This document shows positions 1 through 64,000 of a stretch of DNA of 64,000 nucleotides, one piece after another (positions within the stretch are counted from its first letter, which is position 1; each line of letters starts with the position of its first letter). Made by a program: the position numbers and the translations under genes. The notes below the pieces were generated by a model that did not search any database, was not told the origin of the DNA, and saw only the letters and a list, made by a program, of their open reading frames with translations. Source of the stretch: a virus; IMG/VR virus record IMGVR_UViG_3300050196_000225, positions 1 through 64,000 of that record. One strand, 5' to 3'.

Positions 1-62
1 TCGACCGTGCCCATCGGGCCGGTAAAGTTTTGGTAGCCGCCGCCAGTCAATCGAAATTTCAT
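1..62 (-). CDS. 5' end of an unidentified virion-module gene (runs off the window start)
   Basis: ATG at 62-60 with a GAAGAGG purine run upstream, right after the capsid terminator. Only 20 codons are visible (MKFRLTGGGYQNFTGPMGTV). Confidence 0.4.
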   Translation of the reverse strand, partial: MKFRLTGGGYQNFTGPMGTV

Positions 63-81
63 GTTTGCCTCTTCAAAATGG

Positions 82-105
82 AAAAAAGGCGGGTCGAAAC
101 CCGCC
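82..105 (-). terminator. Rho-independent terminator after the capsid gene
   Basis: The minus strand reads GGCGGGT-ttcg-ACCCGCC followed by TTTTTT, about 38 nt after the capsid stop. Confidence 0.75.
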
Positions 106-117
106 TCTTTAGTCTAC

Positions 118-133
118 GTCACTTGTGACTGAA
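118..133 (-). promoter_or_regulatory. Degenerate copy of the TAAGTCA-N4-TGACTTA palindrome family
   Basis: Plus strand gtcacttgtgactgaa. The minus strand reads GTCAcaagTGACgTAGACT. It lies between the capsid stop and the terminator. Confidence 0.4.
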
Positions 134-142
134 TCACAAGGA

Positions 143-1075
143 TTAGATGTTGGTCACGCCTTGCAGACGAGCAATCGAGCGAGTGGACTTGAGGGCCAGG
201 CCGCAATACCACTTCACGCGGGTGCGAGTCGCGTCCTTGTTTTGAACGGTGCCGATGTTCTCGACCACCAGGCCAGCGTTGCCACCGCCATACAGACCGT
301 GCAGACCATCCAGCTCGTTCATGCGCAGGGCATACACGGAAGCCGTGTTCGTGTTCGCGCCTTGCGTTTCGGCGCCAGACAGGAACTCGTTCATGATGAT
401 GGGGATGCCGTTGTGGGTCAGCATCGGGCGACCGAAGTTCTCCAGCTGTTGCATCACGGCGTCGGTGCCGTAGGTGGCGCGCAGCAGAGCGCGATAGGCA
501 CGGATGGTGCCGCGGCGCATGACCAGCACGTCGGCGCCATTGGGGATGGCGTCGCACAGCTCGTCCAGCATGGACATGGTCAGGGCATTGCCGTTGGTGC
601 CGGCAGACACCAGTTGCGAGCCGCCCACGGTGGCTGCATAGGCCTGAGCTTGAGCGGCCAGCTGGGGCAGGCCGTCGAACTGCTTGGCGTTGGCGGTGGC
701 ATTGCCAGTAGCCAGAACCTTGTGGAACTCGCGCGCCACAACCTTGGCCTTTTTGGCGATTTGGATGGCCAACTGGTCGTTGGTGTCACCCATCGTTGCC
801 TGCAGGAACTTGTCCACGTCCACGTCGCCAGCGATGATGCGCAGCTTGGCAATCACTTCTTGGAAGTTCGCCGAGCTTTCGTTCACCGTGTCGTTGGGGT
901 CCAGCCAGTCGGCCGTGCCGTTGTATTTTTCACGCTCGTAGACGTAGGCCTTGCTGTTCACGCCCATGAAGGGCAGAACGGCAAACAGGTCGTCACGGTC
1001 GATAATTTCGTCGATGATGCCGGAGATGAGCGTGTTATTGCTCAACTGCTCGGCTTCGGTGCGAAGCAAAGGCAT
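143..1075 (-). CDS. major capsid protein
   Basis: 310-aa ORF, last gene in the terS-terL-portal-scaffold-capsid order. Ala/Gly/Thr/Asn-rich composition. It has its own promoter upstream and a strong terminator downstream. Confidence 0.75.
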   Translation of the reverse strand: MPLLRTEAEQLSNNTLISGIIDEIIDRDDLFAVLPFMGVNSKAYVYEREKYNGTADWLDPNDTVNESSANFQEVIAKLRIIAGDVDVDKFLQATMGDTNDQLAIQIAKKAKVVAREFHKVLATGNATANAKQFDGLPQLAAQAQAYAATVGGSQLVSAGTNGNALTMSMLDELCDAIPNGADVLVMRRGTIRAYRALLRATYGTDAVMQQLENFGRPMLTHNGIPIIMNEFLSGAETQGANTNTASVYALRMNELDGLHGLYGGGNAGLVVENIGTVQNKDATRTRVKWYCGLALKSTRSIARLQGVTNI

Positions 1076-1144
1076 TTCTTATTTCCTTAGAGTAGAGAAT
1101 CAAACTTCTCGGCCCCTAAGTCGCTCTAGTTCACCGATGACGGG

Positions 1145-1188
1145 ACTCTATCCTATTTGAGGACTTTTGTCAAGTCATCGGTGACTTA
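1145..1188 (-). promoter_or_regulatory. sigma70-type promoter with an upstream palindrome (capsid promoter)
   Basis: On the minus strand: TTGACA (1173-1168), a 17-nt spacer, then TAGAGT (1150-1145). The palindrome AAGTCAccgaTGACTT (1187-1172) abuts the -35 and is centred at about -41.5. It sits about 70 nt upstream of the capsid ATG. Confidence 0.55.
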
Positions 1189-1195
1189 CTTCGAA

Positions 1196-2038
1196 TTAGG
1201 AAGTCGATTTCAGCGCTTTCAGGCCAGCCGAAATTTTCGAAATACCATCGGCTGGCACTTCTTGCTTTTGCACGCCACTGGCGCGACTGGTTTGCGAGCC
1301 GGCGCCGGCCTTGACCTTGCTCTTGATCAAATGATCCTTGTCCGGGTCCAGATCAACGATCTTGGCCAGGGCTTGATCAAACGCCACGGGCGTGCCGTAT
1401 TGGTCAACCAGAGCGGTGCGATTGGCTGCGCCGCGGGGCTTGTCATAGCCCACGACCTTGCCGTCTTCCAAGTCGAAGTGGTCTGCGTAGATCACGCGGG
1501 CCTTGGCTGGCGTCAGGGTCAGTTCGTCAGCGATGAACTTGGACTGAGCAAACTGGCTGCCGATCGACAGCTCGTTGATATTGCCGGCCAGCTTGGCGCG
1601 TTCACTGGCTTCTTGCGCCAGCTGATCCTTGAGCGTCTTGATTTCTTTGGCATGCTCTTCAGCCATGCGCGCCTTCAGACGCTCGTAGTCGCCCTTGGCC
1701 TCAAGTGCCTTTTCTTCGGCCGTCTTTTGCTCCGCCAGCAGCTTGCGAACCGCGTCCAGGTCCAGGCCTTCCACCGACTTCTTCAGCGCGGCGATCTCCT
1801 CATCCTTCTTGCGCAGCGCTTCTTTCTTTTGCATGTTCTCCTTCAGGAGACGCGCCTCTTCGTCAGAAGTCTTGCGGGCGCCCTCGCCACTGGCCGCGGC
1901 CGCCGCAGCCTCAGCTTCGGCTTTCGCTTTGGCTGCCGCAGCTGCCGCGGCGTCATCTACACCACCGCCGCCGGTCGAGCCTTCGCCGCCGGTTTCGAGG
2001 TCGCGGTATTTGAGGAAAACTTTGCGGGTCACGAACAT
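1196..2038 (-). CDS. scaffolding protein
   Basis: 280 aa with Ala/Glu/Lys-rich coiled-coil-like sequence (AAAAAAKAKAEAEAAAAAA, EEARLLKENMQKKEALRKKDEEIAALKK). It lies between the portal and capsid genes. Confidence 0.65.
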   Translation of the reverse strand: MFVTRKVFLKYRDLETGGEGSTGGGGVDDAAAAAAAKAKAEAEAAAAAASGEGARKTSDEEARLLKENMQKKEALRKKDEEIAALKKSVEGLDLDAVRKLLAEQKTAEEKALEAKGDYERLKARMAEEHAKEIKTLKDQLAQEASERAKLAGNINELSIGSQFAQSKFIADELTLTPAKARVIYADHFDLEDGKVVGYDKPRGAANRTALVDQYGTPVAFDQALAKIVDLDPDKDHLIKSKVKAGAGSQTSRASGVQKQEVPADGISKISAGLKALKSTS

Positions 2039-2082
2039 TTCAATTGCCTTTCAGACCGTTCTCTCGGCCATCAGTTGTATAA

Positions 2083-2106
2083 GGCGGGTCATTCTCTTGA
2101 CCCGCC
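2083..2106 (-). terminator. Stem-loop after the portal gene (weak terminator or attenuator)
   Basis: GGCGGGTC-N8-GACCCGCC, followed on the minus strand by TTATACAAC, which is only partly U-rich. Confidence 0.35.
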
Positions 2107-2110
2107 AGGG

Positions 2111-3778
2111 TTACTTGGAGTCTTTGGTCACCTGACCTTGACGCTTGTCTTTGGTCGGCTTTTTGCCGGCGCCGCCGGCGGGGGTCGGCGTGTTGCCGCT
2201 TTGGGAGGTCGTCTTGGAGGACACGTCGCCAGAGGCGTTTGCAACCGCCATTTGCGATGCCAGCTCGACAGGGTCGATTGGCCAGTCCTTCAGTTCCGAC
2301 TCCATCTGCTCGCGCAGCTTTTTGCCAAGCTGCGGGAACAGCTTGTCGAGGACCATCTTCATCTGCTCGCGTCGAATCGTGTCCGGCGCTTCGATCAGCA
2401 TCAGACGAGCCGAAATATCAAACTCGTCGTAGAGCCCTCGCGTGTCAAAGTTGTCCGGGTAGGACACGATGTCTTCGACGCTTTCTGCCTTTTCGCCATT
2501 CCACAAAGCAACCAGGCGCGCGATCTTCTTTTCGACCGCCTCCAGGCTGTCGGCCTTGGCCGACAACAGAGCATTCACTCGCTCGAAGTCGTAGGCCTTT
2601 GCCACGCCAGACGAGTTGTCGATGCCGACCGCGTTGTCTTGCTTGGTGCGCTCGCCGGCCAGACCGACGGTGTGGTAGATCTCGCCAATGATCTTGTTGA
2701 TCACGGTGACGATCAACTCGGCCTGCTTGACGTCAGGCGAGAGGTAGAAAGGCTGGCCGCCACCTTCGCCGTCGAACAGGAAGACGCGCTTGGTGCCCAT
2801 CTCCAGCATCTTGGTGTAGGTGTCCTCGCCAGGCAGCACGTTCTGCGCCGGCATGGCCAGCTGCGAGAAAGTCTGGTCCTGGATGATGGCGTCAAGGTTG
2901 GACAGGTAGTTGGCGACGGCGCGGTCCAGGTAGGCGATGTCGTCAATCAGCGCCGGGGCGCAATACTCTTCGTCCGTGATGATGTTGTCGGCCAAAATCA
3001 CCGGCACTTCGCCCAAAGCGTGATCGCCGCTGTCAATTTCCACGATGATCTTTTTGCGCCCCTGCGTGCGCTCCTCGTAGAGCTTCCAGTTCGTTTTGGT
3101 CCACAAACGCCAGCGGTCCATCTCTACGCCAGAAGACTCGAACGGATCAGCGTCATCGCGCGCGCACTCGCGCACCAGCACCCAGTTCAAGGCGCCGTTA
3201 TCGTCAAACGAGTAGTCGAGCAGCTGGCCAGGGCCGACCGTGTAGGCGTAGGTGCGAATGCCAGCTTTTTTCTCGTCAGCCTTGGAAACCACGGCGTTGG
3301 CCGGCGCCGTGGTGTCGACCACAATGCCGATGCGGCCCTGCTGCGAAGTCTTCTTACTGACCTGACGCATGAAGTCTTTGATGGTCAGGCCGCCCTTGGT
3401 TGACTTCTTCCAGAAGTCCTTGACACACTGCGGCGCATCTTCTTCGTTGCGCGTGATGGACTGCTTGAACAGGTATTTGTTGATCAGGTCAACAACTTCG
3501 CGGCTGTGGTTGAAGCGGTAGGCGCGCTGCACGCGGTCGGCAAACTCTTTGTCGCCTTCCTTGATGTAGCGAAACACATTTTCATCAAACCATTCTCGGC
3601 CGCCCTCGTATGTCTCTTCCAGGAAAGCCCAGTGGTCAACGTTGTCCTCGTATTCTGGATGGCGACGCGACACCAGCTTGCGCAGGCGCTTTTGCTCGTC
3701 ATTCATCAACAGCGTGGCCGTCGAGCTGATGTCCTTGGGGTCAATGGTGGCGACCGCGCCTGGCTGTGAGATATTCAT
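2111..3778 (-). CDS. portal protein
   Basis: 555 aa, directly downstream of terL, with a typical portal size. I moved the start from GTG 3799 to the in-frame ATG 3778, which has an AGGA RBS just upstream. Confidence 0.75.
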   Translation of the reverse strand: MNISQPGAVATIDPKDISSTATLLMNDEQKRLRKLVSRRHPEYEDNVDHWAFLEETYEGGREWFDENVFRYIKEGDKEFADRVQRAYRFNHSREVVDLINKYLFKQSITRNEEDAPQCVKDFWKKSTKGGLTIKDFMRQVSKKTSQQGRIGIVVDTTAPANAVVSKADEKKAGIRTYAYTVGPGQLLDYSFDDNGALNWVLVRECARDDADPFESSGVEMDRWRLWTKTNWKLYEERTQGRKKIIVEIDSGDHALGEVPVILADNIITDEEYCAPALIDDIAYLDRAVANYLSNLDAIIQDQTFSQLAMPAQNVLPGEDTYTKMLEMGTKRVFLFDGEGGGQPFYLSPDVKQAELIVTVINKIIGEIYHTVGLAGERTKQDNAVGIDNSSGVAKAYDFERVNALLSAKADSLEAVEKKIARLVALWNGEKAESVEDIVSYPDNFDTRGLYDEFDISARLMLIEAPDTIRREQMKMVLDKLFPQLGKKLREQMESELKDWPIDPVELASQMAVANASGDVSSKTTSQSGNTPTPAGGAGKKPTKDKRQGQVTKDSK

Positions 3779-3791
3779 GTTATTCCTAGTG

Positions 3792-3809
3792 TAAGTCACC
3801 TGTGACTTA
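3792..3809. promoter_or_regulatory. Perfect TAAGTCA-N4-TGACTTA palindrome
   Basis: taagtcacctgtgactta in the short terL-portal spacer. It ends 13 nt before the portal ATG. The minus strand continues TGACTTACACTAGGAATAACATG. Confidence 0.6.
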
Positions 3810-3819
3810 TTGGCAAGGC

Positions 3820-5073
3820 CTATCGAGACAGGCCACCAACGTCAATCTTGCGCACCGGGTATTCCAGCTCGATGCAATAGCCCGCAGCGTCAGCGCTGTG
3901 CTCGACACCGGCGTCTTTGTCCACGTCGCGCGAACCGGGCTTGTAGATGGTTTGCTCGAAGGCGTTGATCAAGTGCTTGCAGCTGGCGTCAACGCGCAGG
4001 CGCACGGTGCCGTCTGCGGCGCGCAGCATGCGGTTGACGGCGTTGACGCGGTCGGCCACAAATGGGTGCTTGCGTCGATACTTGATCTTCTTGAAACCCT
4101 TCTCTCGCAGAATGTCCAAGTCGGTTTCGCCACGTGCGTGCTGGCGCTGGCCGCCGGCGGGGTCAGGGTAGACGACGACCTGGTTTTGGCTGCGCCAGAA
4201 CTTTTTCTCCAGCGCCTCGCAAGTCTCTTCCGTATTCGAGCCAAACTGCACCACCTCCGACACTGCCCACAGCTCGCCATTTGTCTGCGGCTGAAACACC
4301 ACTGCCGACATGGGGTCGATGTTGAAGTCCATGCCGACCCAAATGGGCAGCTTAGAGTTGAACGGATACTGGCCGACGTGTTCCTGGCGGTCAAACGGGT
4401 AGTAGACGCGCCCGGACATCGTCTCGAAGCTGGCCTCAAACTCCTGCTTGAACGACTTTTCGTCCATGTCGGCGCGAGCGGCCGCAATTTCCGACAGCGG
4501 AATGAATGGCGACGTGATGGTCGGGAACTGCCAGGACTCCCACTGCCCTGCCCTGACCTTGCGTGGGTCTTGGCCGTGCTTGTAGAGGGTGTAGAGCTGG
4601 TTATAGGCCTTGGGCGTGCCGATGAAAATGGCATGCCCGCCGGTGTCGGCCAGCGTCGGGCGAAGCACTTGTGTCCAGGTTTCCTCGCTCATGTCCTGGA
4701 ACTCGTCCAGCACCAGGAAGTGAATACCCACGCCGCGCAGTGAGTCAGCCTTATCGGCGCCTTTCAGCTCGATGCGCGTGTTGTTGATCAGCGTGATGGC
4801 CAGCGTTGTCTCGTTGATCTTCTTGATCCACTTTTTTGGGATGGCGTCCAGCAAGTCGGTCCACATGATCTGCTTGGCCATGCGGTAGGTCGGAGCCACA
4901 TACCAGATTTTTTGGCGGGGCTTGCCGGCTTTTGCCACCATGAGCGTGCGCGACAGCGCGGTCTTGCCCCAGCGGCGGCCAGCCACCACGACGCGAAAGC
5001 GCGCCTTGGAGCGGTAAACCACCATCTGCTTGGGGTGCAGGGACAGACTCGTGCGCTTGACCGGCTTGGACAT
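3820..5073 (-). CDS. terL: terminase large subunit
   Basis: 417 aa. Walker A-like VVAGRRWGKT and Walker B-like FLVLDEFQD. Nuclease-half motifs VGMDFNIDP and YPDPAGG. The start overlaps the terS stop (TGATG). Confidence 0.9.
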   Translation of the reverse strand: MSKPVKRTSLSLHPKQMVVYRSKARFRVVVAGRRWGKTALSRTLMVAKAGKPRQKIWYVAPTYRMAKQIMWTDLLDAIPKKWIKKINETTLAITLINNTRIELKGADKADSLRGVGIHFLVLDEFQDMSEETWTQVLRPTLADTGGHAIFIGTPKAYNQLYTLYKHGQDPRKVRAGQWESWQFPTITSPFIPLSEIAAARADMDEKSFKQEFEASFETMSGRVYYPFDRQEHVGQYPFNSKLPIWVGMDFNIDPMSAVVFQPQTNGELWAVSEVVQFGSNTEETCEALEKKFWRSQNQVVVYPDPAGGQRQHARGETDLDILREKGFKKIKYRRKHPFVADRVNAVNRMLRAADGTVRLRVDASCKHLINAFEQTIYKPGSRDVDKDAGVEHSADAAGYCIELEYPVRKIDVGGLSR

Positions 5074-5699
5074 CAGTCTTCCACGACCTCGCCGTCACTG
5101 GGCTCGCCGGCCTCCTCCACGACCACCTCGCCAAGCTCCTCGAACTCGTTAAAGTCGCGATCGCGCAAGTCCTTGACCTGGTCATCTGTCAACTCGGAGA
5201 TCACCAATTCTGGCAAGCCGTCGTCATCGTCGCCGCCTTCTTTGTCCAGGCCCAGAATGGCCCAACGCTCTGAGCGCGCCTTTGTCAGCACGGTCATGGC
5301 CGCGTCCAGCGACTTGAGGTTGCCGGCGATTGCCGACATGGGAATGCCTTCGTTTTTCGCCTTCAGGATCTCGGCCCAAGCGAGCTTGGCCAGGCCAGAG
5401 GCCATCTTGTAGTGGTCCTCTTTCGTCTCGCGGATGCGACCGGCGTAGACCGCCGCGTCTTCTGCCGCAGCTTTGGCCACTTCATCAACCACGCGCGCCT
5501 TGACCTTCGCCGACTTGGAGCCGCGAACCACGCCCGCCCTGGCCATGTGCTTGGACACAGCCGACTCGCTCACGCCCAACTTGGCGGCCAGGCCTTCGAG
5601 CGTAGCGTCACCCATTTCCCACAGGGTTTCCGCCTGAACCCACTGCTTTGGGGTCGGGCGACGTTTGGCTTCTGGCTTTTCTTGTGCCGGTTCCGTCAT
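5073..5699 (-). CDS. terS: terminase small subunit
   Basis: 208 aa. N-terminal HTH-like ATLEGLAAKLGVSESAVSKHMARAG, a very acidic C-terminus, and translational coupling to terL. Confidence 0.7.
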   Translation of the reverse strand: MTEPAQEKPEAKRRPTPKQWVQAETLWEMGDATLEGLAAKLGVSESAVSKHMARAGVVRGSKSAKVKARVVDEVAKAAAEDAAVYAGRIRETKEDHYKMASGLAKLAWAEILKAKNEGIPMSAIAGNLKSLDAAMTVLTKARSERWAILGLDKEGGDDDDGLPELVISELTDDQVKDLRDRDFNEFEELGEVVVEEAGEPSDGEVVED

Positions 5700-5717
5700 C
5701 GTGATTTCTTTTCAGGC

Positions 5718-5746
5718 AAAAAAATGGGCGCAGGAGGTAGGCGCCC
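5718..5746 (-). terminator. Rho-independent terminator 19 nt upstream of the terS start
   Basis: The minus strand reads GGGCGC-ctacctcct-GCGCCC-A-TTTTTTT. It lies only about 26 nt downstream of the predicted start site of the promoter at 5779-5807. Confidence 0.7.
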
Positions 5747-5778
5747 AAAAGAAAGACCCGAAGGAGTTAATGTGGCGC

Positions 5779-5822
5779 AGCATACTTCAGACGCGTCCAA
5801 ATGTCAAGTCATCTGTGACTTA
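5779..5822 (-). promoter_or_regulatory. sigma70-type promoter with an upstream palindrome (in front of terS)
   Basis: On the minus strand: TTGACA (5807-5802), a 17-nt spacer, then TATGCT (5784-5779). The palindrome AAGTCAcagaTGACTT (5821-5806) is centred at about -41.5, the same geometry as the capsid promoter. Confidence 0.55.
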
Positions 5823-6226
5823 GTTTGCAGGGCTGACAAAAGCCCGCAGGCGGCGGCTGAAGCCCTTGTGGGCTGCGGGACGGTGATGTAGATCTCTCCC
5901 CCGAGACTGTAGACCGCAACGTATTCCTGAAAAAAGTCCTTCTTGCTCTTTTTGGTTCGATTGTCCAGCGTCGGACAAATCAGCTGCCAGGCGTCGATCT
6001 TTCCCGCCTCTTTGCGGCACAGCATTTCATCCGTGCTGTAGCTTGGAGCTTTGGAGATCTCCACGCCGACGGTTCGAAAAGCTGAACCGCCTGCATATTG
6101 CGTGTCAAAGCCGAGCAGGCAGTCAATTTCTGCATCTGCGGCGCAGCCTGGCTCGAACTCCATTCCGACTTGGGTGACTTGGGAGTCCAAGCCGCTTTCT
6201 ATATATGTATTAACTTCTTTCTTCAT
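5804..6226 (-). CDS. hypothetical protein
   Basis: 140 aa from ATG 6226, with an AT-rich TATATATAAG stretch upstream. The track ORF extends to TTG 6268. The last codons overlap the palindrome and -35 of the terS promoter. Confidence 0.5.
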   Translation of the reverse strand: MKKEVNTYIESGLDSQVTQVGMEFEPGCAADAEIDCLLGFDTQYAGGSAFRTVGVEISKAPSYSTDEMLCRKEAGKIDAWQLICPTLDNRTKKSKKDFFQEYVAVYSLGGEIYITVPQPTRASAAACGLLSALQTKSQMT

Positions 6227-6280
6227 TTCACTTAACTTATATATATGAAAAGTCGTGGCGATCCCCAAGTCGGTCCCAAG

Positions 6281-6571
6281 TCATTCTTGAGGCTCAACCA
6301 GGGAGACGGGACGGGGAGAGTTAGCGGCCGCGAAGTGCTGCCCCAAGACAGTCACGCCAAGCAGACCACGCTGGCGGCCCCGACGTTTTTCAACGCCACG
6401 CTTTTCCACCAACTCGTGCTTGACCAGCGCTCGGATCGAAAAGTGAATGGAGTCCTTGGACGGCTTGTAGCTCAGGCGCTCCAGCAGCTCGTCCAGGTCA
6501 ATCAAGGAGCCGTCCGGGTTGCCGGCAGCCACCTTGCACACCACTTCGATTTGTTTGTCGGTCAGTCGCAT
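6281..6571 (-). CDS. winged-helix DNA-binding protein (MarR/PadR-like fold)
   Basis: 96 aa. SIHFSIRALVKHELVEKRGVEKRRGRQRGLLGVT looks like a recognition helix plus wing. It starts 2 nt after the stop of the upstream GNAT-like gene. Confidence 0.5.
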   Translation of the reverse strand: MRLTDKQIEVVCKVAAGNPDGSLIDLDELLERLSYKPSKDSIHFSIRALVKHELVEKRGVEKRRGRQRGLLGVTVLGQHFAAANSPRPVSLVEPQE

Positions 6572-6573
6572 GA

Positions 6574-7461
6574 TCAGCGCAGTGCGGAAAGGTTCAGGGG
6601 CGCGTCTACGGGCTGGTTGTCGAACGCCATCAGGGGAATACGATCTGGGAGGTCAACCCCACCTTTGGCTTCGTCATAGTCGGGATTGAGGTAGACGCCG
6701 TAAAGTGGGCTGGCGAAGATCAACTGCTGCAGGTTCTTGAGCAGCTTCTCTACCGGCAGCGCATCGACCCGGCGTGTGCCATTCATGCGGTTGTCGCCGG
6801 ACTTCTCCATCGAGCTGAAGTCGTAGTAGAACTTGCGCATCTCGCCAACGCACTTCTCGCGCGCCGCGGGGGTCATGGCGTCGATCTCGCCCATCACCCC
6901 AACGAAGTCTGTCGGGATGGACTCGAACCAGCGACGAAACCAGGCCAGACCGCGCTCGTAGTTGCCAGAGCGCCGCGGCTTGGTAAAGCGCATGCCAGCT
7001 TTGGCCGCGAACGGGTTGAACTTGGACATCGACGACTGGAACTCGATCAGCTGGCAGCCCGTCATGCGCATCATCAGGTTTTGCATGCGGTAGGCAATGC
7101 CGGCGCCTCGATACATGGTGTCCAGGACCAGGCGAGAGTTGGTGCAGCAGTGGTCGTTGATCCACTCGGCCCGATACTTGTTCATCAGGCGGGTGTCGCG
7201 GCCATTGACGTTGGGGCGCAGGTGCGTGAACAGCTCGTTGCGGCCAGACAGGAGCATCTTGGGCACCGTCATGACGCCCACGCCAATGGTCTGCCCGTCC
7301 AGCACGCAGCGGTAGATGCGCGGGCCGATGCCCAGGTTCTCGGCCTTGTAGTGCAGCTCGTGCAGCAAGTCCCAGTCTTCCTTGGTGCCGCGCTCGACGT
7401 AGATGTCAGGCAGCAGCGACAAGGCGTGCTTGGGCGGCACTTCTCGGCGCTCAATGATCAC
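6574..7461 (-). CDS. GNAT-like acyltransferase with an extra C-terminal domain
   Basis: Beta-strand TIGVGVMTV followed by the acyl-CoA-site-like YRGAGIAYRM. About 150 further aa have no motif I recognise. The GTG 7461 start makes a GTGA overlap with the trx stop. GTG 7470 is an alternative start. Confidence 0.45.
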   Translation of the reverse strand: MIIERREVPPKHALSLLPDIYVERGTKEDWDLLHELHYKAENLGIGPRIYRCVLDGQTIGVGVMTVPKMLLSGRNELFTHLRPNVNGRDTRLMNKYRAEWINDHCCTNSRLVLDTMYRGAGIAYRMQNLMMRMTGCQLIEFQSSMSKFNPFAAKAGMRFTKPRRSGNYERGLAWFRRWFESIPTDFVGVMGEIDAMTPAAREKCVGEMRKFYYDFSSMEKSGDNRMNGTRRVDALPVEKLLKNLQQLIFASPLYGVYLNPDYDEAKGGVDLPDRIPLMAFDNQPVDAPLNLSALR

Positions 7462-7721
7462 AGCAGCCACTCCACCAACTTGGACTCGATGGCGGTGGGC
7501 GTCATGCCACCGCTGAAGCGGTCGACCTCCTGGCCGTCCTCCAGCAGAACGGTCACCGGCACGGCGCGCACGCCAGCCGCGGCGAAGTCGCCCGCCGTGG
7601 CCGACCCCAGCTCCAGCACCGTCAGCTTAAAGCCGCGCTGCTGCGACTGGAACTGCAGCTCGGGCTTGAGTTGGCGACAAGGGGCGCACGTTGGCGAGGT
7701 GTAGGCGACGACTTCACGCAT
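7458..7721 (-). CDS. thioredoxin-like protein
   Basis: 87 aa from ATG 7721, whose first codons overlap the ABC ATPase stop by 8 nt. CxxC site YTSPTCAPCRQLKP. Thioredoxin-sized. Confidence 0.75.
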   Translation of the reverse strand: MREVVAYTSPTCAPCRQLKPELQFQSQQRGFKLTVLELGSATAGDFAAAGVRAVPVTVLLEDGQEVDRFSGGMTPTAIESKLVEWLL

Positions 7722-8367
7722 CTTTATATCCTTCTGGGGCGCGCACGATCTCGATCTTCTCGCGGTAGCGCTTGTTGATGTAGAGGCTCGGCGCCAGGTC
7801 CGCAACCATGTCCGTGTGGGTAGTGGCCACGATCAGCGTGGCGCCAACCTTTCGGGCGACTTTTTGCAAGTTGAACGCGATCACCTTGGCCGTCGTTCGG
7901 TCCAGCACGGCCAGAAACTCGTCTGCCGTCCAGACCTTCGCGCCAGACTCGATAATCTTGGCCAGGCGAAAGCGGTAGCGCTGCCCGTCCGACAGCTCTT
8001 GCGGCTTTCGGATGAACAGGTAGGCGTCGTTCAGACCGGCGATGGACAGGTAGTTCAGCGCGTCGGCTGTGGTCTTGCCGATCTGGTCGATCAGCGGGCG
8101 CGTTTCGTCCAGCTCGATGGCGTCCAGGTCGGTCACGCCCAGGTGCGACATCTGACTGGCCAGCTCGCGCAGGACCGTGGATTTGCCTGAGCCGGACTGG
8201 CCCGTGACGTAAACCACATCGCCTTGCAGGATCTCAAGAGGCTGGTTGTCAAAGACCACGAACTCCTTGTCATCCAGGCCCAGCCCGAAGGCTTCGGCGA
8301 TCTCCAGCACGCGCTCGGTGCGCTCCACTTCCGTGTGAAAGCGCTTGTCGATCAGGTATGTGCTCAT
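7714..8367 (-). CDS. soluble ABC-type ATPase
   Basis: Walker A GQSGSGKST, signature-like LSDGQRYR, Walker B VWTADEF and H-loop ATTHTD. No permease partner nearby. Confidence 0.8.
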   Translation of the reverse strand: MSTYLIDKRFHTEVERTERVLEIAEAFGLGLDDKEFVVFDNQPLEILQGDVVYVTGQSGSGKSTVLRELASQMSHLGVTDLDAIELDETRPLIDQIGKTTADALNYLSIAGLNDAYLFIRKPQELSDGQRYRFRLAKIIESGAKVWTADEFLAVLDRTTAKVIAFNLQKVARKVGATLIVATTHTDMVADLAPSLYINKRYREKIEIVRAPEGYKDA

Positions 8368-8558
8368 CGGCGCGGCACCCCGCGCAGCAAGGGGCTCAGC
8401 AGCGCGCTCAGCAGGGCCAGGCAGCCCACCGCGATCAGCGCAACGCCCGCGACCACCAGGAAGGCAGCGACGGCGAAAATCGTGGTCGGCAGCCAGATGA
8501 TGAAGATGGCGGCGATCATCACGACGGCCGCAAAAATGGACAAGGCTTTGCGCATCAT
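8364..8558 (-). CDS. small membrane protein (2 predicted TM helices)
   Basis: 64 aa from ATG 8558, with ATGA overlaps at both ends. Hydrophobic runs IFAAVVMIAAIFIIW and FAVAAFLVVAGVALIAVGCLALL. Confidence 0.5.
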   Translation of the reverse strand: MMRKALSIFAAVVMIAAIFIIWLPTTIFAVAAFLVVAGVALIAVGCLALLSALLSPLLRGVPRR

Positions 8559-8932
8559 TCCACCGACATGCTGTTGTTGATCACGGTCCACCAGGCGCAG
8601 GCCTTGGGGTTGTCCTGCCAGAACATGCACAGGCCATTGGCGCCTTTGAGCACGAACTCTTCCTCGACGGCATGGGGGTCCAAAGGCTCGTCGTATTTCA
8701 GAAAGTTGCCGGTGGCCATGAAGAAGTGCAGCGCGTGCATCACTTCGTGGATGAAGGTGTTGGCCAGGTTGCGAGGCGTCATGCCGGGGCGCAGGCGGAT
8801 TTTTTGGTTGGAGGGTTGCATGTGACCGAAGGCGCGATCGGTTTCGGCGTCTTCGAAGTCCTGGACCTCGACGCGGAACTCGTAGCAGCCGATGCGCAGT
8901 GTGGTGGGCATGCCCTTGTATGGATTGCTCAT
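8555..8932 (-). CDS. HExxH zinc-metallopeptidase-like protein
   Basis: 125 aa with TFIHEVMHALHF (HExxH). It overlaps the ParB-like gene's stop. Confidence 0.55.
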   Translation of the reverse strand: MSNPYKGMPTTLRIGCYEFRVEVQDFEDAETDRAFGHMQPSNQKIRLRPGMTPRNLANTFIHEVMHALHFFMATGNFLKYDEPLDPHAVEEEFVLKGANGLCMFWQDNPKACAWWTVINNSMSVE

Positions 8933-9609
8933 TTGTGACTTACCTCTCGGGCCGAAGCCGTGGTTGTGATGCGTCGAGCGAACTCGACAAATGCTTCGGC
9001 ACCGGTTTGGCCCGTCAGCTCTTCGGCGTGCGCCATCAGACGCGCGACGTGCCGCTCATCCTTGCCCTGGATGTCCTTGAAGCCCAGAGCGGCCTGGATC
9101 TTCACGGGCCGCTCGTCGGTCTGCTTGATCTTTTCCTGCGTCTCCAGCGCCTGCTGGTCAACGGCGGCATCCAAGTCGTCCACGAAGGCGTCCAACTTCA
9201 TCTCGCTCAGGTCGGCGCTCATGAAGTCCAGCTCCTTCTTGTCGAAGATGCCAGAGAGGTCGAACTCCAAGCTGGCCAGCTCCTTTTGCAGCAGCTCGCT
9301 GTCGATGTCGGAGATGGCCACGCGGTTGTCGGCCAGGCGCGCGGCACGCACCTGCTCAGGCGTCAGATCGTCGCGCACCACCACCGGCACGGACGTGAAG
9401 CCCAGCTTGATGGCAGCCAGGCGCCGGCCGTGCCCCTTGATGACCACGCCGGCAGCATCGACCACGATCGGCTGGTCCCAGCCAAACTCTGTGATGGACT
9501 GACAGATCTTTTCGATCTGCTTGTCGTCGTGGACTTTTGAGTTCAGCTCGTAGGGCGTGACGCGGTCAAGCGGCCACAGAACGACGGTTGGTTTCTTGGG
9601 GTTGCTCAC
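8929..9609 (-). CDS. ParB/sulfiredoxin-domain protein 1
   Basis: ParB N-terminal-domain pattern: LDRVTPYELNSKVH, then PIVVDAAGVVIKGHGRRLAAIKLG. I prefer the GTG 9609 start (GTGA overlap). The track start is GTG 9633. Confidence 0.7.
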   Translation of the reverse strand: MSNPKKPTVVLWPLDRVTPYELNSKVHDDKQIEKICQSITEFGWDQPIVVDAAGVVIKGHGRRLAAIKLGFTSVPVVVRDDLTPEQVRAARLADNRVAISDIDSELLQKELASLEFDLSGIFDKKELDFMSADLSEMKLDAFVDDLDAAVDQQALETQEKIKQTDERPVKIQAALGFKDIQGKDERHVARLMAHAEELTGQTGAEAFVEFARRITTTASAREVSHK

Positions 9610-9764
9610 TGCTCTTCCTTTGCCACCACGCACAGCACGGTAGCCAGCGAGTGCGCCGTGCGCACCATCTGGATGGCCTGGTCGTAAGTTTCGACGTTGA
9701 CGACCTCAAACGAAATCAAATCGCCGTTGTGGTCTTTGGCGTAAGCCATTGTTTTCTTGATCAT
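9606..9764 (-). CDS. hypothetical small protein (52 aa)
   Basis: Hand-translated as MIKKTMAYAKDHNGDLISFEVVNVETYDQAIQMVRTAHSLATVLCVVAKEEQ. Its start and stop overlap the neighbouring genes (TGATG and GTGA). Confidence 0.4.
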   Translation of the reverse strand: MIKKTMAYAKDHNGDLISFEVVNVETYDQAIQMVRTAHSLATVLCVVAKEEQ

Positions 9765-9937
9765 CAGATGTCCCGCACAAACGTGACGATGTCTGCGGCA
9801 TCGTCGTCAAATTCAGAATCCGTTATTTCTTCGGCTTCAAAATTGCTGCCCTTTTTGCAGCCAATACATTGAAATTGGTCAAACTTGGCGTTGATGCAGC
9901 CGTCGCACTCTGGAAACTGGTTCTTGGGCAGCGACAT
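9764..9937 (-). CDS. Cys-rich small protein (57 aa)
   Basis: Hand-translated as MSLPKNQFPECDGCINAKFDQFQCIGCKKGSNFEAEEITDSEFDDDAADIVTFVRDI. It has a CxxC...CxxC pattern and an acidic tail. Confidence 0.45.
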   Translation of the reverse strand: MSLPKNQFPECDGCINAKFDQFQCIGCKKGSNFEAEEITDSEFDDDAADIVTFVRDI

Positions 9938-9939
9938 AT

Positions 9940-10587
9940 TTATTCTTGGCTCGCCTTGAGCAAGTAAACCAGGGCGTCACCCGCGTTGGTCAGGCTGTCG
10001 GACTCAGTGAATTTCTGCACCTTCATCGTTTTCTCGATCAAGGCAGTCACGTCGTCAATATCCTCGACCGGCACTTTGAATCGCATGATTTGGTGGGTCT
10101 GCGACGGCTTTTCCTTGGGAGAGGTTGTGGCGGTATCGTCCACATCGGGCAAATCCAAATCATCGAGGGCTATATTCACCGAAGAGAAGATTGACGCAAT
10201 ATCACCTTCGGAGTAAGGCATGAAGCTGGCCAATTCATCGGCACTGCCTAAACTGTCCAGCAGTTCGGCCAATTGCAGCGTGTTGTCGGCGCCATACCGG
10301 CCGTTGTCCACCAGGCCAATTTCTTTGGCCTTGGCGTCGTCGATCTTGCCCAGGTTGATCACCGGGATCTTGGCCAGCTTCAAGCGCACGGCCGCTGCCG
10401 CGCGGTGCTCGCCACCAATGATCTGCAGCGAGCCGTCAGCCAGCTCACGCGCGACGACTGGCTTGAACATACCCAGGCGACGGATCGACTGGTCCAGCTT
10501 GGCCTCGTTGTCTGGAGACACCACGTTGGTGTTCCAGGGGTTTGGCTTCAGCGACGCTGGGTCGGCCAGGATGGGGGTTGGTGACAT
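9940..10587 (-). CDS. ParB/sulfiredoxin-domain protein 2
   Basis: LKPNPWNTNVV, then PVVARELADGSLQIIGGEHRAAAAVRLKL (GxxR motif). First gene of the minus-strand operon. Confidence 0.7.
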   Translation of the reverse strand: MSPTPILADPASLKPNPWNTNVVSPDNEAKLDQSIRRLGMFKPVVARELADGSLQIIGGEHRAAAAVRLKLAKIPVINLGKIDDAKAKEIGLVDNGRYGADNTLQLAELLDSLGSADELASFMPYSEGDIASIFSSVNIALDDLDLPDVDDTATTSPKEKPSQTHQIMRFKVPVEDIDDVTALIEKTMKVQKFTESDSLTNAGDALVYLLKASQE

Positions 10588-10604
10588 CTTATATGGCTTG
10601 GCAT

Positions 10605-10622
10605 TAAGTCAGTTCTGACTTA
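10605..10622. promoter_or_regulatory. Perfect TAAGTCA-N4-TGACTTA palindrome in the divergent control region
   Basis: taagtcagttctgactta, between the ParB-2 start (10587) and the helicase start (10690). It is followed on the plus strand by CACTGT, giving TGACTTACACT as at the portal copy. Confidence 0.6.
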
Positions 10623-10689
10623 CACTGTGCCACAAGAAAACAACCAAGGCAAGAGCCATGCAAAAAAATTCTACATCACAGGAGCGCAC

Positions 10690-12396
10690 ATGACCGAAGT
10701 CGTCACGATCGCGGCCAATGCCGTGGTTGCCAAACTCCACGAGGCGTCGCGAGAGGTCAAGCTGGAGGTGCAGCGGGTGCTGTCCTACATGGTCGAGGGC
10801 GCCGAGCACTCCACCGCCTTCAAGCAACACAAGTGGGATGGCCGCTCCTCGTTCCTGGAGTTCAAGCCTGGCACTTTTCCGGCCGGCTTCGTTCACTTCG
10901 TCAGCGCCAGCCTGCGCCGCAAGGGTTACGAGGTGCGTCTGGTGCGCAAGCCCTTCCCAGAGCCTCTTGGCCCCGAGAACCCCAAGATTGACGCCTTCCC
11001 CGACGACCCGCGCTACGACTACCAGCCTGAAGTTGTGCGCCGTCTCGTCAAGCACGGTCAGATCATTGCCCAGGTGGCCACCGGTGGCGGCAAGAGCCGC
11101 ATCGCTCGCCTGGCCTACGCCCGCATCAACCGCCCTACCCTGTTTCTGACTACCCGCTCCATCCTGATGTATCAGATGAAGGAGACGTTTGAGAAGGACT
11201 TGGGCGTGCCCTGCTCGGTGCTCGGCGACGGCCAGTTCGGACACGTTAACGACCAGGGCCAGCAGTGCATCAAGAAGATGAGTGTCGGCATGGTCCAGAC
11301 CCTCGTCAGCCGCCTGGAAGAGACGACCCCTGAGCGCGAGTTCGAAGTCCTCTACGCGGCCGCGGACAAGAAGATGGACCAGGAGATCGCCGTCGAAAGC
11401 GACTTCGTCAAGACCCTGCCTGACGCGAAGCAGCGGGTCAAGAAGAAGATCGAGGAATGCCAAGCCAAGCTCAAGAAGCTGGCCCCTCAGCTCAAGGCCA
11501 AAGCTCTGGCCAAGTTCAACGAGAAGACGGCGATCCGAAACCAGACGATCAGCCTGCTTGGCAAGTTCGAGTTCGTGATCCTGGAAGAGGCTCACGAAGC
11601 AAGTGGCAACAGCTACTACGAGATCCTGCGCCACTGCAAGAACGCTCACTACCGTCTGGCGCTGACGGGCACCCCGTTCATGAAGGACTCGGAAGAGTCG
11701 AACATGCGCCTGATGGCCTGCTCTGGCCCGATCGCGATCAAGGTGTCCGAGAAGCTGCTGATCGACCGCGGCATCCTGGCCACGCCCAAGTTCAAGATCA
11801 TCGACCTCAAGAAGTGCCCGGCCAAACTCAACCGCACGACGGCCTGGCAGGCGGCTTACCGCCTGGGCATCGTCGGCAACGAGGAGCGCAACCAGGCCAT
11901 CGTCGCCGAGGTGCTGCGCGCGAGCCGCTACGGCCTGTCGTCAATGGTGCTGATCCAGCAAAAGGCCCACGGGCACGAGCTGGAAGCCCTGCTGCAGAGC
12001 AAGGGCGTGCGGGTTCGCTTCATTCAGGGCGAGAACGATCAAGACGAGCGCAAGCGAGCCCTCAGCGCGCTGGCCAACGGCGAGATCGACGCCCTGATCG
12101 GCACCACCATCCTGGACGTCGGCGTTGACGTGCCTGCGGTCGGCCTGATCGCACTGGCGGGCGGGGGCAAGGCAGAGGTTGCCCTGCGTCAGCGCATCGG
12201 GCGCGGTCTGCGCGCCAAGAAGCGTGGCCCCAACGTCGCCCTGGTCGTGGACTTCAGCGACCCCTTCAACAGCCACACGAAGAAGCACGCTCAGCAGCGC
12301 GCCTCGATCATCAAGGACACCGAAGGCTTCGGCGAGAACATCGTCTCGGGCGACTTCGACTTCGAAGCCCTGGGCTTCGAAAGAAAAGCAGCATGA
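10690..12396 (+). CDS. SF2 DEAD/DEAH-box DNA helicase
   Basis: Motif I ATGGGKS, motif II ILEEAH and motif VI QRIGRGLR. Start set at ATG 10690 (GGAG RBS). The track ORF begins at 10627. Confidence 0.85.
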   Translation: MTEVVTIAANAVVAKLHEASREVKLEVQRVLSYMVEGAEHSTAFKQHKWDGRSSFLEFKPGTFPAGFVHFVSASLRRKGYEVRLVRKPFPEPLGPENPKIDAFPDDPRYDYQPEVVRRLVKHGQIIAQVATGGGKSRIARLAYARINRPTLFLTTRSILMYQMKETFEKDLGVPCSVLGDGQFGHVNDQGQQCIKKMSVGMVQTLVSRLEETTPEREFEVLYAAADKKMDQEIAVESDFVKTLPDAKQRVKKKIEECQAKLKKLAPQLKAKALAKFNEKTAIRNQTISLLGKFEFVILEEAHEASGNSYYEILRHCKNAHYRLALTGTPFMKDSEESNMRLMACSGPIAIKVSEKLLIDRGILATPKFKIIDLKKCPAKLNRTTAWQAAYRLGIVGNEERNQAIVAEVLRASRYGLSSMVLIQQKAHGHELEALLQSKGVRVRFIQGENDQDERKRALSALANGEIDALIGTTILDVGVDVPAVGLIALAGGGKAEVALRQRIGRGLRAKKRGPNVALVVDFSDPFNSHTKKHAQQRASIIKDTEGFGENIVSGDFDFEALGFERKAA

Positions 12397-12569
12397 GCGC
12401 CGGCGACGTCTGGGTGACCAGCCACGCCGAGTGCTTGACCTGCGGGCACATTTGGATCGCCGTTCACCCGCTGAACGCCGACGACCTGGAGTGCCCGCAG
12501 TGCGGGTCCACGGACACGGTTCGCGAGAACACAGTGGAGATTGACGACGATGAGGACAATGACATTTAG
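12393..12569 (+). CDS. zinc-ribbon small protein (58 aa)
   Basis: ATGA overlap with the helicase stop. CLTCGH...CPQCGS and an acidic C-terminus. Confidence 0.55.
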   Translation: MSAGDVWVTSHAECLTCGHIWIAVHPLNADDLECPQCGSTDTVRENTVEIDDDEDNDI

Positions 12570-12576
12570 TGTGTTG

Positions 12577-12587
12577 TTGACTATACT
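12577..12587 (+). promoter_or_regulatory. Plus-strand copy of the TGACTATACT half-element
   Basis: ttgactatact, 34 nt upstream of ATG 12621. Its orientation matches the plus-strand genes. Confidence 0.4.
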
Positions 12588-12620
12588 GCACACATCTATC
12601 AACCTCACAATGGGCACAAC

Positions 12621-12944
12621 ATGAGCAAATCACGCCAAGATCAGGACCAGTCGGCCGAGTTTTACGCCAGCCGTGGCCAGTCCCGCTACATGATCATCAC
12701 CAAACTGGAAGTCAAGGATCGCCTGAAAGAGATCGGCAAGCGCTACGGCATCTCTCAAGGCGACGTGGTCGACGTCCTGGTCGAAAACACGAACTTCGAC
12801 AGCCTGGTCGAGCAGATGGAAGACAAGCGCTCGGTGCGCCTTGCCATCGATGGGCGCGTCAAGACCGACCTGGCCAAGCGCATCAGTCTGCTGAGCCCTG
12901 AGAAGCAAGCCGAGATCGAGCGCATCCTGACAGAGGCAGCGTGA
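12621..12944 (+). CDS. hypothetical protein
   Basis: 107-aa ORF. GTGA overlap with the next gene. Confidence 0.6.
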   Translation: MSKSRQDQDQSAEFYASRGQSRYMIITKLEVKDRLKEIGKRYGISQGDVVDVLVENTNFDSLVEQMEDKRSVRLAIDGRVKTDLAKRISLLSPEKQAEIERILTEAA

Positions 12945-13144
12945 CCTTCGCCGACACCCATTCGGAATACCTGTGGCTGCGGGCGCAGCTCGGGTATGAG
13001 CCAGGCGGCATCGTCAAGGAGGTATGGGACGGGTGTGACGCTGAAAGCCAGCAAAACATGCTTGAGCAGTTCAGGGCACCGCTGCGCGCAATCCAGGCCA
13101 GGGAAGCCGTCTATGCCAAGATTCGTCAAGGAGACGCCTGGTGA
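12941..13144 (+). CDS. hypothetical protein (ends ...QGDAW)
   Basis: 67 aa with GTG starts and GTGA overlaps on both sides. Confidence 0.5.
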   Translation: MTFADTHSEYLWLRAQLGYEPGGIVKEVWDGCDAESQQNMLEQFRAPLRAIQAREAVYAKIRQGDAW

Positions 13145-13539
13145 AGGTCTGTGTCACGGGCGGGCGCGAGTATGGGGACAGGGCACACGTCTACCGCATT
13201 CTCGACGCCGTGCATCGGAAGAGGCCCATCACGCTACTGCTGGAAGGTGGCGCCGCAGGCGCCGACCGACTGGCGCGGGATTGGGCGATTTCCAGAGGTG
13301 TGGATTTCCAGACCTTCGAGGCGAATTGGGCGCTCTATCTTGGTCGCGCTGGCAACATCAGGAACTCGCGCATGCTGCGGGAGGGTCGCCCTGCTTTGGT
13401 AGTCGCGTTCCCTGGTGGCTCTGGCACTCGGGACATGACGGTCAAGACGGTTCGAGCTGGCATTCCAATGCTTCCAGCTTCCAAGTTCCAACTTCCATCC
13501 TCCAGCCTGGCTGACGCTGGGCGTCTTTCCAATGTATAA
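13141..13539 (+). CDS. SLOG-fold protein (DUF2493/YspA-like)
   Basis: VCVTGGREYGD...LLLEGGAAGADRLARDWA...FEANW...AGNIRNSRML...VVAFPGGSGTRDM matches the DUF2493 pattern. Confidence 0.7.
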   Translation: MKVCVTGGREYGDRAHVYRILDAVHRKRPITLLLEGGAAGADRLARDWAISRGVDFQTFEANWALYLGRAGNIRNSRMLREGRPALVVAFPGGSGTRDMTVKTVRAGIPMLPASKFQLPSSSLADAGRLSNV

Positions 13540-13707
13540 GGACCACGTTTCCAAGCTCGGGGCCTGGCTGTCTAAGGACGGTATTGGAGAGGGTCGGAAC
13601 GAGGAAGGGAGGGCCTCCAGCCCTGTCGCGTTTTTCTAAGACTTCGCTATAACGCAAAGCATTCAACCCGCAGCATGTGATGCAATGCGGGTATGTAATG
13701 CTGTCTG

Positions 13708-14013
13708 TTATTCGAATCGCGTCAAGCGCTCAGTGATCAAGCGCACAAAGTGCGCTTGTGCTGACACTGCGTCATTAAGATAGATCGTTTGTTCGACTAT
13801 CACGCTTGCGTGCGATTCTTGACTTGCGCAGCTAAGATTGTAGCAACCCTCAGCGTCATATACGGTGACCGTGTTGTAATGGTTACTATCAGCGCAAGCG
13901 TTGTATGACACCATTTCAAAATGATGTTCTGCGATAACTGCAAAGCGACTGTCTTGCAATTCGCTGCAAGTGTCAAGCAAAGCGAGAATTTCGGGTGTTG
14001 ATTCTATAATCAT
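13708..14013 (-). CDS. hypothetical protein (AT-rich island)
   Basis: 101-aa ORF in a visibly AT-richer segment, with the promoter/leader element directly upstream. Confidence 0.55.
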   Translation of the reverse strand: MIIESTPEILALLDTCSELQDSRFAVIAEHHFEMVSYNACADSNHYNTVTVYDAEGCYNLSCASQESHASVIVEQTIYLNDAVSAQAHFVRLITERLTRFE

Positions 14014-14030
14014 TTTGCTTACCTTATTTA

Positions 14031-14051
14031 ATTCAATGATTGAATTATAGC
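14031..14051 (-). promoter_or_regulatory. -10 plus conserved-leader element
   Basis: The minus strand reads gcTATAATTCAATCATTGAAT. It belongs to the same family as the 12 copies at 15.9-29.8 kb. Confidence 0.45.
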
Positions 14052-14087
14052 ATTAATTCACGGGTGACTTAGCACCCGTGAATTAAT
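14052..14087. repeat. 15-bp perfect inverted repeat embedding the palindrome motif
   Basis: attaattcacgggtg / cacccgtgaattaat with loop acttag. It contains TCAcgggTGACTTA and lies between two genes. Confidence 0.7.
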
Positions 14088-14091
14088 ATTT

Positions 14092-14739
14092 TTATTCTGC
14101 TACGCTTTCTTGTTCTTCTTGTTCGTTTTCTTCTTGCGCTGCAAGTGCTGCAGCTGCTACAGCATCAGCAAATAAGGGTGCAAGAATCTTCTTCCCCTTT
14201 TCGTTCAAGGGAATAGAATCCCCCTTATGTGCTTTTTGAATGTCTGCGAGTTGCAAAACGCGCAACATTTCACGCGTGCTACTACGCTGCGTGCTAGCTG
14301 TAGATTCTGCTTTGCGCATGCGATACTTGATGACTTGCGCAGTGTCTTGTTCGGTGTATTCAATACCATTTGACAAGCAAACAAGGGCAGACTTAGCTAA
14401 CATGGTCCCGTCGTTATGAAAAGCGTTAGCGATGATAGTAACGCTATATTCATCAACCTTACTGAGCATGCGAACACCGATCGCATAAAGCATGTTGACA
14501 ATCTTAACGTTCGCTTTCACTGCGATGAAGTTTTCACCCTTGTTCAATGGGTTTTGCATTTTGCAGTATGCATCGATACAATCGAGCGAAAATCTCATAA
14601 GGGCTTTTTTGATCGCGACTTCACCTGACGCAAGGTGCTTCAATGTGATTTCGTTATCGCGTGAAGGTTGCGCAGCTTGACGCGCAGTCACTGCAGCGAA
14701 AATATTCTTGTATGCGGTCTGCGATTGTTCAACGTTCAT
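14092..14739 (-). CDS. hypothetical protein with an acidic tail (AT-rich island)
   Basis: 215 aa, ending AQEENEQEEQESVAE. The segment STASTQRSSTREMLRVLQLADI resembles GTCNAQAGQMMAMLPMLKIAV in the protein at 25308-26309. Confidence 0.6.
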   Translation of the reverse strand: MNVEQSQTAYKNIFAAVTARQAAQPSRDNEITLKHLASGEVAIKKALMRFSLDCIDAYCKMQNPLNKGENFIAVKANVKIVNMLYAIGVRMLSKVDEYSVTIIANAFHNDGTMLAKSALVCLSNGIEYTEQDTAQVIKYRMRKAESTASTQRSSTREMLRVLQLADIQKAHKGDSIPLNEKGKKILAPLFADAVAAAALAAQEENEQEEQESVAE

Positions 14740-14917
14740 GATGTGCTTTCAAGGTTAGCGGGTTAGGTTTGATGCGTTTTCAGCGCATGAGTTAATGTAA
14801 CCTGTTTTTGTGTGTTGTGCGCATTGTGTGCAAAAAAAAGATGATTATTTTTAGTTGACGTTGCAGAACAACACATTGTAAAGATGACACACGATGAAAA
14901 AGATTTGTGTTAGTCGC

Positions 14918-14931
14918 GCGCATGCATGCGC
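14918..14931. repeat. 14-bp perfect palindrome GCGCATGCATGCGC
   Basis: Read directly from the sequence, in the 490-bp non-coding stretch 14740-15228. Confidence 0.7.
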
Positions 14932-14952
14932 ATCGCGCGTTTTAGTCACCAT

Positions 14953-15031
14953 ACGCAATGCGTTAAACGATGAGCTTTAAGCGCAATGCTTTAAGCGCAA
15001 TGCGTTGAGCACAACGCGTTGAGCGCAGAAC
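14953..15031. repeat. Iteron-like array of 14-bp tandem units
   Basis: tttaagcgcaatgc x2 (14976-15003), then gttgagcacaacgc and gttgagcgcagaac (15004-15031). Related units precede it (acgcaatgc gttaaacgatgagc). Confidence 0.6.
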
Positions 15032-15228
15032 GTGATGCGTTCAGGCGCAGCGAGACAGAAATCCCGCCCAGATAGGGGATGGCGATGGCGCCAGGATGGC
15101 CAAGGAACGCCTCAGCGCCCTTCAGGAGCGTCAAGGATCGATTTGCCTGTCAGGGCCAAGGACCGGTAAAACTTCCAAAAACAGGTCCGCCTGAGAGCTG
15201 TCAACTCTCCAGGTCAGACCCTTTCGGA

Positions 15229-15426
15229 TTACCAGTCCGCCTGGTTGCTCAGTCGTTGGCTGCGCCCTGCACGCATGGTTTGGCACTCGATGAGGTGTTC
15301 CAGCTCAGCTTGCTCCTGCATCGCCATGTAGTCCCGATGGCGCTCCAGCTCGATTTGTTGGCGCACAGTCATAGGCTGACCAAAGTCGGCGTCGATTGGC
15401 GTGGCGTGGATGGGTGCGAGGTTCAT
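15229..15426 (-). CDS. hypothetical protein (ends ...NQADW)
   Basis: 65-aa ORF on the minus strand. Confidence 0.45.
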   Translation of the reverse strand: MNLAPIHATPIDADFGQPMTVRQQIELERHRDYMAMQEQAELEHLIECQTMRAGRSQRLSNQADW

Positions 15427-15464
15427 GGCGTTGCTCTTGAAGTTGGCGAGGGTTGGAGGTGGGC

Positions 15465-15617
15465 TTACTTGGCGAAGCGCTCGGTGGCGAGAATCTGGAC
15501 TGCGTCTTCAATGGGCACATGGCGGTTACGCAGGTAGGCGGCCGCCCGTTGCGTTCCGAGCGTCTTCTTGATGGCGATGGCGCGGGGAACAAGGGCGGTG
15601 ATTTGCAGTGCGGTCAT
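15465..15617 (-). CDS. hypothetical small protein (50 aa)
   Basis: Hand-translated as MTALQITALVPRAIAIKKTLGTQRAAAYLRNRHVPIEDAVQILATERFAK. Possibly HTH-like. Confidence 0.35.
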   Translation of the reverse strand: MTALQITALVPRAIAIKKTLGTQRAAAYLRNRHVPIEDAVQILATERFAK

Positions 15618-15668
15618 GGTTGGCTTTCAGCTGAGTTGAGCGAGGTTTGGGTGAGGTGGATGACATTC

Positions 15669-15680
15669 GTCACCCGTGAC
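15669..15680. promoter_or_regulatory. Palindrome-family copy GTCAcccgTGAC
   Basis: The minus strand reads tatcaGTCAcgggTGACgaatgtc, about 50 nt upstream of ATG 15617. Confidence 0.4.
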
Positions 15681-15707
15681 TGATACCCGTAGGCATCAGA
15701 AAGGAGG

Positions 15708-15899
15708 TCAGACGGGCGCTTGGCAGTAGGTGACGGTGTCGACCGGACTGTCAGAGACAACCTTGAAGATCAGGCCCGTTGTGGGATCGTGGTAGATGTC
15801 AAACGGTGATGCGCTCGATTCTTTCCCGCTACCGATGAACTCACACCCGTGTGAGGACTTCAGGTCGGTGCTGTAGATGGGCTGCATGGTGGTCTTCAT
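15708..15899 (-). CDS. hypothetical small protein (63 aa)
   Basis: Start set at ATG 15899 (MKTTMQPIY...), directly after the conserved leader. The track ORF is longer, reaching 16118. Confidence 0.5.
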   Translation of the reverse strand: MKTTMQPIYSTDLKSSHGCEFIGSGKESSASPFDIYHDPTTGLIFKVVSDSPVDTVTYCQAPV

Positions 15900-15917
15900 G
15901 GTTGTTTCTCGGTTCGC

Positions 15918-15936
15918 TGTTGTCGATGAATGTATT
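15918..15936 (-). promoter_or_regulatory. -10 plus conserved-leader element
   Basis: The minus strand reads cacAATACATTCATCGACAACAgcgaaccgagaaacaaccATG. Confidence 0.5.
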
Positions 15937-16082
15937 GTGCGCACCCGACACAGGCATTGGTTTGGAGCTTGAGCGAGATCCTGGCCTGTTGAAGATTGCA
16001 GGCCGAGCCTTAAGCCTGTGTGCCTGGCCTGCGTGCCTGGCCTGGTCGTTGGCCTGCCTAGGCCCAGCCTGAGAGGGTGAGA

Positions 16083-16100
16083 GAAGGGCCTGCGCCCTTC
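16083..16100 (-). terminator. Stem-loop after ORF 16115-16453 (weak terminator)
   Basis: GAAGGGC-N4-GCCCTTC. No clear U-tract. Confidence 0.3.
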
Positions 16101-16114
16101 CCTTTCCCGTTCTC

Positions 16115-16453
16115 TCACTGAGGTGTGAGCATGAGCATCGGGTAGGACGGGTTTTCGTCGGTGAACAGGTCACCGTAAAACTCAGCGTCATTCACGCTCA
16201 GGACAGAGTCGAGCACCTGCATGGACTTTGCGATCAGGTCGAAAGCGCCCGAACACTGATACAGGTCATGCGCTTGAACCTCGGTGAGCGCTTCGAGCTT
16301 GAACGATGCACCTTCAATCGGTTCAAACGCGCGATCAAGCGTCAAGCGGAAACGGTCGATACCGTCATCAGATGCGATCAAAAACACGTCTTTGTGTTCG
16401 GTTGCGCAGATACCTTGATCGCAAGCGCTGAAGAGGTGCAGAAAATAGTTCAT
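16115..16453 (-). CDS. hypothetical protein (112 aa)
   Basis: Start set at ATG 16453 (MNYFLHLFSACDQG...), after the conserved leader. Confidence 0.55.
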   Translation of the reverse strand: MNYFLHLFSACDQGICATEHKDVFLIASDDGIDRFRLTLDRAFEPIEGASFKLEALTEVQAHDLYQCSGAFDLIAKSMQVLDSVLSVNDAEFYGDLFTDENPSYPMLMLTPQ

Positions 16454-16473
16454 GGTTTTCTCGGTTCGTTGTC

Positions 16474-16493
16474 GTGTTGTTGATGTATGTATT
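16474..16493 (-). promoter_or_regulatory. -10 plus conserved-leader element
   Basis: The minus strand reads cacAATACATACATCAACAACAcgacaacgaaccgagaaaaccATG. Confidence 0.5.
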
Positions 16494-16613
16494 GTGCATG
16501 CCCGACACAGGAGGTGGGTTGGCGTTTGAAAGCGTTCCTGGCCTGTGGTTTGGTGCTTGGCCAGGCCTGACGCTCCATAAGCCTGCATGTGCCTGGTTGG
16601 GCCTAGGAATATG

Positions 16614-16637
16614 CATACAAAAGGGCTTGCGCCCTTT
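16614..16637 (-). terminator. Stem-loop terminator after ORF 16641-17069
   Basis: The minus strand reads AAAGGGC-gcaa-GCCCTTT-TGTAT. Confidence 0.5.
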
Positions 16638-16640
16638 GGT

Positions 16641-17069
16641 TTACGAGATCTGCACCTCTGCACCATTTTGCGTGAAATACAGTTCATCGGTGTCGCTGAA
16701 GTAGAGCGCTTGACCGTGTTTCTCGTCACAATGCAGTTCGTCGCTGCCCGCGTGCTCGTTGATGTATTCGAGCATCAACACCGCTGCATCGTCTTGAATG
16801 AAACGCGGTGCGTAGTGCAGCGACAGCGCGCGTGCAAGCTCGGGCATGTTGTCGAGATTGCTTTTTTCGCTGATCACTTCGCCCGTGATCATATCGACAG
16901 TGCGCGAGAAAATCGCATGGTCGTTGCTGAATACGTCTTCGGTGTTGGTTTGGTCAACCACAACATAAGTCGCGTGAACACGATTGTTCACGCACTTTGC
17001 GTAAAGGGTGTGAAACATTTGCACCTTGTTGAATTGTGCGCATGCGGTAGTAATTTCGTTTTGGTTCAT
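16641..17069 (-). CDS. hypothetical protein
   Basis: 142-aa ORF with a leader element upstream and a hairpin downstream. Confidence 0.6.
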   Translation of the reverse strand: MNQNEITTACAQFNKVQMFHTLYAKCVNNRVHATYVVVDQTNTEDVFSNDHAIFSRTVDMITGEVISEKSNLDNMPELARALSLHYAPRFIQDDAAVLMLEYINEHAGSDELHCDEKHGQALYFSDTDELYFTQNGAEVQIS

Positions 17070-17086
17070 GATGAAAACGTAATATG

Positions 17087-17108
17087 TTTTGTTTCGGTGT
17101 ATGTATTG
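17087..17108 (-). promoter_or_regulatory. -10 plus conserved-leader element
   Basis: The minus strand reads caacAATACATACACCGAAACAAAAcatattacgttttcatcATG. Confidence 0.45.
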
Positions 17109-17172
17109 TTGTGCGCGATCACAGGAAATGTGCAGGAAAGCGCATCAGCGCCTGACCGAGATCCAACTATGT

Positions 17173-17212
17173 TCAAGGCACGCCAAGGAACGTCAAGGAA
17201 CGCCAAGGAACG
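17173..17212. repeat. 10-bp tandem repeat x4 (CAAGGMACGY)
   Basis: tcaaggcacg ccaaggaacg tcaaggaacg ccaaggaacg. Related single copies (ccaaggaacgcc, gtcaaggatcg, gccaaggaccgg) occur at about 15095-15175. Confidence 0.65.
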
Positions 17213-17611
17213 CCACACCGACTGCAGGTCACGATTTCAGGCAAAAGCCAAGTCAAGTTTGGATTGTCAAGCGGTGGACAAAACGTCCAACAAGTCCCAA
17301 GGACAGCGCAAAAGCCTCGCGCGCACGCAGGATCTTTTGAAAAGAAGTTCGCCTGAAAGACCAGGTTTAACTTGAGGTGTATTGGCCCCTCCGATGAGGA
17401 AACCTAGTGGAAGAACAAGCCCCCCTTACCCCCCGTAGCACTTTCCTACAGGAGACAAGGAGGACAAGTTCCGCCAGGTTTCACACATCGGAGGCTATCC
17501 GCGTATGACACACCAACAGGCAAGAACAAGCCCCTAGAAGAAGAAGCGACTCCTGAGAGAACCTAGCCATTTGGCACAGTGATCAGGGAAGCAATTTGCG
17601 ATCACTGTAGC

Positions 17612-17625
17612 TCAGGAGTGACTGA
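17612..17625. promoter_or_regulatory. Palindrome-family copy TCAggagTGACTGA
   Basis: It lies immediately 3' of ORF 17630-17998, at the head of a 560-bp ORF-free stretch. The adjacent hairpin is cagtgatc-N15-gatcactg. Confidence 0.4.
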
Positions 17626-17629
17626 TCTG

Positions 17630-17998
17630 TCAAGAGGCAAACCTGTGCTTGTTGCGCTCGAACCAGTCGCAGGACTCCCATGCCCAGTCTTCACTGCTGG
17701 AAGTCCCACCGCCCTGGTAGTCATCCGAGTTCAGCTTCACCCAGCGGAACTGCCCTGCATACTCTTTGCCCCAGACTGCGCCCATGTCTTCGATGTAGTA
17801 GCCCATGCTCATCAGCTCGGCAATGCGCTCAGAACCGAGCACAGAAAATCCATGAGCCCTGATCAGGGACTTCGCTTCACGCACTGTTTTGGCTTCAAGG
17901 GCTGCGAGCGTGCGGCCGGACTCGATACTGTGGACCGTGACCTCGACCCAGTTGGAGGCGTGAAGAATCACGGTGGTGATGTGAGGAGCGGTTTGCAT
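17630..17998 (-). CDS. hypothetical protein
   Basis: 122-aa ORF with the leader element upstream. Confidence 0.6.
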   Translation of the reverse strand: MQTAPHITTVILHASNWVEVTVHSIESGRTLAALEAKTVREAKSLIRAHGFSVLGSERIAELMSMGYYIEDMGAVWGKEYAGQFRWVKLNSDDYQGGGTSSSEDWAWESCDWFERNKHRFAS

Positions 17999-18013
17999 GT
18001 TCGTCTTCGGTTG

Positions 18014-18035
18014 CTTGTTGCGATGAATGAATTTT
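18014..18035 (-). promoter_or_regulatory. -10 plus conserved-leader element
   Basis: The minus strand reads gaggtcAAAATTCATTCATCGCAACAAGcaaccgaagacgaacATG. Confidence 0.5.
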
Positions 18036-18430
18036 GACCTCTATACTCAGGCTATGGTCACCACCCGCCAGGCACGCCACACGCCTATCCTTGCCGCCTA
18101 TCCTGCTCGCGCCTTGGCAGCCAATGCCTGTAACGCTCGCAGGCCTGCAGGATCGCAACTTCTAGGCCTGGCCAGGATAGCCTGTCAGCCTGTAGGCCAG
18201 GTAACGCCTCGGCAAGCCTCGGCAGCGCCAGGCGCAAAAATTGGCCGTCACTGGATCAGGACAGCCTGGGCGGTGGGTGGCCAGGTGGAAGGGGTAAGAG
18301 AGGGTGGAAAGTTGGCGACGATTGAAGGGTGGAATACCACCCACCCACTTTTTGCTTAGACGTAGGCAACTCGTCACCCACCCACTTTCACCTTACGCCT
18401 ACACCTAGTCTTCCTTCTCTTCTACAAACC

Positions 18431-18571
18431 TCACCCGCCTGACGCGATCTCTATACAGGCGATCAATGCCTCTTCCCATGAGCTGACCGTGATGTAGGTT
18501 GGCTCTTTGAGTTCTGGTATCTTGAACTTGATCGTTCCGTCAGGCTCTTCTGTCCAGTTGAACTTCTTCAT
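18431..18571 (-). CDS. possible small protein (46 aa)
   Basis: Hand-translated as MKKFNWTEEPDGTIKFKIPELKEPTYITVSSWEEALIACIEIASGG. The RBS is weak. Confidence 0.3.
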   Translation of the reverse strand: MKKFNWTEEPDGTIKFKIPELKEPTYITVSSWEEALIACIEIASGG

Positions 18572-18603
18572 CCTGTCGATGAGCGTTTGCGGTATTTGGA
18601 TGG

Positions 18604-18798
18604 TCACGGTGCTTTTGGTTCGGTTGCGACGTGTTGATTGTCTTGTGCTGACGTTGGCTGTGGGTTGGCGCTTTTCTCTTGTTCCTTTGTTCTGACGCTG
18701 TAGATCGCCTGTGTTGTTCCTTTGGAGAACTCGTAGATTGATCCGTTTTCCATTGTCATGGTCAGGATGTCGATGTTGACTTTCATTGGCGTCACCAT
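18604..18798 (-). CDS. hypothetical small protein
   Basis: 64-aa ORF. ATG 18786 is an alternative start. It overlaps or abuts the upstream gene's stop. Confidence 0.45.
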   Translation of the reverse strand: MVTPMKVNIDILTMTMENGSIYEFSKGTTQAIYSVRTKEQEKSANPQPTSAQDNQHVATEPKAP

Positions 18799-19331
18799 GC
18801 TTGGTCCGCTTGTGTTTTGGGTTGATCCTGGTTCTGAGGTTTGCCTGGCAGCTCAGCCTTGTTGATTTTTCTCCTGTAGGTTGAATTTGGTGGCACTTCC
18901 GATCCAGCGCTGGCGGTTTTCCTCCAATTGCCCGATCTCATCAATTTCTCGTCTTCTGGTTCGAGGATGTCGTCTGTGTCCAGACAGATGTAGTCTGGCA
19001 TTGGATCGAATGGGCCGATCTTTCTCCTGTAAAGAATGTCGTCGCGATGGAGCCTGGCTTCCTCCACCCTTTCGCCTTGTGCTTTGCTGTCCTCCCAGCC
19101 GAAGTCGCATCGAAACTGGTCGCCTGGCCTGATGACGTCGTCGGGCTTCAGGAACCGGTATTGCTCTTTTCGGATGACTGACACGTCTCTTGCGTCGAGG
19201 CCGACGGACAGCTCGACCTCACGCCACTCTTTTGAATCTGCGAAGATTTTGTCGCCTGGCTTGATGATCTCGTGTGCTGCCAGCTTTCTGTAGCCTACTG
19301 GCACGGTTATTACGCTTGTTTCGTATGCCAT
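18792..19331 (-). CDS. repeat-module protein with a PKT..D.AW tail
   Basis: 179 aa with three units of about 50 aa: GYRKLAAHEIIKPGDKIF..W, YRFLKPDDVIRPGDQF..W, and DYICLDTDDILEPEDEKL..W. Ends DQPKTQADQAW. Confidence 0.6.
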   Translation of the reverse strand: MAYETSVITVPVGYRKLAAHEIIKPGDKIFADSKEWREVELSVGLDARDVSVIRKEQYRFLKPDDVIRPGDQFRCDFGWEDSKAQGERVEEARLHRDDILYRRKIGPFDPMPDYICLDTDDILEPEDEKLMRSGNWRKTASAGSEVPPNSTYRRKINKAELPGKPQNQDQPKTQADQAW

Positions 19332-19385
19332 TGTTTTGCTCTCGTGAAACTTTCGAAATTGGGTTCGCCTGGCAGCTCAGGCTTC

Positions 19386-19907
19386 TTACCAGGCGTCGTC
19401 GGTGATGGTTTTGGGTTTGTCGGGGCTGAAAGTTGGCCCGCTCTTTCTGGCGAATATGTAGTTGGCGGTGGCTTTGCCGCCTTTCGGAGAGTGCTGACGG
19501 CCGTCCTTGCTTATCGCAAAGTCAGTGACGAAAACTTGCCCACCTTCGTTGATCCACTCATAGTTATTTGGCGGCGCCGGCTCGATCATTGGGTTGGCTT
19601 CTTTGCCGGTTGTCATGCCGAGCGCTGCGAGAATTGGCTTGTCGGTCCATTCGTCGTTCTTCCAAAGAAGCATGCCTTCTTTGACTTGAGCTGGATGATT
19701 GACTGGTCTGTAGCCTGGCGGTGCGCCATCTGGGTTGGGCCTGGCTGTGAGCTTAGCGTTGCTGTCCAGCAGTGATTTGCCCAGTTCCGAAGGCACAGAC
19801 TCACGCCATTGCCCTACATCAGGCAGCCATAACAGGTCCAGCGCCTTCACATAACCGTTGTGGACAATGCGGTAGCCGGGCGGAAGTGTTTTGTGCATCT
19901 TGATCAC
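19386..19907 (-). CDS. repeat-module protein with a PKT..D.AW tail
   Basis: 173 aa with repeats PPGYRIVHNGYV..W..W, PPGYRPVNHPAQVKEGMLLW..W and PPNNYEWINEGG. Ends DKPKTITDDAW. Confidence 0.6.
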   Translation of the reverse strand: MIKMHKTLPPGYRIVHNGYVKALDLLWLPDVGQWRESVPSELGKSLLDSNAKLTARPNPDGAPPGYRPVNHPAQVKEGMLLWKNDEWTDKPILAALGMTTGKEANPMIEPAPPNNYEWINEGGQVFVTDFAISKDGRQHSPKGGKATANYIFARKSGPTFSPDKPKTITDDAW

Positions 19908-20338
19908 CAGGCTTCTCCTTCATCAACGATGGTTTTGGGTTTGTCGGCGCGCTTGCGCTCGATCTCGATCATGACCGGGCACGCCACGCACTTCCACTGG
20001 TAACCGCGGCCGCAGGACAGGTCGGTCGTTTCCGGGCCGCAGCCTTCCTCGACCATGCGTTTCCAGTGACGGCCATCGCGGTTGGTGGGTGGCAAGTGTT
20101 TGGCCTTCCACCAGTTTTCGCCAAGCACGTCGGGATCGACACCCCGGTCAGGGTCAGGCTGGGCCTGCCTGATGATGCCCGCGAAGCTGGAGACTCCCAG
20201 ATTCAGGAAGGTCGATCGGTTGTCGATGTCGCTCCAAGTTTTTTGCGCCTCGTTCCAGCGTCTGTCGCCATGCTTGGGAAAGCCTTCAATGACCTTCACC
20301 CAGCCTGTTGGTATAGCTCCATGTGTGTCTTGTGTCAT
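19904..20338 (-). CDS. protein with a PKT..D.AW tail
   Basis: 144 aa with N-terminal IPTGWVKVIEGFPKHGDRRW..W. Ends DKPKTIVDEGEAW. GTGA overlap with the next gene. Confidence 0.6.
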   Translation of the reverse strand: MTQDTHGAIPTGWVKVIEGFPKHGDRRWNEAQKTWSDIDNRSTFLNLGVSSFAGIIRQAQPDPDRGVDPDVLGENWWKAKHLPPTNRDGRHWKRMVEEGCGPETTDLSCGRGYQWKCVACPVMIEIERKRADKPKTIVDEGEAW

Positions 20339-20642
20339 GGTCTGATTGTGCTGTGCTGACCCAGGCGGCGGGCACGGCCTGGTTGGTGTGCCTGAGCGCT
20401 TGCCTGGTCACTTGGGCCAAAACTCATTAAACGCGTTTTAAGCGCTTACGGGCGCTCGGGTAGGTCGAGGTATTGACGACCTTGTGGAAGTCGATTGTGG
20501 GTCGATCTGACGCGATCCTGAAGGTCTTGCGGGCTCTGACTTAGCCCGAACTTAGCTCAACCAGGCAAGACCGACCGCAAATGGCCAAAAAGCCTTATAG
20601 ATCAACCACTTAGCCAATTAGCTTCCTTGGCAACAATTGATC

Positions 20643-20674
20643 AAAAATACCAGGCACATTTGTCAAGTGCCTGG
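20643..20674 (-). terminator. Rho-independent terminator
   Basis: The minus strand reads CCAGGCAC-ttgacaaat-GTGCCTGG-TATTTTTG, 10 nt after the stop at 20684. Confidence 0.7.
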
Positions 20675-20683
20675 CTATTTAAT

Positions 20684-20935
20684 TTATTCGAGAATGAACT
20701 CGTCGCCAACGACGAAACCGAGCGTTTTGATCGCCTCAATTACCTTTTTGGGCAGCACGCCAACACCGTCGTAATCGACCAATTCATTGGACTCAAACCA
20801 CAGGCCGCCACCTGAGCCTGTATCTGCATGCTCGAAGTAACCATATTTGGCTTTGTTGTCAATTTGAACCTCCCATTTGCCAATGGTGGTCTTCTTATCG
20901 AAGTCGTAGGAGTTCTCGCTCATAGGGCAGCTCAT
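20684..20935 (-). CDS. hypothetical protein
   Basis: ORF with an uncertain start: ATG 20935 or 20923. The track start at 20965 would overlap the upstream gene. Confidence 0.5.
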   Translation of the reverse strand: MSCPMSENSYDFDKKTTIGKWEVQIDNKAKYGYFEHADTGSGGGLWFESNELVDYDGVGVLPKKVIEAIKTLGFVVGDEFILE

Positions 20936-20952
20936 TTCAGGTTGGATTTGCA

Positions 20953-21318
20953 TTACAGGATGCACTTGGCGGTTGCCAAGTTGTTGTGGTTGGCGTGCCC
21001 GAGGTATTCGAGCGCCACTGTGAATCCGCTTGACGCGACACGGGCGACGACTTCGCGCTTGGCGTTGAGGACCACACCCGACAGCTCAGGCATGTCACGG
21101 TTCATTCGGCCCTGCTCGAACCAGGCTTCGCAGCTAGTCACGTAGAACGCTTTGGCTTCGCCAAGGTTGTTACAGCGCACGGGCGCGCGGCCAAAGACGT
21201 AAATCAGCACGGGCTCAGCGTGCTCGGCGTGCGATTCGGGGTGCTCAAGGAACAGATGCACGCCGCGAATGGCGCTTTTTCGGTGGTCTGCCCGTGCGTA
21301 GGCTTCGGTCGGGGTCAT
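20953..21318 (-). CDS. hypothetical protein
   Basis: 121-aa ORF behind a leader element. Confidence 0.6.
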   Translation of the reverse strand: MTPTEAYARADHRKSAIRGVHLFLEHPESHAEHAEPVLIYVFGRAPVRCNNLGEAKAFYVTSCEAWFEQGRMNRDMPELSGVVLNAKREVVARVASSGFTVALEYLGHANHNNLATAKCIL

Positions 21319-21334
21319 GTTATGCGCTCTCGGT

Positions 21335-21372
21335 TGTTTGTTGCGATGAATGTATTATTCACCCGTGACTGA
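21335..21372 (-). promoter_or_regulatory. Palindrome copy fused to a -10 plus leader element
   Basis: The minus strand reads ctCAGTCAcgggTGAATAATACATTCATCGCAACAAACaaccgagagcgcataacATG. It overlaps the last codons of ORF 21355-21579. Confidence 0.5.
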
Positions 21373-21579
21373 GGGGCTGCGCTGGACAATGGGCTCGATC
21401 CAGACCTCTTTGAACCCATAGGCCCACGCAGTGATCTTGCCCGCATTCAGGTTGGCCAGGTGGCGCGCAGACGAACCGGACGCCATTGGAAGCAGCCGGC
21501 TTGCCTCTTTGAGCGCTTGGTCGGCGCTGTCGTAGGTGCCGCCTTGCGCACCTGGTCCTGAGACTTTGAAGCGCGTCAT
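21355..21579 (-). CDS. hypothetical protein
   Basis: 74-aa ORF. ATGA overlap with the upstream gene. Confidence 0.5.
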   Translation of the reverse strand: MTRFKVSGPGAQGGTYDSADQALKEASRLLPMASGSSARHLANLNAGKITAWAYGFKEVWIEPIVQRSPSVTGE

Positions 21580-21782
21580 GTTCTCAGGCTCCCGTCAGGG
21601 TTGTAGTGAGGCACGGTCGGGTGGTTGGCGTGGTCGACCACCTTCTTTGCCTCTTCGTAGCTGGCGTGTCTGGTCCTGATGCCGTTCTGGTCCTCGACGT
21701 AGTATTCGGTGCGACCAGGCAGGTAGCGGGTCAGCACGCAGGCTTTCTCGCGCTTGGCGATGGGTGTCACTGCGTTAATCAC
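21576..21782 (-). CDS. hypothetical protein
   Basis: 68 aa from GTG 21782, an 8-nt overlap (GTGATTAA) with the upstream stop. The track start at 21824 would overlap by 50 nt. Confidence 0.45.
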   Translation of the reverse strand: MINAVTPIAKREKACVLTRYLPGRTEYYVEDQNGIRTRHASYEEAKKVVDHANHPTVPHYNPDGSLRT

Positions 21783-22128
21783 AGTCGGCTCCTTCGTGGT
21801 CGACAATCTTGGCCAGGCGGGCATCCAAGAAACGCTTGGAGATCAGAACCTCGGCGTCGAGTAGGCTCTCTGGACCAGTGCAGTCGCACACCAGGCGCGT
21901 GCGCAGCGGGTTTTCATAGAAGACCCACAGGCGTTGACTGCCGACGTTCTCCAGGTAGAAGTTGCCAAGCGCGCCTTCGGGCGTTCGCGCGACAGCGTTG
22001 GCGTCATAGATCACCAGGACGTCGTCGCTGCCTCTTTGCAGTAGGTGGACCTCATCGGTGTCGCAGTTGATGAAGTGGCGATAGAGAGTGTTGTCAGGAC
22101 CGTGCCTGAAGTGTCTGATGAATGGCAT
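21775..22128 (-). CDS. hypothetical protein
   Basis: 117-aa ORF. 1-nt stop/start overlap (TAATG) with the upstream gene. Confidence 0.55.
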   Translation of the reverse strand: MPFIRHFRHGPDNTLYRHFINCDTDEVHLLQRGSDDVLVIYDANAVARTPEGALGNFYLENVGSQRLWVFYENPLRTRLVCDCTGPESLLDAEVLISKRFLDARLAKIVDHEGADCD

Positions 22129-22406
22129 TACAGCTCCAAGCTAAGGTAGGGCTTGACCATCTGGGCAAAGCGCTTGCTCAGGACTGCGAAGTTCTTCATC
22201 GTTGGCGCCAGGACGTCGCCAACCGCGATGTGGTTTTTGCTGTAGAGCGGATCAGTGGTCGGCAAACGCGTGCCGGTGATCTTGGTGATGGAATATGTGA
22301 TGGGTTCGTCATTCGCCCATGTGGTCGCGAGGACCAGCGTTAGCCCGAACTCATGCGCGAAGTTGGAATACTCCTGGTGAACCGTGACTTCTATTTTGTC
22401 TGCCAT
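22128..22406 (-). CDS. hypothetical protein
   Basis: 92-aa ORF behind a leader element. Confidence 0.55.
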   Translation of the reverse strand: MADKIEVTVHQEYSNFAHEFGLTLVLATTWANDEPITYSITKITGTRLPTTDPLYSKNHIAVGDVLAPTMKNFAVLSKRFAQMVKPYLSLEL

Positions 22407-22420
22407 GCTGCTCTCGCTTG

Positions 22421-22494
22421 CTTGTTTCGATGGGTTAATTGTGACGACCGCATGCAGGCGACGGTCGTCACCGCTGACTTATCCAGTCAGCGCG
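22421..22494 (-). promoter_or_regulatory. Compound control region: two hairpins, a palindrome copy and a -10 plus leader
   Basis: The minus strand reads CTGACTggatAAGTCAGcgGTGACGACCG-N11-CGGTCGTCACAATTaacCCATCGAAACAAGC. Confidence 0.45.
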
Positions 22495-22500
22495 CCAAGA

Positions 22501-23142
22501 TCACTTGGCGTCGAGGGTTTCAACCACCTTGGCGAGCATTTCGGTCAACTCGGTCTTCTTGGCGGCGATCTTCTTGGAGGCGGTCTTGACTTCGCCCAGC
22601 TGAGCGATTTCCGCCTCGATCTTCTTGATGGCGTCGATCAGCTGCGCCTCGGTCAGGGCTTCGACGTCCTGGCCGTAGACGTAGTGCTTGGTGGCAAAGG
22701 CTTGAGTGGAGAGTTGGTTCATGATGTTTCCTTCGATGATTGTGGACAAAGCGTCCTGAAAATTGGTTTCGACACGCTCAAAAATCTGGTTGGCATTGTC
22801 GACGTGGTCCTTGACGGCCATGAGCATCGTTGCGCTTTCGAGTCGAAACTCGAAGTCCTGGCAATCGTAGCGCTGCCAAGTGCGGTCAGGTGGTCCCCCG
22901 CCAGCTTGCTTCCAAAGCAGCATCAGGATAAACGACCTGTGCAGCGTGGTAAGCGGAAGTGCGGTTTCCTCGCGGCCAAGCTCGTGGTAGACACGGGTGA
23001 TGTGGACATTCGTCACGCGCTGAAACTGGCACCATCGTCCGCACCGAATGTCCCGCGAGGTTTTGGCATACCAGGCACCGTCGTTTTGGATGGCCCACAC
23101 ATACTGCGCGGTGAGATAGTCTTGGAGTTGCTCTTGGTTCAC
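22501..23142 (-). CDS. hypothetical protein
   Basis: 213 aa. GTG start with an AGGAG sequence about 10 nt upstream. The C-terminal 70 aa look coiled-coil-like. Confidence 0.55.
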   Translation of the reverse strand: MNQEQLQDYLTAQYVWAIQNDGAWYAKTSRDIRCGRWCQFQRVTNVHITRVYHELGREETALPLTTLHRSFILMLLWKQAGGGPPDRTWQRYDCQDFEFRLESATMLMAVKDHVDNANQIFERVETNFQDALSTIIEGNIMNQLSTQAFATKHYVYGQDVEALTEAQLIDAIKKIEAEIAQLGEVKTASKKIAAKKTELTEMLAKVVETLDAK

Positions 23143-23174
23143 TTCATTTACGCTCCTTTCAAAATGTTTGCTGC

Positions 23175-23199
23175 ATTTGTTTCGACGAATGAATTATTG
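23175..23199 (-). promoter_or_regulatory. -10 plus conserved-leader element
   Basis: The minus strand reads cagtcAATAATTCATTCGTCGAAACAAATgc. Confidence 0.45.
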
Positions 23200-23213
23200 A
23201 CTGCTGATGCAGG

Positions 23214-23417
23214 CTATGTGTTGGAGTTCTTCTGTTGCGCCTTGAGCTTTTCCAGCTGACGCCTGGAGTATTTGCGGGCGCTGGTCACGAGCAAATCGCT
23301 GTGCAGAAAGCCTGCGGACAAAAAGCGCGTCAGACCGTCGACGACTTCCAACAGTCCGAACTGCATGTTGTAGATGCGGCCAGCTGGATTCTTGTTTCTT
23401 TGGAAGGGGTTTTTCAT
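23214..23417 (-). CDS. hypothetical small protein (67 aa)
   Basis: Start set at ATG 23417 (MKNPFQRNKN...), 1 nt after the upstream stop. Confidence 0.45.
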   Translation of the reverse strand: MKNPFQRNKNPAGRIYNMQFGLLEVVDGLTRFLSAGFLHSDLLVTSARKYSRRQLEKLKAQQKNSNT

Positions 23418-23418
23418 T

Positions 23419-23784
23419 TCAGTTTCCCTGTTCGCACATATCCGCCATGAGAAGCAAGGACATGATTCTGTGCTCGCGTCCCGCTGGCGTTGAGTTTTTG
23501 TTCCAAAACGCATGCTCTCCACAGTCCTTAGAGCCAATTGCGTAGGCAGCCCGTGCGGAAATTTGACCATGCGCGATAACTTTTGGCGCTCTGTGCGGCT
23601 CAAATCCAGCGGAGAATTGAGCTATGTAAAAATACAAGTCGCCTATGCTGAACTTCTCGTCAGCCAAGCTAATTGCCGTTTGTATTGCTTTGCAGGTAAA
23701 GGCATGCGTGCCGTCTGCCAGTAATTCTGCCGCATGCCTGTAAATTTCAGGATTTGGGACGGCGGGCGGTTTATAGTCCTTCAT
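23419..23784 (-). CDS. hypothetical protein
   Basis: 121 aa from ATG 23784 (ATGA overlap). Confidence 0.5.
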   Translation of the reverse strand: MKDYKPPAVPNPEIYRHAAELLADGTHAFTCKAIQTAISLADEKFSIGDLYFYIAQFSAGFEPHRAPKVIAHGQISARAAYAIGSKDCGEHAFWNKNSTPAGREHRIMSLLLMADMCEQGN

Positions 23785-24089
23785 GCCATCACCTCGCATT
23801 TGTTCCAATCAACCTTATCGGGGTTGTATGACGCATAGCCACGAATCTTGGAGCGCTTGTCGCCGTGATGCTCGCGGAACTTCACTGTGCGGCCAACTTG
23901 CCCAAAAGCCAAACGCAGTTTGGTCAGGTCAGAATCCTCTTCGAGGTAGGCAAAGCCTCCCCGCATGTAGGAATAGCTGCTGATTTTTTCGGCCAGCCCG
24001 TAAGACTGGATGTCCTTCAGGCTGACTTTCATCCAGGCATGGCCAGGATCAGCGTAGACGTCAAAGGTTTTGGTTCCTGCGATTTTCAT
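23781..24089 (-). CDS. hypothetical protein
   Basis: 102-aa ORF (DPGHAWMKV...YSYMRGGFAYLEEDSD). ATGA overlap. Confidence 0.55.
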   Translation of the reverse strand: MKIAGTKTFDVYADPGHAWMKVSLKDIQSYGLAEKISSYSYMRGGFAYLEEDSDLTKLRLAFGQVGRTVKFREHHGDKRSKIRGYASYNPDKVDWNKCEVMA

Positions 24090-24313
24090 GACTTGACTCC
24101 AACTTTGGGCAGGTAATAGCGCTTGACCCAGGCGATGTCCGTCTCAGTCATTTCGCGGTCCGGCACGTCGTCCTTCTTGCCGAAGCTGGATTTGCACCAT
24201 GTCTTGATGTTGTAATACCAATAGGTATGCACAACGACCGTAAAGGACAAAACGGTCTGGCGAACTTCCAGAATGTCGCCTCTGAGTTTGAATGTAAGCA
24301 TGGTCAGTTCCAA
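24086..24313 (-). CDS. hypothetical protein
   Basis: 75-aa ORF that overlaps both neighbours. Confidence 0.5.
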   Translation of the reverse strand: MELTMLTFKLRGDILEVRQTVLSFTVVVHTYWYYNIKTWCKSSFGKKDDVPDREMTETDIAWVKRYYLPKVGVKS

Positions 24314-24558
24314 TAGTTTTCAACGTAGGGCGATGCCACGCACTTGATCAGCTGATCCATCGTGACGTCAGGCGCCGCCTCAATCAGCTCGTCCAACTGC
24401 TTGACGAACTCTTGCGCGTCAGGCCCGTCCATGTAGATCGAGAACTGATCGCCCGCCAAGTCGTGAATGACCACGGTCGGCAGCGCTCGGCACAGCTTGA
24501 TCCCGACGTCTTGGCAGCGTGACGCCATGTCAGTGATGACTTGTTCGATGCTTGGCAT
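24304..24558 (-). CDS. hypothetical protein
   Basis: 84-aa acidic ORF behind a leader element. Confidence 0.55.
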   Translation of the reverse strand: MPSIEQVITDMASRCQDVGIKLCRALPTVVIHDLAGDQFSIYMDGPDAQEFVKQLDELIEAAPDVTMDQLIKCVASPYVENYWN

Positions 24559-24572
24559 AAAAGGTGCCCTTG

Positions 24573-24634
24573 CTTGTTTCGATAGGTCAAATTGTGACCA
24601 TCAATGTGTGGATTGTATAGTCAGTTCTGACTTA
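24573..24634 (-). promoter_or_regulatory. Palindrome+TATAC element followed by a -10 plus leader element
   Basis: The minus strand reads TAAGTCAgaacTGACTATACaatccacacattgatggtcACAATTtgacctATCGAAACAAGC. Confidence 0.5.
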
Positions 24635-24822
24635 TGCCAAGCAATGCCCCTACGATCGCAAAGAGGGCAGGCCTTGCGTTTGTTTTGCAGTGCATGCTCT
24701 ACCCTTGACCGCATCTCGCCTACGCAAGGCCTGCGGGTTTTAAGGGCAGGCGATTCGGGCGCACTGAGCCCTTCAAAGTGTGATCGGGCGAGCCGTGCCC
24801 GCTCCAAGGACACGGACCTGTC

Positions 24823-24848
24823 AAAAAAGACAGGACCGAAGTCCTGTC
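24823..24848 (-). terminator. Rho-independent terminator
   Basis: The minus strand reads GACAGGAC-ttcg-GTCCTGTC-TTTTTT, about 25 nt after the stop at 24874. Confidence 0.8.
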
Positions 24849-24873
24849 AAATCGCATGGCACTGCGAGAACTC

Positions 24874-25218
24874 TTACCAGACTTCACCAGTCTGTGTCGC
24901 GGGTCTGTGAGGCGCGACCGGCCTGGTTGGTTTGACCGGCGCAATCAGGCGCTCGACCGGCTCGACATTGAGCAATCCAAGCCCGACCTTCCACTTGTGT
25001 CCTGGCACGAGCGAGTCGCCTGTCTCGCTGCAGGAGGCGGTCTTCTGGTTGATCTTGTCGATGTGAACTCGCCTGACGCCGCCTTCGTTGTCTCTGAAGG
25101 TGGCATATCGCCCGCGCATCACGCGCGTGTCCAGGCGCTGATCAAGGAGCTTGTCAACTTCCGCCTTGATCTTCTTCAAGGCGTCTGTCGATAGCAGGGC
25201 AAATTTTGAGAGGTCCAT
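24874..25218 (-). CDS. hypothetical protein (tail ...RPATQTGEVW)
   Basis: 114 aa from ATG 25218 (MDLSKFALLSTDALKKIKAEVDKLL...). The track ORF starts further upstream. Confidence 0.5.
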   Translation of the reverse strand: MDLSKFALLSTDALKKIKAEVDKLLDQRLDTRVMRGRYATFRDNEGGVRRVHIDKINQKTASCSETGDSLVPGHKWKVGLGLLNVEPVERLIAPVKPTRPVAPHRPATQTGEVW

Positions 25219-25241
25219 TGCGTTTCCATTTGACGGGTTGT

Positions 25242-25278
25242 CCAATTTCAAGCAGCCCAACAGACGGCTTGAAATTGG
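25242..25278. promoter_or_regulatory. 11-bp inverted repeat
   Basis: ccaatttcaag-N15-cttgaaattgg, in the spacer between 25308 and 25218. Confidence 0.4.
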
Positions 25279-25307
25279 GTGGAGCTTGCGCCCCACCCCT
25301 CCCCGCT

Positions 25308-26309
25308 TTACAGACCGAGGTCCGCTTTAACCTTCATCGCGATCAGGCTGTCTGCGTTCAGAACCAGGCGGCCCTTCTCGCCCGTGCTGACTGCGATCTT
25401 GAGCATCGGCAACATTGCCATCATCTGACCGGCTTGCGCGTTGCAGGTGCCCTTGGAGTAAGGCTTGCTCAGCAGCTCGGCGTGCAAGTTGCCCTTCTCG
25501 CCACTCGTGATGCAACCATCGCGCAGGAGGACTTTGAACGTGCGCTTCATGACCTCGTTCAAGGAACCGCCTGACTTCATCCAAGTGAAGAGCATGACCA
25601 CCTTCTCGGCGACCTTCTTCTGGGTGGCCGTCGCGCTGCCCGTGCCAGGACGGGTGTTAAGCAGCGCGAGCAGGTCAGCTTGCTTGGCGCGCAGGGCGTC
25701 AGGTTCCAGCTCAATGTCGGCCGTTTCCAGCAGCAGCATTTCGTCACGCTTGTCGCCCAGACGGGCGGTCAGGACGTCGCTGGCCTTGCCCGTGACGTAG
25801 GTCACACGGTGGACCTTCGGTTCTTTGGCCTTCGCGGGCTTTTCGGCCGCTTCGGTTTCGGCGGGCTGCTCGGCAGCGGGCTCAGTCACGCCGCCTGCAG
25901 CTTCGATATCTGCAAGGGCAGACGCGAGGGCAGCGTCGTCCAAGTCAGCGCCTTCGAGCCCTTCGAGCGAGACCTCGCCAACCAGGTCTTCGCTGGCGGC
26001 CAGGACCGGTGCGTCAGCGGGCACAGCAGCTTCAAGGACCGGCTCACTCAGGCCTTCCAGGTCGCTCAGGTCGGCGTCGCTCAGGTCGGCGTCGCTCAGG
26101 TCGGCGTCGCTCAGGTCGATCTCGTCAGCGACAGGCTTGTCGTCCATGTTGACCAGGTCTTCGAGCAGGCCGCCCAGTAGCGCTTCGCTGTTGGCGCTCA
26201 GGTCGATCTCGGCAGTGGTTTGCATGTTCATGGTCAGGCTTTCGGTTTGTGCAGTCTTCTTGGACTTGCGGTTGCGGGTGGGCTTGTTGGCGGTTGCGGT
26301 CATGGTCAA
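25308..26309 (-). CDS. highly acidic repeat protein
   Basis: 333 aa. The N-terminal half is Asp/Glu/Ala/Leu-rich with (DLSDA)x3-4. The C-terminal roughly 170 aa form a distinct domain. Confidence 0.65.
   Translation of the reverse strand: MTMTATANKPTRNRKSKKTAQTESLTMNMQTTAEIDLSANSEALLGGLLEDLVNMDDKPVADEIDLSDADLSDADLSDADLSDLEGLSEPVLEAAVPADAPVLAASEDLVGEVSLEGLEGADLDDAALASALADIEAAGGVTEPAAEQPAETEAAEKPAKAKEPKVHRVTYVTGKASDVLTARLGDKRDEMLLLETADIELEPDALRAKQADLLALLNTRPGTGSATATQKKVAEKVVMLFTWMKSGGSLNEVMKRTFKVLLRDGCITSGEKGNLHAELLSKPYSKGTCNAQAGQMMAMLPMLKIAVSTGEKGRLVLNADSLIAMKVKADLGL
26061..26118. repeat. 15-bp in-frame tandem repeat (about 3.9 copies)
   Basis: gtcgctcaggtcggc repeated. It encodes DLSDA units inside ORF 25308-26309. 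Confidence 0.85.
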
Positions 26310-26345
26310 ATCCTTTCAGGTGAGAATATCTGGTTAGGTTTGTCG

Positions 26346-26372
26346 CTTTGTTTTCGCGATGATTGAATTATG
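26346..26372 (-). promoter_or_regulatory. -10 plus conserved-leader element (proximal copy)
   Basis: The minus strand reads AGCTCCAATATCtgaccttCATAATTCAATCATCGCGAAAACAAAG. Confidence 0.5.
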
Positions 26373-26450
26373 AAGGTCAGATATTGGAGCTACAAGCGAT
26401 TTACTAGGCGTTTGTTTTGCTCTTTCTCTGTCTTTCTTTTCGTTCGTCTC

Positions 26451-26476
26451 GTTTGTTGCGATGTATGAACTATAAC
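26451..26476 (-). promoter_or_regulatory. -10 plus conserved-leader element (distal tandem copy)
   Basis: The minus strand reads AGCTCCAATATCgggtcgtTATAGTTCATACATCGCAACAAAC. No convincing ORF lies between it and the proximal copy. Confidence 0.45.
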
Positions 26477-26653
26477 GACCCGATATTGGAGCTGTAATGT
26501 ATTTGCCAGGAACTCGGCAAGGATATTGTCGCTATATGAGCGCGCGATGTGCGTGCGCGCGAATAACACGCTGTTGTTGGACATGGCCAGGACTTTGAAA
26601 ATTCGCCGACCGATCCTTGGCATGTCTTGGCCATCCACGGACGGGCGCAAGCC

Positions 26654-26677
26654 AAAGAAAAAGCGCCAGCAGGCGCT
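26654..26677 (-). terminator. Rho-independent terminator
   Basis: The minus strand reads AGCGCC-tgct-GGCGCT-TTTTTCTTT, 5 nt after the stop at 26682. Confidence 0.8.
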
Positions 26678-26681
26678 TGGT

Positions 26682-27020
26682 TTAGATCTTGACCTGGAAC
26701 TGATCGGCGAGTGGGTCACCATCATAGTTTCCAACCAGATCAAACTGGTCATATCCTTCCCACTTGAGCTTGGTCAGGAAGCGGTCAATCTCGCCCTGTG
26801 TGATCCAAGGGTTATCTGAGCCCTGGTCAATCAGGTAAGGTCGTCGGAAGCTGGGCGCAGGCTGAGAAGTTGCGTAAAAACCGACAGTTTGCCCATTCTC
26901 TTTGCGGGCTCGCATCACGCGACCTGCTTCGTTGGGGACTGCAGCTTCGAGCCGAAATCCAATAATCTCATCAGAGCGAGGACGACGAGTAATTTTGACA
27001 CGAACGATTGCTTTGGACAT
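26682..27020 (-). CDS. hypothetical protein
   Basis: 112 aa from ATG 27020 (MSKAIVRVKITRRPRSDE...). Confidence 0.55.
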   Translation of the reverse strand: MSKAIVRVKITRRPRSDEIIGFRLEAAVPNEAGRVMRARKENGQTVGFYATSQPAPSFRRPYLIDQGSDNPWITQGEIDRFLTKLKWEGYDQFDLVGNYDGDPLADQFQVKI

Positions 27021-27036
27021 TTGAATACCTGCAAAC

Positions 27037-27060
27037 AAATTGTTTCGACAGGTATATTTT
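27037..27060 (-). promoter_or_regulatory. -10 plus conserved-leader element
   Basis: The minus strand reads atCCAATATgtgacattgaaAATATAcctgTCGAAACAATTTg. It is preceded by GGTGAGTATATCC. Confidence 0.4.
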
Positions 27061-27143
27061 CAATGTCACATATTGGATATAGAGTGGATATACTCACCCG
27101 CCCGTAAAAGTTCCAATATTGAGTTCGCCTGACGGCTCAGGCT

Positions 27144-27608
27144 TTACCAGGCCCCGATCCCGCCATCGTCCACGTCGCCTTTAAGGTTTGCTACGGAGCT
27201 GGTCGGCAAGTCAGAGCTTGGAGGTGGCGGCGGTGGAGGTGGAGGCGCCAGCGTGTTGCCAACTTCCTCGATGTTGCCTTCTTCATCCATCGTCGAGTCT
27301 GTCCACTTGAGGATGAAGTCCTCGTAGAAGGAGGTGGCCATCTTCTCGTCAGGAAAGAATCGGCCGCTGAACGGATCTGGCACAGGCTTGCCCTGGTCGT
27401 TGTAGTTGGACAGCTCCAGGGCGAAGACTTTGTAGGTGCTGCGGAACTGCTTGTCAGCGTCAGGCACCTCGCCCTTCCACACGATGCGAATCAGGACTTT
27501 GCCATTGTCAAACTGACGCACGATCTGGTAGGAGGCGTCTTTCAGCTTGGCCAGGTAGGCATCGCGAGACATTGGCAGACCTTCACGGTCGAAGTATTTG
27601 GTCGTCAT
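27144..27608 (-). CDS. hypothetical protein (poly-Pro linker, ends ...DDGGIGAW)
   Basis: 154-aa ORF with PPPPPPPPP near the C-terminus. Confidence 0.6.
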   Translation of the reverse strand: MTTKYFDREGLPMSRDAYLAKLKDASYQIVRQFDNGKVLIRIVWKGEVPDADKQFRSTYKVFALELSNYNDQGKPVPDPFSGRFFPDEKMATSFYEDFILKWTDSTMDEEGNIEEVGNTLAPPPPPPPPPSSDLPTSSVANLKGDVDDGGIGAW

Positions 27609-27856
27609 GGCGTCGCCTCAATCCAATTGTCTTTCATGTGGAAGCTCCGATTACTGAACCGCGCGGTCACCTCGTAGCCAGGCGGAAAGACGTGCGTGAC
27701 GACGCCTACAACGCTCGTGATGCTTCGCGCCTCGTTGATAAAGATGTCCGATGGATATCCAGGCGTCACGCAGCTGCGATTGCTGCTTTTCATGCGCTCG
27801 ATGCACGCAGGCGTGATGACGACCTTATCGCCAACGTTCCAACGGTGAGGCATCAT
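27605..27856 (-). CDS. hypothetical protein
   Basis: 83 aa from ATG 27856 (TAATG overlap). ATGA overlap with the downstream gene. Confidence 0.5.
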   Translation of the reverse strand: MMPHRWNVGDKVVITPACIERMKSSNRSCVTPGYPSDIFINEARSITSVVGVVTHVFPPGYEVTARFSNRSFHMKDNWIEATP

Positions 27857-28365
27857 TATTTTTGCTCCTTCTTCAAGATGTCGGCCAACTGCCTGGCCAT
27901 GCCTGCGCACTCGTTCTCAACGAATGCCAGGGTGCGGTAGACGCCTTCATTCATGAAGGCAGAGCTTACGCCTGCGGCCGCCATTCTGGTGATGAGGCCC
28001 GGCGACATGTCGCCGTAGTGCGCACAATCAAAGCCAAGCCAATACCCCTGGCTATGACCTTGACGGTGAAAGCGCCCAGAGAAAGTCAGGCCCCCATGCA
28101 CGCGAATGCCACGCACTGCGCTGTGGTTGTAGGCGCACGCACGCACGACGCGACCACGCCAACGAGATTGAATGGTGCGCTCGGACTTTGCCAGGCGCTT
28201 GCGCAGGTTGCTGTGAGGCACACGGACGTAGCCGCACAGCGAGCCGGAATACAGGTTTCGGATGGCCATGCAGACCAAGCCGGTCGCAGGGTCGCGCCAA
28301 CGCTTGAAGTTGGGCTCATAAACAGGCACATCTGTGGCGACGTTTTGGGTTGCTGTCTCTGTCAT
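27856..28365 (-). CDS. hypothetical protein (VHGGLTF...GFDCAHYGD family)
   Basis: 169-aa ORF. The conserved-looking His/Asp motifs suggest an enzyme, but I cannot name the family. Confidence 0.55.
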   Translation of the reverse strand: MTETATQNVATDVPVYEPNFKRWRDPATGLVCMAIRNLYSGSLCGYVRVPHSNLRKRLAKSERTIQSRWRGRVVRACAYNHSAVRGIRVHGGLTFSGRFHRQGHSQGYWLGFDCAHYGDMSPGLITRMAAAGVSSAFMNEGVYRTLAFVENECAGMARQLADILKKEQK

Positions 28366-28607
28366 GGTGTCGGGTTGTTTGAGTCGATATCTGAATTGTG
28401 CGACCCTGAAGCAGGCGCTGGTTTGGCTTTCAGGTAGGCGTCGTAACCTTCCTTCTTGAACAGGATGCGGTTGGCCGTGTAGGGGCTGATCCCGCAGATC
28501 TTGGCGACGCCCTCGATGCCGGCATCAGTTTCCAGGTAGCGCCACCAGACTGCGTAAGTCAGCTCCTCGCGGGTGCTGAAGCGCCCGGTGGTTGGCTTGC
28601 GGCTCAC
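28362..28607 (-). CDS. HTH-domain protein
   Basis: 81 aa from GTG 28607 (GTGA overlap). AGIEGVAKICGISPYTANRIL looks like an HTH. Confidence 0.45.
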   Translation of the reverse strand: MSRKPTTGRFSTREELTYAVWWRYLETDAGIEGVAKICGISPYTANRILFKKEGYDAYLKAKPAPASGSHNSDIDSNNPTP

Positions 28608-28834
28608 CGACGGGCCACCCAGCCGGTCGGCTCGTCGTCCATGTCCTGCAGCTTGGCCAGCTCCACCAGGGCGCGCTCCCTGTCCTCGAAGCACCAGCGG
28701 TAGGCCCAGCCGATGTGGCTCAGGCCCGTGCAGATGGCGCGGGTGAACATCAGTTCGATGGTGCCGGCCCAGGTGCCATCTGCCAACTGCCGGACATTCC
28801 GGTAGCCCTGGGCCTCGAAGTATTCCTTGCTCAT
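28604..28834 (-). CDS. hypothetical protein
   Basis: 76-aa ORF. ATGA overlap with the upstream gene. Confidence 0.5.
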   Translation of the reverse strand: MSKEYFEAQGYRNVRQLADGTWAGTIELMFTRAICTGLSHIGWAYRWCFEDRERALVELAKLQDMDDEPTGWVARR

Positions 28835-28983
28835 GCGTCCTCGTCGAAATAAAAGAAGGTGACATTCATGGTCATTTGGATGTGCTTGACTGCCTTCATG
28901 AAGTCACTCTCGATTTCGCCTTGAATTTCCAGGCGCAGAAAGGCATTGTCCACAATACCGAACACGGCCATTTTCTTGGTCAT
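28831..28983 (-). CDS. hypothetical small protein (50 aa)
   Basis: Hand-translated as MTKKMAVFGIVDNAFLRLEIQGEIESDFMKAVKHIQMTMNVTFFYFDEDA. ATGA overlaps at both ends. Confidence 0.4.
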   Translation of the reverse strand: MTKKMAVFGIVDNAFLRLEIQGEIESDFMKAVKHIQMTMNVTFFYFDEDA

Positions 28984-29294
28984 GGCTCAATCTCCTCGAT
29001 CAGAACGGAGCTGCAGTTCGGACACTCGTCGCCAGCCGTGTTCCCGCGCCAGGCGCAGGCCCGGCACTTGAACGAGTCCAGCACGTCGCTGTGCAGCATC
29101 CAGGGGTGCGGTTGGCTCTCGCTGGCCAGGCACCACAGCGTCGGGTCATCGAGCTGGACCAGGATGCGGTCATCAGGGCGGCCTGTCTCGATCGCGCGCG
29201 AGGCGACCACATCATTGATTTTTAAGATCGCCTCAAAGCCCAGGATGGTTCCCCAGCCGAACTTCTTGAGCAGAACGCGTTGGCCGACGATCAT
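28980..29294 (-). CDS. protein with a C-terminal zinc ribbon
   Basis: 104 aa. CRACAW...CPNCSS at the C-terminus. Confidence 0.5.
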   Translation of the reverse strand: MIVGQRVLLKKFGWGTILGFEAILKINDVVASRAIETGRPDDRILVQLDDPTLWCLASESQPHPWMLHSDVLDSFKCRACAWRGNTAGDECPNCSSVLIEEIEP

Positions 29295-29296
29295 GG

Positions 29297-29740
29297 TCAG
29301 TCCTTCAGCGCCGACAGCGCAACTGGTTCAAAGTGCAGGTCCAACTCGACACCCGCCTCGATCAGCTCTTGGATGCCGATGTAGCCGCGCTCTGGATAGT
29401 TGGGCAGAATCTCAACCTGACCATACGCCTGAATCTGATCGACGCTGGGCGTCCAGTCGCCATCTTCACCCTTGTCCTTCTCGGTGATGTAGGCCGTCAC
29501 CGGCCCGCCGAAATACTTCAGGTAGGCGATCGGGTCTTTCACTCCGTCCTGGCCATAGGTCTGAGGCATCTCCTCGATGCACTTTTTGATGACCTTCAGG
29601 CGCTCGACAAAGAAGTCACCCTCTTCGCCTTTGATCAGCTCCTTGAGCGCAAAGCGCTGCGCGACGGGAATCCACTTCTCGAAGAAGCCCCCATTGGATA
29701 GCGCTTGCTCGATCTTGAAAAAGTCTGTGGCGTTGACCAT
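29297..29740 (-). CDS. DUF2958-like protein
   Basis: 147 aa. AYITEKD...AYGQVEILPNYPERGYIGIQELIEAGVELDLHFEP resembles the DUF2958 pattern as I recall it. Confidence 0.4.
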   Translation of the reverse strand: MVNATDFFKIEQALSNGGFFEKWIPVAQRFALKELIKGEEGDFFVERLKVIKKCIEEMPQTYGQDGVKDPIAYLKYFGGPVTAYITEKDKGEDGDWTPSVDQIQAYGQVEILPNYPERGYIGIQELIEAGVELDLHFEPVALSALKD

Positions 29741-29749
29741 GTCGGTGCC

Positions 29750-29776
29750 CTTGTTTGTTGCGATGATTGAATTGTG
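29750..29776 (-). promoter_or_regulatory. -10 plus conserved-leader element
   Basis: The minus strand reads gggcttcACAATTCAATCATCGCAACAAACAAGggcaccgacATG. Confidence 0.5.
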
Positions 29777-29817
29777 AAGCCCGGCCGCAGGAAGTCAAAG
29801 CGACTTGCCAGGCGAAC

Positions 29818-30453
29818 TCACCAGCGCCTGATCTGCAGCTGTGTCTCGACCTCTTCAACCAGCGTCAAGTCGCCAATGGGGTCTGTCATGACCAGCTGAC
29901 CATTGGCCCGCTCCATGAAGTTCTTCATGTGCAGGTCCAGGAAGTTGCCACCGTTGTAGCTGCAGTATCGGGCCAGGTCTTTGAAGGCGTTGCGCACGCT
30001 GCCTGGCAGGTCTTTGCAGGCGACCATCTTGCGCGCCTCTTCCTCTGCCAGAAACTCTTCGGGAACGTCCGCGTAGGTCAGCCTGCGATCTTTGTGCCGG
30101 ATGATGATGGACCTGGCCAGCTTACATGCCTGGCTGCCGGCCCTGAGCTTGCTCAGACGCTCGACCTCATACAAGTAGATTGGCCAGCGCCTTCCGAGCA
30201 CGCTGATCTCGCCAATGTCCTGATGGTCATCATGCACGCGAGTGAAATGGCGATGCGTCACACGGGTGACCTTGTCGTTGGCCATCCAGTAGCTCGGGCC
30301 ATCCACAGTCAACTTCAAGGCGGTGTTCGGGCGCGTGCCCTCAAAGACGGCCGAGAAGTTGCCTCGACCAAGCAGCTTTTTGCCCTGGAGAAGTGGGTGA
30401 CGAAGTGCCAAACGAGCACCTGGCTCGTCAAAGCGAAATGCTTTGGCGGACAT
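29818..30453 (-). CDS. protein-kinase-like (ePK/APH-fold) phosphotransferase
   Basis: 211 aa from ATG 30453 (GAAAGG RBS). Gly-loop LGRGNFSAVF, Lys in TALKL, catalytic-loop-like LDLHMKNFM and DFG-like VMTDPIG. Confidence 0.5.
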   Translation of the reverse strand: MSAKAFRFDEPGARLALRHPLLQGKKLLGRGNFSAVFEGTRPNTALKLTVDGPSYWMANDKVTRVTHRHFTRVHDDHQDIGEISVLGRRWPIYLYEVERLSKLRAGSQACKLARSIIIRHKDRRLTYADVPEEFLAEEEARKMVACKDLPGSVRNAFKDLARYCSYNGGNFLDLHMKNFMERANGQLVMTDPIGDLTLVEEVETQLQIRRW

Positions 30454-30505
30454 GAAAAACCTTTCATCTGTTGCAGACCAAAATTGTCGCAACGAAAGTC
30501 AGGAG

Positions 30506-30527
30506 TATAGCTCACCTGTGACTGATA
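30506..30527 (-). promoter_or_regulatory. Palindrome+TATACT element
   Basis: The minus strand reads TATCAGTCAcaggTGAGCTATACTcctgactttcgTTGCGACAAtttt, 53 nt upstream of ATG 30453. Confidence 0.5.
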
Positions 30528-30558
30528 GCCGCAGGCGAACCAAAGAGGGAAAGACGCC

Positions 30559-30867
30559 TCAGACGCGCTGAATTTTCAAGTCCAAGTTCGTCGGGCCGCT
30601 CAGACTCAGGGTCGTGTAGTGGCGGCCGCTGATCGTGGTTTTGCCCTTCTTGACCAGCCCGGCGTTCACCATGCGCCCGATGTAGACCATCATTGAAGCA
30701 AATGGGATCATGGTGCCTGCGCAGATTTCCTCATAGAGGCATTCTGGGTGGTTGGCCAGGTATCGCAAGATCGTGTGGCTGCGTCTGGTAAGAACGAAGA
30801 ACGTGCCCGTTCTGGTGTCGAAGGCCACGTTGTAGCTGCTCGCCAATAGCTCGGTCGATTTGGTCAT
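30559..30867 (-). CDS. winged-helix (MarR-like) DNA-binding protein
   Basis: 102 aa. ILRYLANHPECLYEEICAGT...MVYIGRMVNAGLVKKGK fits the wHTH pattern. Confidence 0.5.
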   Translation of the reverse strand: MTKSTELLASSYNVAFDTRTGTFFVLTRRSHTILRYLANHPECLYEEICAGTMIPFASMMVYIGRMVNAGLVKKGKTTISGRHYTTLSLSGPTNLDLKIQRV

Positions 30868-31340
30868 TTTTCCAACTCCTTCAACTCCAGATAAAACTCG
30901 TGATAGCGCACCACGCGCTCCACGTCCTTCTTGGTCACACCCTTGAGACGACGGATGTCGCTGTTGTGGCGCAGGTCCGCCATTTTCACCTTTCGCGCAT
31001 CCGAGTTGCGCTTGACCTGGGCCTTGTAGTCCTCATAGGACAGGCCGGGGCGCTTGGTCAGGGCGTAGATGCCGGCGACGATCCGCTCCGTGAAGCCCTT
31101 GTCCCGCAGGAGCTTGATGCCAACCCGGACATCGTCAAAGCAGTCCTTCAGGATGTCGTGCCCGATGGCAATGCACAGCACTTCCTCATCGTCGGACTTG
31201 GTGTAGTGCATCACCTTCAGGCAGTGCAGGATGTAGGGCTTGCCCGCCTTGTCCTTCTTGCCGCGAAACAGGTTTGTGGTCAGATGGATCATCGAGTCAA
31301 GCATGTCGCCAGGCTGGATGACGGTGTGAGGCTCGTTCAT
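30864..31340 (-). CDS. SpoT/Mesh1-type HD-domain small alarmone hydrolase
   Basis: 158 aa. GKPYILHCLKV, IAIGHDILKDCF (the HD motif), ALTKRPG and KVKMADLRHNSD match the (p)ppGpp-hydrolase HD pattern. Confidence 0.65.
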   Translation of the reverse strand: MNEPHTVIQPGDMLDSMIHLTTNLFRGKKDKAGKPYILHCLKVMHYTKSDDEEVLCIAIGHDILKDCFDDVRVGIKLLRDKGFTERIVAGIYALTKRPGLSYEDYKAQVKRNSDARKVKMADLRHNSDIRRLKGVTKKDVERVVRYHEFYLELKELEK

Positions 31341-31468
31341 TTGTTCACCTTGGCCCGTAGTTCGTTGGCGTCTTTCTCCAGCTCGCGGTATTCAGCCAGA
31401 GTGATGTCTGGATCGCGCCTGGCCGCAGCCATGACACGGTCGATGATCCAGTTGAGGAAGCGCTTCAT
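31337..31468 (-). CDS. hypothetical small protein (43 aa)
   Basis: Hand-translated as MKRFLNWIIDRVMAAARRDPDITLAEYRELEKDANELRAKVNK. ATGA overlaps at both ends. Confidence 0.4.
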   Translation of the reverse strand: MKRFLNWIIDRVMAAARRDPDITLAEYRELEKDANELRAKVNK

Positions 31469-32079
31469 GTGGCCGCCCGCAGTCGGTCAAAGGTGGCCCC
31501 GTCAATGCCCAGGGCCTCCAGCCAGGTGTGGAAGTAGAGGTTCAGCTCCTCGCTGCGCTCGTGAGTGCCGTAGTGGTGAGCCAAGAAGTCCTTGTAGTTC
31601 TGCACCTTGTCGGCCACCAGCATCATGCGAACTTCAGGCAGCACGCCGGGAGTGGGCTCGCCGATGCACTCGTAGTTCTCCACCGCCTTCCGCCTTCCGC
31701 CGTCCTCGTCGTAGCTGTAGGAGCTGGCATCGACCACCTTGTCGGACAGCCACTCGTTCGCTCGGGCGCGGTATTCCATCGCCAACATCACCATGCGCGG
31801 GCTGAACTGATCCATGTTGCCGGCGTAGACCTTGATCAGATCGTCATTGTGTTGGAACAGCGGGTGCAGACAGTAGGCCCGAGCCGCAGTCATTGCTGTG
31901 CTCCAGCCAGCTTTGGAGCCTTCCACTTGCATCAGCTCGAAGATGATGGCGATGCCTTCGTTGATGTGATTGATCAGCGGCACGCCCGAGCGCTTGGCGC
32001 AGCGGTCGCCATAGGCGTGCTGGACGGCCACATATTCGGGGGTCTGCTGGATCAACTCGATGGGTTTCTTGCCGCTCAT
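31465..32079 (-). CDS. hypothetical protein (possible degenerate HD-fold)
   Basis: 204 aa. The spacing of PLINHINEG, AYCLHPLF and LVADKVQN is reminiscent of HD hydrolases, but there is no clear HD dyad. Confidence 0.3.
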   Translation of the reverse strand: MSGKKPIELIQQTPEYVAVQHAYGDRCAKRSGVPLINHINEGIAIIFELMQVEGSKAGWSTAMTAARAYCLHPLFQHNDDLIKVYAGNMDQFSPRMVMLAMEYRARANEWLSDKVVDASSYSYDEDGGRRKAVENYECIGEPTPGVLPEVRMMLVADKVQNYKDFLAHHYGTHERSEELNLYFHTWLEALGIDGATFDRLRAAT

Positions 32080-32137
32080 GGCGTCACTTTCAAAAGATGG
32101 GGTGTTGGGTCGAGCCCGTGAAGCGGCGGGTGCCAGC

Positions 32138-32614
32138 TCATTGGACCTCCTTCAGGGCTTCCTGGGCCAGCTCGACCATGCGGTCGGGGTCCGTGTTGCC
32201 AGCGGCGATGGTTTCCAAAGCAGCCTGGAGGGTCGCGATCTTCTGGTCCTTACCCAAGATCGGCTTGAAGTCGCCAACGCGCTGCAGGTATGGCGCAAGT
32301 GCCCACCCCAGGCGGTAGCTTCGGTTTTCGTCAAGGCGCTTCTGACAGGGTTCGTCTTCGGTCAGCCACAGACGCACAGTGTGGTGAGTCCATCGCGCAC
32401 CTTTCATCCGCACTTCAATGGCTTGTCGCGGCTTCGTCACATCAACAAACAGCAAGTCATCGTGCTCCAGGATGAACTGCTGGCCTTTGGCAAACACTCG
32501 CGTGATCGAGCGCCAGTCGTGACGGGTGCGACGGTCCAGGATTGGGTTGATCACAGCCTCAGTCAGAACATAGAGCCCTGGCTCAAAGGCGCGCTTGATT
32601 CCGGTGTGGCTCAT
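32138..32614 (-). CDS. hypothetical protein
   Basis: 158-aa ORF. ATGA-type overlap with the upstream gene. Confidence 0.55.
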   Translation of the reverse strand: MSHTGIKRAFEPGLYVLTEAVINPILDRRTRHDWRSITRVFAKGQQFILEHDDLLFVDVTKPRQAIEVRMKGARWTHHTVRLWLTEDEPCQKRLDENRSYRLGWALAPYLQRVGDFKPILGKDQKIATLQAALETIAAGNTDPDRMVELAQEALKEVQ

Positions 32615-32979
32615 GCGGGCACCACCTTTCGGGCCTTCTCCACAAAGCGCTGAGCTTCCTTGTAAGCCTGGCCATCGTCGTCCTTGAGAACGTCTTCCAG
32701 ACGGTGCAGGGCCTCGACCAGAAGCTCCTTGTGGGTGGGCATGCCTTGCAGGAGGGGCGGTGGCATCCAGCCCTGCGCTTCCATCCAGCGCACCAACTCC
32801 ACAAAGGCATCCTTGACGCTCTCAGCCATGTCCTCTTCGCAACCGAAGTCGCGGGCCGACAGGCCGTAGTTGGTCAGAATGTCGGGGATCTTCATGATCG
32901 GAGGCATCGGACCCTTGCCGAGCAGGTCGCGGGAGCCGTCGGGCTTCTGACCCAGGATGTCGATCAGTTCAACGGTCAT
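32611..32979 (-). CDS. hypothetical protein
   Basis: 122 aa from ATG 32979 (MTVELIDILG...). The track start at 33033 overlaps the upstream gene. Confidence 0.5.
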   Translation of the reverse strand: MTVELIDILGQKPDGSRDLLGKGPMPPIMKIPDILTNYGLSARDFGCEEDMAESVKDAFVELVRWMEAQGWMPPPLLQGMPTHKELLVEALHRLEDVLKDDDGQAYKEAQRFVEKARKVVPA

Positions 32980-33163
32980 GTTGGTCGTCCTTCTTGTTGG
33001 CTGCGGCGCCGAGCTGAAACCACTTCCAGTCACGGGCCACTGCCGGATTCATGTAGGTGCCGCGATGTGAGCGGCGAAAGCCAAACGAGTCGTTGGCCAG
33101 GCTTTCAAACTTCGCCCGCAGGGTCTTCAGTTCGTCGGATTCATCGGTGTTGCGGTTGCTCAT
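32969..33163 (-). CDS. hypothetical small protein
   Basis: 64-aa ORF in the operon. Confidence 0.45.
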   Translation of the reverse strand: MSNRNTDESDELKTLRAKFESLANDSFGFRRSHRGTYMNPAVARDWKWFQLGAAANKKDDQHDR

Positions 33164-33692
33164 CGTTCCATCCCATCCAGTGAGACATCATTGCCATTGC
33201 ATGATTTCGCGCCGCTTTGCATTGCTCCACGTCGAACATCCCGATGTGACAGTCCTCGACCTTGATGCCCATGCGCTTTGCAAGCTCTGCATAGGCCCTC
33301 TTTCGGGCTGCACCTCGGTTCTTCTGACGCATCCACAGACGGTCGAAAACCTCATGCGCTTTCTGTTTCGCGGACCTCAAAGAAGCGTTTGCAAGCCGCC
33401 CCAATGGGCGCGTGCCGTCGCCGTAACCGATGTTTGGTGCGTGACACCCGACATAGGCATCGCACGGCTGGCACTGCCAGAAATTCTTCTTCTTGAGGTC
33501 GTCGCGATGTGGGTAGATGATGAACCCTGAAACCAGGCGCGCGGGCTGTCCGCAGTAGGAACAAATGACGCTCACGTCACGTCCTTGAACTCTTCCACCA
33601 GGGCAAGGCACCAGGCGAGGCGCCCAGCCAACCTGGTTGGCTCGTCTTGCGAACGGGCATTCAGGGCATGGTTTGGCGCAGGGCTTGTTCAT
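33141..33692 (-). CDS. zinc-finger protein (DUF3268-like)
   Basis: 183 aa. CSYCGQ...FWQCQPCDAYVGCH...PLGRLANASLRSAKQKAHEVFDRLW fits a phage Zn-finger family as I recall it. Confidence 0.4.
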   Translation of the reverse strand: MNKPCAKPCPECPFARRANQVGWAPRLVPCPGGRVQGRDVSVICSYCGQPARLVSGFIIYPHRDDLKKKNFWQCQPCDAYVGCHAPNIGYGDGTRPLGRLANASLRSAKQKAHEVFDRLWMRQKNRGAARKRAYAELAKRMGIKVEDCHIGMFDVEQCKAARNHAMAMMSHWMGWNDEQPQHR

Positions 33693-34279
33693 GCTGCCTC
33701 CTTCACGTCATGACAGTTGCGAAAGTCGGCGATGCCTTTGAGGCCGACAGGCAGCTCGTAGAAGCCGCGCTCCAGGCCGCGAAAGAAGCACTCCGCGGTG
33801 ACCTCACAGTCATACTCTGCACCGTGCGCTTTGGACGTGTCATAAGGGACGCCCAGCGCGAAGCACAGCTCGCCAAGTCGGGGCATTTTGCCGTCAGGGC
33901 ATGCCCATCGCGCGTTCTCCATCGTGCAAAGCGAGTAGACGTCTGGCACCTTGCGACCAACGCGAATCAGCTCACCTGCGATGAAGGGGCCATCGAAGCC
34001 CATGTTGTGCGCCACGGCCAGGTCAAGCGCACTCATGCGGCGCACGATCTCGTCGGCTGTGTCCTCCCATATCGGGCAGCCAACCAACTCCTCATAGCTG
34101 ATGCCATGCACGGCTTGCGCACCTGGCTCGATGGGCTGCTGCGGGTCAAAGCGCTGCACCCACACGTCCTCCAGCTTGCGCGTGGTCAGGTCATAAGTGA
34201 GCAGGGCCAGCTCGATGATCTTGGCGCCCTTCTCTTGCTTGAGGCCCGTCGTTTCAGTGTCGAGTATTCCAATTTTCAT
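33689..34279 (-). CDS. DEDDh 3'-5' exonuclease (DnaQ/epsilon-like)
   Basis: ExoI ILDTETTGL, ExoII VAHNMGFDGPFI and ExoIII HGAEYDCEV. Confidence 0.85.
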   Translation of the reverse strand: MKIGILDTETTGLKQEKGAKIIELALLTYDLTTRKLEDVWVQRFDPQQPIEPGAQAVHGISYEELVGCPIWEDTADEIVRRMSALDLAVAHNMGFDGPFIAGELIRVGRKVPDVYSLCTMENARWACPDGKMPRLGELCFALGVPYDTSKAHGAEYDCEVTAECFFRGLERGFYELPVGLKGIADFRNCHDVKEAA

Positions 34280-34794
34280 GCTGATTGTGCTTCCAGGTCT
34301 TGTTTGATGGCGGCTTGAACGTGGCCGAGCAGCTTCTTCATGTGGGCGTATTCAGGATTCGACTTCTTCGGGTAGCGATACCAAAACTCGTCGCCGAAGA
34401 CCTCAGAGAACAGGCGCTCGCGGCTCCAGCAGTCAACACCGATGGCGTCGTCCCACAAGTCGCGGGCCTGTCGCTTTGTGATGCCACCCTCCTTGCGCTT
34501 GCGGAGGATTTCCTTCTTCAAGACCGGCCACAGGCCGTCTTCGTCATCGTCGTCAATCTCTTCGCGCAGGAAGGGACAGAACTTGTCGATCAGATAGCCC
34601 TTGTCGCACTTCAGGAAGAACTCCTTGATGGGGCGACCAGCGTGGCTCCAGTAGTAGCTCCACGCCTTGTTGAACTGAGTGATCGTGACCTTGCCGGACG
34701 TAGGCGTGTAGGGTTCGATCATCACGGCGATGGCATCGAAGTGCTCCAGGTCCGTGATGGTCAGCTTCTCGATGGTGGACTTGCTGACGTTCAT
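34276..34794 (-). CDS. hypothetical protein
   Basis: 172-aa ORF. ATGA overlap. Confidence 0.55.
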   Translation of the reverse strand: MNVSKSTIEKLTITDLEHFDAIAVMIEPYTPTSGKVTITQFNKAWSYYWSHAGRPIKEFFLKCDKGYLIDKFCPFLREEIDDDDEDGLWPVLKKEILRKRKEGGITKRQARDLWDDAIGVDCWSRERLFSEVFGDEFWYRYPKKSNPEYAHMKKLLGHVQAAIKQDLEAQSA

Positions 34795-35117
34795 TTGGTC
34801 TCCAAGTAGAAGCCGCAGTGGTCATCCGTTTGTTCGTCTGGCGCAGGGCCAGTTGGCGGCACGCGAGGCCACCAGCGGTCGGTCCACCAGATCCTTTCGG
34901 TGCATTTGCCCCAAATTTCTCCAGCACTTATCGCCGCCACAGCTGCCTCCTCCCTGTCGAAGGCATATCGCGACCAGTTATTGCCATCCCACCAGCGAAG
35001 CATGTGAATGTCACGGATACAGCTTGCTGGCCACCAGCCAATCTCAGGAGGCGGGCCAGATCGCCAAACGCAGTTGCGCGACAATGGCGGCTTGATGTAG
35101 TTTGGGTTCTTGGCCAT
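34791..35117 (-). CDS. hypothetical Trp-rich protein
   Basis: 108-aa ORF. ATGA overlap. Confidence 0.5.
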   Translation of the reverse strand: MAKNPNYIKPPLSRNCVWRSGPPPEIGWWPASCIRDIHMLRWWDGNNWSRYAFDREEAAVAAISAGEIWGKCTERIWWTDRWWPRVPPTGPAPDEQTDDHCGFYLETK

Positions 35118-35596
35118 CAGAATTTCTCCACGTCAGCGTAGGGCTCTGGTTTGCTGTCCAGCAATTTGCCAAGCAGAACATCAAGGTCATTGGCCCTGGA
35201 CAGAGGGTTAGCCGCAGCGAGCTGGCGAGCTTCGACCTGCGCTGGCCAACTGTCTGCATGAGGCAAGGCCGGCAAACGAGCGCCTGGGTCCAGCATGGCG
35301 TCAACCCAATCTTTTGCTTCTTTGAGTCCGAGCCCGACAACGGTGCGGACATGCTTGATCTGCGGCACCTTGCCAAGCGAACCCATGTGGCGAACTTCCC
35401 GCACCAACTCAAAGACATGCTCCTCATGAGTCTTGCTGATGCGCGATGACGCCGAGCCCGAGTGCAGTGCCAGAAAGGCCTCTGGTGCCGCTTTGGCCAG
35501 GCCCAGCGCGATCGCTCTGTAGTCAATCACTGCGCTGCCAGTGACAAGGTCGATGACCTTTGCGTAGGCTTCTTTCAAAATTTTCCCCTTAACCAA
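35117..35596 (-). CDS. protein containing a ribosomal L7/L12 C-terminal-domain-like segment
   Basis: 159 aa. [24 protein letters not shown] compares with E. coli L7/L12 [24 protein letters not shown], including nine identical consecutive residues (GLGLKEAKD). The TTG start is uncertain. Confidence 0.6.
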   Translation of the reverse strand: [159 protein letters not shown]

Positions 35597-35597
35597 A

Positions 35598-35639
35598 ACG
35601 GTTTATAGCTCAATCACTAATGACTGAAGTATAAACCGT
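35598..35639. promoter_or_regulatory. 10-bp inverted repeat enclosing a palindrome-family variant
   Basis: acggtttata / tataaaccgt flank gctcaatcactaatgactgaag. It lies between NAMPT and the L12-like gene. Confidence 0.5.
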
Positions 35640-35673
35640 CATGCTTGGATTGCAAGCACAACGGTCAGGACTA

Positions 35674-37077
35674 TCAGAGGTAGCCTGCTGCCTTCGCAGC
35701 GCTTTCGCGGACTTCTGCAAGCGTCGTCCAGTTCGCACCGACGCCGTTCATGTAAACAACCTGCATGGCGTCACCCGTGCCCGTGTCGGACCAGCGGCGG
35801 CCTTCGGACTCGCGCATCGTCATCAGCTGGCCCGCGTCGCGCACCGTGATCAGGCGGCCCTTGAGCGAAGCCTTGCCAGGGTCGGTGATCGGGTCTTTGA
35901 AAACGTCACGCCACTCGCCGTTGACCTTAGCTGCGCAGCACTTCATGGCAAAGCCATAGTTGTCGCGATTGACTTGCTGCAGCAGCCCGCCACCCATGCC
36001 GAAGGCGATGTTGTCGGCAGAGAAGCCATGCTCCTTCAACTTCTGCAAGATGTCGTGAATGGAGTCAGGCCCATCAATGCCGTCGCCCTGGATCAGGCGC
36101 ACATGGTTCAGGACTTTGAAGCCCTTGCTGTTGAGCGTGCAGCCAAAGCGATCGGCCAGGAGGGTGGCGATGCGGGGCAGCACTTCCAGAGGGTCACCAC
36201 TGTCAGGGCGGATCACCACGGTTGCGCCGCTGTCGATCACTTCCTGGCGCAATTCTTGACCCCACAGCGCATCACAGGCATGGTCAATGTCGTAGCTGTC
36301 GGAGACAACAGCCAGCACCTTGCCAGGTTTGGCGAATTGCTTAAGCATGTTGCGATAGGCGGCAACCTCACCCTCGCGACCCCAGGCTGTGATGGTGCTG
36401 TGCTCCGCTGCAGGGATCGAGAAGCCCGCCATGAACTCGCCGTAATACTGACGGGCGGCCACGATGGCTTCGATCGTGTCAGAACCGAGGAAGTTGACCA
36501 AGTGTGCCATCCCGCCCATTTCAGCGGACTCGCCCGATGAAGTGCCGCGGGCGCCGAAGTCGTGCAGCTTGAAGGGCAGACCGCTCATGTCGTCGGCAGT
36601 CTCTTCGAGAAACTCAGCAATCACAGACTTGCACTGCAAGCTCTTGGTGGCAACCGTGGTGGGATACCACACGCGCAGCAGCAGCGTTTCCAGCCAGCCG
36701 CCCACCCAGGCCAGGTCCGGGTCATTAGGCGTCTCGACGATGGCCAGTGCCACACCTTGAGGCACGATCGAGCCTTCGGGCAGCGCCTTGATGGTCACGG
36801 GCATGTAGCCGCCGTGAACTTCCACGATCTTGAGCCAGCCATCGGTATTGAAGGGCACGCCATAGTTACCGTAGAACTCAGACGCTTCACGCACCTGCTC
36901 GGCCGTCACGGGCTTGAGCAGGTATTTCTGGATGATGGCTTGCAGACCAAACCACAGGACTTCACCACCCTTGCGCGCCACGATGTAGCTTTGCTTGGCC
37001 GTGGTGTCAGGTGGATCTTGCAGGTAGTGGCTGGGCTTGTAGCCGTCGGTGGCGTAGAGGATGTTTTTGTCGGTCAT
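35674..37077 (-). CDS. nadV: nicotinamide phosphoribosyltransferase (NAMPT/NadV)
   Basis: 467 aa from ATG 37077 (GAAAGGAAC RBS). N-terminal YATDGYKPSHY, and NAMPT-like in overall length and pattern. Confidence 0.85.
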   Translation of the reverse strand: MTDKNILYATDGYKPSHYLQDPPDTTAKQSYIVARKGGEVLWFGLQAIIQKYLLKPVTAEQVREASEFYGNYGVPFNTDGWLKIVEVHGGYMPVTIKALPEGSIVPQGVALAIVETPNDPDLAWVGGWLETLLLRVWYPTTVATKSLQCKSVIAEFLEETADDMSGLPFKLHDFGARGTSSGESAEMGGMAHLVNFLGSDTIEAIVAARQYYGEFMAGFSIPAAEHSTITAWGREGEVAAYRNMLKQFAKPGKVLAVVSDSYDIDHACDALWGQELRQEVIDSGATVVIRPDSGDPLEVLPRIATLLADRFGCTLNSKGFKVLNHVRLIQGDGIDGPDSIHDILQKLKEHGFSADNIAFGMGGGLLQQVNRDNYGFAMKCCAAKVNGEWRDVFKDPITDPGKASLKGRLITVRDAGQLMTMRESEGRRWSDTGTGDAMQVVYMNGVGANWTTLAEVRESAAKAAGYL

Positions 37078-37253
37078 GGTGTGGGTTCCTTTCGGTTGTC
37101 GATGGACAGGTGCTCGGTGGTTTTCAGCCACCTGCGCACGGTTGAAGCGCTTTTTCCAGCGGATCTGGCAATCTCAGCGACGGACTGCCCAGAGTTGAAG
37201 CAGTTCCTGGCCGCCAAGAGAGCGCAAACTCGTTTGAAGCTCAGCGACGCCAT
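37074..37253 (-). CDS. small HTH protein (59 aa)
   Basis: Hand-translated as MASLSFKRVCALLAARNCFNSGQSVAEIARSAGKSASTVRRWLKTTEHLSIDNRKEPTP. It has a classic HTH and an ATGA overlap with nadV. Confidence 0.5.
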   Translation of the reverse strand: MASLSFKRVCALLAARNCFNSGQSVAEIARSAGKSASTVRRWLKTTEHLSIDNRKEPTP

Positions 37254-37256
37254 AGC

Positions 37257-38330
37257 TCAGGCGGGCTGGTTGTTGAGCATCTGCTGGACGAGATGCCAGT
37301 GGTCCGAGAAGAACTCGGGCTTGAGCTTGTCGAGGTCGGCGATGGCGACCCAATCAGCCCATTCGGCGTCATCGCCAGCGACGGGCTTGATCTTTTCTTC
37401 GGCCTTCGCGATGTAGTAGCCAAAGACGTGCGACACCGTGCGAACGCCAAGCGAGCGGCCGGGCGCGTCAGCAAGGAAGTAACCGAACGGGTTGGCTTTG
37501 AACTCGCGCCACTCGACGTTGATGCCGGTCTCTTCGATGCCTTCGCGAACGGCGCATTGACGCAAGCGCTCGCCCTTGTTCAAGAACCCGCCAGGCAGGG
37601 CATACGTGCCATTGCCGATCTTGCCCTTGCGGCGAATGAGCAGAATGTGCGTGCGACTTTGGATGAAGAGGTCGGCGGCCAGGCTGGGTTGCCAGCCGTA
37701 AAGGCGGGTGATGTCGTTCTCGGACTGCTTGAAGCGCTCCTGCACTGCGCTCATTTCTTCGCACAGGCGATTCACGCGCTCGTGGTCTGTCTCCAAAACG
37801 ATGGAGTAGACCTTCGGGTCGAGCATGTTGATCCAGGCGTCGTTTTCGCCAGACGGGTTCTCGGCGAAGAGAGCCTTGCGAATGTCGGTGGCGTCAGGGC
37901 GAACCTTGCCGACATCAGCGCTCATGCCAGGCGGCGAGTCGATGACCAGCGCCGGGATTTCATGCAGCGGCCAATGGAACAGGTTCAGGTAGTAGCTGGA
38001 CTCGTCTTTGTTGTGCCCGACCAGAATGATTTCCGAGTTCTTGTCGGCGTAGAGACTTACCATGCCCTGCACGCTGGCCGCCCACTCATGATCGTCGTAT
38101 GGAGCGTCCAACACCGACGTGATGTAGCACTTCCAACCCAGCTCCGGCATGGCGTGCATGATCATTTCCTTGCGCTCAGCGACGGTCCAGGGGTCTTTGC
38201 AGGTGCGGGCGCAACCCGTGTCGCCAATGACGATGATCACCTTGTCAGCAACCTTGGCCGCTTCGTTGATCACGTGCAGGTGGCCGTTGTGAAAGGGCTG
38301 GAAGCGCCCGATGACGATGGCTGTTTTCAT
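37257..38330 (-). CDS. bifunctional NMN adenylyltransferase / Nudix hydrolase (NadM-Nudix, NatV-like)
   Basis: N-terminal IGRFQPFHNGH nucleotidyltransferase motif. C-terminal Nudix box GGFLNKGERLRQCAVREGIEETG. Confidence 0.85.
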   Translation of the reverse strand: MKTAIVIGRFQPFHNGHLHVINEAAKVADKVIIVIGDTGCARTCKDPWTVAERKEMIMHAMPELGWKCYITSVLDAPYDDHEWAASVQGMVSLYADKNSEIILVGHNKDESSYYLNLFHWPLHEIPALVIDSPPGMSADVGKVRPDATDIRKALFAENPSGENDAWINMLDPKVYSIVLETDHERVNRLCEEMSAVQERFKQSENDITRLYGWQPSLAADLFIQSRTHILLIRRKGKIGNGTYALPGGFLNKGERLRQCAVREGIEETGINVEWREFKANPFGYFLADAPGRSLGVRTVSHVFGYYIAKAEEKIKPVAGDDAEWADWVAIADLDKLKPEFFSDHWHLVQQMLNNQPA

Positions 38331-38504
38331 GGTTTCTCCTTAATGGCCAAAGCTGGCCGAAAATTGAAGAGAGACTGCCGGCGCATCAGCAGCGTTGTCG
38401 TTTGAGCAAGTCTTATGGAAGAAATGTTGGTTGCGGCGCTGACCCACGAACCATCGACTGCCTCTCAGAGCTTCGCCCGTGGTCACGACGACCAGAGGCG
38501 AAAG

Positions 38505-38530
38505 TCTGAAAGGCCTGGCCGAAGCCAGGC
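38505..38530 (-). terminator. Stem-loop terminator
   Basis: The minus strand reads GCCTGGC-ttcg-GCCAGGC-CTTTCAG, 8 nt after the stop at 38538. Confidence 0.5.
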
Positions 38531-38537
38531 ACTTCAA

Positions 38538-38831
38538 TCAGGCTTGAGCCTGGGCGACTTCTTCAGCCTTGACCTTGGGCTTGCGGCCGCGCTTGACGAC
38601 CACGGCGTCGTTCAGCACTTCGCGCAACACTTCGGCATTGGCGGCGATGAACTTCTTCACATCGGCGGCATGCAGGACTTGGTTGTCGCGGTCGTCAAAC
38701 TCGAAGCCAACGAGCAGCAGGTCAACGCCGGTCAGGGTTGCTTCGGTCTTGATGGCAGCTTCGGCGGCCGAGTAGGCGGCGTGGGTTTCGTGCAGTTGGC
38801 CTTTGGAGTCTTTGTAAAAGGAGACTTTCAT
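38538..38831 (-). CDS. hypothetical protein
   Basis: 97-aa ORF. Confidence 0.55.
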   Translation of the reverse strand: MKVSFYKDSKGQLHETHAAYSAAEAAIKTEATLTGVDLLLVGFEFDDRDNQVLHAADVKKFIAANAEVLREVLNDAVVVKRGRKPKVKAEEVAQAQA

Positions 38832-38888
38832 TTGAGGTTTTCCAGTGTTGAAGGGTTGTTGATGGCCGCCGAAACGGCCAAGTTGAAA

Positions 38889-39317
38889 TCAGGCGGCTTC
38901 GCGCAGGCAGCGATTGGCCAACAAGTCGGTGATGGCTTCATTGACGGCGCCCTGGGCGTCGCGCGCCAGGTTGCGGCTGATGGCGTTCTCGATCAGGTCC
39001 ACACGAATGCCTTCGTTGGCCGCAATCACGAATGCGCCGATGACCACAGCTGCGATCTTTTCAGCGAACTCTTCGGACTCGACATTGGGGCCATTGAGCA
39101 CGGCATTGCCCAGCTCGCCAGTAGAGATGGACAGAGCGACAGCGGACGCGGCCGGCTCGGCATTGACCAGCTTGGAGAATTTGTGCGTTGCCAGCGCAAC
39201 GTCGGCCAGCGTGCGCACCTCAGCAAACTTGACGACGGCGCTGCCAGTGACAGTCACCGTTGGGCGAAAAGCGGGATTGAGGTTGGAATCGGGCGTGCAG
39301 CCATTGGTGTTGTTCAT
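38889..39317 (-). CDS. hypothetical protein
   Basis: 142-aa ORF, 30 nt downstream of a palindrome+TATACT element. Confidence 0.55.
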   Translation of the reverse strand: MNNTNGCTPDSNLNPAFRPTVTVTGSAVVKFAEVRTLADVALATHKFSKLVNAEPAASAVALSISTGELGNAVLNGPNVESEEFAEKIAAVVIGAFVIAANEGIRVDLIENAISRNLARDAQGAVNEAITDLLANRCLREAA

Positions 39318-39346
39318 GTGGTTAACCTTTCGTTTGGTTGTCTAAG

Positions 39347-39365
39347 TATAGTCAGTGATGACTTA
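39347..39365 (-). promoter_or_regulatory. Palindrome+TATACT element
   Basis: The minus strand reads TTAAGTCAtcacTGACTATACTTAGACAAcc. 26 nt are identical to the copy at 48423-48448. Confidence 0.55.
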
Positions 39366-39416
39366 ATACGAATGATAAAAGAAGAACTCAGGAGACGGTG
39401 CGAGTCGAGCAGGCGA

Positions 39417-39638
39417 TCACGAACCTGCCAGCTCGTTGATGGCGTTGAAGACGGTGCGCACAGTGCCGCGGTCCAGCTCTTTAGCCTGCTCGGACAGCTG
39501 CTCGTAGGGCACCATCAGTTCTTCGCCGGACTCCAGCTTGCGCGAGGTCACGCCAGCGGCCAACTTCATGTCGATCCAGTTTTGGTGGACCTTGGCTGAA
39601 ACGAGTTCGATATCGGGGAGATTCACAGCTCCACCCAT
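39417..39638 (-). CDS. RyR-domain-like protein
   Basis: About 73 aa. LVSAKVHQNWIDMKLAAGV...LMVPYEQLSEQAKELDRGTV fits the RyR-domain pattern. The start is ATG 39638 or GTG 39626. Confidence 0.45.
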   Translation of the reverse strand: MGGAVNLPDIELVSAKVHQNWIDMKLAAGVTSRKLESGEELMVPYEQLSEQAKELDRGTVRTVFNAINELAGS

Positions 39639-40060
39639 CCTTTCTTGAGAAACGCCTCTCCGAGACGCTCCATAGTTGCAAAAGCCTCTTGAGGCGACTG
39701 AGATTCTTTGTTCGATGCGCCGAACTTGACGCCGCTCCAGCGGCGCGTGCTGACCTCGACCTTGGTTTCGCCAGGCGACCACTGCAGGGTGGCAATGTTG
39801 CCCGACGTGGTGTCAAGAAAGTGGCGGCGCACCGTCTTTGACACGAAGCCCACCTTGTCCTGCATGTCGGTCAGGCAGTCGATGAAGTCCTTGCCCACCA
39901 GGCCGGCGACGGCCATGAACAAGGTGTCCAGGCCCATCGACAGCTGGTCCTTTGTGACGCGACCTTTTTCGTGACCGACGATCATCCATTGCAGCGTTTC
40001 GCCCACCTTGCGCTCAAGCTCATCCTTGAGAGTTGGCAGGTCGCCAGCGAGTGCGCTCAT
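39623..40060 (-). CDS. hypothetical protein
   Basis: 145-aa ORF. Confidence 0.55.
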   Translation of the reverse strand: MSALAGDLPTLKDELERKVGETLQWMIVGHEKGRVTKDQLSMGLDTLFMAVAGLVGKDFIDCLTDMQDKVGFVSKTVRRHFLDTTSGNIATLQWSPGETKVEVSTRRWSGVKFGASNKESQSPQEAFATMERLGEAFLKKGWVEL

Positions 40061-40146
40061 TGTTTTCTCCAGATGGGCAAACGCCCGATGTGTGAACTGT
40101 AGAAACCGAAAGCAGGCACCGCTCAGGCACCTGCTTTCAATTCCAG

Positions 40147-40767
40147 TCAGTGCATGACAGCGCCTTCGCGCTCGCCCTCTGCCCGCTTGATCACTCGGGC
40201 ACCGGCAGCGTCAAGGGCTGCAACGCGGTCGTCCAAGTTGATCAGGTAACGCGGGACGTAGTAGTGGGGAACCTTCAGACGCTCGTCCACGCTCAGCCCC
40301 AGGATGATCGAGTTCAGGTGCTCGATGTAAGCCTGGTTCATGGCGGCCTTGCCTTCTTCGGCAACCAGGGCAATGCCAGGCTGGACGACCAGCAGCATGC
40401 CAAAGTGCTTGTTCAGGCTTTCAAAGCATTCGGCCACATATTTCGCGAAGCGCGCCTGGTCTTCTTCCTTGACCGCAGTGCCAATGGCTTCGGCGAGCGT
40501 GTAGCCCATGAAGTCCAAAGGCGTGCGGTCAGTGATGGCGTCAACGCAGGCATGCTTCTCGTAGATGGCATTCAAGCGCTTCAAGATCTCTTCCTGGATA
40601 TTCAGTCTGGTCGAGAAGTCATAGGTGACTGCCGGGTCAAAACCCATGTCCTTGAAGATGGCGCTCACCGACGTTTCCACGAAGGTGAAGTCACGTCTGC
40701 TTGCGAACGTCTTGGCCAGCGTTGTCTTGCCTACCCGATGGGCACCTGCGAGTCCAATCACTTGCAT
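40147..40767 (-). CDS. P-loop kinase/ATPase of the AAA_28 (NadR-like) type
   Basis: Walker A GLAGAHRVGKTT. DRTPLDFMGY and the later LLVVQPG segment fit the AAA_28 pattern. The substrate is unknown; it could be a nucleoside or nucleotide kinase. Confidence 0.5.
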   Translation of the reverse strand: MQVIGLAGAHRVGKTTLAKTFASRRDFTFVETSVSAIFKDMGFDPAVTYDFSTRLNIQEEILKRLNAIYEKHACVDAITDRTPLDFMGYTLAEAIGTAVKEEDQARFAKYVAECFESLNKHFGMLLVVQPGIALVAEEGKAAMNQAYIEHLNSIILGLSVDERLKVPHYYVPRYLINLDDRVAALDAAGARVIKRAEGEREGAVMH

Positions 40768-41405
40768 TCGCCCAGGGAGCCACGGGGCGTCACCAGGGCT
40801 TCTTGCTTGTCGGCGCGGGCTTGAGCTTGCGCGTCCGAGAAGCTGCCTTCAGCGTAGCGCGCCTTGTTTTTGGCGTTGCCCAGGTAGAGCTTTTCGATGT
40901 TGGCTTCGAGCGTGGTCTGACGCTCAATGTCCAAAAGACGGCGCACGCCTTCCAGATGCAGTTCCAGCTTGGTCAGCTGACCGACCAGAGCCTCGCGGTC
41001 CAGAGCCTTGTTGTAGACCACGAACTTCTTGACAGTGTCCAGCACGTCGCAAGCTGCGATCTGCGCTACGCTGGCTTCTTCGCCAGCGTAGTCAAAGTGA
41101 GGCACGCTGCCAACCAGAATCACGCCGGTCGTTTCGCCACGATCGATGCCAACGCGCTGGCGCAGACCTTCCAGGTAGAACTCCAGGTCGCCCAACTCCT
41201 CGATCACGTTGACGAGGTCGATGTCCTGATATTTCAGGGCCGACTCAACGAAGGCCGCCAACAGCTCGCCAGCCTCGCCAGCAATACCTGTTGCCATGTG
41301 CCAGGCGTCGGCCTTCTCGGGCGTCAAGCTGGCCAGGATGTCTGCGCCAGGCTTGACAAGCGCCTTGACCATCAGCTCATAGTTGATTTCGGATGCGCGG
41401 CTCAT
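40758..41405 (-). CDS. MazG-like nucleotide pyrophosphohydrolase
   Basis: 215 aa. IAGEAGELL...IEELGDLEFYLEG is a MazG-type EExxE/ExxD helix pair. Confidence 0.6.
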   Translation of the reverse strand: MSRASEINYELMVKALVKPGADILASLTPEKADAWHMATGIAGEAGELLAAFVESALKYQDIDLVNVIEELGDLEFYLEGLRQRVGIDRGETTGVILVGSVPHFDYAGEEASVAQIAACDVLDTVKKFVVYNKALDREALVGQLTKLELHLEGVRRLLDIERQTTLEANIEKLYLGNAKNKARYAEGSFSDAQAQARADKQEALVTPRGSLGECK

Positions 41406-41692
41406 TGGATTTCCTTTTTGAGTTGGTCCACAGTTGTGCCGACCACCGGTGTCAACATTTCAGTGAACTTGGTTTGAATGTCGCGAGCCAAAGCGGCTTC
41501 GGCGACGGATGCGTCATGGGCGGCGCGCGCCTCGACGATTGCTTGAGCCTGGCGTGTCGCTTCGGCTTCGTGATGGGCCTCCACATGCTTGAGGTCGTCC
41601 ATCGTTTTGGTGAATGCGGCCAGAACGCCGGAGACAGTGAGACGACGCGCTGGAGCGGGGGAAGAAATTCGCAAAAATGGCATTGCTGGCAT
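41402..41692 (-). CDS. hypothetical protein
   Basis: 96 aa from ATG 41692 (AAAGGAAC RBS). The track ORF starts at 41806, inside the thyX 3' end. Confidence 0.5.
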   Translation of the reverse strand: MPAMPFLRISSPAPARRLTVSGVLAAFTKTMDDLKHVEAHHEAEATRQAQAIVEARAAHDASVAEAALARDIQTKFTEMLTPVVGTTVDQLKKEIQ

Positions 41693-41720
41693 GACGTTCC
41701 TTTCGGTGGTTGATAAATAC

Positions 41721-41742
41721 CTCAGTGATGACTGAAGTATAG
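41721..41742 (-). promoter_or_regulatory. Palindrome-family element
   Basis: The minus strand reads CTATACTTCAGTCAtcacTGAGGTATTTATCaacc, 29 nt upstream of ATG 41692. Confidence 0.5.
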
Positions 41743-41753
41743 AGACGAAGAGC

Positions 41754-42683
41754 TTACTTTTTGAAGGACAGTTCGAGGAGCTTGCGGTGCTGAATCCAGC
41801 CGACAAGGTTGCCGTGCAGACCAGGCTTGTTCCAGTCCTCGATCACGTCAAAGTCGCCACTGTCATTGCCGATGTGATAGTTGACGATGGTGTCGGGCGT
41901 CGCTTGATGCTCGAATGGCGAGGCATGGATGGGGCGCGAGCCGGCCAGACGGTCGCACAGGTCCAGCTCCTCTTGCAAGGTGGCCTTGTTGCCATCGTGC
42001 TTGAGGTAGCTCACGCGGCAGCAGCGGGCGGCCGAAATTTTGCGCAACAGGTCGTTGCGCATTTCGTCAGTCCAAATGCACAACCCGTCAGGTCCACCCC
42101 GCAGGTGAACTTGAACGGCGGCGCGGTCCTCGTCGGTGACGTAGGGCAGGTGCCACTGGTCTGGCTCCAGAATGTCGGGGATTGACGCATCCATCGCCTG
42201 CTTCATCAGCACGGCCAGGTGACGAATCTCCGGCTGAGCGTCCTTGTGGTCACGCAGCCCAAAGAAGTTGTCCCACTCGGTCGCCGTGACGATCACGCTG
42301 ATCCACTGGAAGGGCTCCAGGATACGGTTGGCCACCTGCTTGTGAGCGCCGAGGGCAGCCATCTCTTCGGCGTTATTGGCGGCCTGCCAGGCTGCTCGGC
42401 ACCAGGCCGAGATTGCCAGGTCGCGCTCAAGGGCGTCCAGGCTCACGTCGGCCTGCATGCCGGGCTGGTTCTTGCCCCAATGGATCGGCATGGCGGGGTC
42501 GTTGCGCACCTGCTCGATCATCTTTGCCACCGGGATGGCGCGGGACGAACTGGCGTTGCGGCTGAACACCCGATGCGTCATGAACTCGGCATGGACGAAG
42601 CGGGGGTAGCGCAGCTGCATCGTGGCGATGCGCTTGCCAGTGTTCGAGCTGATCGAGTCAGCAATGATTTTGGCTTGAAACAT
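41754..42683 (-). CDS. thyX: flavin-dependent thymidylate synthase
   Basis: 309 aa with the ThyX signature MTHRVFSRNASSSRA (the RHRxxSxxxxSxR type). Confidence 0.8.
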   Translation of the reverse strand: MFQAKIIADSISSNTGKRIATMQLRYPRFVHAEFMTHRVFSRNASSSRAIPVAKMIEQVRNDPAMPIHWGKNQPGMQADVSLDALERDLAISAWCRAAWQAANNAEEMAALGAHKQVANRILEPFQWISVIVTATEWDNFFGLRDHKDAQPEIRHLAVLMKQAMDASIPDILEPDQWHLPYVTDEDRAAVQVHLRGGPDGLCIWTDEMRNDLLRKISAARCCRVSYLKHDGNKATLQEELDLCDRLAGSRPIHASPFEHQATPDTIVNYHIGNDSGDFDVIEDWNKPGLHGNLVGWIQHRKLLELSFKK

Positions 42684-43183
42684 CAGAATGACTCCGAGTG
42701 AGAGGCGTGCTTGTCCCAGTCGGCCAGGTATTTCTGGGCCAAAGCGGGGTCACGAATGACCAACACGTTTTCAGCGTTGGCTTTTTCAGCCGCGTTGCTG
42801 AAGTTGAAACTGCCGGTGATGACCGTCTTGCCGTCGATCAAGATCACCTTGTTGTGTTGGATCGGATGCTTGCGGTCCATCAGCGCGTGCGTCGCCGCAG
42901 CAACTTTGGCAGCGCAGCAGTATTGGTCAATGGTGGACTTGGATTGACTTTTGTCCACGATCACGTTCAGCGTCACGCCGCGTGCTTTGGCCGCAATCAG
43001 GGCTTCAGCGATCGGCTTGGATGTCAGCTGATAGGTCATGACACGAATGTCGGTTTTGGCAGCGTCGATCTCGCGCACCAGGGCAGCAGTTGCGCCGCCA
43101 TTGGGGCTGAAATACACGTCGATGGGCGCGGCGTTAACGATGCCGAAGACGGTCAGCAGCGCCAACGTGAAGAACTTTTTCAT
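42683..43183 (-). CDS. secreted PLD-family (Nuc-like) endonuclease/phosphodiesterase
   Basis: Sec signal peptide MKKFFTLALLTVFGIVNA/AP. Single HKD motif HNKVILIDGKTVITGSFNFSNAAEKANAEN. Confidence 0.8.
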   Translation of the reverse strand: MKKFFTLALLTVFGIVNAAPIDVYFSPNGGATAALVREIDAAKTDIRVMTYQLTSKPIAEALIAAKARGVTLNVIVDKSQSKSTIDQYCCAAKVAAATHALMDRKHPIQHNKVILIDGKTVITGSFNFSNAAEKANAENVLVIRDPALAQKYLADWDKHASHSESF

Positions 43184-43186
43184 GAA

Positions 43187-43693
43187 TTACTTTCGGCGAG
43201 AGAATGAGCCAGGGCGAAATGTCGGGGCTGGCGACGGACGGGGCGCTGCTGCAGGAATCGGGCGAGGGGCCTGATAGACGTGATTCACCACCGTGCGGTT
43301 GATAATGGGTCGCGGAGGTGGCGGCGCGTAATGAGGAGCTGCCGGCGCGGGGCTTTGGCGGCCGTTCATCATGTTGGTCACAGCATGGCCAACCAACGCG
43401 CCTGTGATCATGTCGCTCATGCCAGAGTGACCCGAGCCGCCCTGCACGACGACTGGCGCTTGAGCCGGCTGTGCGTAGACCACCGGGGCCTGCTGCGCTT
43501 GCTGCGCAGCCTCTTGGTATTGAGGCTGCTGTTGCGCTTGCGCCTGGTATGCAGGCTGGTCGAACGCGGTGACTGGACCGCGGCCGACATTGCTCGGGGC
43601 TGAACACGAGTGAATCAGCAGGATCAGCGCGAGCAAAGACAGCGCTGCGATGGCCACGATCAGGTGGCGAGGGTTGAGGTCTTCAAATTTCAC
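43187..43693 (-). CDS. membrane-anchored or lipoprotein-like Gln/Pro-rich protein
   Basis: 168 aa with a GTG start. N-terminal hydrophobic helix ending LLIHSC, which may be a lipobox. Q/A/P-rich low-complexity body. Confidence 0.5.
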   Translation of the reverse strand: MKFEDLNPRHLIVAIAALSLLALILLIHSCSAPSNVGRGPVTAFDQPAYQAQAQQQPQYQEAAQQAQQAPVVYAQPAQAPVVVQGGSGHSGMSDMITGALVGHAVTNMMNGRQSPAPAAPHYAPPPPRPIINRTVVNHVYQAPRPIPAAAPRPSPAPTFRPGSFSRRK

Positions 43694-43838
43694 GGTTAAA
43701 CACCTTTTTGAAGCTGGACTGGCGATAAGAGAGCGATCGCTTCCAGCTGCGTTGAATGGACAGGGTCAGGGCAACGCCCAACCCCGCGCTGACGCTCGTC
43801 CAAACGAGCATGCCCAGGGGCGACAGGGTGATATACAT
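43683..43838 (-). CDS. small membrane protein (51 aa)
   Basis: Hand-translated as MYITLSPLGMLVWTSVSAGLGVALTLSIQRSWKRSLSYRQSSFKKVFNREI. One TM helix. Confidence 0.4.
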   Translation of the reverse strand: MYITLSPLGMLVWTSVSAGLGVALTLSIQRSWKRSLSYRQSSFKKVFNREI

Positions 43839-43841
43839 GGA

Positions 43842-44357
43842 TCAGCCAGAGATTGGCTTCAGTGGCGACGGCAAGTTCTCATTGCAGCGCGCAGCCTCTT
43901 TGAAATGCGGGCCTGCCTTGAAGTCGTTCTCGACGTAGCAGCCAAGGGCCGAAGAACTGGTGGAGCAATAGACCCGGATCTTGGTCGGCTGCCCACTCTC
44001 GTCTTTGAGTTTGGCGTTCATGATGTTGGCCCATCCCCAACCAGAGCCTTGAGGGCAGGCGGGGTCGATGTAGTCATCGGTGTGCGGGATCACGCGCCAG
44101 TCAGACGCCGGCTGAAAGCGCGGGTTGAGCGCAAAGTAGCCAGACACGTTGGCAACGATGTTGTTCATGGCCGTTTGTCGGTTTTGCTCCAGCATGTTTT
44201 GAACCTTCTGGTTCTCTTCGGCATGCGACAGGCGTTCCGTGCGCAGCTCAGACTCGGTCGGCGGGCGGGGCGCGGGCGGCTCAGGTTGCGGCGAACATGC
44301 GGCCAGAGCCACAAGCAGGCCCAAAGAGGCTGCGAACAATGCAAAAGTTTTCTTCAT
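43842..44357 (-). CDS. lipoprotein
   Basis: 171 aa from ATG 44357 (AAAGGAG RBS). Signal peptide plus lipobox MKKTFALFAASLGLLVALAAC. Confidence 0.65.
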   Translation of the reverse strand: MKKTFALFAASLGLLVALAACSPQPEPPAPRPPTESELRTERLSHAEENQKVQNMLEQNRQTAMNNIVANVSGYFALNPRFQPASDWRVIPHTDDYIDPACPQGSGWGWANIMNAKLKDESGQPTKIRVYCSTSSSALGCYVENDFKAGPHFKEAARCNENLPSPLKPISG

Positions 44358-44419
44358 GGATAGCTCCTTTGTTGAGAGAAAAGTGACCCTGGCACGGGAG
44401 CGGCCAGGGTCAGGGAAAA

Positions 44420-45421
44420 TCACCACTCCAGGGCGCCACCAACGGCGTAGGAGGAAACCTTGCCTTCGAAGAAGTTGGTTTCAACGCCATTGACGGCGCT
44501 GAACTTCTTGACCCAGGGCACCGGGTTTTTCACGCCTGGGTATGGCGGGAACATGCCGACCAGGGCTGCACGCTCGTTCGCCAGCGTTCGGATATAGTCG
44601 TCAACGATCTGGTCTGTGGCGCCCAGCACGCCGCCCTTGATGATGTAGCGGCCCCAGGCCGACTCCAAGTCAACAGCGTCACGGAACAGCTTGCCGGCCT
44701 CTTCGTAGAACTCGGCGTCGAAGACTTCCGGGTGCTCGACCTTGAGCGTCTCCAGCATGGCCACGAACAGCTTCAGGTGCGTGCCCTCTTCATCGCGCTG
44801 GATCAGGCGGATCATGTCGCACGAGCCCAGCATCTTGCCGTTGCGGGCCAGCAGGTAGAAGGCCAGGAAGCCACTGAAGAAGTAGATGCCTTCGAGCAGG
44901 ATGTTGGACACCACCGCCAGGGCAAACGCGCGTGGCGAGAACTCGGTGCCCAGCGCTGCGCTTTGGCGCAAGATGTGCTCGTTCTTGGCCGCCAGCAGAC
45001 CGTCTCGCTCGAAGGTCATGTAGACGCTCATCGGGTCCAGGCTGATCGCCTCGATCATCGAACTGTAGGCATCGACGTGCAGGGCCTCTTCGAAGGCCTG
45101 GCGCGCGATCAGCATCGACACTTCAGGCGAAGTGATGTGGTGCCCGATGTTTTGCGTCAGGTTGTTGAACTGGATGCCGTCCAGGTTCGACAAGAAGGCC
45201 AGCGCCTTGTCATACATGAAACGCTCGGCGTCGGTGAGCTTTTCCTTGTAGCAAGCCACGTCGCGAGACAGGTCCACTTCTTGAGCGGTCCAGTTGTTTT
45301 GCAACATGATCTGCCAGATCTCGCGCGCCCACTTGTGCTTCATGGGGCTGATCGCCATCAGGTTGTCTTTGGGGCCGAGAATGAGGCGACGCTCGTTCAC
45401 TCGGCTGCTGTAATCGGTCAT
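44420..45421 (-). CDS. nrdB: ribonucleotide reductase class I beta subunit
   Basis: Di-iron ligand motifs FEEALHVDAY and RDEEGTHL, plus LLEGIYFFSGF. 333 aa. Confidence 0.9.
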   Translation of the reverse strand: MTDYSSRVNERRLILGPKDNLMAISPMKHKWAREIWQIMLQNNWTAQEVDLSRDVACYKEKLTDAERFMYDKALAFLSNLDGIQFNNLTQNIGHHITSPEVSMLIARQAFEEALHVDAYSSMIEAISLDPMSVYMTFERDGLLAAKNEHILRQSAALGTEFSPRAFALAVVSNILLEGIYFFSGFLAFYLLARNGKMLGSCDMIRLIQRDEEGTHLKLFVAMLETLKVEHPEVFDAEFYEEAGKLFRDAVDLESAWGRYIIKGGVLGATDQIVDDYIRTLANERAALVGMFPPYPGVKNPVPWVKKFSAVNGVETNFFEGKVSSYAVGGALEW

Positions 45422-45439
45422 AGGTAAACACCTTTTCAG

Positions 45440-45463
45440 AAAAAGGCGGGACTGTTGCCCGCC
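45440..45463 (-). terminator. Rho-independent terminator 19 nt upstream of the nrdB start
   Basis: The minus strand reads GGCGGG-caacagt-CCCGCC-TTTTT. It lies between the palindrome+TATACT element and nrdB. Confidence 0.65.
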
Positions 45464-45478
45464 CTTGAATGCCCTTAG

Positions 45479-45498
45479 TATAGCTCAGTGATGACTTA
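45479..45498 (-). promoter_or_regulatory. Palindrome+TATACT element
   Basis: The minus strand reads gaTAAGTCAtcacTGAGCTATACTaaggg. Confidence 0.55.
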
Positions 45499-45521
45499 TC
45501 AAGTCAGGAGAACAGAGCGCG

Positions 45522-47753
45522 TCATTGGCACGATTCACAGTCCGGGTTGTCGATGGCGCACTGCTTGACTTCCGCGATGGGCTGCGGGCCGGCGGGCTGA
45601 CCCTTGACCTCGGCAGACTGGCTGCGCAGGTAGTAGGTCGTCTTCAGGCCCAACTTCCAGGCGTTCATGTAGATGGCGGCCAGGTCTTTGCCCTTGACGC
45701 CAGCTTTGACGAAGATGTTCACAGACTGGGCCTGGTCGAGCCACTTTTGGCGAACGGCCGCAGCTCGGATGATCCACGTCGGGTCGATCTCGAAGGCCTC
45801 CTTGCACAGCTCAGGGCGGCCGTGGCGCAGCGCCGGGTCCACCACCACGAAGCTGCCAGACAGGTTGGACTTGGTCACTTCACGCTCAAACACTGGCTCG
45901 ATCGTGGCGGTGGTGCCGACGATGTTGCTGATAGTGGCGGTCGGGGCGATGGCCATCACGTTGGAGTTGCGCATGCCATACGTGCGGATCTTCTCGCGCA
46001 GACCAGCCCAGTCCATCGTGGTGGCAATTGGATTGCGCGCCGTGTCGATGGGCAGGATGCCGCGCGACCACTTGGAGCCATCAAACGAAGCGTAGGCGCC
46101 GCGCTCTTTGGCCAACTCGCAGCTGGCGTCAATGGCGAAGAAGCTGATCTTCTCAAACAGCTTGTTCACTTCGGCCAAGTGCTCGAAGGACTCCCAGTCG
46201 ATGCCGCGTTGGACCAGATACTCGGTGTAGCCCATGACACCCAGGCCGATCGGGCGGTGCTTCATGTTCGACGCTTCGGCGCGGTCTGAGGGGTAGAAGT
46301 TGATGTCGATCACGTTGTCCAGCATGCGCACAGCAGTTTTGATGACAGCCTTGAGCTGGTCATCGCCCTTGATGTGCGACAGGTTGATGGACCCGAGGTT
46401 GCACACGGCGGTTTCGGTGCTGGACGTGTTCAGAGTGATTTCCGTGCACAGATTGGAGCTGTGGATCACACCGACGTGGTCTTGAGGGTTGCGGCGGTTG
46501 CACTCGTCCTTGAAGGTCACCCAGGGGTGGCCAGTTTCGAACAAGCTGGTCAGCCATTTGCGCCACACTTCGACAGCAGGCTTTTGAAAGCGGAACTTGC
46601 CCTGACGCTCCAGCTCGACGTAGCGGGCCTCGAAGGCGTCGCCATACAGCTCGTGCAGTTCGGGGAAGTCGGCGGGACTGAAGAAACTCCACACGCCCTC
46701 CTCTTCCACGCGCTTGAAGAACAGGTCGGGCGCCCAGACGGCCGGGTAAATGTCATGCGCGCGCCGACGCTCTTCGCCGACGTTCTTTTTGAGGTCGCAG
46801 AAGTCGTAAAAGTCCGGGTGCCAGGGCTCCAGGTAGGCGGCGAAGGCACCATTGCGCTTGCCACCTTGGTTCACGGCCACCGCGGTGTCGTTGAACAGCT
46901 TGAGGTAGGGCACCACGCCAGAGGACTTGCCATTGGTGCCCTTGATCAGGTCGCCAGCGCCACGCACGGGCGTCCAGTCGGTGCCAATGCCGCCCGCATA
47001 CTTGCTCAGGTTGGCGCACTCCTCGACCACGCCGAAGATCGAGGCGTATTTGTGCTCGCCGGGGCCGGCAGAGATCGTGTCGGCTGCCTGGTTCAGGTAG
47101 CAGGACGACAGCTGTTGGTGCAGCGTGCCAGAGTTGAACAGCGTCGGGGTGGACGACATGAAGTCGAAGGACGACAGCAGCTCGTAGAACTCAATGGCGC
47201 GCTCGGTCTTGTTGGACTCGCGCTGGGCCAGGCCCATCGCCACACGCATGAAGAAGTGCTGTGGCAGCTCGATGATGTTGCCGGCCTTGCCCGCGCCCAC
47301 ATTGGCGCGCAGCAGGTAGCGGTCCACTACAGTCTGCAGGCCCACGTAGGTGAATTGCAGGTCGCGCTCTGGCTTGATAGCGTCATTCAGCCGGTTCAAG
47401 TCGAAGCTGAGCATGTCAGGCGTCACGAGGCCGTGCCCGATCGCGACGGCAATGTAGGCGCCCAGGCGCGGATACTCCGTCGAGCCGGCCACTTCCTTGT
47501 AGAGCTTTTGCAGCAGCAGGCGGGCAGCCGTAAAGGTAGCGTCCTGGCACTCGACGCTGATCATGCCCGAGGCGGCATGGATCATCGCGTCATGAAAGTC
47601 GCTGGTCTTCATGCCGTCAAAGACGAGCATGCCCGTCTCCAGCTCCAGCTGCGATTGCGACACGTTCAGACCGTCGGTGGCCCACTTCGTCATCTTGTGG
47701 ATTTTTTCGATCTGATATGGCTCGCTGGAGCCGTCGCGCTTGGTGACGTTCAT
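45522..47753 (-). CDS. nrdA: ribonucleotide reductase class I alpha subunit
   Basis: 743 aa. N-terminal ATP-cone (VTKRDGSSEPYQIEKI), active-site SSNLCTEITL and C-terminal Cys pair CESC. Confidence 0.95.
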   Translation of the reverse strand: MNVTKRDGSSEPYQIEKIHKMTKWATDGLNVSQSQLELETGMLVFDGMKTSDFHDAMIHAASGMISVECQDATFTAARLLLQKLYKEVAGSTEYPRLGAYIAVAIGHGLVTPDMLSFDLNRLNDAIKPERDLQFTYVGLQTVVDRYLLRANVGAGKAGNIIELPQHFFMRVAMGLAQRESNKTERAIEFYELLSSFDFMSSTPTLFNSGTLHQQLSSCYLNQAADTISAGPGEHKYASIFGVVEECANLSKYAGGIGTDWTPVRGAGDLIKGTNGKSSGVVPYLKLFNDTAVAVNQGGKRNGAFAAYLEPWHPDFYDFCDLKKNVGEERRRAHDIYPAVWAPDLFFKRVEEEGVWSFFSPADFPELHELYGDAFEARYVELERQGKFRFQKPAVEVWRKWLTSLFETGHPWVTFKDECNRRNPQDHVGVIHSSNLCTEITLNTSSTETAVCNLGSINLSHIKGDDQLKAVIKTAVRMLDNVIDINFYPSDRAEASNMKHRPIGLGVMGYTEYLVQRGIDWESFEHLAEVNKLFEKISFFAIDASCELAKERGAYASFDGSKWSRGILPIDTARNPIATTMDWAGLREKIRTYGMRNSNVMAIAPTATISNIVGTTATIEPVFEREVTKSNLSGSFVVVDPALRHGRPELCKEAFEIDPTWIIRAAAVRQKWLDQAQSVNIFVKAGVKGKDLAAIYMNAWKLGLKTTYYLRSQSAEVKGQPAGPQPIAEVKQCAIDNPDCESCQ

Positions 47754-47792
47754 TCAATGTCCTTGTTGATCTTTGAGAAAGGGAAAGGAGTC

Positions 47793-47812
47793 TAGCTCAG
47801 TGGTGACTGAAG
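47793..47812 (-). promoter_or_regulatory. Palindrome-family element
   Basis: The minus strand reads CTTCAGTCAccacTGAGCTAGACTcc, 40 nt upstream of the nrdA ATG. Confidence 0.5.
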
Positions 47813-47828
47813 TCAATATAAGAGCCAA

Positions 47829-48113
47829 TCACCACTGGTCTGTCCGTGTCTTGGGCTTGTCGCTGTCACTTGACTTAGACGAAATTGAGGCTATGGTGAT
47901 GGTGGGTTTTGGCATCAACGGCGTCAAGATGGCTTTGTAATTGCCAGCCGCTAAGTGCTCCGTCAGCTCCTGACTTAGATCATCAGCCTCAATTTCCATC
48001 GTGACGAATCTCCTACCCACCGCAGGCACTGGATACATGGTCCCAAGCACACGAATTGGCACACGGTCCTCGTGGATCTCAAAGCTCTTAATTCGAACCT
48101 CAGTAATCACCAT
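47829..48113 (-). CDS. hypothetical protein with a PKT..D.W tail
   Basis: 94 aa, ending DKPKTRTDQW. Confidence 0.55.
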   Translation of the reverse strand: MVITEVRIKSFEIHEDRVPIRVLGTMYPVPAVGRRFVTMEIEADDLSQELTEHLAAGNYKAILTPLMPKPTITIASISSKSSDSDKPKTRTDQW

Positions 48114-48397
48114 GCGTCCTTATCGACGGTTTTTGGAATGTCGACGTTCGTCTTTTTAGTTGCCATCGCCGCGTAGGCATTGGCATTGGCGTCTACGATA
48201 TGGCTTTCATCGAAAACGATACTGTCAAATGCCTTGCCTCGAATCTTCCCGTCAGACGCCGGTATAAATGGCAGATCTGTGAGAATTGAGCTTTTTTCAG
48301 TGAGCATGTCGATCATTTCCTGCGTCAAGGTCACTTTGCCAATGCGACGGCCACCAGTTGTCACTGTGCCCCTGAGTCGCTTTTTGTCATCTGTCAT
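48107..48397 (-). CDS. hypothetical protein with a PKT..D.AW tail
   Basis: 96 aa from ATG 48397, ending DIPKTVDKDAW. Confidence 0.55.
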   Translation of the reverse strand: MTDDKKRLRGTVTTGGRRIGKVTLTQEMIDMLTEKSSILTDLPFIPASDGKIRGKAFDSIVFDESHIVDANANAYAAMATKKTNVDIPKTVDKDAW

Positions 48398-48429
48398 CAC
48401 TGAAATTCCAGTAGAAGCGTTTGTCTAAG

Positions 48430-48448
48430 TATAGTCAGTGATGACTTA
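48430..48448 (-). promoter_or_regulatory. Palindrome+TATACT element
   Basis: The minus strand reads gaTAAGTCAtcacTGACTATACTTAGACAAac. Confidence 0.55.
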
Positions 48449-48453
48449 TCGTA

Positions 48454-49026
48454 TTAGGCAACCTTCATCGACTTGAACATTGCGATGGCGCCCTTGAACT
48501 CGGCCGTTGCGATGCCCGCTTTGATGGCAAAAAGCGCGTCCGCCAAGTGCTCGTTGTCGCCAGTCAGCAGCAGTTCGCCTTTGAACTTGCGCGTCAGCCA
48601 TTTGGCATAGGGGTGCGCTTCAACCGCCGCGTCGATCATTTCGCTCTTGGTGGCCGTGGCGAAACCTGTCCCAGCCTTCTTGACTTCAGTCGGCGTGACC
48701 TGGATCATCGGGATGGGGTGAGAGGCCAAAACACCAAGACACATCCCGTAGGATGCCATTGCACGCGCGGACTGCGAGCCCACTGGCACCTCAACAAAGG
48801 CGAAGGATGCGTCTTTGCAGGCGTCCTGGAAGCCCTCGTAGAGCAGCCGCGCCCTGCGCAAGTCGTCCGAGTTCTTGCGCACGGTCTTTTGCTTCTTGGC
48901 GTCGTCCTCAGACTCGACCAGAATCATGTCGTCCACTTTGAATTTCAGCGACTCGATGTCCAGTGTGGCCTTGACGAGGCCGAAATTGCGCAGGCTGGGA
49001 TCGCAGCCAACTACTTTGATATCCAT
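48454..49026 (-). CDS. RuvC-like Holliday junction resolvase
   Basis: 190 aa. VVGCDPSLRNFG (Asp 1), FAFVEVPVG (Glu) and NEHLADALFAI (C-terminal acidic motif). Confidence 0.6.
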   Translation of the reverse strand: MDIKVVGCDPSLRNFGLVKATLDIESLKFKVDDMILVESEDDAKKQKTVRKNSDDLRRARLLYEGFQDACKDASFAFVEVPVGSQSARAMASYGMCLGVLASHPIPMIQVTPTEVKKAGTGFATATKSEMIDAAVEAHPYAKWLTRKFKGELLLTGDNEHLADALFAIKAGIATAEFKGAIAMFKSMKVA

Positions 49027-49038
49027 GATGGTTCCTTT

Positions 49039-49656
49039 TTACCAACTGCCATAACCGAGCGCCTGATACTCGGGGCGAGCCAGGCGTTCGTCGTTCTCTT
49101 TCTTGCTCTGAACTTCAACATGCGCTGCGGCGCGTGCCGCAAGAATGGGTCTGATGCCTGAGCTGGCCATGAACCCGTCAAACTCGCCAAGAAGAGCGCT
49201 AGCCTCTTGCAGACCCATCTCCACGCTCTTGTAGTCGGACGCAGCTACAGGCTCAAAGACAAAGACAGGCTGGTCTTTCTTGCCGATGTAGCAGCTGACC
49301 AGGGCAAACTCTTCGCCGCCGATATGTGGCCGCTTGGCGTATTGACCTGTTTTCTTGACGATGGTCAGCGACTTTGGCTCCATCAGCTCAAACCGACCTC
49401 GGCTTGTCAGGATGCAGTGGTTGAGCGCCTCGACAAAATCGTCGCGCGTCCAGTCGCCTGGTGGAGGGAAAGAGGTCTTAAACTTGGCGTCAACCGACTT
49501 TTTCATGTTCATCGTCAAATAACCGCTCGCCAAAGCGGCAGCTTTTCGCTCTGCTGCCCTGTGCGACTTCCAGGTCGATGGCTCATCAGAATGAAAGCCT
49601 GGCTCCAGAACATCTTTCATGGTGGGGCCAGATTTTGTGTATTCAGAAATGGCCAT
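49039..49656 (-). CDS. hypothetical protein (ends ...GYGSW)
   Basis: About 205 aa from ATG 49656. ATG 49620 is an alternative start. Confidence 0.5.
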   Translation of the reverse strand: MAISEYTKSGPTMKDVLEPGFHSDEPSTWKSHRAAERKAAALASGYLTMNMKKSVDAKFKTSFPPPGDWTRDDFVEALNHCILTSRGRFELMEPKSLTIVKKTGQYAKRPHIGGEEFALVSCYIGKKDQPVFVFEPVAASDYKSVEMGLQEASALLGEFDGFMASSGIRPILAARAAAHVEVQSKKENDERLARPEYQALGYGSW

Positions 49657-51592
49657 GCTCTGTCGCTCCAGCCGCAGTTGCCAAACCGCCCGACTTGGTG
49701 ACGGTGATGACGTTATCAATCCAGTCAGAGAGTGAGTTGTGGCTGATCACCAGCACGGTGCCTCGCTCCCGAGCCTTGCGCTCCAGCACGCCCATCAGGC
49801 GCTCCAGACCACTCTCGTCAAGGGCATGGTCCACTTCGTCGGCGATGAAGATGTTGATGGGCTTGGTGGCGCGCGAGGCGACCATGTCCTGCAGGGCCAT
49901 TGCGGTGGCCAGGCGCACCTTGCGCTTCTCACCACCCGACAGACCAGCGAAGGATTCGGCGCCCTTGTCGTTCATTACGTCAATGTTGAACTTCTCGCGC
50001 AACTCGCCTTTGGCCGTCTTGCCCAAGGTTGACCACTCGGCGTGGATGTTGCCGTCGGCCAGGGCGCCCAGGTATTCCTGCGTGCGCTCATTCAGGTAAG
50101 GCGTGACGGTGTCCAGGACGTGCGCACGCACGCCGGCTGGGCCAAACACCTTGACGGCGTCTTCCAGCATCAAAACGGCCGCATTGGCTTCCTGGGTCTT
50201 GTCGGTCAGGTTGACCTTGTGCTCGATCGCCTTCTCGTGATCCTTGATCGCCTTGTCCACCATTGCCACATACGGGTTGGGCTCTGTCAGCTTGGTCTTG
50301 GCAGCGGCCTTGATCGACTCGATTTGCGCCTCGCACTGCTTGATGACCAAGCGGTGCCGATCAGCCTGGTTCAGCGCCTCTTGCGCGGTGCGCGCAAACG
50401 CAGCCACTTCGCTCACATCGGGCATCTGATCTTCGAACTCGGTGGCGGCTTCTTGCGCAGCTTTGAGCGTCGCATCCAGCGTCGCTTGCTTGGCAACCAG
50501 CGGGCGCAGAAGGTCTTTCTGCTTTTGGATGGCAGCTTGTCTGACGGCGCGGGCATCGTCCAGGTCGTGCTCGCAGTAGGTCTTGCCGCACTCGCCGCAG
50601 GGTTTACCCACCACGCTGTCAATGTCGGCCAGGGCCTGCGTTGCTTCCTTGAGCACCTTGGCGCCAGCTACCGTCGCTGACTTATTGGCGTCTGCATCGC
50701 GCTGCGCCACCATAGCAAGGCGCCGAAGCTCGGTCAGTTTTTTGACCTCATCATTGTGAGAGCCCAGGGTGACCTTGGCCCGGTCGACCACACCCTGCGC
50801 GCCAGCCGTGTCGATGCCGGCCAGGGTCGCCTCAACAATTTTTTGCTGCGAGGCGACCTTGCCCGCTTCGGCCAACTCGGTGCGGGCGCGGTCTTTGCGG
50901 CCATCCTCAAAGCCCTGCACAGTCTCCTTGAGCCGCAGCACCTCACCGGCCATGTGGCTTTCGGTGTTCTGAGCCGCGACCAGGGACGCCTTGAGACTTT
51001 CGAAGGTGGTCTTGGCGGTGTTCAAGCGCTTGCTGGCGATGCTGTAGGCAGCCGTGAGCACCTCGACGCCCGCAGCTTCCTCGATCAGGGTCTTGAGCAC
51101 CTTGTCGGTCATGCCTGGCAGATCGGGCATGCGCTCCTGGCCAGCGTAGACGGCGGCCATGAACACGTCCAGACTGCAGCCAATGATGCTCTCCACCACC
51201 TTCTGCGTCTCGTCGTCCGTGCCCTTGCTCATGTCAACAGCCAGCGCGCCTGGCGTCACCTTCGTGACATGCAGAGCGTTTTTGTGCGTGGCGTGCTTGC
51301 GGTGACGGGCGATCAGGTAGTGATCAGCGCCATCGATGATCGTGACGCGCACGTCGCAGTTCTTTTTGGCCGTCTTGTTGACCACCGCATCGCCTTTGAC
51401 GCCACGTGCCGTCACGCCATAGAGCGCCCAGCACAGCGCATCAACAATGGACGACTTGCCGGCGCCGTTGGATTCGGCAGATGGGTCGTCGCCATTGACG
51501 CCCTGGATCAGCAGCAGACCGCGCTCGTCAAGCTCGATCTTGGCCTTACCGATAGTCAAAAAGTTTTCAATTTCCAGTTCTTTGAAGTTCAT
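49643..51592 (-). CDS. SbcC/Rad50/gp46-type recombination ATPase
   Basis: 649 aa. Walker A NGAGKSS, long coiled coil with a central CGECGKTYC hook, signature LSGGEKRKV and Walker B IFIADEVDHALD. Confidence 0.85.
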   Translation of the reverse strand: MNFKELEIENFLTIGKAKIELDERGLLLIQGVNGDDPSAESNGAGKSSIVDALCWALYGVTARGVKGDAVVNKTAKKNCDVRVTIIDGADHYLIARHRKHATHKNALHVTKVTPGALAVDMSKGTDDETQKVVESIIGCSLDVFMAAVYAGQERMPDLPGMTDKVLKTLIEEAAGVEVLTAAYSIASKRLNTAKTTFESLKASLVAAQNTESHMAGEVLRLKETVQGFEDGRKDRARTELAEAGKVASQQKIVEATLAGIDTAGAQGVVDRAKVTLGSHNDEVKKLTELRRLAMVAQRDADANKSATVAGAKVLKEATQALADIDSVVGKPCGECGKTYCEHDLDDARAVRQAAIQKQKDLLRPLVAKQATLDATLKAAQEAATEFEDQMPDVSEVAAFARTAQEALNQADRHRLVIKQCEAQIESIKAAAKTKLTEPNPYVAMVDKAIKDHEKAIEHKVNLTDKTQEANAAVLMLEDAVKVFGPAGVRAHVLDTVTPYLNERTQEYLGALADGNIHAEWSTLGKTAKGELREKFNIDVMNDKGAESFAGLSGGEKRKVRLATAMALQDMVASRATKPINIFIADEVDHALDESGLERLMGVLERKARERGTVLVISHNSLSDWIDNVITVTKSGGLATAAGATEHGHF

Positions 51593-51849
51593 CAGCAGTC
51601 TCCATCCCAGCCTGTTTCAGGCATGGACAAGTCGTAGTAGAGGCCCAGCGTCTCGTAGGAGAAGTCGCCAAGCTCGGTGCCGTCGCCTGGGTATTGCGAA
51701 GGGTGGCCGTTCAGTCGCGGGAAGCCACCGTTCGTCGCATTGCGAATGAAAATGCAACGGTCTTTGACCCATACGCTCAGCCGCGTGCCGTCGCCATAGA
51801 AGTGGTCGGCCAGCTTGCGCGCGCCGGCTGGCAAATCACGCGCGCTCAT
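51592..51849 (-). CDS. hypothetical protein
   Basis: 85-aa ORF between the sbcD-like and sbcC-like genes. TGATG overlap. Confidence 0.5.
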   Translation of the reverse strand: MSARDLPAGARKLADHFYGDGTRLSVWVKDRCIFIRNATNGGFPRLNGHPSQYPGDGTELGDFSYETLGLYYDLSMPETGWDGDC

Positions 51850-51877
51850 CAGTCCTCTCCTTTGGAAATCTGCTTGC

Positions 51878-52948
51878 TCATACCGTCACCGCCTGTGCTT
51901 CGCTGAGAATGTCCTGGCACAAGGTGGCCAGGTCTTCGGGTCGGCGCATCGCCTGCGCCTTGATGTAGCTGCCCACACTGGCTTCGAGCGTTTCGCCCGA
52001 CTTGACCAGGGCAGTGCCTGCGCGCGGGGTGGCTGCGGCCGTCTTGTGGTGCAAGATCGTGACGCCCGCCGCACCGCAGTCGGTCAGGTAGGCGCGCAGA
52101 TCCTCGACGTCCTTCTGGTTGGACGAGCTAATCTTGGCGCGAGCGTAGTTCCCATCCACGATCAGCGGGATGTCCGCAGGGTCGGTGCTGGCGTCGATTT
52201 CAACGAAGGCCGGCGCGTGGCTCTTGAACCAGCGCACATTGCTGTCCGTGACAACCAGGAAGCCAGCCTTGCTGTTCACGTCGCTCCAGCTGTGGTGCGA
52301 CAGGGCGCCAACTGAGTAGACGCCGTTGCCGAAGTCCTTGTGGTGGTGGTAGTGGCCCGAGAAGACGCGCTTGAAGCCAATACTGCCCAGCCAGGCCGCA
52401 TCAAGCCCGTGATCTGGCAGGCCTGGAATCACCCCGTCAATCGGGGCGTGAATCATCAGGTCCACGTCGCCCGGCTTGGACTCCGAATCTCGGGCTGTCT
52501 CGATCTCCCGCTTCAACTGAGCGATGTCCTGAATCCACGGGATCATGATCACCCGATCGCCAGCGTCTCGCAGCCCTTGCATGGCTGTGTGGATGACCCT
52601 GCAGCCAATGTCTTCAAGCGAGGTCACCGCGCTGCCCAAACGCGTGGACTCTTTGCTTTCAAGATCATGGTTGCCTGGCAGCAGCACGATCTCAAAGCCA
52701 TCCATGATGAGCTTCTTGTAGAGGTCCTTCGTCGGGTTGAGGACCGATGGCGCGATCGAGCCACGCACATGGAACAGGTCGCCCGTGTGATAGATCGTCT
52801 TGCCGCCAGCTGCCCGGACCTCCTGTGCGCAACGCTCGGTTTCGTCCAGAATGGTCTGCAGGCGCGAGTTCACGCCGTTGGCGTTCACCGTGGCGAACGC
52901 AGACCACGCATGGTTGTGGGTGTCCGAAATGATGCCGTAAGGTTTCAT
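51878..52948 (-). CDS. SbcD/Mre11/gp47-type nuclease
   Basis: 356 aa from ATG 52948 (AAAGGAGAAGG RBS). Phosphoesterase motifs ISDTHNH, HTGDLFH, LPGNHD and SGHYHHH. Confidence 0.85.
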   Translation of the reverse strand: MKPYGIISDTHNHAWSAFATVNANGVNSRLQTILDETERCAQEVRAAGGKTIYHTGDLFHVRGSIAPSVLNPTKDLYKKLIMDGFEIVLLPGNHDLESKESTRLGSAVTSLEDIGCRVIHTAMQGLRDAGDRVIMIPWIQDIAQLKREIETARDSESKPGDVDLMIHAPIDGVIPGLPDHGLDAAWLGSIGFKRVFSGHYHHHKDFGNGVYSVGALSHHSWSDVNSKAGFLVVTDSNVRWFKSHAPAFVEIDASTDPADIPLIVDGNYARAKISSSNQKDVEDLRAYLTDCGAAGVTILHHKTAAATPRAGTALVKSGETLEASVGSYIKAQAMRRPEDLATLCQDILSEAQAVTV

Positions 52949-52961
52949 GCCTTCTCCTTTA

Positions 52962-52976
52962 TTCAGTCGTGACTTA
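52962..52976 (-). promoter_or_regulatory. Palindrome-family copy next to the RBS
   Basis: The minus strand reads TAAGTCAcgacTGAATAAAGGAGAAGGCATG. Confidence 0.4.
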
Positions 52977-53396
52977 TCACGAGACGTAAAATTTATGGCG
53001 CCCAATGGTGGACACCAACTTCATGCTGTGACGCCAGACCGGGCGAACAGTCTTGACGTGATAGAACTTGGCCCCGCCCACAAAGTAGTCGGGTTCGGAC
53101 TTGCGCGCGAGGGTGACCACAGCAACGCGCCAGGCCGTGTTCCAAGCCTTCTCGTCTTTGGGCTGGCCCTTGACCGTCAGCGCGTAACCGGCGCTCGTCT
53201 TGCGAACCATGCCAAAGCCGGGATTGACCCAGGAGAACTGTTTGGGCTTGGTGACCACTTCACAGACCTTGCGCGGATCACGCTCGGCCCTGTTCAGCGT
53301 CACTTGCGCCACAGCATGCTGGCCGACGATGGGCTCGCCGCGGGCCTCCATATAGACATTCATGGCCATGCACATGATGGCGGTGGTCATCAGCAT
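52977..53396 (-). CDS. SleB-type cell-wall hydrolase
   Basis: 139 aa. NVYMEARGEPIVGQHAVAQVTLNRA...KPKQFSW matches the Hydrolase_2 (SleB) core. Confidence 0.6.
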   Translation of the reverse strand: MLMTTAIMCMAMNVYMEARGEPIVGQHAVAQVTLNRAERDPRKVCEVVTKPKQFSWVNPGFGMVRKTSAGYALTVKGQPKDEKAWNTAWRVAVVTLARKSEPDYFVGGAKFYHVKTVRPVWRHSMKLVSTIGRHKFYVS

Positions 53397-53626
53397 GGGA
53401 TCACCACCCCGGCGCGCTTAATCTGACAGACCCAGTTTTGTGCCGAGCGGTTGTCGCTTGGCGTCAGGGGCACCGTCACGGTCTTGTTGGCCGCCACGTT
53501 TACCAGCTTCAGATGGCGGTTGCGAGACTTGATCTCCCACCCGTCATCCAGCAGTAGCTTGACCACCTTTAGGACTAGTTCACTCTTGATCGTCTTGGAC
53601 AGGTTCATGTGTTGCTTGTTGCTCAT
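53390..53626 (-). CDS. hypothetical protein (faint HicA-like resemblance)
   Basis: 78 aa. LLLDDGWEIKSRNRHLKLV...TVPLTPSD is only weakly HicA-like. Confidence 0.45.
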   Translation of the reverse strand: MSNKQHMNLSKTIKSELVLKVVKLLLDDGWEIKSRNRHLKLVNVAANKTVTVPLTPSDNRSAQNWVCQIKRAGVVIPC

Positions 53627-53655
53627 GTTGCGTTCAAGGTTAGATTGTAAGGTGC

Positions 53656-53672
53656 TAAGTCAGGAGTGACTA
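53656..53672 (-). promoter_or_regulatory. Palindrome-family element
   Basis: Plus strand taagtcaggagtgacta. The minus strand reads TAGTCActccTGACTTAgcacc. 30 nt upstream of ATG 53626. Confidence 0.5.
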
Positions 53673-54062
53673 CCGCAACTTCATCGCCTTCGCAATACTG
53701 CCGCTGCTGATCGATGTGTTCACGAGGAACTTGTCTCGCCCGAGTCTACGTTGCGGCGTAGTGCCTTCGGGGTGTGGCTCGCTTGGCGGGCTCCAAAAGT
53801 CCTGCAGCCTCGTAATATAGTAGTGGACGTTTTTGCCAACACGGTGGGCAACCCCTATTGCAGTAGCGCCTCTTCTTTCAGCTTCCCGCAGTGTTGCGAT
53901 GTCCAAACACCAGGCGTTCTTGCGAAAGAACAGCGATCTGGACTTTTCGCCCGAGCGCCACGCCAGGTAGAGGCACCTGCCGTCATCAAAGTGGTAGAAC
54001 ATGCCATATTTCTTGCCGTTGACGGAGTGAGGAACGCGCGTGATGCTCACCACGATCCCCAC
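53670..54062 (-). CDS. hypothetical protein
   Basis: 130-aa ORF. Confidence 0.55.
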   Translation of the reverse strand: MGIVVSITRVPHSVNGKKYGMFYHFDDGRCLYLAWRSGEKSRSLFFRKNAWCLDIATLREAERRGATAIGVAHRVGKNVHYYITRLQDFWSPPSEPHPEGTTPQRRLGRDKFLVNTSISSGSIAKAMKLR

Positions 54063-54376
54063 TCCCCGACATAAGCCAACATGCGGCGCGCGTCAACCTC
54101 GTCAATTACGGCGAGTTTGGCAACATTGCCCTTGATGACTTCTTCCATATTAACTTTTTCGACATTCCAGGACTTGAACTTCTTTTGAAGCGTCCTGCTG
54201 TTTGCAATGGCGTTGTCCAGAAAGTCATGGACATCTTTTTTGAACATGCCTGACTGGCCGGCATCTTTTCGAGATTGGCGCAGCCAGCAGCCGTAAGATG
54301 GGTCTGCGCCAAGAACAGACCTCACCACTTTCATTTTGTGCTGCCCGAACGGGAAGGTATCGTCTAATCCAATCAT
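54047..54376 (-). CDS. DUF3820-like protein (ends ...EWGSW)
   Basis: 109 aa. N-terminal FPFGQHKMKVVRSVLGADPSYGCWL resembles the FPFGKHKG...Y..W motif. Confidence 0.45.
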   Translation of the reverse strand: MIGLDDTFPFGQHKMKVVRSVLGADPSYGCWLRQSRKDAGQSGMFKKDVHDFLDNAIANSRTLQKKFKSWNVEKVNMEEVIKGNVAKLAVIDEVDARRMLAYVGEWGSW

Positions 54377-54723
54377 TCAATTCTCTTGAGGTAAATCACT
54401 GCCGTCTTCTTCGTCACGGTGGCAATGTGAGGCCCATAGATCTTGCACAGCAAGGCATAGAGCCTGGCGTGCGCGTCGGCTGGATCGTTCGCGATTTCAG
54501 TGTGGTTCTTGGCCCCGTGGATCAAACACATCTCGCCAAGCGGCCCCACCTCGACGCTTTGAACTTGCGCCCGACCAATAATCATTTTCGCTTTTTCATC
54601 CAGGAGATAAACCTCTTCACCAGGATTCAAGCATTTGGGATAGAAACCGCCAAGACGAAAGGTATTGAACTCGCTCTCGATGCCGACAACCGGCGGAATA
54701 AAGCCAATGACTCGCTTTTGCAT
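54373..54723 (-). CDS. possible ASCH/PUA-like domain protein
   Basis: 116 aa. The beta-rich pattern with GEEVYLLDEKAKMIIGRAQV is a weak call. Confidence 0.35.
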   Translation of the reverse strand: MQKRVIGFIPPVVGIESEFNTFRLGGFYPKCLNPGEEVYLLDEKAKMIIGRAQVQSVEVGPLGEMCLIHGAKNHTEIANDPADAHARLYALLCKIYGPHIATVTKKTAVIYLKRIE

Positions 54724-54766
54724 AATTTGCCCCTACACGTTAAAACTAAAGTGTAGGGGCAAATGC

Positions 54767-55789
54767 TTAGACTGGAGCAGTTGGCAGCAAGGCGACCAGT
54801 TGGTCGTAGGCTTTTTCCTGGGTGAGTTTTTCAGCCAGGGCTTTGACGAAATACTGCTTGCCGTCAGTCCACTTCACGCGCGGCTTGGAATACTCAATCA
54901 ACTTGTTGTCGATCAGGTATTGGAGCAAGCTGGTGACCGTATCAAACAGTGCCGCGCCATTCTCGTCAAACGACATGCGCAGGCTTGTTTCCTGGAACGG
55001 CTTGGTGAACTTGGACTTGGTGCATTGGATGGAGATGTTTTGGCCGACAAACTCTTTCTCGCCATCCACCAGGTCCATGATCTTCTGACGGCCCAGGGCC
55101 AGACGGGCAGAAGCGTAGAACTCCATTGCCTTGCCGCCTGGCGTTGTGCGCGGGTCACCATAGACCACACCGGGCTTCAGGCGCATCTGGTTGAGGTAGA
55201 GGAACGTGGCGTTCGACTCCTCGCAGTAGTGCGCCATCGACTTGAGCGTGGTGCTGGTCACGCGAGCCAGGGCCGTGGTGTCGTTCATGGACAGCTCATC
55301 CAGCTCCTTGTCAGCCACCGACTTTGGCAAGGCCGCCGCGATCGAGTCGAACACGAACAGGATGGGCGCGTCTTCCGAGATCACCTTGGAGGCACGCACG
55401 GCGCGCGCCGCTTTGGCCGCGATCATGTTGCCCTCTTCCCAGGTCTTCGGCTTGGCGTAGATCCAGTAAGGGCGATCCGTGCGCAGGCCAAAGCCTTCGG
55501 CCAGGTGGACGTCAAAGCTGCGCTCCCAGTCCATGAAGCCGGCCACGCCACCCATGCGCTGCGCCTTGACCATCCAGGCGGTGGCCAGGGCCGTCTTACC
55601 TGTGGACGACTCACCGAACATCTCCACCATGCGCCCAAAGGGCAGGCCGCCGTCGTAGCGGCCGGACATGATCTTGTTGAGAGGCGGGTAGCCGGTGTCA
55701 ATGAACTGCGTGACGGCCTGGGCGCCGTGGTTGTCACCGATCGCCTTGAGCAAGGTGTCGGCCAAATCTGCTGCTGATGCCATGATCAA
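54767..55789 (-). CDS. RecA/UvsX-family recombinase
   Basis: 340 aa. Walker A FGESSTGKTALA, Walker B LFVFDSIAA and the LNQMR loop. Confidence 0.8.
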   Translation of the reverse strand: MIMASAADLADTLLKAIGDNHGAQAVTQFIDTGYPPLNKIMSGRYDGGLPFGRMVEMFGESSTGKTALATAWMVKAQRMGGVAGFMDWERSFDVHLAEGFGLRTDRPYWIYAKPKTWEEGNMIAAKAARAVRASKVISEDAPILFVFDSIAAALPKSVADKELDELSMNDTTALARVTSTTLKSMAHYCEESNATFLYLNQMRLKPGVVYGDPRTTPGGKAMEFYASARLALGRQKIMDLVDGEKEFVGQNISIQCTKSKFTKPFQETSLRMSFDENGAALFDTVTSLLQYLIDNKLIEYSKPRVKWTDGKQYFVKALAEKLTQEKAYDQLVALLPTAPV

Positions 55790-55995
55790 CTGCCTTTCTT
55801 GATTTCAGTGAGTTGGACTTCAACTACCTCGTATTCGTCAGGCTTGTGAAGCGTCTTGCGACGCCCGTCTGCCTTGCCAAAAGAGGTGAAGAGGTGCGGT
55901 GCGCCGCGCTGCGTTCCCGCTGGCGAGTTGGGGCGCTGCGATTCGATGTCTCGGACGAAAAAGTAAGATGCGTCAGTGGTGACTGATCCACTCAT
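55786..55995 (-). CDS. hypothetical small protein (69 aa)
   Basis: From ATG 55995 (ATGA overlap with the FEN stop). ATGA overlap with the recA-like start. Confidence 0.45.
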   Translation of the reverse strand: MSGSVTTDASYFFVRDIESQRPNSPAGTQRGAPHLFTSFGKADGRRKTLHKPDEYEVVEVQLTEIKKGS

Positions 55996-56918
55996 GCGGC
56001 CTCCTTGAAGCGGTTGGCGAAGCTCTCGACGTTGCGCAAGATGGACACAAAGCCAAGCTCGGCGCACAGGTCGGCAAACGCCTCTGGGTCGTGCCGACCG
56101 GCGTCGATGCGCACATCGGTCTTTGCGGGCGCGGCCACTTTGAGCAGCTGCATCAGGCGCAAGTTGCGCCCAAACACTGCCCGACCTTCGGCGCTGCACA
56201 AGCGCAGATGTGCTTTCTTGGCTGGCTTGAAGTCGTCGCTATCGCAGCGCTGCCAGAACTTGCGCACGCTGCCGAACTCGGCGATGAACTCTGGTGCGCC
56301 TTTTTCGCCAATGCCGCCCACACCAGGAATGCAGTCGGAGCTGTCGCCCTGCAGTGCCTTACCTTCGAGGTAGGCGTAGGGCGTTGGAAAGCCTGTCGCG
56401 TCCATCAGCGTGTCGATGGTCACCACCCGCGAGTCATCCCGAGGGTCGTGCCAACTCACACCTGGCCGCACAAGCTGAATCCAGTCGCGATCGCCCGTCA
56501 TCAGCTTGATCAGGTGCTTTGGCGTTGCGAGCCCAGCGTTTTGCTGCGTGAGCTTTTCGACAAAGTAGCCAGCCATGTCGTCAGCCTCATGGTGCATGGC
56601 AGTGAGCTGACGCACGCCCAGGGTGTTCAAGGCCCGAGCAATGAGAGGACGTTGAGCCACATAGGCCTCTTTGTCCTTGACCTTCTTGGGGTCGTTGTCG
56701 CGGTTGGATTTGTAGTCGGGGTGCAGGTCATAGCGCCACTGCGCTTTGCCGTCCCACAACACCATGAGACGCCAGTCAGGATTGTCCTGACGCAGCTGAC
56801 GCATGGTTTTGATGAAGCCGAAAATTGCCTGGGTCTGCATGCCGCCCGAGGTCAGCTTCGTGGCGTGGTGCGCGGCGTGCCCAATGGCATTGCCGTCCAC
56901 GATCAGTGTCTTGCTCAT
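55992..56918 (-). CDS. 5'-3' exonuclease / flap endonuclease
   Basis: 308 aa. LIVDGNAIGH, TGDRDWIQL and the H3TH motif IPGVGGIGEKGA. Confidence 0.9.
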   Translation of the reverse strand: MSKTLIVDGNAIGHAAHHATKLTSGGMQTQAIFGFIKTMRQLRQDNPDWRLMVLWDGKAQWRYDLHPDYKSNRDNDPKKVKDKEAYVAQRPLIARALNTLGVRQLTAMHHEADDMAGYFVEKLTQQNAGLATPKHLIKLMTGDRDWIQLVRPGVSWHDPRDDSRVVTIDTLMDATGFPTPYAYLEGKALQGDSSDCIPGVGGIGEKGAPEFIAEFGSVRKFWQRCDSDDFKPAKKAHLRLCSAEGRAVFGRNLRLMQLLKVAAPAKTDVRIDAGRHDPEAFADLCAELGFVSILRNVESFANRFKEAA

Positions 56919-56935
56919 GATGAGTCTCCATGATT

Positions 56936-56957
56936 GAGAAACCCCCTTTCGGGGGCC
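56936..56957 (-). terminator. Rho-independent terminator after the SSB gene
   Basis: The minus strand reads GGCCCCC-gaaa-GGGGG-TTTCT. Confidence 0.6.
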
Positions 56958-56978
56958 TCTCGTTTCAGTTCAACCCGA

Positions 56979-57800
56979 TCAGTCGGTGCCAGTGCCCAGA
57001 TCACCCAGCAGGTCGTCCAGCTCGTCATCGAGGGCAACGTCAGCAGCAACCGGCTTGGCCGCGGCCGCAGCACGGCGTGCGTGGGCCAGGTCGTCGTCGG
57101 CAGCGGCGTCAGCCGGCGTCTTGGGGCGGTCAGCGGAGGGCGGAGGAGGCAGCAGACCAGCAACGGAGTTGATGGCCGTCAGCGCCCGGCGCTGCTGCTC
57201 TTCGCTTTCCTGCTTGACGTAGTCGTCCAGGTTGTTGATCTTGGCCATCACGCCCTTGGGCAGAACGTGCTTCTTGGCGCTGATCTGGACCGAATACTTC
57301 GTGCCCAGGCCCTTGCCGTCGCGCTTGATCACCAGGATCATGGGCTCGACCGGATCGAACATCGCAGCGCCCCAGTCTTCCATCAGGTCCACAATTTGCG
57401 TGTAGACCGACTTGCGCACTTCGAGGATCTGCGGGGTGTCCGCTTCGGACGTGTCCAGGGCCAGAACGTTGAACAAGTAGGACTGACCAGAGGCAGCTTC
57501 CTTGAGCAAGGCCTTCGTCTCGTCATCGACCGAATGCATGGCTTTGGCCAGGCCGTCGCACACGGGGCACTGGTGGCCATAGGTCTTGTCCAGGCAGGGG
57601 TAGACAGCCTGAATTTCGCCAGCGGCATTCTTGATGTAGTGCTGACCGAAGTCGTGCCACCAGATGTGCTCGCTGCCCTTGGCCCAACCGGGCAGAAGAA
57701 CGTAGCGACTGTCGCCAGGAGCAGGCTTGAGCGTCTTGGCCTTTTGCTTCAGGGCGCTCTTCTTGTCCTTCATCGCTTGCATGAGTTTGTTGATGTCCAT
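56979..57800 (-). CDS. gp32-like ssDNA-binding protein
   Basis: 273 aa. Cys/His cluster YGHQCPVCDG, an Ala-rich linker and the acidic tail DDELDDLLGDLGTGTD. It sits in the recombination/replication block. Confidence 0.6.
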   Translation of the reverse strand: MDINKLMQAMKDKKSALKQKAKTLKPAPGDSRYVLLPGWAKGSEHIWWHDFGQHYIKNAAGEIQAVYPCLDKTYGHQCPVCDGLAKAMHSVDDETKALLKEAASGQSYLFNVLALDTSEADTPQILEVRKSVYTQIVDLMEDWGAAMFDPVEPMILVIKRDGKGLGTKYSVQISAKKHVLPKGVMAKINNLDDYVKQESEEQQRRALTAINSVAGLLPPPPSADRPKTPADAAADDDLAHARRAAAAAKPVAADVALDDELDDLLGDLGTGTD

Positions 57801-57880
57801 TTGTTTCTTTCGTTTGGTTGAGGTTTGAGCCTTTGGACTTGGCCGGGACTATCCCGGTTACATCGGTTCAGCTTCTTCAG

Positions 57881-57919
57881 TATAGTCATCCGTGACTTAG
57901 TAAAATGGTCACGGATGAG
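57881..57919 (-). promoter_or_regulatory. Palindrome+TATACT element within an 11-bp-stem hairpin
   Basis: tatagtcatccgtgactta, plus tcatccgtgac-N11-gtcacggatga. The minus strand reads CTAAGTCAcggaTGACTATACTgaag. Confidence 0.55.
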
Positions 57920-57924
57920 GCTAT

Positions 57925-58860
57925 TTATGCGGCGCGGCGGGCTCCAGACAGCGCAGCGCGGCCAGCGGCAGCGGCAGCGGCGGCGGTAGAGTCGCGCTCG
58001 TTCTGGGCGGCCATGACGCGGGCCTGGCCCTTATATTCGTCGCGGCGATCGGCGCCAAGCTGGATGATCATGTCCCGGCGATCCTTCAGGGATTCGACCA
58101 TGCTCTTGTTGATGGCGGCAATGGACTCGGACTCGATGACCAAGTTCTTGGCGCGCAGCCAGCGGGAGTCGACCTTGACGGCGTTTTCCACCATCTTCTC
58201 GGTGACCTTCTCGCCACTGGCGACCAGGCCCTTGCGGTGCTCGTCATAGAGCTTGGCTTCGATGACTTCAAACTTGGACTTCATGCGCGAGGCTTGCGCT
58301 TCGGCTTGAGCGGCCTGTGCGCCATAGAAGGCGCGCAAGCCGTTTTGCTCGATCATGCAAGAGTCCAGCGTGGCTTCGCTGACTTTGGTGTCGCGCATGA
58401 ACTGGTTCACGTCCACATAGTGCTGGAGCGTGCCGATGCTCGACGACGCCACGGGCGGGGGCTCATAGACGGCCGTGCTGACGCTGACGCGCCTGGGCTT
58501 TGGCTCGGGCTCAGGTTCAGGCTGCGACTCTTCCCACGGCGCAGCGGCTACAGGCTCGGGCGCAGTTTCTTCCGGCTCGGCCGCTGCTTCGGCTTCAAGC
58601 TCGGCCAGATCTGCCTCAAGCTGATCTGTCGTGTCGGCTTCAGCGACAGCAACAGGCTGCGGCACTGACAGTTCATCAGGAACCGCCGCGACAGGCTCAG
58701 GTTCAGGTTCAGGCTCAGGTTCCATTGCCGCAATTTGCGCAGCCGAAGGCTGTGACGCAGGCTCATCTTGAGCAACTTGAGCCGTAAGGCCAGCTGTTTG
58801 AGCCTCAAGCTCAGCCATGAGCAGTTCAATTTCTTCATTGGACGTGTCGATGTCAGTCAT
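57925..58860 (-). CDS. acidic (EP)n-repeat protein with a UvsY-like C-terminal half (tentative)
   Basis: 311 aa. The N-terminal half is acidic with PEPEPEPEP blocks. The C-terminal roughly 150 aa show a spacing pattern similar to T4 UvsY, and the gene lies between the SSB and DnaE genes. Confidence 0.4.
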   Translation of the reverse strand: MTDIDTSNEEIELLMAELEAQTAGLTAQVAQDEPASQPSAAQIAAMEPEPEPEPEPVAAVPDELSVPQPVAVAEADTTDQLEADLAELEAEAAAEPEETAPEPVAAAPWEESQPEPEPEPKPRRVSVSTAVYEPPPVASSSIGTLQHYVDVNQFMRDTKVSEATLDSCMIEQNGLRAFYGAQAAQAEAQASRMKSKFEVIEAKLYDEHRKGLVASGEKVTEKMVENAVKVDSRWLRAKNLVIESESIAAINKSMVESLKDRRDMIIQLGADRRDEYKGQARVMAAQNERDSTAAAAAAAGRAALSGARRAA

Positions 58861-58903
58861 GTGGATTCTCCAATTTGTCGCAACATCTGCGAAACGTGGT
58901 AAG

Positions 58904-58930
58904 TATAGATCAGCGGTGACTTATCACCGC
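58904..58930 (-). promoter_or_regulatory. Palindrome+TATACT element
   Basis: The minus strand reads GCGGTGATAAGTCAccgcTGATCTATACTtaccacgtttcgcagatgTTGCGACAAattgg. It overlaps the hairpin GCGGTGA-N4-TCACCGC. Confidence 0.55.
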
Positions 58931-58937
58931 AGGAGAA

Positions 58938-61900
58938 CTATTCGAGGATTTCGGCGACCTTCTCGAAAACGGCGTCGAGGATGAGTTGCTTGTCAGGGTC
59001 GAAGTGGACCTGTTGCGCATTGATGCCGCAGACGATGGTGGCGTCCAGCTTCGGGTCAAAGATCGCTTTGCCGGCCAACTCGGCTGTGCCGCCCTTGATG
59101 CCTGGCACGAAATACTTGATGGCGGCCGAGCCCAGGGCCACGACCACCGAGGGCTTGATCAGCTCCAGCTCGCGCTCGATGAACTTGCGGCAGCCATTGA
59201 GTTGACCGTTGGTCAAGAACTTGTCGTTTTTCCTGGCCTTGACCAAGGTCGTGAAATACCCTTCAGACGCAGCCAGGTTTGCTGTCTTGATCGCTGACTT
59301 CACGCAATTCGCGGCGTCGCCCTCAAGCAGCTTGTCGGCCTTTTCTTCCTGCCAGGTCGGGCAGTCCGACACCACCATGAACTTCACGTTGGTCTTGAGA
59401 CGAATCGTCGGGTGGGCCTGGCCAGCCAGGTCGCAGGCGTCGCACTTCTTGTATTCCTGAACCAGCGAGATCACTTTGGCGCGCAAGAACTTGTCACCCA
59501 CGTCGGTTTGGCGATCAGCCTTCACGGCGTCAATGATCAGGCCGGGCATCAGCTCCATCTGCGCCTTGCGACGGTCAGGGTGGCGCGGGGGCTTGGAGCC
59601 AGGGATCAGGTGCGCCAGGGCACCAACCTCTTCCAGGTTCTCGACGCACTTGATGCTGACCTTGGAGCCCATTTCGGCCGCGGCGGTCTTGAACTCTTCA
59701 GCCGTATCGAAGCGGCCCTTGACTGGCGCCGTGTCGTCAGACGCCCAGACCTCCTCAGTGGTGCCGTCGCGCTTCTTCTTGATGCGAGCGACCTTCCAGC
59801 CTCGGTTCTTGTTGCGCAGCGCCACAATGCGCTCCGCTGTGTTTTCGGAGATGCCCTTGACGGCCGAGAATGGCGCCAGGATGTGCTCGTCGTCAGGAAT
59901 GGTGAACTTGCTACCAGACAGGTTGATGTCGGGCGGCAGCACTTCGATGCCACACTCGCGCGCATCGTTGACCAGGCCGGGCAGCTTGTCCTCCTTCACA
60001 ATCGACATGCAGGCGGCGAAATACTCGGCTGGGTAGTTCACGCGCACCCACATGGTCCACAGCGAGATCACGGAATACTCGACAGCGTGGCTGCGATTGA
60101 AGCCGTAGCCAGCGAAGGCCTCGATCTTGTCGAACAGGTTGCCAGCGCGGCCGGCGTTCATGCTCGACTTAGTTTCGCACCCGTCGATCCACTTCTGACG
60201 CATTTCGGCCATCTTGTCCTTGTCCTTCTTGCCCATCGCCTTGCGCAAGTGGTCAGCTTGTGCGCGCGTGAAGCCCGCGACGTCAACGGCCAGCTGCATC
60301 ACCTGTTCCTGGTAGACGATGACCCCATACGTGTCCTTGAGCGCGTCCTCCATGTTCGGGTGATCGTAGGTGATCGCCTTGAGCCCTTGCTTGATGGCCA
60401 CGAAGTCGTCCATCAGGCCCGAGTCCATCGGCCCTGGACGGTAAAGGGCGGTGGCTGCCGTGATGTCTTCGAACGTGAGCTGGCCGCCCTTGGCCAGGTT
60501 GCGCAGCAGGTTTTTCATGCCGCTGGATTCGAACTGGAAGACGCCCGTGGTGTCGCCCCGCCCGAAAGCATCCATGACGCGCGGGTCGTCAATCTTCAAC
60601 TTCAGGTAGTCGATGGACTTGCCGTGACGCTCCTTGATGTAGGTCTTGGCAATTTCCAGCACATCAAGGGTTGACAGCCCAAGCAAGTCCATCTTGATCA
60701 GGCCCCAATCCTCGACCACCTGCTTGTCCCAGTTCACCACGGGCGAGCCAGCGCGAGTTTCCACCACGGCGCGCTCAGTCAGCGGCTCGCCGGCCACGAT
60801 CACACCGGCCGCGTGCTGGCTGAACGAGCGCATGGCACCTTCGAGCTTGAGCGCGTGACCCCAGACCTCCTGATTGTCGTCGCGGAATTGCTCCAGCTCG
60901 GGCACAACCTTCGCGGCCTCTGCCAGGGTGAAAGACTGCCCGTGCTCTTTTGGCACCAGCTTGGTTGCGACCAGATCGATGCCAGTCATGCCATAGACGC
61001 GCCCCGTGTCGCGCAGCGCAGAGGCGCTGGCCAGGGTCGAGTAGTTGGAGATGCCCGCAACGTGGTCGGTGCCGTATTTCGCAGCCAGGTATTCCACGAC
61101 CAGGTGGCGCTTGCTCGACATGAAGTCCAAGTCAGCGTCGGGCAAGTCTTGGCGCTCGGGATTGATGAAGCGCTCGAACAGGAGGTTAAAGCGGATCGGG
61201 TCCACATCGGTGATGCCCAGCAGGTAAGCGACCAGACTGCCGCCGACCGAGCCGCGACCAGGGCCGACGATGATGTCGTTTTGCTTGGCCCACATGACCA
61301 AGTCCTCAACCAGGAGGAAGTAGCCTGAAAAACCCATGCTCTTGAGCACGCCAAGCTCATAGCTGAGCCGTTCCTTGTAGGTCGGGATCAGCGCTGGCGG
61401 CGGCAGGTAGCCCAGCACAGGCTGAGTGAACCGGCGCTTCCAGCCCTCGATGCACTTTCTGCCCAGCTCCATAAACTCGTTGGGCGCCATCTGAGGCAGA
61501 CACACGGGCTTCTTCTCGAAGGCGTAGTTGCACATGTCGGCCAGCACTTCGGTGTTCGCCAGACCTTTGAGCCATGCCGTTTTGTTGGCCGATGCGGGCG
61601 CCCACTTGATCTGTCTGGCCAGCGCCTGCTTGACGCGAGCCACAAGAGTGGCTGGATCGCCGAACACAAAGTCCTTGACGAACTGCTTGGAGCGGTAGCC
61701 AACGGACATTTGCGTGTTGGTCGTGATGGCGCCCAGCACGTCCAGGGTGGCTGCGTCATCACCCTTGTAGCAGGCGGGGTAGGTCACCAGTGTTTCGGCG
61801 CCCAGCAGCTTGGCTGAGTCGCACGCCAGGGCGTTGAGCGTGTCGAACAGCGGTGTGTTGACAGGCACCAGCTCCACGAAGACTTTGTCCTTGCCGAAGG

Positions 61901-62390
61901 TGTCGATCAAAGAGCCCAGGATCGAATGAGCATTCTCCACATGAAACAGACCAAACAGGTCACCCGTGGAGATGGCCACACCTTCGAGGGCCAGCACGTC
62001 AGCCAGCCCGCAACGGGCGTGGTAGTAGAAGTATTCCGGCGATGTGGCTTTGGACAGCAGCTTGAGCAGGCCTTTGACGCCGCGCTCGTCGGTGGCGTAG
62101 ACCTTGAGAACGTAGGATGGGTTGGGCTTTTCCTCCTCGCCAGAGGCTTTGGACGGCTTGCGATAGGTGGGGTCTTCAGCTACACGCACGCGGCAGCCAA
62201 TGATGGGTTTGATGCCAGCCTTTTTGGCTTTGTTGCTGAACTCCACCATTGCGTGCAAGCTCATGGTGTCCACCAGGGCCACTGACTCGTAGTTCAGTTC
62301 TTTGGCTTTGTCGATGATGTGCTGAATCTGCAGCATGGACTCGCCAATGCTGAAGTCGCTTCTCACGCTGAGCGCATGATTGAGGTTCAC
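58938..62390 (-). CDS. dnaE: DNA polymerase III alpha subunit (C-family replicase) with a C-terminal UDG-family-4-like domain
   Basis: 1150 aa. PHP N-terminus, GRGSVGGSLVAYLLGITDVDP, catalytic PDADLDF and an HhH region. The last 170 aa (58941-59450) carry CDACDL...FMVVSDCPTWQEE...CRKFIERELELIKPSVVVALGSAA. Confidence 0.9.
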   Translation of the reverse strand: MNLNHALSVRSDFSIGESMLQIQHIIDKAKELNYESVALVDTMSLHAMVEFSNKAKKAGIKPIIGCRVRVAEDPTYRKPSKASGEEEKPNPSYVLKVYATDERGVKGLLKLLSKATSPEYFYYHARCGLADVLALEGVAISTGDLFGLFHVENAHSILGSLIDTFGKDKVFVELVPVNTPLFDTLNALACDSAKLLGAETLVTYPACYKGDDAATLDVLGAITTNTQMSVGYRSKQFVKDFVFGDPATLVARVKQALARQIKWAPASANKTAWLKGLANTEVLADMCNYAFEKKPVCLPQMAPNEFMELGRKCIEGWKRRFTQPVLGYLPPPALIPTYKERLSYELGVLKSMGFSGYFLLVEDLVMWAKQNDIIVGPGRGSVGGSLVAYLLGITDVDPIRFNLLFERFINPERQDLPDADLDFMSSKRHLVVEYLAAKYGTDHVAGISNYSTLASASALRDTGRVYGMTGIDLVATKLVPKEHGQSFTLAEAAKVVPELEQFRDDNQEVWGHALKLEGAMRSFSQHAAGVIVAGEPLTERAVVETRAGSPVVNWDKQVVEDWGLIKMDLLGLSTLDVLEIAKTYIKERHGKSIDYLKLKIDDPRVMDAFGRGDTTGVFQFESSGMKNLLRNLAKGGQLTFEDITAATALYRPGPMDSGLMDDFVAIKQGLKAITYDHPNMEDALKDTYGVIVYQEQVMQLAVDVAGFTRAQADHLRKAMGKKDKDKMAEMRQKWIDGCETKSSMNAGRAGNLFDKIEAFAGYGFNRSHAVEYSVISLWTMWVRVNYPAEYFAACMSIVKEDKLPGLVNDARECGIEVLPPDINLSGSKFTIPDDEHILAPFSAVKGISENTAERIVALRNKNRGWKVARIKKKRDGTTEEVWASDDTAPVKGRFDTAEEFKTAAAEMGSKVSIKCVENLEEVGALAHLIPGSKPPRHPDRRKAQMELMPGLIIDAVKADRQTDVGDKFLRAKVISLVQEYKKCDACDLAGQAHPTIRLKTNVKFMVVSDCPTWQEEKADKLLEGDAANCVKSAIKTANLAASEGYFTTLVKARKNDKFLTNGQLNGCRKFIERELELIKPSVVVALGSAAIKYFVPGIKGGTAELAGKAIFDPKLDATIVCGINAQQVHFDPDKQLILDAVFEKVAEILE

Positions 62391-62428
62391 TTGTTCTCCT
62401 TGACCACCCTGTCAGGTGAGTCTGAATG

Positions 62429-63085
62429 TTATGCAGCGGGCGCAGGAGTCACAACGATGCGCCCGTCGGTTTCCTGCGTGGCGCCAAATGTCGGCAGCAA
62501 AGCCACCACCATTGACACGTGTGAGGCGGCCGTGCTGTCAGTCCAGCCCAGCTCGGCGATCAGCGCCGCACGCAAAGAAGCGCGCGTGAAGCCGCCAGAG
62601 CACAGGGCTGACAGTGCGATACGCAACCACGCCGGCACGCTCTTGACGCCCGATGCGTCTTTCGTCTGCAGTGCCTTGCGAAGCTCAGCGGTTGCACCGC
62701 TTGAGATCAGCGTGATGGCCAAAGGCCTGATCTTGACAGGCAGCGTGGCCACCACCGACTCGTCCTGGGCCGACAGTTCGATCTTGACTTTGGTCAATGG
62801 CGTCTTGCGCTCAGTAGGCTCCAAAGTCACGGGCTTTTCAATGTTGCCAGGCGGCGCTTCTTTGGCCGCGCGCTCGTCCTCAGCCTTCAAGACGGCCTGG
62901 GCTTTGCGCTTGGCCACCTTGTGACGCGTGAGCAGGTCGGTGACGCAGATCACATCCTTGATGGCTGCCAGCGTTTCGACGGCCTTGTCAGCGCATGCAG
63001 CAAACGCCGGGCAGCGCTTGCAGATGTCCGAGTCGTGGCTGAAGACGCTGGCGGCGCCGAAGCAGCCTGGTGCATTAGTCGTCAC
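62429..63085 (-). CDS. hypothetical protein with an N-terminal Cys cluster
   Basis: 218 aa. CFGAASVFSHDSDICKRCPAFAAC at the N-terminus. Coupled to the sigma gene by an ATGA-type overlap. Confidence 0.55.
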   Translation of the reverse strand: MTTNAPGCFGAASVFSHDSDICKRCPAFAACADKAVETLAAIKDVICVTDLLTRHKVAKRKAQAVLKAEDERAAKEAPPGNIEKPVTLEPTERKTPLTKVKIELSAQDESVVATLPVKIRPLAITLISSGATAELRKALQTKDASGVKSVPAWLRIALSALCSGGFTRASLRAALIAELGWTDSTAASHVSMVVALLPTFGATQETDGRIVVTPAPAA

Positions 63086-63732
63086 GCCAAATTCCTCCCA
63101 AAGACCTCGATGACTTCGCGGCGCGCGTCCTGCAGGTCAAGCGGTGACACGCCAAGCGCCTTGCGCAGCACCGAGCACACGAAGTCCATGCCCAAAGGCG
63201 ATGGCTTGCGAAAGCGCGCGTCCGGGTCTTGCTCGCGTGCATAGTCGATGTGCGCATTGGCAGCTTCGAACTCGTTTTCGATGAACTGCGGCGGGTTGAC
63301 CGTCATAGAAATGACCGTCGTGGCCAGCGGTGACAGTTCGCTGAGCGCGTCCACGACCGACTGTCGGTGCGCGAGCACGTCTTCTTGTGTTGGCTGCACG
63401 CACGGGATCATTTCACTGACGTCCATTTCATCGTCAGACCATGAAGACATTTCTTCAACTGATCTGGACATGAACTCAATCGAGCGCTCGTGGCGCTCGG
63501 CCAGCTTGTTCACATGGTTGTAGGCCGAGCGCATGAAGTAGGTCGAAAACTTGCCTTGCTCATGGTCAAACAGGTCGTAGGACTTGACAAAGACGATGGT
63601 CAATTCACTGACCACGTCCTCAAACTCCATACCTGTGCCAATTGCGCGCAAGCGGCCGACGCACTTGGCCGCAACCATGCGAATCAACCCAATGTTGTCG
63701 GCGTAAAAACGCCCCAGGTTTGCGCGGTCCAT
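63082..63732 (-). CDS. phage-encoded sigma-70-family factor
   Basis: 216 aa from ATG 63732. Region-2-like NIGLIRMVAAKC...FEDVVSELTIVFVKSYDLFDHEQGKFSTYFMRSAYNHVNKL. Region-4-like LSELSPLATTVISM...VLRKALGVSPLDLQDARREV. Confidence 0.65.
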   Translation of the reverse strand: MDRANLGRFYADNIGLIRMVAAKCVGRLRAIGTGMEFEDVVSELTIVFVKSYDLFDHEQGKFSTYFMRSAYNHVNKLAERHERSIEFMSRSVEEMSSWSDDEMDVSEMIPCVQPTQEDVLAHRQSVVDALSELSPLATTVISMTVNPPQFIENEFEAANAHIDYAREQDPDARFRKPSPLGMDFVCSVLRKALGVSPLDLQDARREVIEVFGRNLA

Positions 63733-63748
63733 GATCGTGCCCTCTCTA

Positions 63749-64000
63749 TCAGGTCGGGAACACGCGGGTAGCCAGGCCGTCAACCACCTCTCGGTCAACC
63801 TTGGACAGCTTATTGATAAAGGACAGCGTCAAGCCCTGACGGAAGCTCATGCGCTTGATGCCGATTTTGCCGGCGCTGATCAAGGCGCGCGGGCTGATCA
63901 CGTCGCTGATCTTGGCCGCGTCGTAAGCCTGGCGCACCAGACCGGCGAACTCGACCATCTTGTCGGCGTCTTCCTTGACCATGCCCACCTTGTTTTGCAA
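63749..64000 (-). CDS. CobS-like AAA+ ATPase, C-terminal part (gene runs off the window end)
   Basis: DKMVEFAGLVRQAY...ISPRALISAGKIG...FRQGLTLSFINKLSKVDREVVDGLATRVF matches the CobS C-terminal pattern as I recall it. Confidence 0.5.
   Translation of the reverse strand: MQNKVGMVKEDADKMVEFAGLVRQAYDAAKISDVISPRALISAGKIGIKRMSFRQGLTLSFINKLSKVDREVVDGLATRVFPT

Follow-up and report, generated by a model that had tools for sequence, protein, structure and literature searches.

A small gene on the minus strand of a phage genome encodes a protein that keeps the a4-a5 hairpin of the ribosomal protein bL12 (L7/L12), amounting to 29 of the 67 positions of the C-terminal domain (CTD) model and no full CTD. 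The gene lies in the window, i.e., the whole stretch of 64,000 nucleotides that was analyzed. We tentatively read its product, at somewhat less than an even chance, as a tethered adaptor that would bind translational GTPases weakly, rather than as a free decoy. The adaptor reading is favored because the kept segment is exactly the mapped factor-binding site of L12 and, K65 excepted, the residues of its factor face are kept in at least 89% of the members of an apparently undescribed phage family.

The earlier note had described a 159-residue open reading frame at 35117-35596. The frame is indeed open on the minus strand, and its start is the part that had to be revised. Translation probably begins at the TTG at 35578, six codons into the frame, giving 153 residues, because AAGGGG stands 6 nt upstream and relatives begin at the same point; the longer start at 35596 has no Shine-Dalgarno sequence. 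The gene was called on 4 Logan contigs. The gene and the parts of its product are as follows.

35117 to 35578, minus strand: gene of the L12-hairpin protein, 153 aa, probable true start TTG 35578.
35585 to 35590, minus strand: Shine-Dalgarno-like AAGGGG, 6 nt before TTG 35578 (sequence).
35459 to 35578, minus strand: N-terminal three-helix domain, conserved, consensus EAY..VID....DY..IA..LAK..P..F, no known family.
35375 to 35428, minus strand: extra helix in place of the beta-sheet of L12 (AlphaFold helices 51-68 and 3-20; family consensus).
35300 to 35371, minus strand: bL12 a4-a5 hairpin, equivalent to E. coli K65-E88, the GTPase-binding site in L12 (Pfam, PSSM, HHalign; superposition on 2zjq_5).
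35156 to 35203, minus strand: C-terminal amphipathic helix (L..LL..L pattern in relatives; AlphaFold).
35120 to 35152, minus strand: acidic tail with an aromatic end, of a type common to other small proteins of the source genome (tail PSSM, end-residue counts).

The similarity to L7/L12 reported earlier held up. Residues 76-99 of the protein align with K65-E88 of E. coli L12 with 16 identities in 24 positions, the run GLGLKEAKD included. PF00542 (Ribosomal_L12, cut-off 25.9 bits) matched at 30.8 bits (E 3.8e-7) over model positions 9-36 of 67, and this was the sole such match in the source genome. With a PSSM built from 72 true bL12 proteins the hairpin segment scored 40.3, compared with a maximum of 7.3 among 2000 shuffles. 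HHalign of the family against true bL12 gave a P of 98.6% over 29 columns, and PDB bL12 chains were matched at E 1e-5 to 1e-2. A contig scan for L12 returned mostly true rplL genes, which served as a control set. We judge from these sequence comparisons that the similarity is not due to chance.

The similarity is confined to the hairpin. HHalign found no match between the C-terminal part of the family and the rest of the L12 CTD. The absence of an L10-binding N-terminal domain, also put forward in the earlier note, was confirmed: the N-domain of the family aligned with the 72 true bL12 N-domains at an HHalign P of 0.2%, the same as the reversed control, the N-terminal dimerization/uL10-binding domain PF16320 had no Pfam match in 33 members, and a PDB profile search with the N-domain returned no bL12 up to E 10. 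A gapless alignment made by eye had tempted us to regard the N-domain as a diverged L12 N-terminal domain, and HHalign and HMM scores ruled this out. Because the N-domain and full-CTD tests failed, the protein is not a bL12. The remainder of the protein has no relation to L12, as had been stated, and is itself conserved in the family.

AlphaFold predicted the full protein to be all helical (helices at residues 2-13, 20-30, 32-39, 51-68, 70-81, 85-96, 113-122 and 126-141) and an isolated 52-residue piece to form a three-helix bundle with a pLDDT of 90. No beta-strand was present in either model. The segment HVFELVREV, previously taken for the strand preceding the hairpin, falls in helix 51-68 of the full model (pLDDT 81-92) and in helix 3-20 of the isolated piece, and the family consensus at this place has a helical pattern, unlike the EFDV strand of L12. 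It is thus predicted to be the helix that closes the three-helix bundle. Of the segment described as CTD-like, homology to the factor-binding region stands and the CTD fold does not, as the match ends at model position 36 of 67 and both the sheet and the third helix are missing.

The hairpin superposes on L12 chain 2zjq_5 with 0.3 A over 21 residues (E 3.4), and no Foldseek match in the PDB or BFVD reached E 0.001. Of the profile and structure searches that had been proposed as a check, the profile search gave a significant match, whereas in structure the hairpin superposed and the whole domain had no significant match. A VIA-wide structure search returned background only, at Z 5-6 and with eL36 on top, which we did not take as homology; the best Z, 5.8 (rmsd 3.9, 49 aligned), is within the background for small helical bundles. 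The UBA-like or EF-Ts N-terminal three-helix domain was absent among the VIA and Foldseek matches listed, where small helical bundles give background scores. Searching the ESM Atlas by features yielded no usable match, and searching it by shape yielded other L12-annotated and hypothetical helical modules (TM 0.56-0.76). ClpS, which shares the L12 CTD fold, was considered and rejected: there was no ClpS Pfam match, the models are all helical, and the Foldseek ClpS rows had E 6-9 with an rmsd of about 8 A. A nickie row in BFVD is not a homologue. A phiPsa347 protein annotated much like the Pseudomonas phage REC1 gene "peptide chain release factor 1" appears among the structure-search rows; the REC1 gene itself (OK275491.1:28408-28518) has a weak hairpin match (E 0.07).

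The protein belongs to a family that is apparently undescribed. A search of 1.84 billion representatives gave 398 matches, and of the 150 best, about 32 have alignments running from residue 8 to about residue 101; a word-based homologue search with the single query sequence returned only itself. After further searches the family comprised 56 sequences of 110-192 aa from uncultured nickie/SSU5-like phages, named "ribosomal protein L7/L12" or left unnamed in the source databases. Its members share the N-terminal helical domain and the hairpin bundle and usually the amphipathic helix and tail. With the N-domain alone as the query, we retrieved 24 family proteins (all the non-TPR matches, 110-192 aa) together with TPR false positives, and the eight new members among them all carried the hairpin (8/8). 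No full-length member was found in cultured phages or plasmids. PF00542 had no match in the cultured relatives nickie, JGB6, ANB28, SSU5 and RHEph10, and the gene is missing from all five. The best explanation is that it is an optional, non-essential accessory gene of nickie/SSU5-like phages.

Two further architectures were seen beside the family. An 87-aa protein (L012:5992-6252) has the N-domain and hairpin without the C-terminal helix or tail, and matches DUF6793 at positions 56-104. A viral protein in L035 (6001-6345) and L036 combines a weakly family-like N-terminal segment (E 1e-4) with a complete bL12 CTD (Pfam positions 4-65 of 67), and is a possible intermediate between the whole L12 CTD and the mini-domain.

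Helices 4 and 5 of the L12 CTD are the site for IF2, EF-Tu, EF-G and RF3 (PMC6753160; for helices 4-5 also PMC3677378), and V66-V68, K70, L80 and E82 of L12 contact the G' domain of EF-G (PMC5887453). The retained hairpin is this mapped site, in agreement with the role that the earlier note had assigned to the region, and it is kept across the family. In the 56 members I69 is conserved in 95%, K70 in 95%, R73 in 98%, G79 in 95%, L80 in 96%, K81 in 95%, E82 in 89%, K84 in 96% and V/I66 in 100%, with D85 also within the 89-98% range of the factor-face residues. K65, kept in only 52%, is the exception. Nine or ten of the ten factor-face positions are kept in 48/54 members. The positions replaced in the family are V68 (A in 95%), V72 (C, H or L), L78 (W or M) and L86 (Y). 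We take these to be the positions that pack on the sheet in 1CTF. The pattern fits a hairpin that was re-housed against the new helix and kept its outer face. Some of this conservation may have structural reasons, as at the G79-L80 turn, or be an ascertainment effect, most members having first been retrieved with the full sequence.

The query itself departs from the family in several ways. It has Q at position 68, a two-residue insertion before the hairpin and a tail weaker than that of its relatives, and its 90% cluster holds only 4 sequences. These features would suit a family member that is decaying or is carried as a neutral passenger, but the reading frame is intact and preceded by a Shine-Dalgarno-like site, all ten factor-face residues (K65, V66, I69, K70, R73, G79, L80, K81, E82 and K84) are present, and the N-domain scores 65 bits with the family profile. 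We regard decay as very improbable.

The adaptor reading can be laid out as follows. The protein has three parts, namely the N-terminal helical domain, the three-helix mini-domain with the bL12 a4-a5 hairpin, and the C-terminal helix with its acidic-aromatic tail. The hairpin would still bind, weakly, the acidic G/G' surface of host EF-G, EF-Tu, IF2 and RF3, and the N-domain, the tail or both would fix the protein to a partner, which might be a host complex, a phage protein or a further copy of the protein itself. In effect it would be a stalk head with another anchor, and would either concentrate factors locally or keep a factor at the partner instead of titrating factors in bulk. Two points count against bulk titration: the isolated L12 CTD has a weak affinity for translation factors, and cells contain EF-Tu and EF-G in great abundance. 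The drift of K65, the atypical Q68 of the query and the five cultured relatives without the gene speak against the adaptor. A complex prediction for the mini-domain and the G domain of Delftia EF-G, both given as alignments and run without controls, reached 0.04 compared with a mark of 0.32 and counts neither for nor against binding.

According to the earlier note, the protein might instead be a free decoy that soaks up translational GTPases, or one that distracts a host immune sensor or effector recognizing L12 or EF-Tu, as part of a counter-defense block. The intact factor face and the lack of an L10-binding domain are compatible with this. A tethered role is nevertheless likelier because of the two other conserved parts, N-domain and tail, which a plain sponge would not need, and because of the weak factor binding by the isolated L12 CTD. 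Our searches found no L12-sensing defense system.

The neighborhood of the gene also bears on the decoy, which we hold to be improbable.

33689 to 34279, minus strand: DEDDh (DnaQ-like) exonuclease, the conserved downstream neighbor (Pfam, relatives' loci).
34276 to 34794, minus strand: phiTE_072-like protein, frequently encoded between the exonuclease and the family gene (relatives' loci).
35612 to 35655, minus strand: between NAMPT and the L12-hairpin gene, a sigma70-like site (TTGCAA-16-TATACT) and, after it, one copy of the palindrome AGTCA-N4-TGAYT.
35674 to 38330, minus strand: NAMPT and NadM-Nudix genes (NARP2 type), adjacent here and not a conserved neighbor (Pfam, relatives' loci).

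NAD+ genes do adjoin the gene, and the HD hydrolase does lie within about 5 kb of it (3.8 kb away), as previously noted. The surroundings had been viewed as a block for host takeover or counter-defense, and this did not survive comparison with relatives. NAMPT/NadM stands next to the family gene in only 1/9 relatives with long flanks and the HD hydrolase is near it in 2/6 loci with DNA, whereas the DEDDh exonuclease lies downstream in 11/11 informative loci, and in 9 of these at most one gene intervenes; a promoter-like site also separates the gene from NAMPT. The context argument fails because the conserved neighbor is the exonuclease and not the NAD+ genes. Given the 1/9 linkage and the varied upstream genes, we interpret the family gene as bordering a variable region, with an incidental tie to the NAD+ genes. 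Such a region, with NARP2 here and RtcB and/or an Rnl2-like RNA ligase upstream in 6/8 relatives, is in turn a point for the decoy, as is the possibility that the gene has its own promoter. Just upstream of the family gene in the related phages L052, L175, L176 and L177 are genes for RtcB, Rnl2-like RNA ligase, Band_7 and tiny prepilin-like proteins.

The sigma70-like match alone is at chance level (1 found, 1.3 expected). The AGTCA-N4-TGAYT palindrome is found genome-wide and had 22 strand-matches in the window, at 1173-57897, compared with 0.2 expected; it is probably a genome-wide operator or promoter element. Several copies run straight into TATACT, a -10-like hexamer. Upstream of the L12-hairpin gene, the palindrome lies inside an inverted repeat at 35603-35634 (arms ACGGTTTATA / TATAAACCGT) that also overlaps the -10 box. 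The HD hydrolase, a 158-aa protein (30864-31340), is only a putative alarmone hydrolase: SpoT/Mesh1 hydrolases have HDxxED, and its identity is unproven because it has weak Pfam HD/HD_4 scores only and reads HDILKD instead. Its 204-aa neighbor (31465-32079) looks like a degenerate relative (phrog_21276).

The source record, 112,104 bases long, has terminal repeats and represents a complete phage genome. Its terminase shares 59-62% identity with the nickie, RHEph10 and SSU5 terminases, and its DnaE shares 61% with DnaE on Acinetobacter plasmids of about 107-113 kb. Its ParA is 72% identical to that of a Polaromonas plasmid, a match that suggests a host in the Comamonadaceae.

The tail of the protein is of a kind found elsewhere in this genome. 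An aromatic residue occurs within the last two positions in 51/56 members, as DEGxF or KT..W. When the 1792 reading frames of the genome were ranked with a PSSM built from 42 homologue tails, the query's own end came first, and the top 11 included four small PKT..W-tailed proteins at 48107, 19386, 19904 and 18792. W is at the end of 12/149 called genes of the source genome, compared with a W frequency of 1.4%. The stretches 18792-20338, 24874-25296 and 47829-48400 encode small proteins whose tails, PKT..W or similar, belong to the class of the family tail. A bolder proposal, to which we give little chance, is that the a4-a5 hairpin is an independent three-helix GTPase-catching module of phages and bacteria, joined here to a portable acidic-aromatic address tail of the clade, and that the result is a ribosome-independent "stalk" that would gather host factors on a phage-made partner.

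The mini-domain recurs across hundreds of bacterial and phage architectures that are unrelated to one another, and it overlaps Pfam DUF6793 (PF20593). Outside the family, 592 occurrences of the helix-plus-hairpin unit were retrieved, and 188 proteins carried two to five copies. An N-terminal hydrophobic helix opens 123 of these 188, suggesting that the module is usually displayed tethered and multivalent. In P0005, a 953-aa protein, six full-length L12-CTD-like repeats precede a long region of helical repeats.

This mobility raises the prospect that the mini-domain comes from L12 and has acquired a new partner, such as uL11 or the ribosomal GTPase center, RNA or another acidic protein, or that it is a general basic interaction module. 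The L12 CTD also contacts uL11 (PMC3677378), K65 drifts, and 53/54 members are nearer the bacterial repeat module than true bL12, in a comparison biased by retrieval of the repeats with the family. A module with a new partner would not be expected, however, to hold nearly the whole GTPase-facing set at 89% or more in phage and bacterial copies alike. We consider a new partner rather unlikely, and still prefer the adaptor.

Many "L7/L12" annotations in phages and bacteria denote a 50-residue helical module with the factor-binding face only, and not whole domains. The mini-domain is small, predicted to be well folded and directly testable as a construct. If it binds GTPases, it would be a natural minimal stalk head and would account for the repeat proteins, which are unstudied and number in the hundreds; otherwise the "L7/L12" annotation misleads for every one of them. 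We found no paper naming DUF6793 or describing the three-helix module, and none on the reduction to such a module, on the L12-hairpin family or on its link to the tail of the clade.

The idea of an L12-factor interface in phage proteins is not new. Mizuno 2019 (PMC6375957) described bL12 domains, variably placed in larger proteins, in seven cultured phages (RSB3, DFL12phi1, DSS3P2, phiCB2047-B, FSL SP-058/076 and Ea9-2), and proposed them to be interfaces for translation factors. One such protein of a Salmonella phage was detected in 70S preparations by one peptide, and its tagged form could not be purified with ribosomes (PMC6375957). The query meets the loose definition of a phage bL12-domain protein, as PF00542 scores above the cut-off in a phage gene and related phages lack the gene. 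Like the proteins of that study, in some of which the L12 match makes up only 9-25%, it has an L12-derived segment without the cellular N-terminal domain in an otherwise unrelated phage protein that not all related phages carry. The phages of Mizuno 2019 are podoviruses of 45-76 kb, whereas the present family is found in nickie/SSU5-like phages of about 102-112 kb and has its own N-domain and tail. Mizuno 2019 treats the matches as bL12 domains; in our family the sheet and third helix are absent and a helix stands in their place.

Compared with bL12 itself (rplL; CTD, PF00542, PDB 1CTF), the query shares the a4-a5 sequence, its geometry and the factor-facing residues, and differs in lacking the N-terminal dimerization domain, a hinge to a full CTD, beta-strands, the third helix and a place in an rplJ-rplL operon. 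The bacterial "ribosomal protein L7/L12" repeat proteins (DUF6793) have the same helix-plus-hairpin mini-domain, with A68 and Y86, usually in two to five tandem copies mostly behind a membrane anchor, whereas members of the phage family carry a single copy, flanked by the tail and by an N-domain private to the family. Single-hairpin proteins are also present in cultured phages, namely gp3 of Streptomyces phage EGole with its relatives and gp08 of Ruegeria phage vB_RpoP-V13; as in the query, the Pfam match is limited, here to model positions 5-37, and the context is helical. Their N-terminal parts are unrelated to that of the family. V13 gp08 is among the first genes, before the RNA polymerase. 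EGole gp3 is a terminal-repeat gene, and throughout the EGole/Samisti12 group of Streptomyces phages both terminal repeats encode the single-hairpin protein (L005:2246-2686).

Follow-up and report, generated by a model that had tools for sequence, protein, structure and literature searches.

Does a pair of adjacent genes in an uncultivated phage encode the NARP2 route of NAD+ rebuilding, and do the small HTH gene that lies between them and the AAA_28 kinase gene that lies nearby belong to the same module? NARP2 has been published for Vibrio phage KVP40, where it is composed of the Nampt NadV and the Nmnat-Nudix protein NatV (Lee et al. 2017; Osterman et al. 2024, bioRxiv 10.1101/2024.02.11.579819). 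We analysed a stretch of 64,000 nucleotides, referred to below as the window, which is part of a high-GC phage genome of approximately 112 kb with a DnaE-type polymerase. Four further copies of the same phage show no difference over 4.6 kb (100% identity). When compared by megablast with GenBank phages the module gave 0 matches, and a scan of IMG/VR for close relatives of NadM found none. Our reading, which we consider probable, is that the minus-strand genes between 38330 and 35674 constitute a cassette of the NARP2 type, into which the HTH gene was inserted in this lineage, and that the AAA_28 gene belongs to a thymidylate/dNTP block. The features are listed in Table 1; all four ORFs (Nampt, HTH, NadM-Nudix and AAA_28) are on the minus strand, where the initial annotation had placed them.

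Table 1. Features of the NARP2-type cassette and its surroundings in the 64-kb window
Feature	Positions	Strand	Basis
nadV-like Nampt, 467 aa	35674..37077	-	NCBIfam PRK09198, Pfam, PDB 7yqo, PHROG 448
59-aa three-helix HTH protein, standalone	37074..37253	-	Pfam HTH_23, homologue P0241, AF2 model
nadM/natV-like NMN adenylyltransferase + Nudix, 357 aa	37257..38330	-	Pfam, PDB 2qjo, PHROG 395
Structured intergenic leader, 207 nt, 5' of nadM	38331..38537	-	fold, inverted repeats
Promoter-like element TAAGTCATCACTGACTATACT, nearest one upstream of NARP2 genes	39345..39363	-	element copies in window
Promoter-like site TTGCAA-16-TATACT, then TCAGTCAT	35628..35655	-	19 nt past nadV stop
AAA_28 P-loop nucleoside/nucleotide-kinase-fold protein, judged outside NAD module	40147..40767	-	Pfam AAA_28, synteny, hairpin

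The product of the nadV-like gene scores 575 bits against the NCBIfam model PRK09198, and so passes its equivalog cut-off of 405 bits. It contains the Pfam domains NAPRTase (E = 8e-60) and NAMPT_N (E = 5e-18), and is a member of PHROG 448 (E = 2e-150). A search of the PDB matched it over its full length to the Nampt of Xanthomonas (NadV, PDB 7yqo; E = 2e-148, 498 bits), and to human NAMPT with an E-value of about 1e-115 and about 390 bits; the weakest phosphoribosyltransferase chains matched, whose identity was not established, reach about 219 bits, far below 7yqo. The best match in a cultured phage has 55% identity. The start codon is the ATG at 37077, which is confirmed by the relatives, since these begin with the same MT(D/S)KNIL. 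These scores indicate that the gene encodes a genuine nicotinamide phosphoribosyltransferase, in agreement with the initial annotation.

The nadM/natV-like gene, which is preceded by a Shine-Dalgarno sequence (AAGGAG, 6 nt 5' of the ATG), had been described as a fusion of an NMN adenylyltransferase and a Nudix hydrolase, and this description held. The HxGH motif GRFQPFHNGH is found at residues 8-17 of the translation, together with the Nudix motif GGFLNKGERLRQCAVREGIEETG. The Nudix box reads G-FLNKG-E-RLRQCAV-RE-G-I-EE-T-G-I, compared with the consensus GX5EX7REUXEEXGU; the glutamates are intact, and the sole departure is at the first U, where there is a Gly. The second NMNAT motif is DATDIR, compared with ISSTxxR. 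Pfam identifies the domains CTP_transf_like (E = 1e-11) and NUDIX (E = 2e-16), and the protein belongs to PHROG 395. It is homologous over its full length to the bacterial NadM-Nudix proteins (Synechocystis slr0787, PDB 2qjo, E = 7.6e-47; Francisella, PDB 2qjt), with the HxGH motif and the Nudix box conserved. We note that, unlike NadV, it does not reach the NCBIfam equivalog thresholds (the best model, NF003791, gives 198 bits against a cut-off of 409), and that its best match in a cultured phage has 35% identity. The protein thus appears to be a diverged member of its family, in which the architecture and the full-length alignment to 2qjo hold, but similarity at the equivalog level does not. 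The two enzymes also differ from the bacterial NadM-Nudix and NadV in being phage-encoded.

The NadM-Nudix gene is located 179 nt upstream of nadV on the same strand, and in all the NARP2-bearing relatives (L007, L008 and L009) the two genes are directly adjacent. A homologue of NadM-Nudix occurs in 466 of 50,697 GenBank phage records, and every phage with NadM also has NadV. Because the family thresholds, the homologues of solved structure and the adjacency agree, the assignment of the pair to NARP2, with the architecture of KVP40 NadV/NatV that had been proposed for it, is supported by sequence. The window and KVP40 have in common the two enzymes, the combination of NAMPT_N with NAPRTase and of a HIGH-type NMNAT with Nudix, the adjacent operon, and the predicted chemistry by which nicotinamide, PRPP and ATP give NAD+. 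They differ in that the phage studied here is unrelated and its proteins are strongly diverged, and in that it has a 59-aa gene between the enzymes and a structured 207-nt leader upstream of them.

By homology, Nampt would convert nicotinamide and PRPP to NMN, and the NadM domain would convert NMN and ATP to NAD+. The fused Nudix domain is a probable ADP-ribose pyrophosphatase, whose products from ADP-ribose would most likely be AMP and ribose-5-phosphate; the latter could return to PRPP synthesis via the host Prs. The phage would in this way rebuild NAD+ out of the products of the host's NADase defence effectors. That the two enzymes are active, and that the pair acts against host defence, we infer from the experiments on KVP40 (Osterman et al.).

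Two other readings of the pair have to be weighed. The phosphoribosyltransferase might be a Namat of the NARP1 type, using ADPR-PP, given that Namat and Nampt are homologous and have their catalytic core in common. However, its adjacent partner is Nmnat rather than Adps, and the bit scores against PRK09198 and 7yqo given above place it in the Nampt/NadV clade and not with Namat. NARP1 and NARP2 are in addition mutually exclusive, no phage being known that has both pathways, and no Prs-like ORF is present in the 64-kb window of the genome of about 112 kb: a Pfam scan of 46 ORFs found no Prs domain, and tblastn with E. coli Prs gave a best E-value of 0.76. We therefore consider a Namat to be extremely unlikely. 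A different question is whether the pair serves general metabolism, as an auxiliary module that raises NAD+ for replication regardless of defence, counter-defence not being its selected function. This we regard as possible, and hold only tentatively. NARP2 increases NAD+ also in cells that are free of defence systems, the KVP40 pathway was originally reported as plain salvage, and the cassette studied here is located in a region of replication and nucleotide metabolism containing RNR, ThyX, MazG and RNase T. On the other hand, the same pair, when transplanted, abolishes Thoeris and DSR2 defence, and the occurrence of the cassette in close relatives is patchy, which is typical of accessory arms-race genes and not of core metabolism: in the stretches fetched, it is absent from L005, L014, L015, L016 and phage nickie, all of which keep the backbone. 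Gene order in the backbone is otherwise conserved, and the cassette is an insert that varies between these phages. The metabolic reading and that of NARP2 as counter-defence are compatible, and are not mutually exclusive.

The ORF between the two enzymes was passed over by the gene callers in the source contigs. It matches Pfam HTH_23 with 27.8 bits (cut-off 24.6), begins 3 nt past the nadM stop with no Shine-Dalgarno sequence of its own, and ends in a stop that overlaps the nadV start (ATGA), so that both the HTH protein and the overlap noted previously are confirmed. Its translation is probably coupled to that of nadM. The homologue P0241 has 65% identity, with pN of 0.245 compared with pS of 0.84, and many standalone relatives are known, 45-65 aa long. 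Since pN is far below pS and such relatives are numerous, the ORF is a real gene, of a family under purifying selection; on the same grounds we reject its being a chance ORF or the fragment of a longer gene. The AF2 model of the protein has three helices and a disordered tail, and Foldseek matched it to generic DNA-binding domains only, none of them at E < 0.1. Its family suggests that it is a small DNA-binding protein.

The gene is absent from L007, L008 and L009, which are the three closest NARP2-bearing relatives, and the spacer between nadM and nadV is 10-14 nt long in these three, compared with 179 nt in the window. The last six codons of the HTH ORF are the ancestral ribosome-binding region of nadV, AAGGAACCCACACC, and this binding site is identical in L008. 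The gene is therefore a recent, lineage-specific insertion of approximately 165 nt between the nadM stop and the ribosome-binding site of nadV. The footprint of a mobile element was considered; the sequences around the gene showed no homology to those around P0241, and no target duplication at the junction was obvious by eye. Of the earlier view of the HTH gene as a feature of the module, what stands is that it is real, selected and specific to the lineage of the window; it is neither integral to NARP2 nor conserved in it.

The leader separates nadM from a 97-aa ORF. The initial annotation had given the module its own terminator here, at 38505-38530. The stem-loop is real (38507-38536, with a 7-bp GC core and a UUCG loop) and is directly followed by a longer hairpin, with arms at 38460-38484 and 38490-38514 and a stability of -38.5 kcal/mol. 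However, it has no U-tract and was not called by a terminator scan, and the label of intrinsic terminator for these tandem hairpins is therefore unproven; they are not canonical. The leader as a whole folds with -87.6 kcal/mol (z = -4.13; 0 of 200 shuffles were as stable), and holds the strongest 60-nt hairpin between 30 and 46 kb. A search of Rfam at E ≤ 1 over 34-42 kb found no RNA family, NAD+ riboswitches included, the leader contains no TATACT promoter-like element, and its alignment with L008 and L009 gave no real homology. In L008, a tRNA-Ala is found at the position of the leader.

A promoter-like element of the form TAAGTCA-N4/5-TGACTATACT occurs nine times in the window, with eight copies on the coding strand. 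The copy nearest upstream of the NARP2 genes precedes two ORFs, of 142 and 97 aa, and is a candidate for the start of a transcription unit running into the cassette. The TATACT site past the nadV stop, which is ahead of an L12-like gene, would mark the downstream boundary of this unit.

These elements bear on the idea that the HTH protein serves specifically to regulate the cassette, for instance by limiting the drain on PRPP through autoregulation, or by binding the leader or a palindromic promoter element. We consider this unlikely. Its gene, a real one on which selection acts, is tightly packed between the two enzymes and probably coupled to them in translation, and the AGTCA-N4/5-TGACT palindrome of the promoter-like elements suits a dimeric HTH protein; furthermore, unregulated NARP2 of KVP40 was toxic in E. 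coli, and it is metabolically costly. However, the closest NARP2 relatives work without the gene, while P0241, its sole close homologue, and the wider family are found in unrelated contexts without NAD genes. The protein also lacks a sensor domain, and its position may simply be a spot that tolerates insertion. The broader proposal, that in this lineage a normally unregulated and costly NARP2 has been turned into a regulated unit in which the HTH protein and/or the tandem-hairpin leader tune the expression of nadM and nadV, seems to us decidedly improbable; the HTH protein might, for example, autoregulate by way of the AGTCA..TGACT palindromes of the promoter-like elements, or the leader might act by attenuation.

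The AAA_28 protein had been proposed to be NadR-like and tied to NAD metabolism, a link that is not supported. It matches Pfam AAA_28 with 29.8 bits (cut-off 27), but only over profile positions 4-110 of 164. Its gene overlaps a MazG-like gene (40758-41405) by 10 nt and is the last gene of a ThyX-MazG-kinase unit. This unit has a separate TATACT site, at 41741, and a strong hairpin (40095-40154) follows the kinase gene. It is separated from nadM by 1.8 kb and two strong hairpins, and is predicted to be in a transcription unit apart from NARP2. The gene order RNR, ThyX, MazG-like, kinase is found in the window and in L014 and L016; L015 keeps the RNR-ThyX-kinase order, the ORF before the kinase being unmatched by the MazG-like query. 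In L005/L006 a dUTPase is followed by the kinase, and in phage nickie the order is ThyA, DHFR, one ORF and then the kinase. The position of the kinase after ThyX/ThyA and MazG/dUTPase is kept in five relatives in whose fetched stretches NARP2 is absent. Proteins annotated as "putative thymidylate kinase" or P-loop NTPase in Nickievirus, RHEph10-like and Stenotrophomonas BUCTxx99-like phages are homologous to it (26-36% identity), and occupy the same place after thymidylate synthase and dUTPase/MazG.

If the protein were a nicotinamide-riboside kinase, it would supply the NadM domain with NMN by an additional route, and there are grounds for the idea: the kinase domain of NadR is itself classed in Pfam AAA_28, and some phages possess NadR-type enzymes, in the form of NARP3, which consists of PnuC and a NadR-like enzyme in phage Bas30 (PMC13464706). 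NARP3 is the sole known precedent for this reading, being likewise a phage route of NAD+ rebuilding with a kinase domain of AAA_28 type. Its kinase is, however, fused to an NMNAT domain and accompanied by the PnuC importer, whereas the kinase studied here stands alone in a dNTP block, and no PnuC-like transporter is present in the 64-kb window. The AF2 model (pLDDT 92) was compared with known structures using Foldseek, which placed the NadR structure 8x7f at rank 2 (E = 1.9e-6) and also listed 1lw7; deoxyadenosine kinase and thymidylate kinases, with TM of 0.6-0.66, fit the fold equally well. The sequence resembles NadR only at the P-loop: hhalign gave 4% probability against E. coli NadR, over 38 columns around the P-loop, NCBIfam gave no family and no NadR match, and tblastn of NadR over the window did not match the ORF. 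We note that thymidylate kinases are also matched weakly (PHROG 2107 "thymidylate kinase", E = 1.5e-5; E. coli Tmk, hhalign probability 1%, P-loop only), that Pfam Thymidylate_kin and dNK gave no match, and that sequence and profile searches of the PDB returned only P-loop noise. In Rhizobium phages that have both the kinase and NARP2, the two are about 15 kb apart, and neither a fusion nor an operon link to NMNAT or PnuC was found in the window. Given the synteny without NARP2, the separate site and hairpin, and the lack of a NadR match and of PnuC, we regard the kinase as unlinked to NARP2 and a nicotinamide-riboside kinase as very unlikely. Its gene neighbourhood places it in the thymidylate/dNTP block, and its most likely function is that of a (deoxy)nucleoside or nucleotide kinase.

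The cassette is real but ordinary: the NARP2 pair has already been described, and the knowledge of NAD+ counter-defence is unchanged. Two cautions arise from it, namely that a generic AAA_28 match close to NAD genes should not be taken for a NadR-type kinase, and that real small genes between enzymes can escape gene callers. It adds a diverged example of NARP2, found in a clade of uncultivated phages that have high GC, genomes of about 110 kb and a DnaE-type polymerase. In this clade, NARP2 acts as a mobile accessory cassette in a conserved backbone, as is expected of an arms-race gene.

The Nampt (nadV-like) and NadM-Nudix genes of the window form a Nampt and Nmnat-Nudix pair of the NARP2 kind, as the initial annotation had proposed, and the ORF coordinates it gave proved exact; family, domain and solved-structure matches and the adjacency of the genes agree on this. 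In the Nampt, Pfam recognises NAPRTase (E=8e-60) and NAMPT_N (E=5e-18); the protein also hits PHROG 448 (E=2e-150), and with 575 bits it clears the 405-bit cut-off of the NCBIfam equivalog PRK09198. Among solved structures its closest homologue is 7yqo (E=2e-148), taken to be Xanthomonas Nampt going by the structures treated in the literature, followed by human NAMPT (about 1e-115). The true nadV start is the ATG at 37077, because relatives share the N-terminus MT(D/S)KNIL and the same ribosome-binding site. Both GRFQPFHNGH and a complete Nudix box are present in the NadM-Nudix translation, Pfam detects CTP_transf_like and NUDIX in it, and its alignment with the bifunctional Synechocystis NadM-Nudix 2qjo is full-length (E=7.6e-47). 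It reached no NCBIfam equivalog threshold (198 vs 409 bits) and is diverged. The ORFs of 284-370 aa antisense to nadV and nadM are read as high-GC shadow ORFs, not genes.

Coordinates of the features discussed in the text
Feature	Coordinates	Strand	Remarks
Nampt (nadV-like)	35674-37077	-	
HTH ORF	37074-37253	-	59 aa
NadM-Nudix	37257-38330	-	
Antisense ORFs	35641-36540, 36562-37416, 37293-38405	+	opposite nadV and nadM
Long leader hairpin	arms 38460-38484 and 38490-38514		-38.5 kcal/mol; abuts small hairpin
Small GC hairpin	38507-38536		leader of nadM
142-aa ORF	38889-39317	-	weak second MazG-like match, E=0.0025; between kinase and NARP2 genes
73-aa ORF	39417-39638	-	weak RyR-domain match; between kinase and NARP2 genes
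Hairpin after AAA_28 stop	40095-40154	-	13-bp perfect stem, -32 kcal/mol, partial U-tract
AAA_28 kinase	40147-40767	-	
159-aa protein	35117-35596	-	weak ribosomal L7/L12-like match; directly 3' of nadV
TAAGTCA...TATACT copies	58921-58902, 57897-57879, 48446-48428, 45496-45477, 39363-39345, 30523-30504, 24632-24612, 3807-3788	-	39363-39345: nearest upstream of leader, ahead of 142-aa ORF
TAAGTCA...TATACT copy	10607-10626	+	
Next TATACT-type element downstream of leader	35655-35628		just past nadV
Second promoter-like type	41741-41736	-	after ThyX, ahead of MazG-kinase genes
Second promoter-like type	35633-35628	-	just past nadV, ahead of L12-like gene
PLD-family (Nuc-like) nuclease	42683-43183	-	between RNR genes and ThyX
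DnaE-type Pol III alpha	58938-62390	-	1150 aa
Sigma-70 region-2 protein	63082-63798	-	phage-encoded
Pentapeptide-repeat ORF	25308-26309		15-nt tandem repeat (GTCGCTCAGGTCGGC), 26061-26118
14-nt tandem array	14954-15027		AT-richer intergenic stretch
27-72-nt repeats, example copies	18007-18033, 21330-21356, 26343-26408, 29747-29812		

DNA identical to the window was found on metagenome contigs from JGI and Logan, the longest of 112,005 bp; the window thus belongs to a phage of about 112 kb that has not been cultivated. Megablast found no near-identical phage in GenBank and a scan of IMG/VR no close relative; the polymerase shares about 40-43% identity with its counterparts in Rhizobium RHEph10-like, Stenotrophomonas BUCTxx99-like and Pseudomonas Nickievirus phages. 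The GC content is about 58-60%, and nearly all genes lie on the minus strand. The window carries genes for an SU10-like capsid protein and terminase, class I ribonucleotide reductase (RNR), ThyX and MazG-like proteins, SbcCD, RecA, a FEN-type exonuclease, a gp32-like SSB and the DnaE-type polymerase, and ParB-like proteins and a sigma-70-like factor. The polymerase has a C-terminal domain of the uracil-DNA-glycosylase superfamily (residues about 1000-1099), and the N-terminus of the PLD-family nuclease resembles a signal peptide (MKKFFTLALLTVFGIVNAAP). Where the GC content of the window is lower, at about 14000-30000, families of repeats of 27-72 nt (TTGTTGCGATGAATGAATT...) are found again and again between small ORFs, and may be early-region regulatory repeats.

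In each relative tabulated for the pair (NadM 42-76% identical), nadM and nadV are directly adjacent. L007 (NadM 76%, nadM-nadV spacer 11 nt) comes from a short contig with a partial 45-aa ORF upstream, and has an L12-like gene and then an RNase T homologue downstream. L008 (54%, 14 nt) has an RNA ligase gene upstream and an L12-like gene downstream, with RNase T further on; a tRNA-Ala(CGC) lies between its RNA ligase gene and nadM (1702-1777). L009/L010 (42%, 10 nt) has RNA ligase upstream (in L009) and RNase T further on downstream, without the L12-like gene. The backbone of RNR, ThyX, kinase, and further on L12-like and RNase T genes is kept in four other relatives (L005, L014, L015 and L016), with kinases 59-63% identical to that of the window and no Nampt or NadM anywhere within the fetched 11-21 kb; Pseudomonas phage nickie keeps the backbone as well and has neither gene in 40 kb of its genome. 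The NARP2 cassette is accessory. Small ORFs of 145, 142 and 97 aa between the kinase gene and nadM are present in NARP2-less relatives too and are therefore backbone genes, and the 159-aa L12-like protein is conserved in both NARP2-bearing and NARP2-less relatives (L005, L007, L008 and L014-L016). NARP2-less L014 carries a Tad2-like anti-Thoeris gene, a tRNA-Ile and an ARAGORN tmRNA-like call (1906-2187 and 7094-7475).

The lineage-specific oddity of the window is an inserted HTH gene together with a structured leader; nothing found points to a special function for them. Between nadM and nadV lie 179 nt, vs 10-14 nt in relatives, and the last HTH codons (AAG GAA CCC ACA CCA TGA) are ancestral spacer (TGA-AAGGAACCCACACC-ATG in L008), which indicates that about 165 nt were inserted downstream of the nadM stop, ahead of the nadV ribosome-binding site. 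The ORF (Pfam HTH_23, 27.8 bits) was skipped by the gene callers used on the source contigs. It is a real gene, because it has a close homologue, a pN well below pS, a family of short proteins and a three-helix AF2 model. The homologue, P0241, is the only close one among 5.8 billion proteins; it is 65% identical and 83 aa long, with an extra CxxC...CxxC tail, and the 51 codons that align give a pN of 0.245 and a pS of 0.84 (saturated). An exhaustive HMMER scan gave a family of 185 representatives, many standalone at 42-75 aa, with the motif F..(I/V)C..LAAR.CY..GQSV..IAKSA..S.ST(I/V)(R/Y)RWLK. AF2 predicts a three-helix HTH and a disordered tail, which corresponds to read-through into the ribosome-binding site. 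The ATGA overlap of its stop with the nadV start can be read straight from the sequence. The ORF lacks a Shine-Dalgarno and starts 3 nt past the nadM stop, so its translation is probably coupled to nadM. The HTH protein may regulate something; the initial annotation's reading of this gene was overstated. No specific tie to NARP2 was found: neighbours in P0241 contigs have no NAD link, database names in the family are only "transposase-like" or "hypothetical", and PHROG and Foldseek match it to generic DNA-binding domains.

The 207-nt spacer upstream of nadM is predicted to fold at -87.6 kcal/mol, compared with -69.5 ± 4.4 for shuffled sequences (z=-4.1), and its long hairpin is the strongest found in 30-46 kb. 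The hairpin annotated upstream as a terminator exists, but neither it nor the long one has a U-tract; the leader has no Rfam match. Hairpins also occur upstream of nadM in L008 and L009, with sequences unrelated to this leader, and the four other copies of the phage are 100% identical over 4.6 kb and so show no covariation. There is no TATACT-type element inside the leader. The hairpins may act as terminators or attenuators, or may stabilise transcripts. Elsewhere, a promoter-like element, TAAGTCA-N4/5-TGA(C/G)(C)TATACT, is repeated upstream of the RNR small subunit, DnaE, SSB and other genes; it is a palindrome (AGTCA..TGACT) overlapping the -10-like TATACT, and could be a phage promoter with operator. 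Sites of a second type have TATACTTCAGTCAT in common; the one at 41741 is of the TATACT type and precedes the MazG-kinase genes. Given the phage sigma-70 region-2 protein, some phage promoters may differ from host sigma-70 sites. The hairpin after the AAA_28 stop, second-strongest of the region, is a likely terminator of the ThyX-MazG-kinase unit.

The phosphoribosyltransferase is unlikely to be a Namat (NARP1), because its partner is an Nmnat, it has a NadV-type Nampt score and no Prs-like ORF was found in the window. The AAA_28 protein (Pfam 29.8 bits) had been linked to NAD as a possible nicotinamide-riboside kinase, and a Foldseek search with its confident AF2 model (pLDDT 92) does retrieve NadR (8x7f); it also retrieves deoxyadenosine kinase and many thymidylate kinases, all at TM 0.6-0.66 and 13-16% identity, and cannot discriminate between the candidates.

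The link to NAD is unsupported, given the position of the gene in a dNTP block, its separate predicted transcription signals and NadR tests that fail beyond the P-loop. The gene comes after ThyX and shares 10 nt with a MazG-like gene; its counterpart in L005/L006 overlaps a dUTPase gene, and that of nickie stands behind ThyA, DHFR and one more ORF and is annotated "putative thymidylate kinase". About 15 kb separate the kinase from NARP2 in Rhizobium phages with both. NCBIfam assigned the protein to no family, alignment to E. coli NadR with hhalign gave 4% probability and nothing beyond the P-loop, tblastn with NadR matched only the HxGH region of NadM, and the window has no PnuC-like ORF. The kinase family (288 hits, most unnamed, many on phage-sized contigs of 100-113 kb) has an invariant P-loop, GxHRxGKT, and DR motif, which we take to resemble those of type I thymidylate kinases. 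The AAA_28 protein is most likely a nucleoside or nucleotide kinase of the dNTP block, and a nicotinamide-riboside kinase role is very unlikely.

The pair adds a diverged member to an already known system; the phage clade it comes from is uncultivated. The Nampt and Nmnat-Nudix pair was first characterised in Vibrio phage KVP40; it was named NARP2 by Osterman et al. (bioRxiv 10.1101/2024.02.11.579819), who found it in about 1.1% of sequenced phages and reported a rise in NAD+ and a complete loss of type I Thoeris and DSR2 defence in its presence. According to Iyer et al., all phages with NadM also carry NadV. Of 50,697 phage records, our tblastn searches found 466 with a NadM-Nudix homologue and 2,039 with Nampt/Namat-like genes. 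By homology, Nampt would convert nicotinamide and PRPP to NMN, and NadM would convert NMN and ATP to NAD+; the Nudix domain would probably cleave ADP-ribose to AMP and ribose-5-phosphate, and so would channel the second product that NADase effectors release back toward PRPP. The comparison of relatives suggests that counter-defence cargo differs from one to another. NAD+ depletion by the Kongming defence is reportedly triggered with the help of a phage deoxynucleotide kinase (PMC12774641). As pure speculation, should the AAA_28 protein be a dNMP kinase, Kongming could turn it into a liability that is offset by NARP2.

Follow-up and report, generated by a model that had tools for sequence, protein, structure and literature searches.

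[quoted passage not shown]

The C-family replicase (DnaE) gene in this window, the 64,000-nucleotide stretch of viral DNA that was analyzed, ends in a region resembling a uracil-DNA glycosylase (UDG), raising the question of what a repair-enzyme fold does on a Pol III-type polymerase. The preliminary description had proposed that the last ~170 aa are family-4 UDG-like and that they stand in place of the usual OB/tau region. Both proposals were borne out, as profile and structural matches assign the C-terminal domain to the UDG superfamily fold (PF03167), and the canonical DnaE1 C-terminal OB fold and tau-binding C-terminal domain (CTD) are absent from this 1150-aa protein, in which a linker of ~45 residues follows the (HhH)2 domain and the UDG fold then extends to the last residue. 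The polymerase is laid out as follows:

58938-62390, minus strand: dnaE gene, 1150 aa, in the order PHP, Pol III palm/thumb, fingers, (HhH)2, UDG-like domain
61521-62369, minus strand: PHP domain (Pfam-type domain match)
59991-61466, minus strand: polymerase catalytic core (palm, thumb, fingers)
59625-59951, minus strand: (HhH)2 domain, including a subclade-specific basic beta-hairpin (residues 865-884)
59493-59624, minus strand: linker (residues 923-966), not long enough to hold an OB fold, containing a conserved helix (938-947) and an L-M-P-G turn
58941-59492, minus strand: family-4 UDG-fold domain (residues ~967-1150), catalytically degenerate

The PHP-Pol3-(HhH)2 core of C-family DnaE was recovered with Pfam and matched the 2hpi and 2hnh structures in Foldseek, and its catalytic aspartates (D418/D420/D568) are invariant. 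Within the linker, Q944-M948 is conserved and resembles an internal beta-clamp motif; this segment is predicted to be helical and is offset by ~5 residues from the E. coli motif in the alignment, and its Gln is missing in a second DnaE-UDG lineage described below. The basic beta-hairpin inserted in the (HhH)2 domain (window 59739-59798) occurs only in a subclade that includes Acinetobacter proteins.

The positions at which active family-4 enzymes bind uracil, catalyze excision and hold their [4Fe-4S] cluster map to these features:

59412-59444, minus strand: C983, C986 and H993, part of a putative Cys3His site together with C1067
59343-59369, minus strand: altered motif A (S1008-E1016), with G40>S, E41>D, G42>C and G44>T, and E47 kept as E1015
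59235-59258, minus strand: Y-x-T strand (1045-1052), with N80>T1048 and C84>A1052; K1051 and K1054 are conserved
59190-59192, minus strand: C1067, counterpart of the Fe-S ligand C100
59010-59027, minus strand: altered motif B (1122-1127), with the catalytic H155>N1124

The family-4 pocket consists of E41, G42, E47, F54, N80 and H155, with N89 positioning water (PMC5387724). Compared with TthUDGa (1UI0), TmUDG (1L9G/1VK2), StoUDG (4ZBX) and UdgX, the phage domain shares the fold, the CxxC pair, K83, C100 and E47, whereas E41, G42, F54, N80, N89, H155 and the Fe-S ligand C84 are altered and the domain is fused to a polymerase. Alignment to family-4 enzymes gave the changes E41>D1009, G42>C1010, F54>L1022, N80>T1048, N89>D1056 and H155>N1124 relative to TthUDGa, with only E47 (E1015) surviving, and the motif A GE(A/G)PG of active enzymes is replaced by S-D-C-P-T at 1008-1012. 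The preliminary description was thus right that both catalytic motifs are changed and understated the extent, as F54, N80, N89 and C84 are lost too. Single changes of this kind are costly in TthUDGa: activity drops more than 3 orders of magnitude in H155S, more than 40-fold in N80 mutants and ~17-fold in F54A, and the E41D substitution is harmful as well (PMC5387724).

Across 95 diverse relatives, the N80 position is S/A/T/G (N in 0/95), the H155 position N/S/T (H in 1/95), the F54 position L/M/G/A/F/T and the G42 position (1010) C/A/G/S/T, and no relative retains more than 3 of the 7 pocket positions. Positions that contact the base would not be expected to drift so freely in a domain that excises bases or specifically recognizes uracil, and we infer from these substitutions that the domain is catalytically dead. 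Against this reading, the E47 position is E/D in 90 of the 95 and D1009 is kept in 87, and together with a conserved N/S/T-P at motif B these residues could be the remnant of an active site.

The four-Cys [4Fe-4S] site is likewise incomplete, with three cysteines retained and C84 replaced by A1052; only 3 of the 95 relatives retain C84. C983, C986, H993 and C1067 are all present in 42 relatives and all missing in 38, an all-or-none pattern in 80 of 95 sequences that are related rather than independent. These four residues probably form a rebuilt Cys3His metal site, binding Zn, in place of the four-Cys Fe-S site, and about half of the family, SSU5 included, appears to have dispensed with it.

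The preliminary description regarded attachment of such a domain to a Pol III alpha as unusual, which did not hold: the replacement of OB and CTD by a UDG domain is real here but already published. Timinskas et al. [quoted passage not shown] Aravind and Koonin are said to have mentioned a Yersinia plasmid Pol III fusion already in 2000. Full-length fusions were found in Rhizobium RHEph10-like phages, Nickievirus, Stenotrophomonas phages, and SSU5-type Salmonella, Klebsiella and Escherichia phages. The Nickievirus, RHEph10-like and Stenotrophomonas homologs are 40-43% identical over their full length with the same gene order, and the UDG domain of the Acinetobacter baumannii phage-plasmid DnaE is ~55% identical, again with the same gene order. 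The protein of Salmonella phage SSU5 aligns over its full length (34.5%) and falls with this one in a single 100%-supported clade in trees of both the polymerase core and the UDG domain, though the copy studied here retains the CxxC/His/Cys residues that SSU5 has lost. The UDG domain also matches 197 plasmid records, 154 of them from Acinetobacter, the weakest matches being stand-alone UdgX. Literature searches found no functional or biochemical study of a DnaE-UDG fusion.

Conservation data indicate that the domain is functional and under purifying selection, as judged from sequence comparison. In total, 80 related viral loci were fetched with patterns from the polymerase core, which avoids bias from selecting on the UDG region; 79 carry the domain, and the remaining one is cut by a contig end. 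On loci found in this way, pN/pS was 0.30 for the UDG domain, compared to 0.24 for the palm and 0.46-0.47 for PHP and HhH2 (18 close loci, with pS near saturation), and identity among close loci was 69% for the UDG domain versus 57% for PHP. The conserved positions are scaffold residues and the basic residues 1051 (K/R in 95/95 relatives), 1054 (89/95), 1092 (89/95) and 1099 (88/95). Overall, though, residues 980-1150 carry a net charge of just +1, which speaks against a DNA-binding role.

The genome around the polymerase bears on what the domain could do. It is a 112-kb SSU5/Nickie-type phage genome with its own DnaB and primase, a ParA gene and a Rep-like gene. The ParA-like and replication-initiator-like genes lie on the opposite strand (G000:C1:69250-71013, equivalent to L008:5250-7010) and suggest a phage-plasmid lifestyle. 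The genes most relevant here are:

57925-58860, minus strand: conserved downstream neighbor, UvsY-like by position only (homolog in 81 loci)
56979-57800, minus strand: gp32-like SSB with acidic tail, conserved neighbor (homolog in 69 loci)
33689-34279, minus strand: separate DnaQ-like 3'-5' exonuclease
41754-42683, minus strand: ThyX, dTMP synthesis
40758-41405, minus strand: MazG-like pyrophosphatase (PHROGs match)

Matches for ThyX, MazG and the separate DnaQ-like exonuclease agree with the preliminary description. Searches of the complete genome found no DnaN or delta' (clamp and clamp loader) homolog, no trimeric dUTPase and no ThyA-family (PF00303, thymidylate/hmU synthase) or dCMP-deaminase-family (PF00383) gene, with controls that worked, and no other UDG; these negatives are not absolute, since the MazG-like gene detected with PHROGs escaped the Pfam MazG search. 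The downstream order of UvsY-like-by-position gene, gp32-like SSB, FEN and RecA is conserved in relatives. A T4-like recombination block (SbcC/SbcD-like, RecA-like, FEN, gp32-like SSB) thus sits beside a C-family polymerase (window 48454-58860), and the SSB tail is acidic, amphipathic and conserved. Upstream of dnaE, a 218-aa protein (phrog_3616, CxxC) and a sigma-70-like gene (window 62429-63798) are present in most relatives (60 and 48 loci). The window also encodes an NAD salvage pair, NAMPT (NadV-like) and an NMNAT-NUDIX fusion (35674-38330). NAD salvage of the NAMPT/NMNAT type is used by phages against NAD-depleting defenses.

In E. coli alpha, the C-terminal OB/CTD region binds ssDNA, clamp and tau (PMC3799427). 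As this phage has no detectable clamp or loader, the most economical reading is that the UDG scaffold has taken over template handling. We therefore lean, with moderate confidence, toward a catalytically dead module that has inherited the role of the OB/CTD in keeping hold of template ssDNA and supporting processivity. A family-4 domain would have been captured long ago by the replicase and later converted into a non-catalytic polymerase part that uses its former DNA-binding face to hold the fork or the template ssDNA as it enters. The domain would substitute for the displaced OB/CTD and boost the processivity of a polymerase without its own clamp or clamp loader, with no base excision, and the Cys3His site would stabilize the fold in the half of the clade that has not dropped it. 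Precedents come from family A, as the inactive UDG of N4-like PolA is a proposed processivity module (PMC10201439; PMC3201878) and the fused UDG domain of phiLo has been seen structurally to contact template ssDNA (PMC13697223). The N4-like enzymes likewise carry a dead UDG domain on a phage replicase, in phages with unmodified DNA, but the domain is N-terminal on a family A polymerase there and C-terminal, replacing OB/CTD, on a family C polymerase here (PMC10201439).

The main rival is that the dead domain would serve chiefly as a protein-docking platform, replacing the tau-binding CTD and coupling the polymerase to DnaB, the gp32-like SSB or another neighbor; this is compatible with DNA binding and seems to us unlikely, if a serious contender. 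The domain sits where the tau-binding CTD sits in cellular alpha, the phage has DnaB and primase yet no clamp-loader homolog, the gp32-like and UvsY-like genes follow dnaE in most loci and also in the distant lineage, and a family-1 UDG binds the SSB tail (title of 3ufm). Gene adjacency by itself is weak evidence, however, and the conserved residues fall in loops that bound DNA in the ancestral enzyme (motif A, K83 strand, motif B), not on a new surface. Complex prediction with residues 935-1150 and the gp32-like SSB scored 0.02, which counts neither way.

We give distinctly less weight to a live glycosylase with a rewired, possibly broader pocket, having a MUG-like Asn in motif B and a family-5-like small residue at N80, that removes U or some other lesion before the fork arrives, in the manner of SP15/YerA41 PolA. 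D1009 and E1015 are conserved, N1124-P at motif B resembles the MUG motif, and the genome has no other UDG and a weak ATP-ligase match. The YerA41 PolA UDG, moreover, still excises dU despite non-canonical motifs (PMC13697223). However, the position of the MUG catalytic Asn and UNG Asp (1010) is C/A/G/S/T, the stacking Phe is L/M/G/A/T and motif B is N, S or T, variability unexpected for an active site, and every one of the single changes is damaging in TthUDGa. The active PolA-UDG fusions of the SPO1 and SP15/YerA41/phiLo types also come from T-modified genomes, usually alongside PolX and ligase (PMC13697223), whereas in this phage the catalytic residues, including the His, are gone and PF00303 and PF00383 genes were not found.

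Slightly less probable again is a non-catalytic sensor of uracil or a modified base that makes the polymerase stall or protects U against host UNG, the read-ahead role offered in the preliminary description. TthUDGa H155S affects k2 and barely Km (PMC5387724), so loss of the His alone can leave a binder, and the thymine-excluding E47 position stays acidic. This role is disfavored because the uracil-binding N80 and F54 are gone and have drifted freely and because the genome makes dTMP through ThyX, with no ThyA/hmU-synthase or dCMP-deaminase family gene found. Close relatives are also deposited as plasmids of ordinary hosts (Acinetobacter, Aeromonas, Klebsiella), where their persistence would fit ordinary T-DNA. 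A rewired enzyme or sensor of new specificity, built on the invariant Asp, the Asn-Pro motif B and the Cys3His site and acting on the template ahead of the replicase, is about as doubtful as the live glycosylase; if true, a Pol III-type enzyme would for the first time have been shown to carry a read-ahead lesion module. Least credible by far is a functionless relic kept for folding only. In its favor, half of the clade can do without the metal ligands and pocket residues, but the domain is never lost in 79 informative loci and is better conserved than PHP or HhH2, with conserved surface-type lysines.

A profile search revealed a second lineage of phage DnaE-UDG fusions, in which the family-4 pocket is nearly intact and four cysteines are present (L020:923-4459; L009:8001-11627; L011:8001-12764; L012:4201-9723; L016:10001-13627; L021:2628-5948). 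L020 keeps motif A, E47, F54, N80, the four cysteines and the motif-B His, with all six uracil-pocket residues, and its UDG domain may be active. P0262, P0275 and P0276 keep N80, His and four cysteines, and other members show stepwise loss of N80 or His. These proteins form their own supported clade (98), and their downstream gene order resembles that of the window. Trees were built on subsets of 43 and 52 rows, leaving out partial and near-duplicate sequences. A single origin of dead and near-intact fusions, grouped in a first tree with three outgroups, dissolved into a polytomy with 12 outgroups; an AU test on one clade for both gave p 0.28, so it is neither rejected nor shown, and the UDG-domain tree did not join the two clades. 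An active form as ancestor of the domain in this phage is therefore not established.

The dead and near-intact versions on C-family polymerases offer a natural comparison for the passage from repair enzyme to structural replisome part, as N4 and SPO1 do in family A. The UDG domain marks the replicase of a widespread phage and phage-plasmid family, including members borne by Acinetobacter, Klebsiella and Salmonella, and bears on how phage Pol III enzymes remain processive without their own clamp.

While dnaE is unbroken in this phage, many relatives have it split into two genes at about residue 743 (L001:5284-8570; L007:2373-6567; L066, L072, L092, L093), and about 30 clusters of 370-420 aa match split pieces. 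RefSeq labels the C-terminal halves 'uracil-DNA glycosylase family protein'. A NUMOD4/HNH ORF often lies between the halves, with none in L072. By eye, the new ends look like split-intein remnants with no obvious splicing residues, which suggests a two-chain polymerase. One Acinetobacter phage-plasmid dnaE is broken a second time, just after the GRGS motif, by what looks like a split intein, the halves flanking a free-standing ORF (L001:3041-6684), similar to the 'fractured gene' arrangement (PMC2677866).
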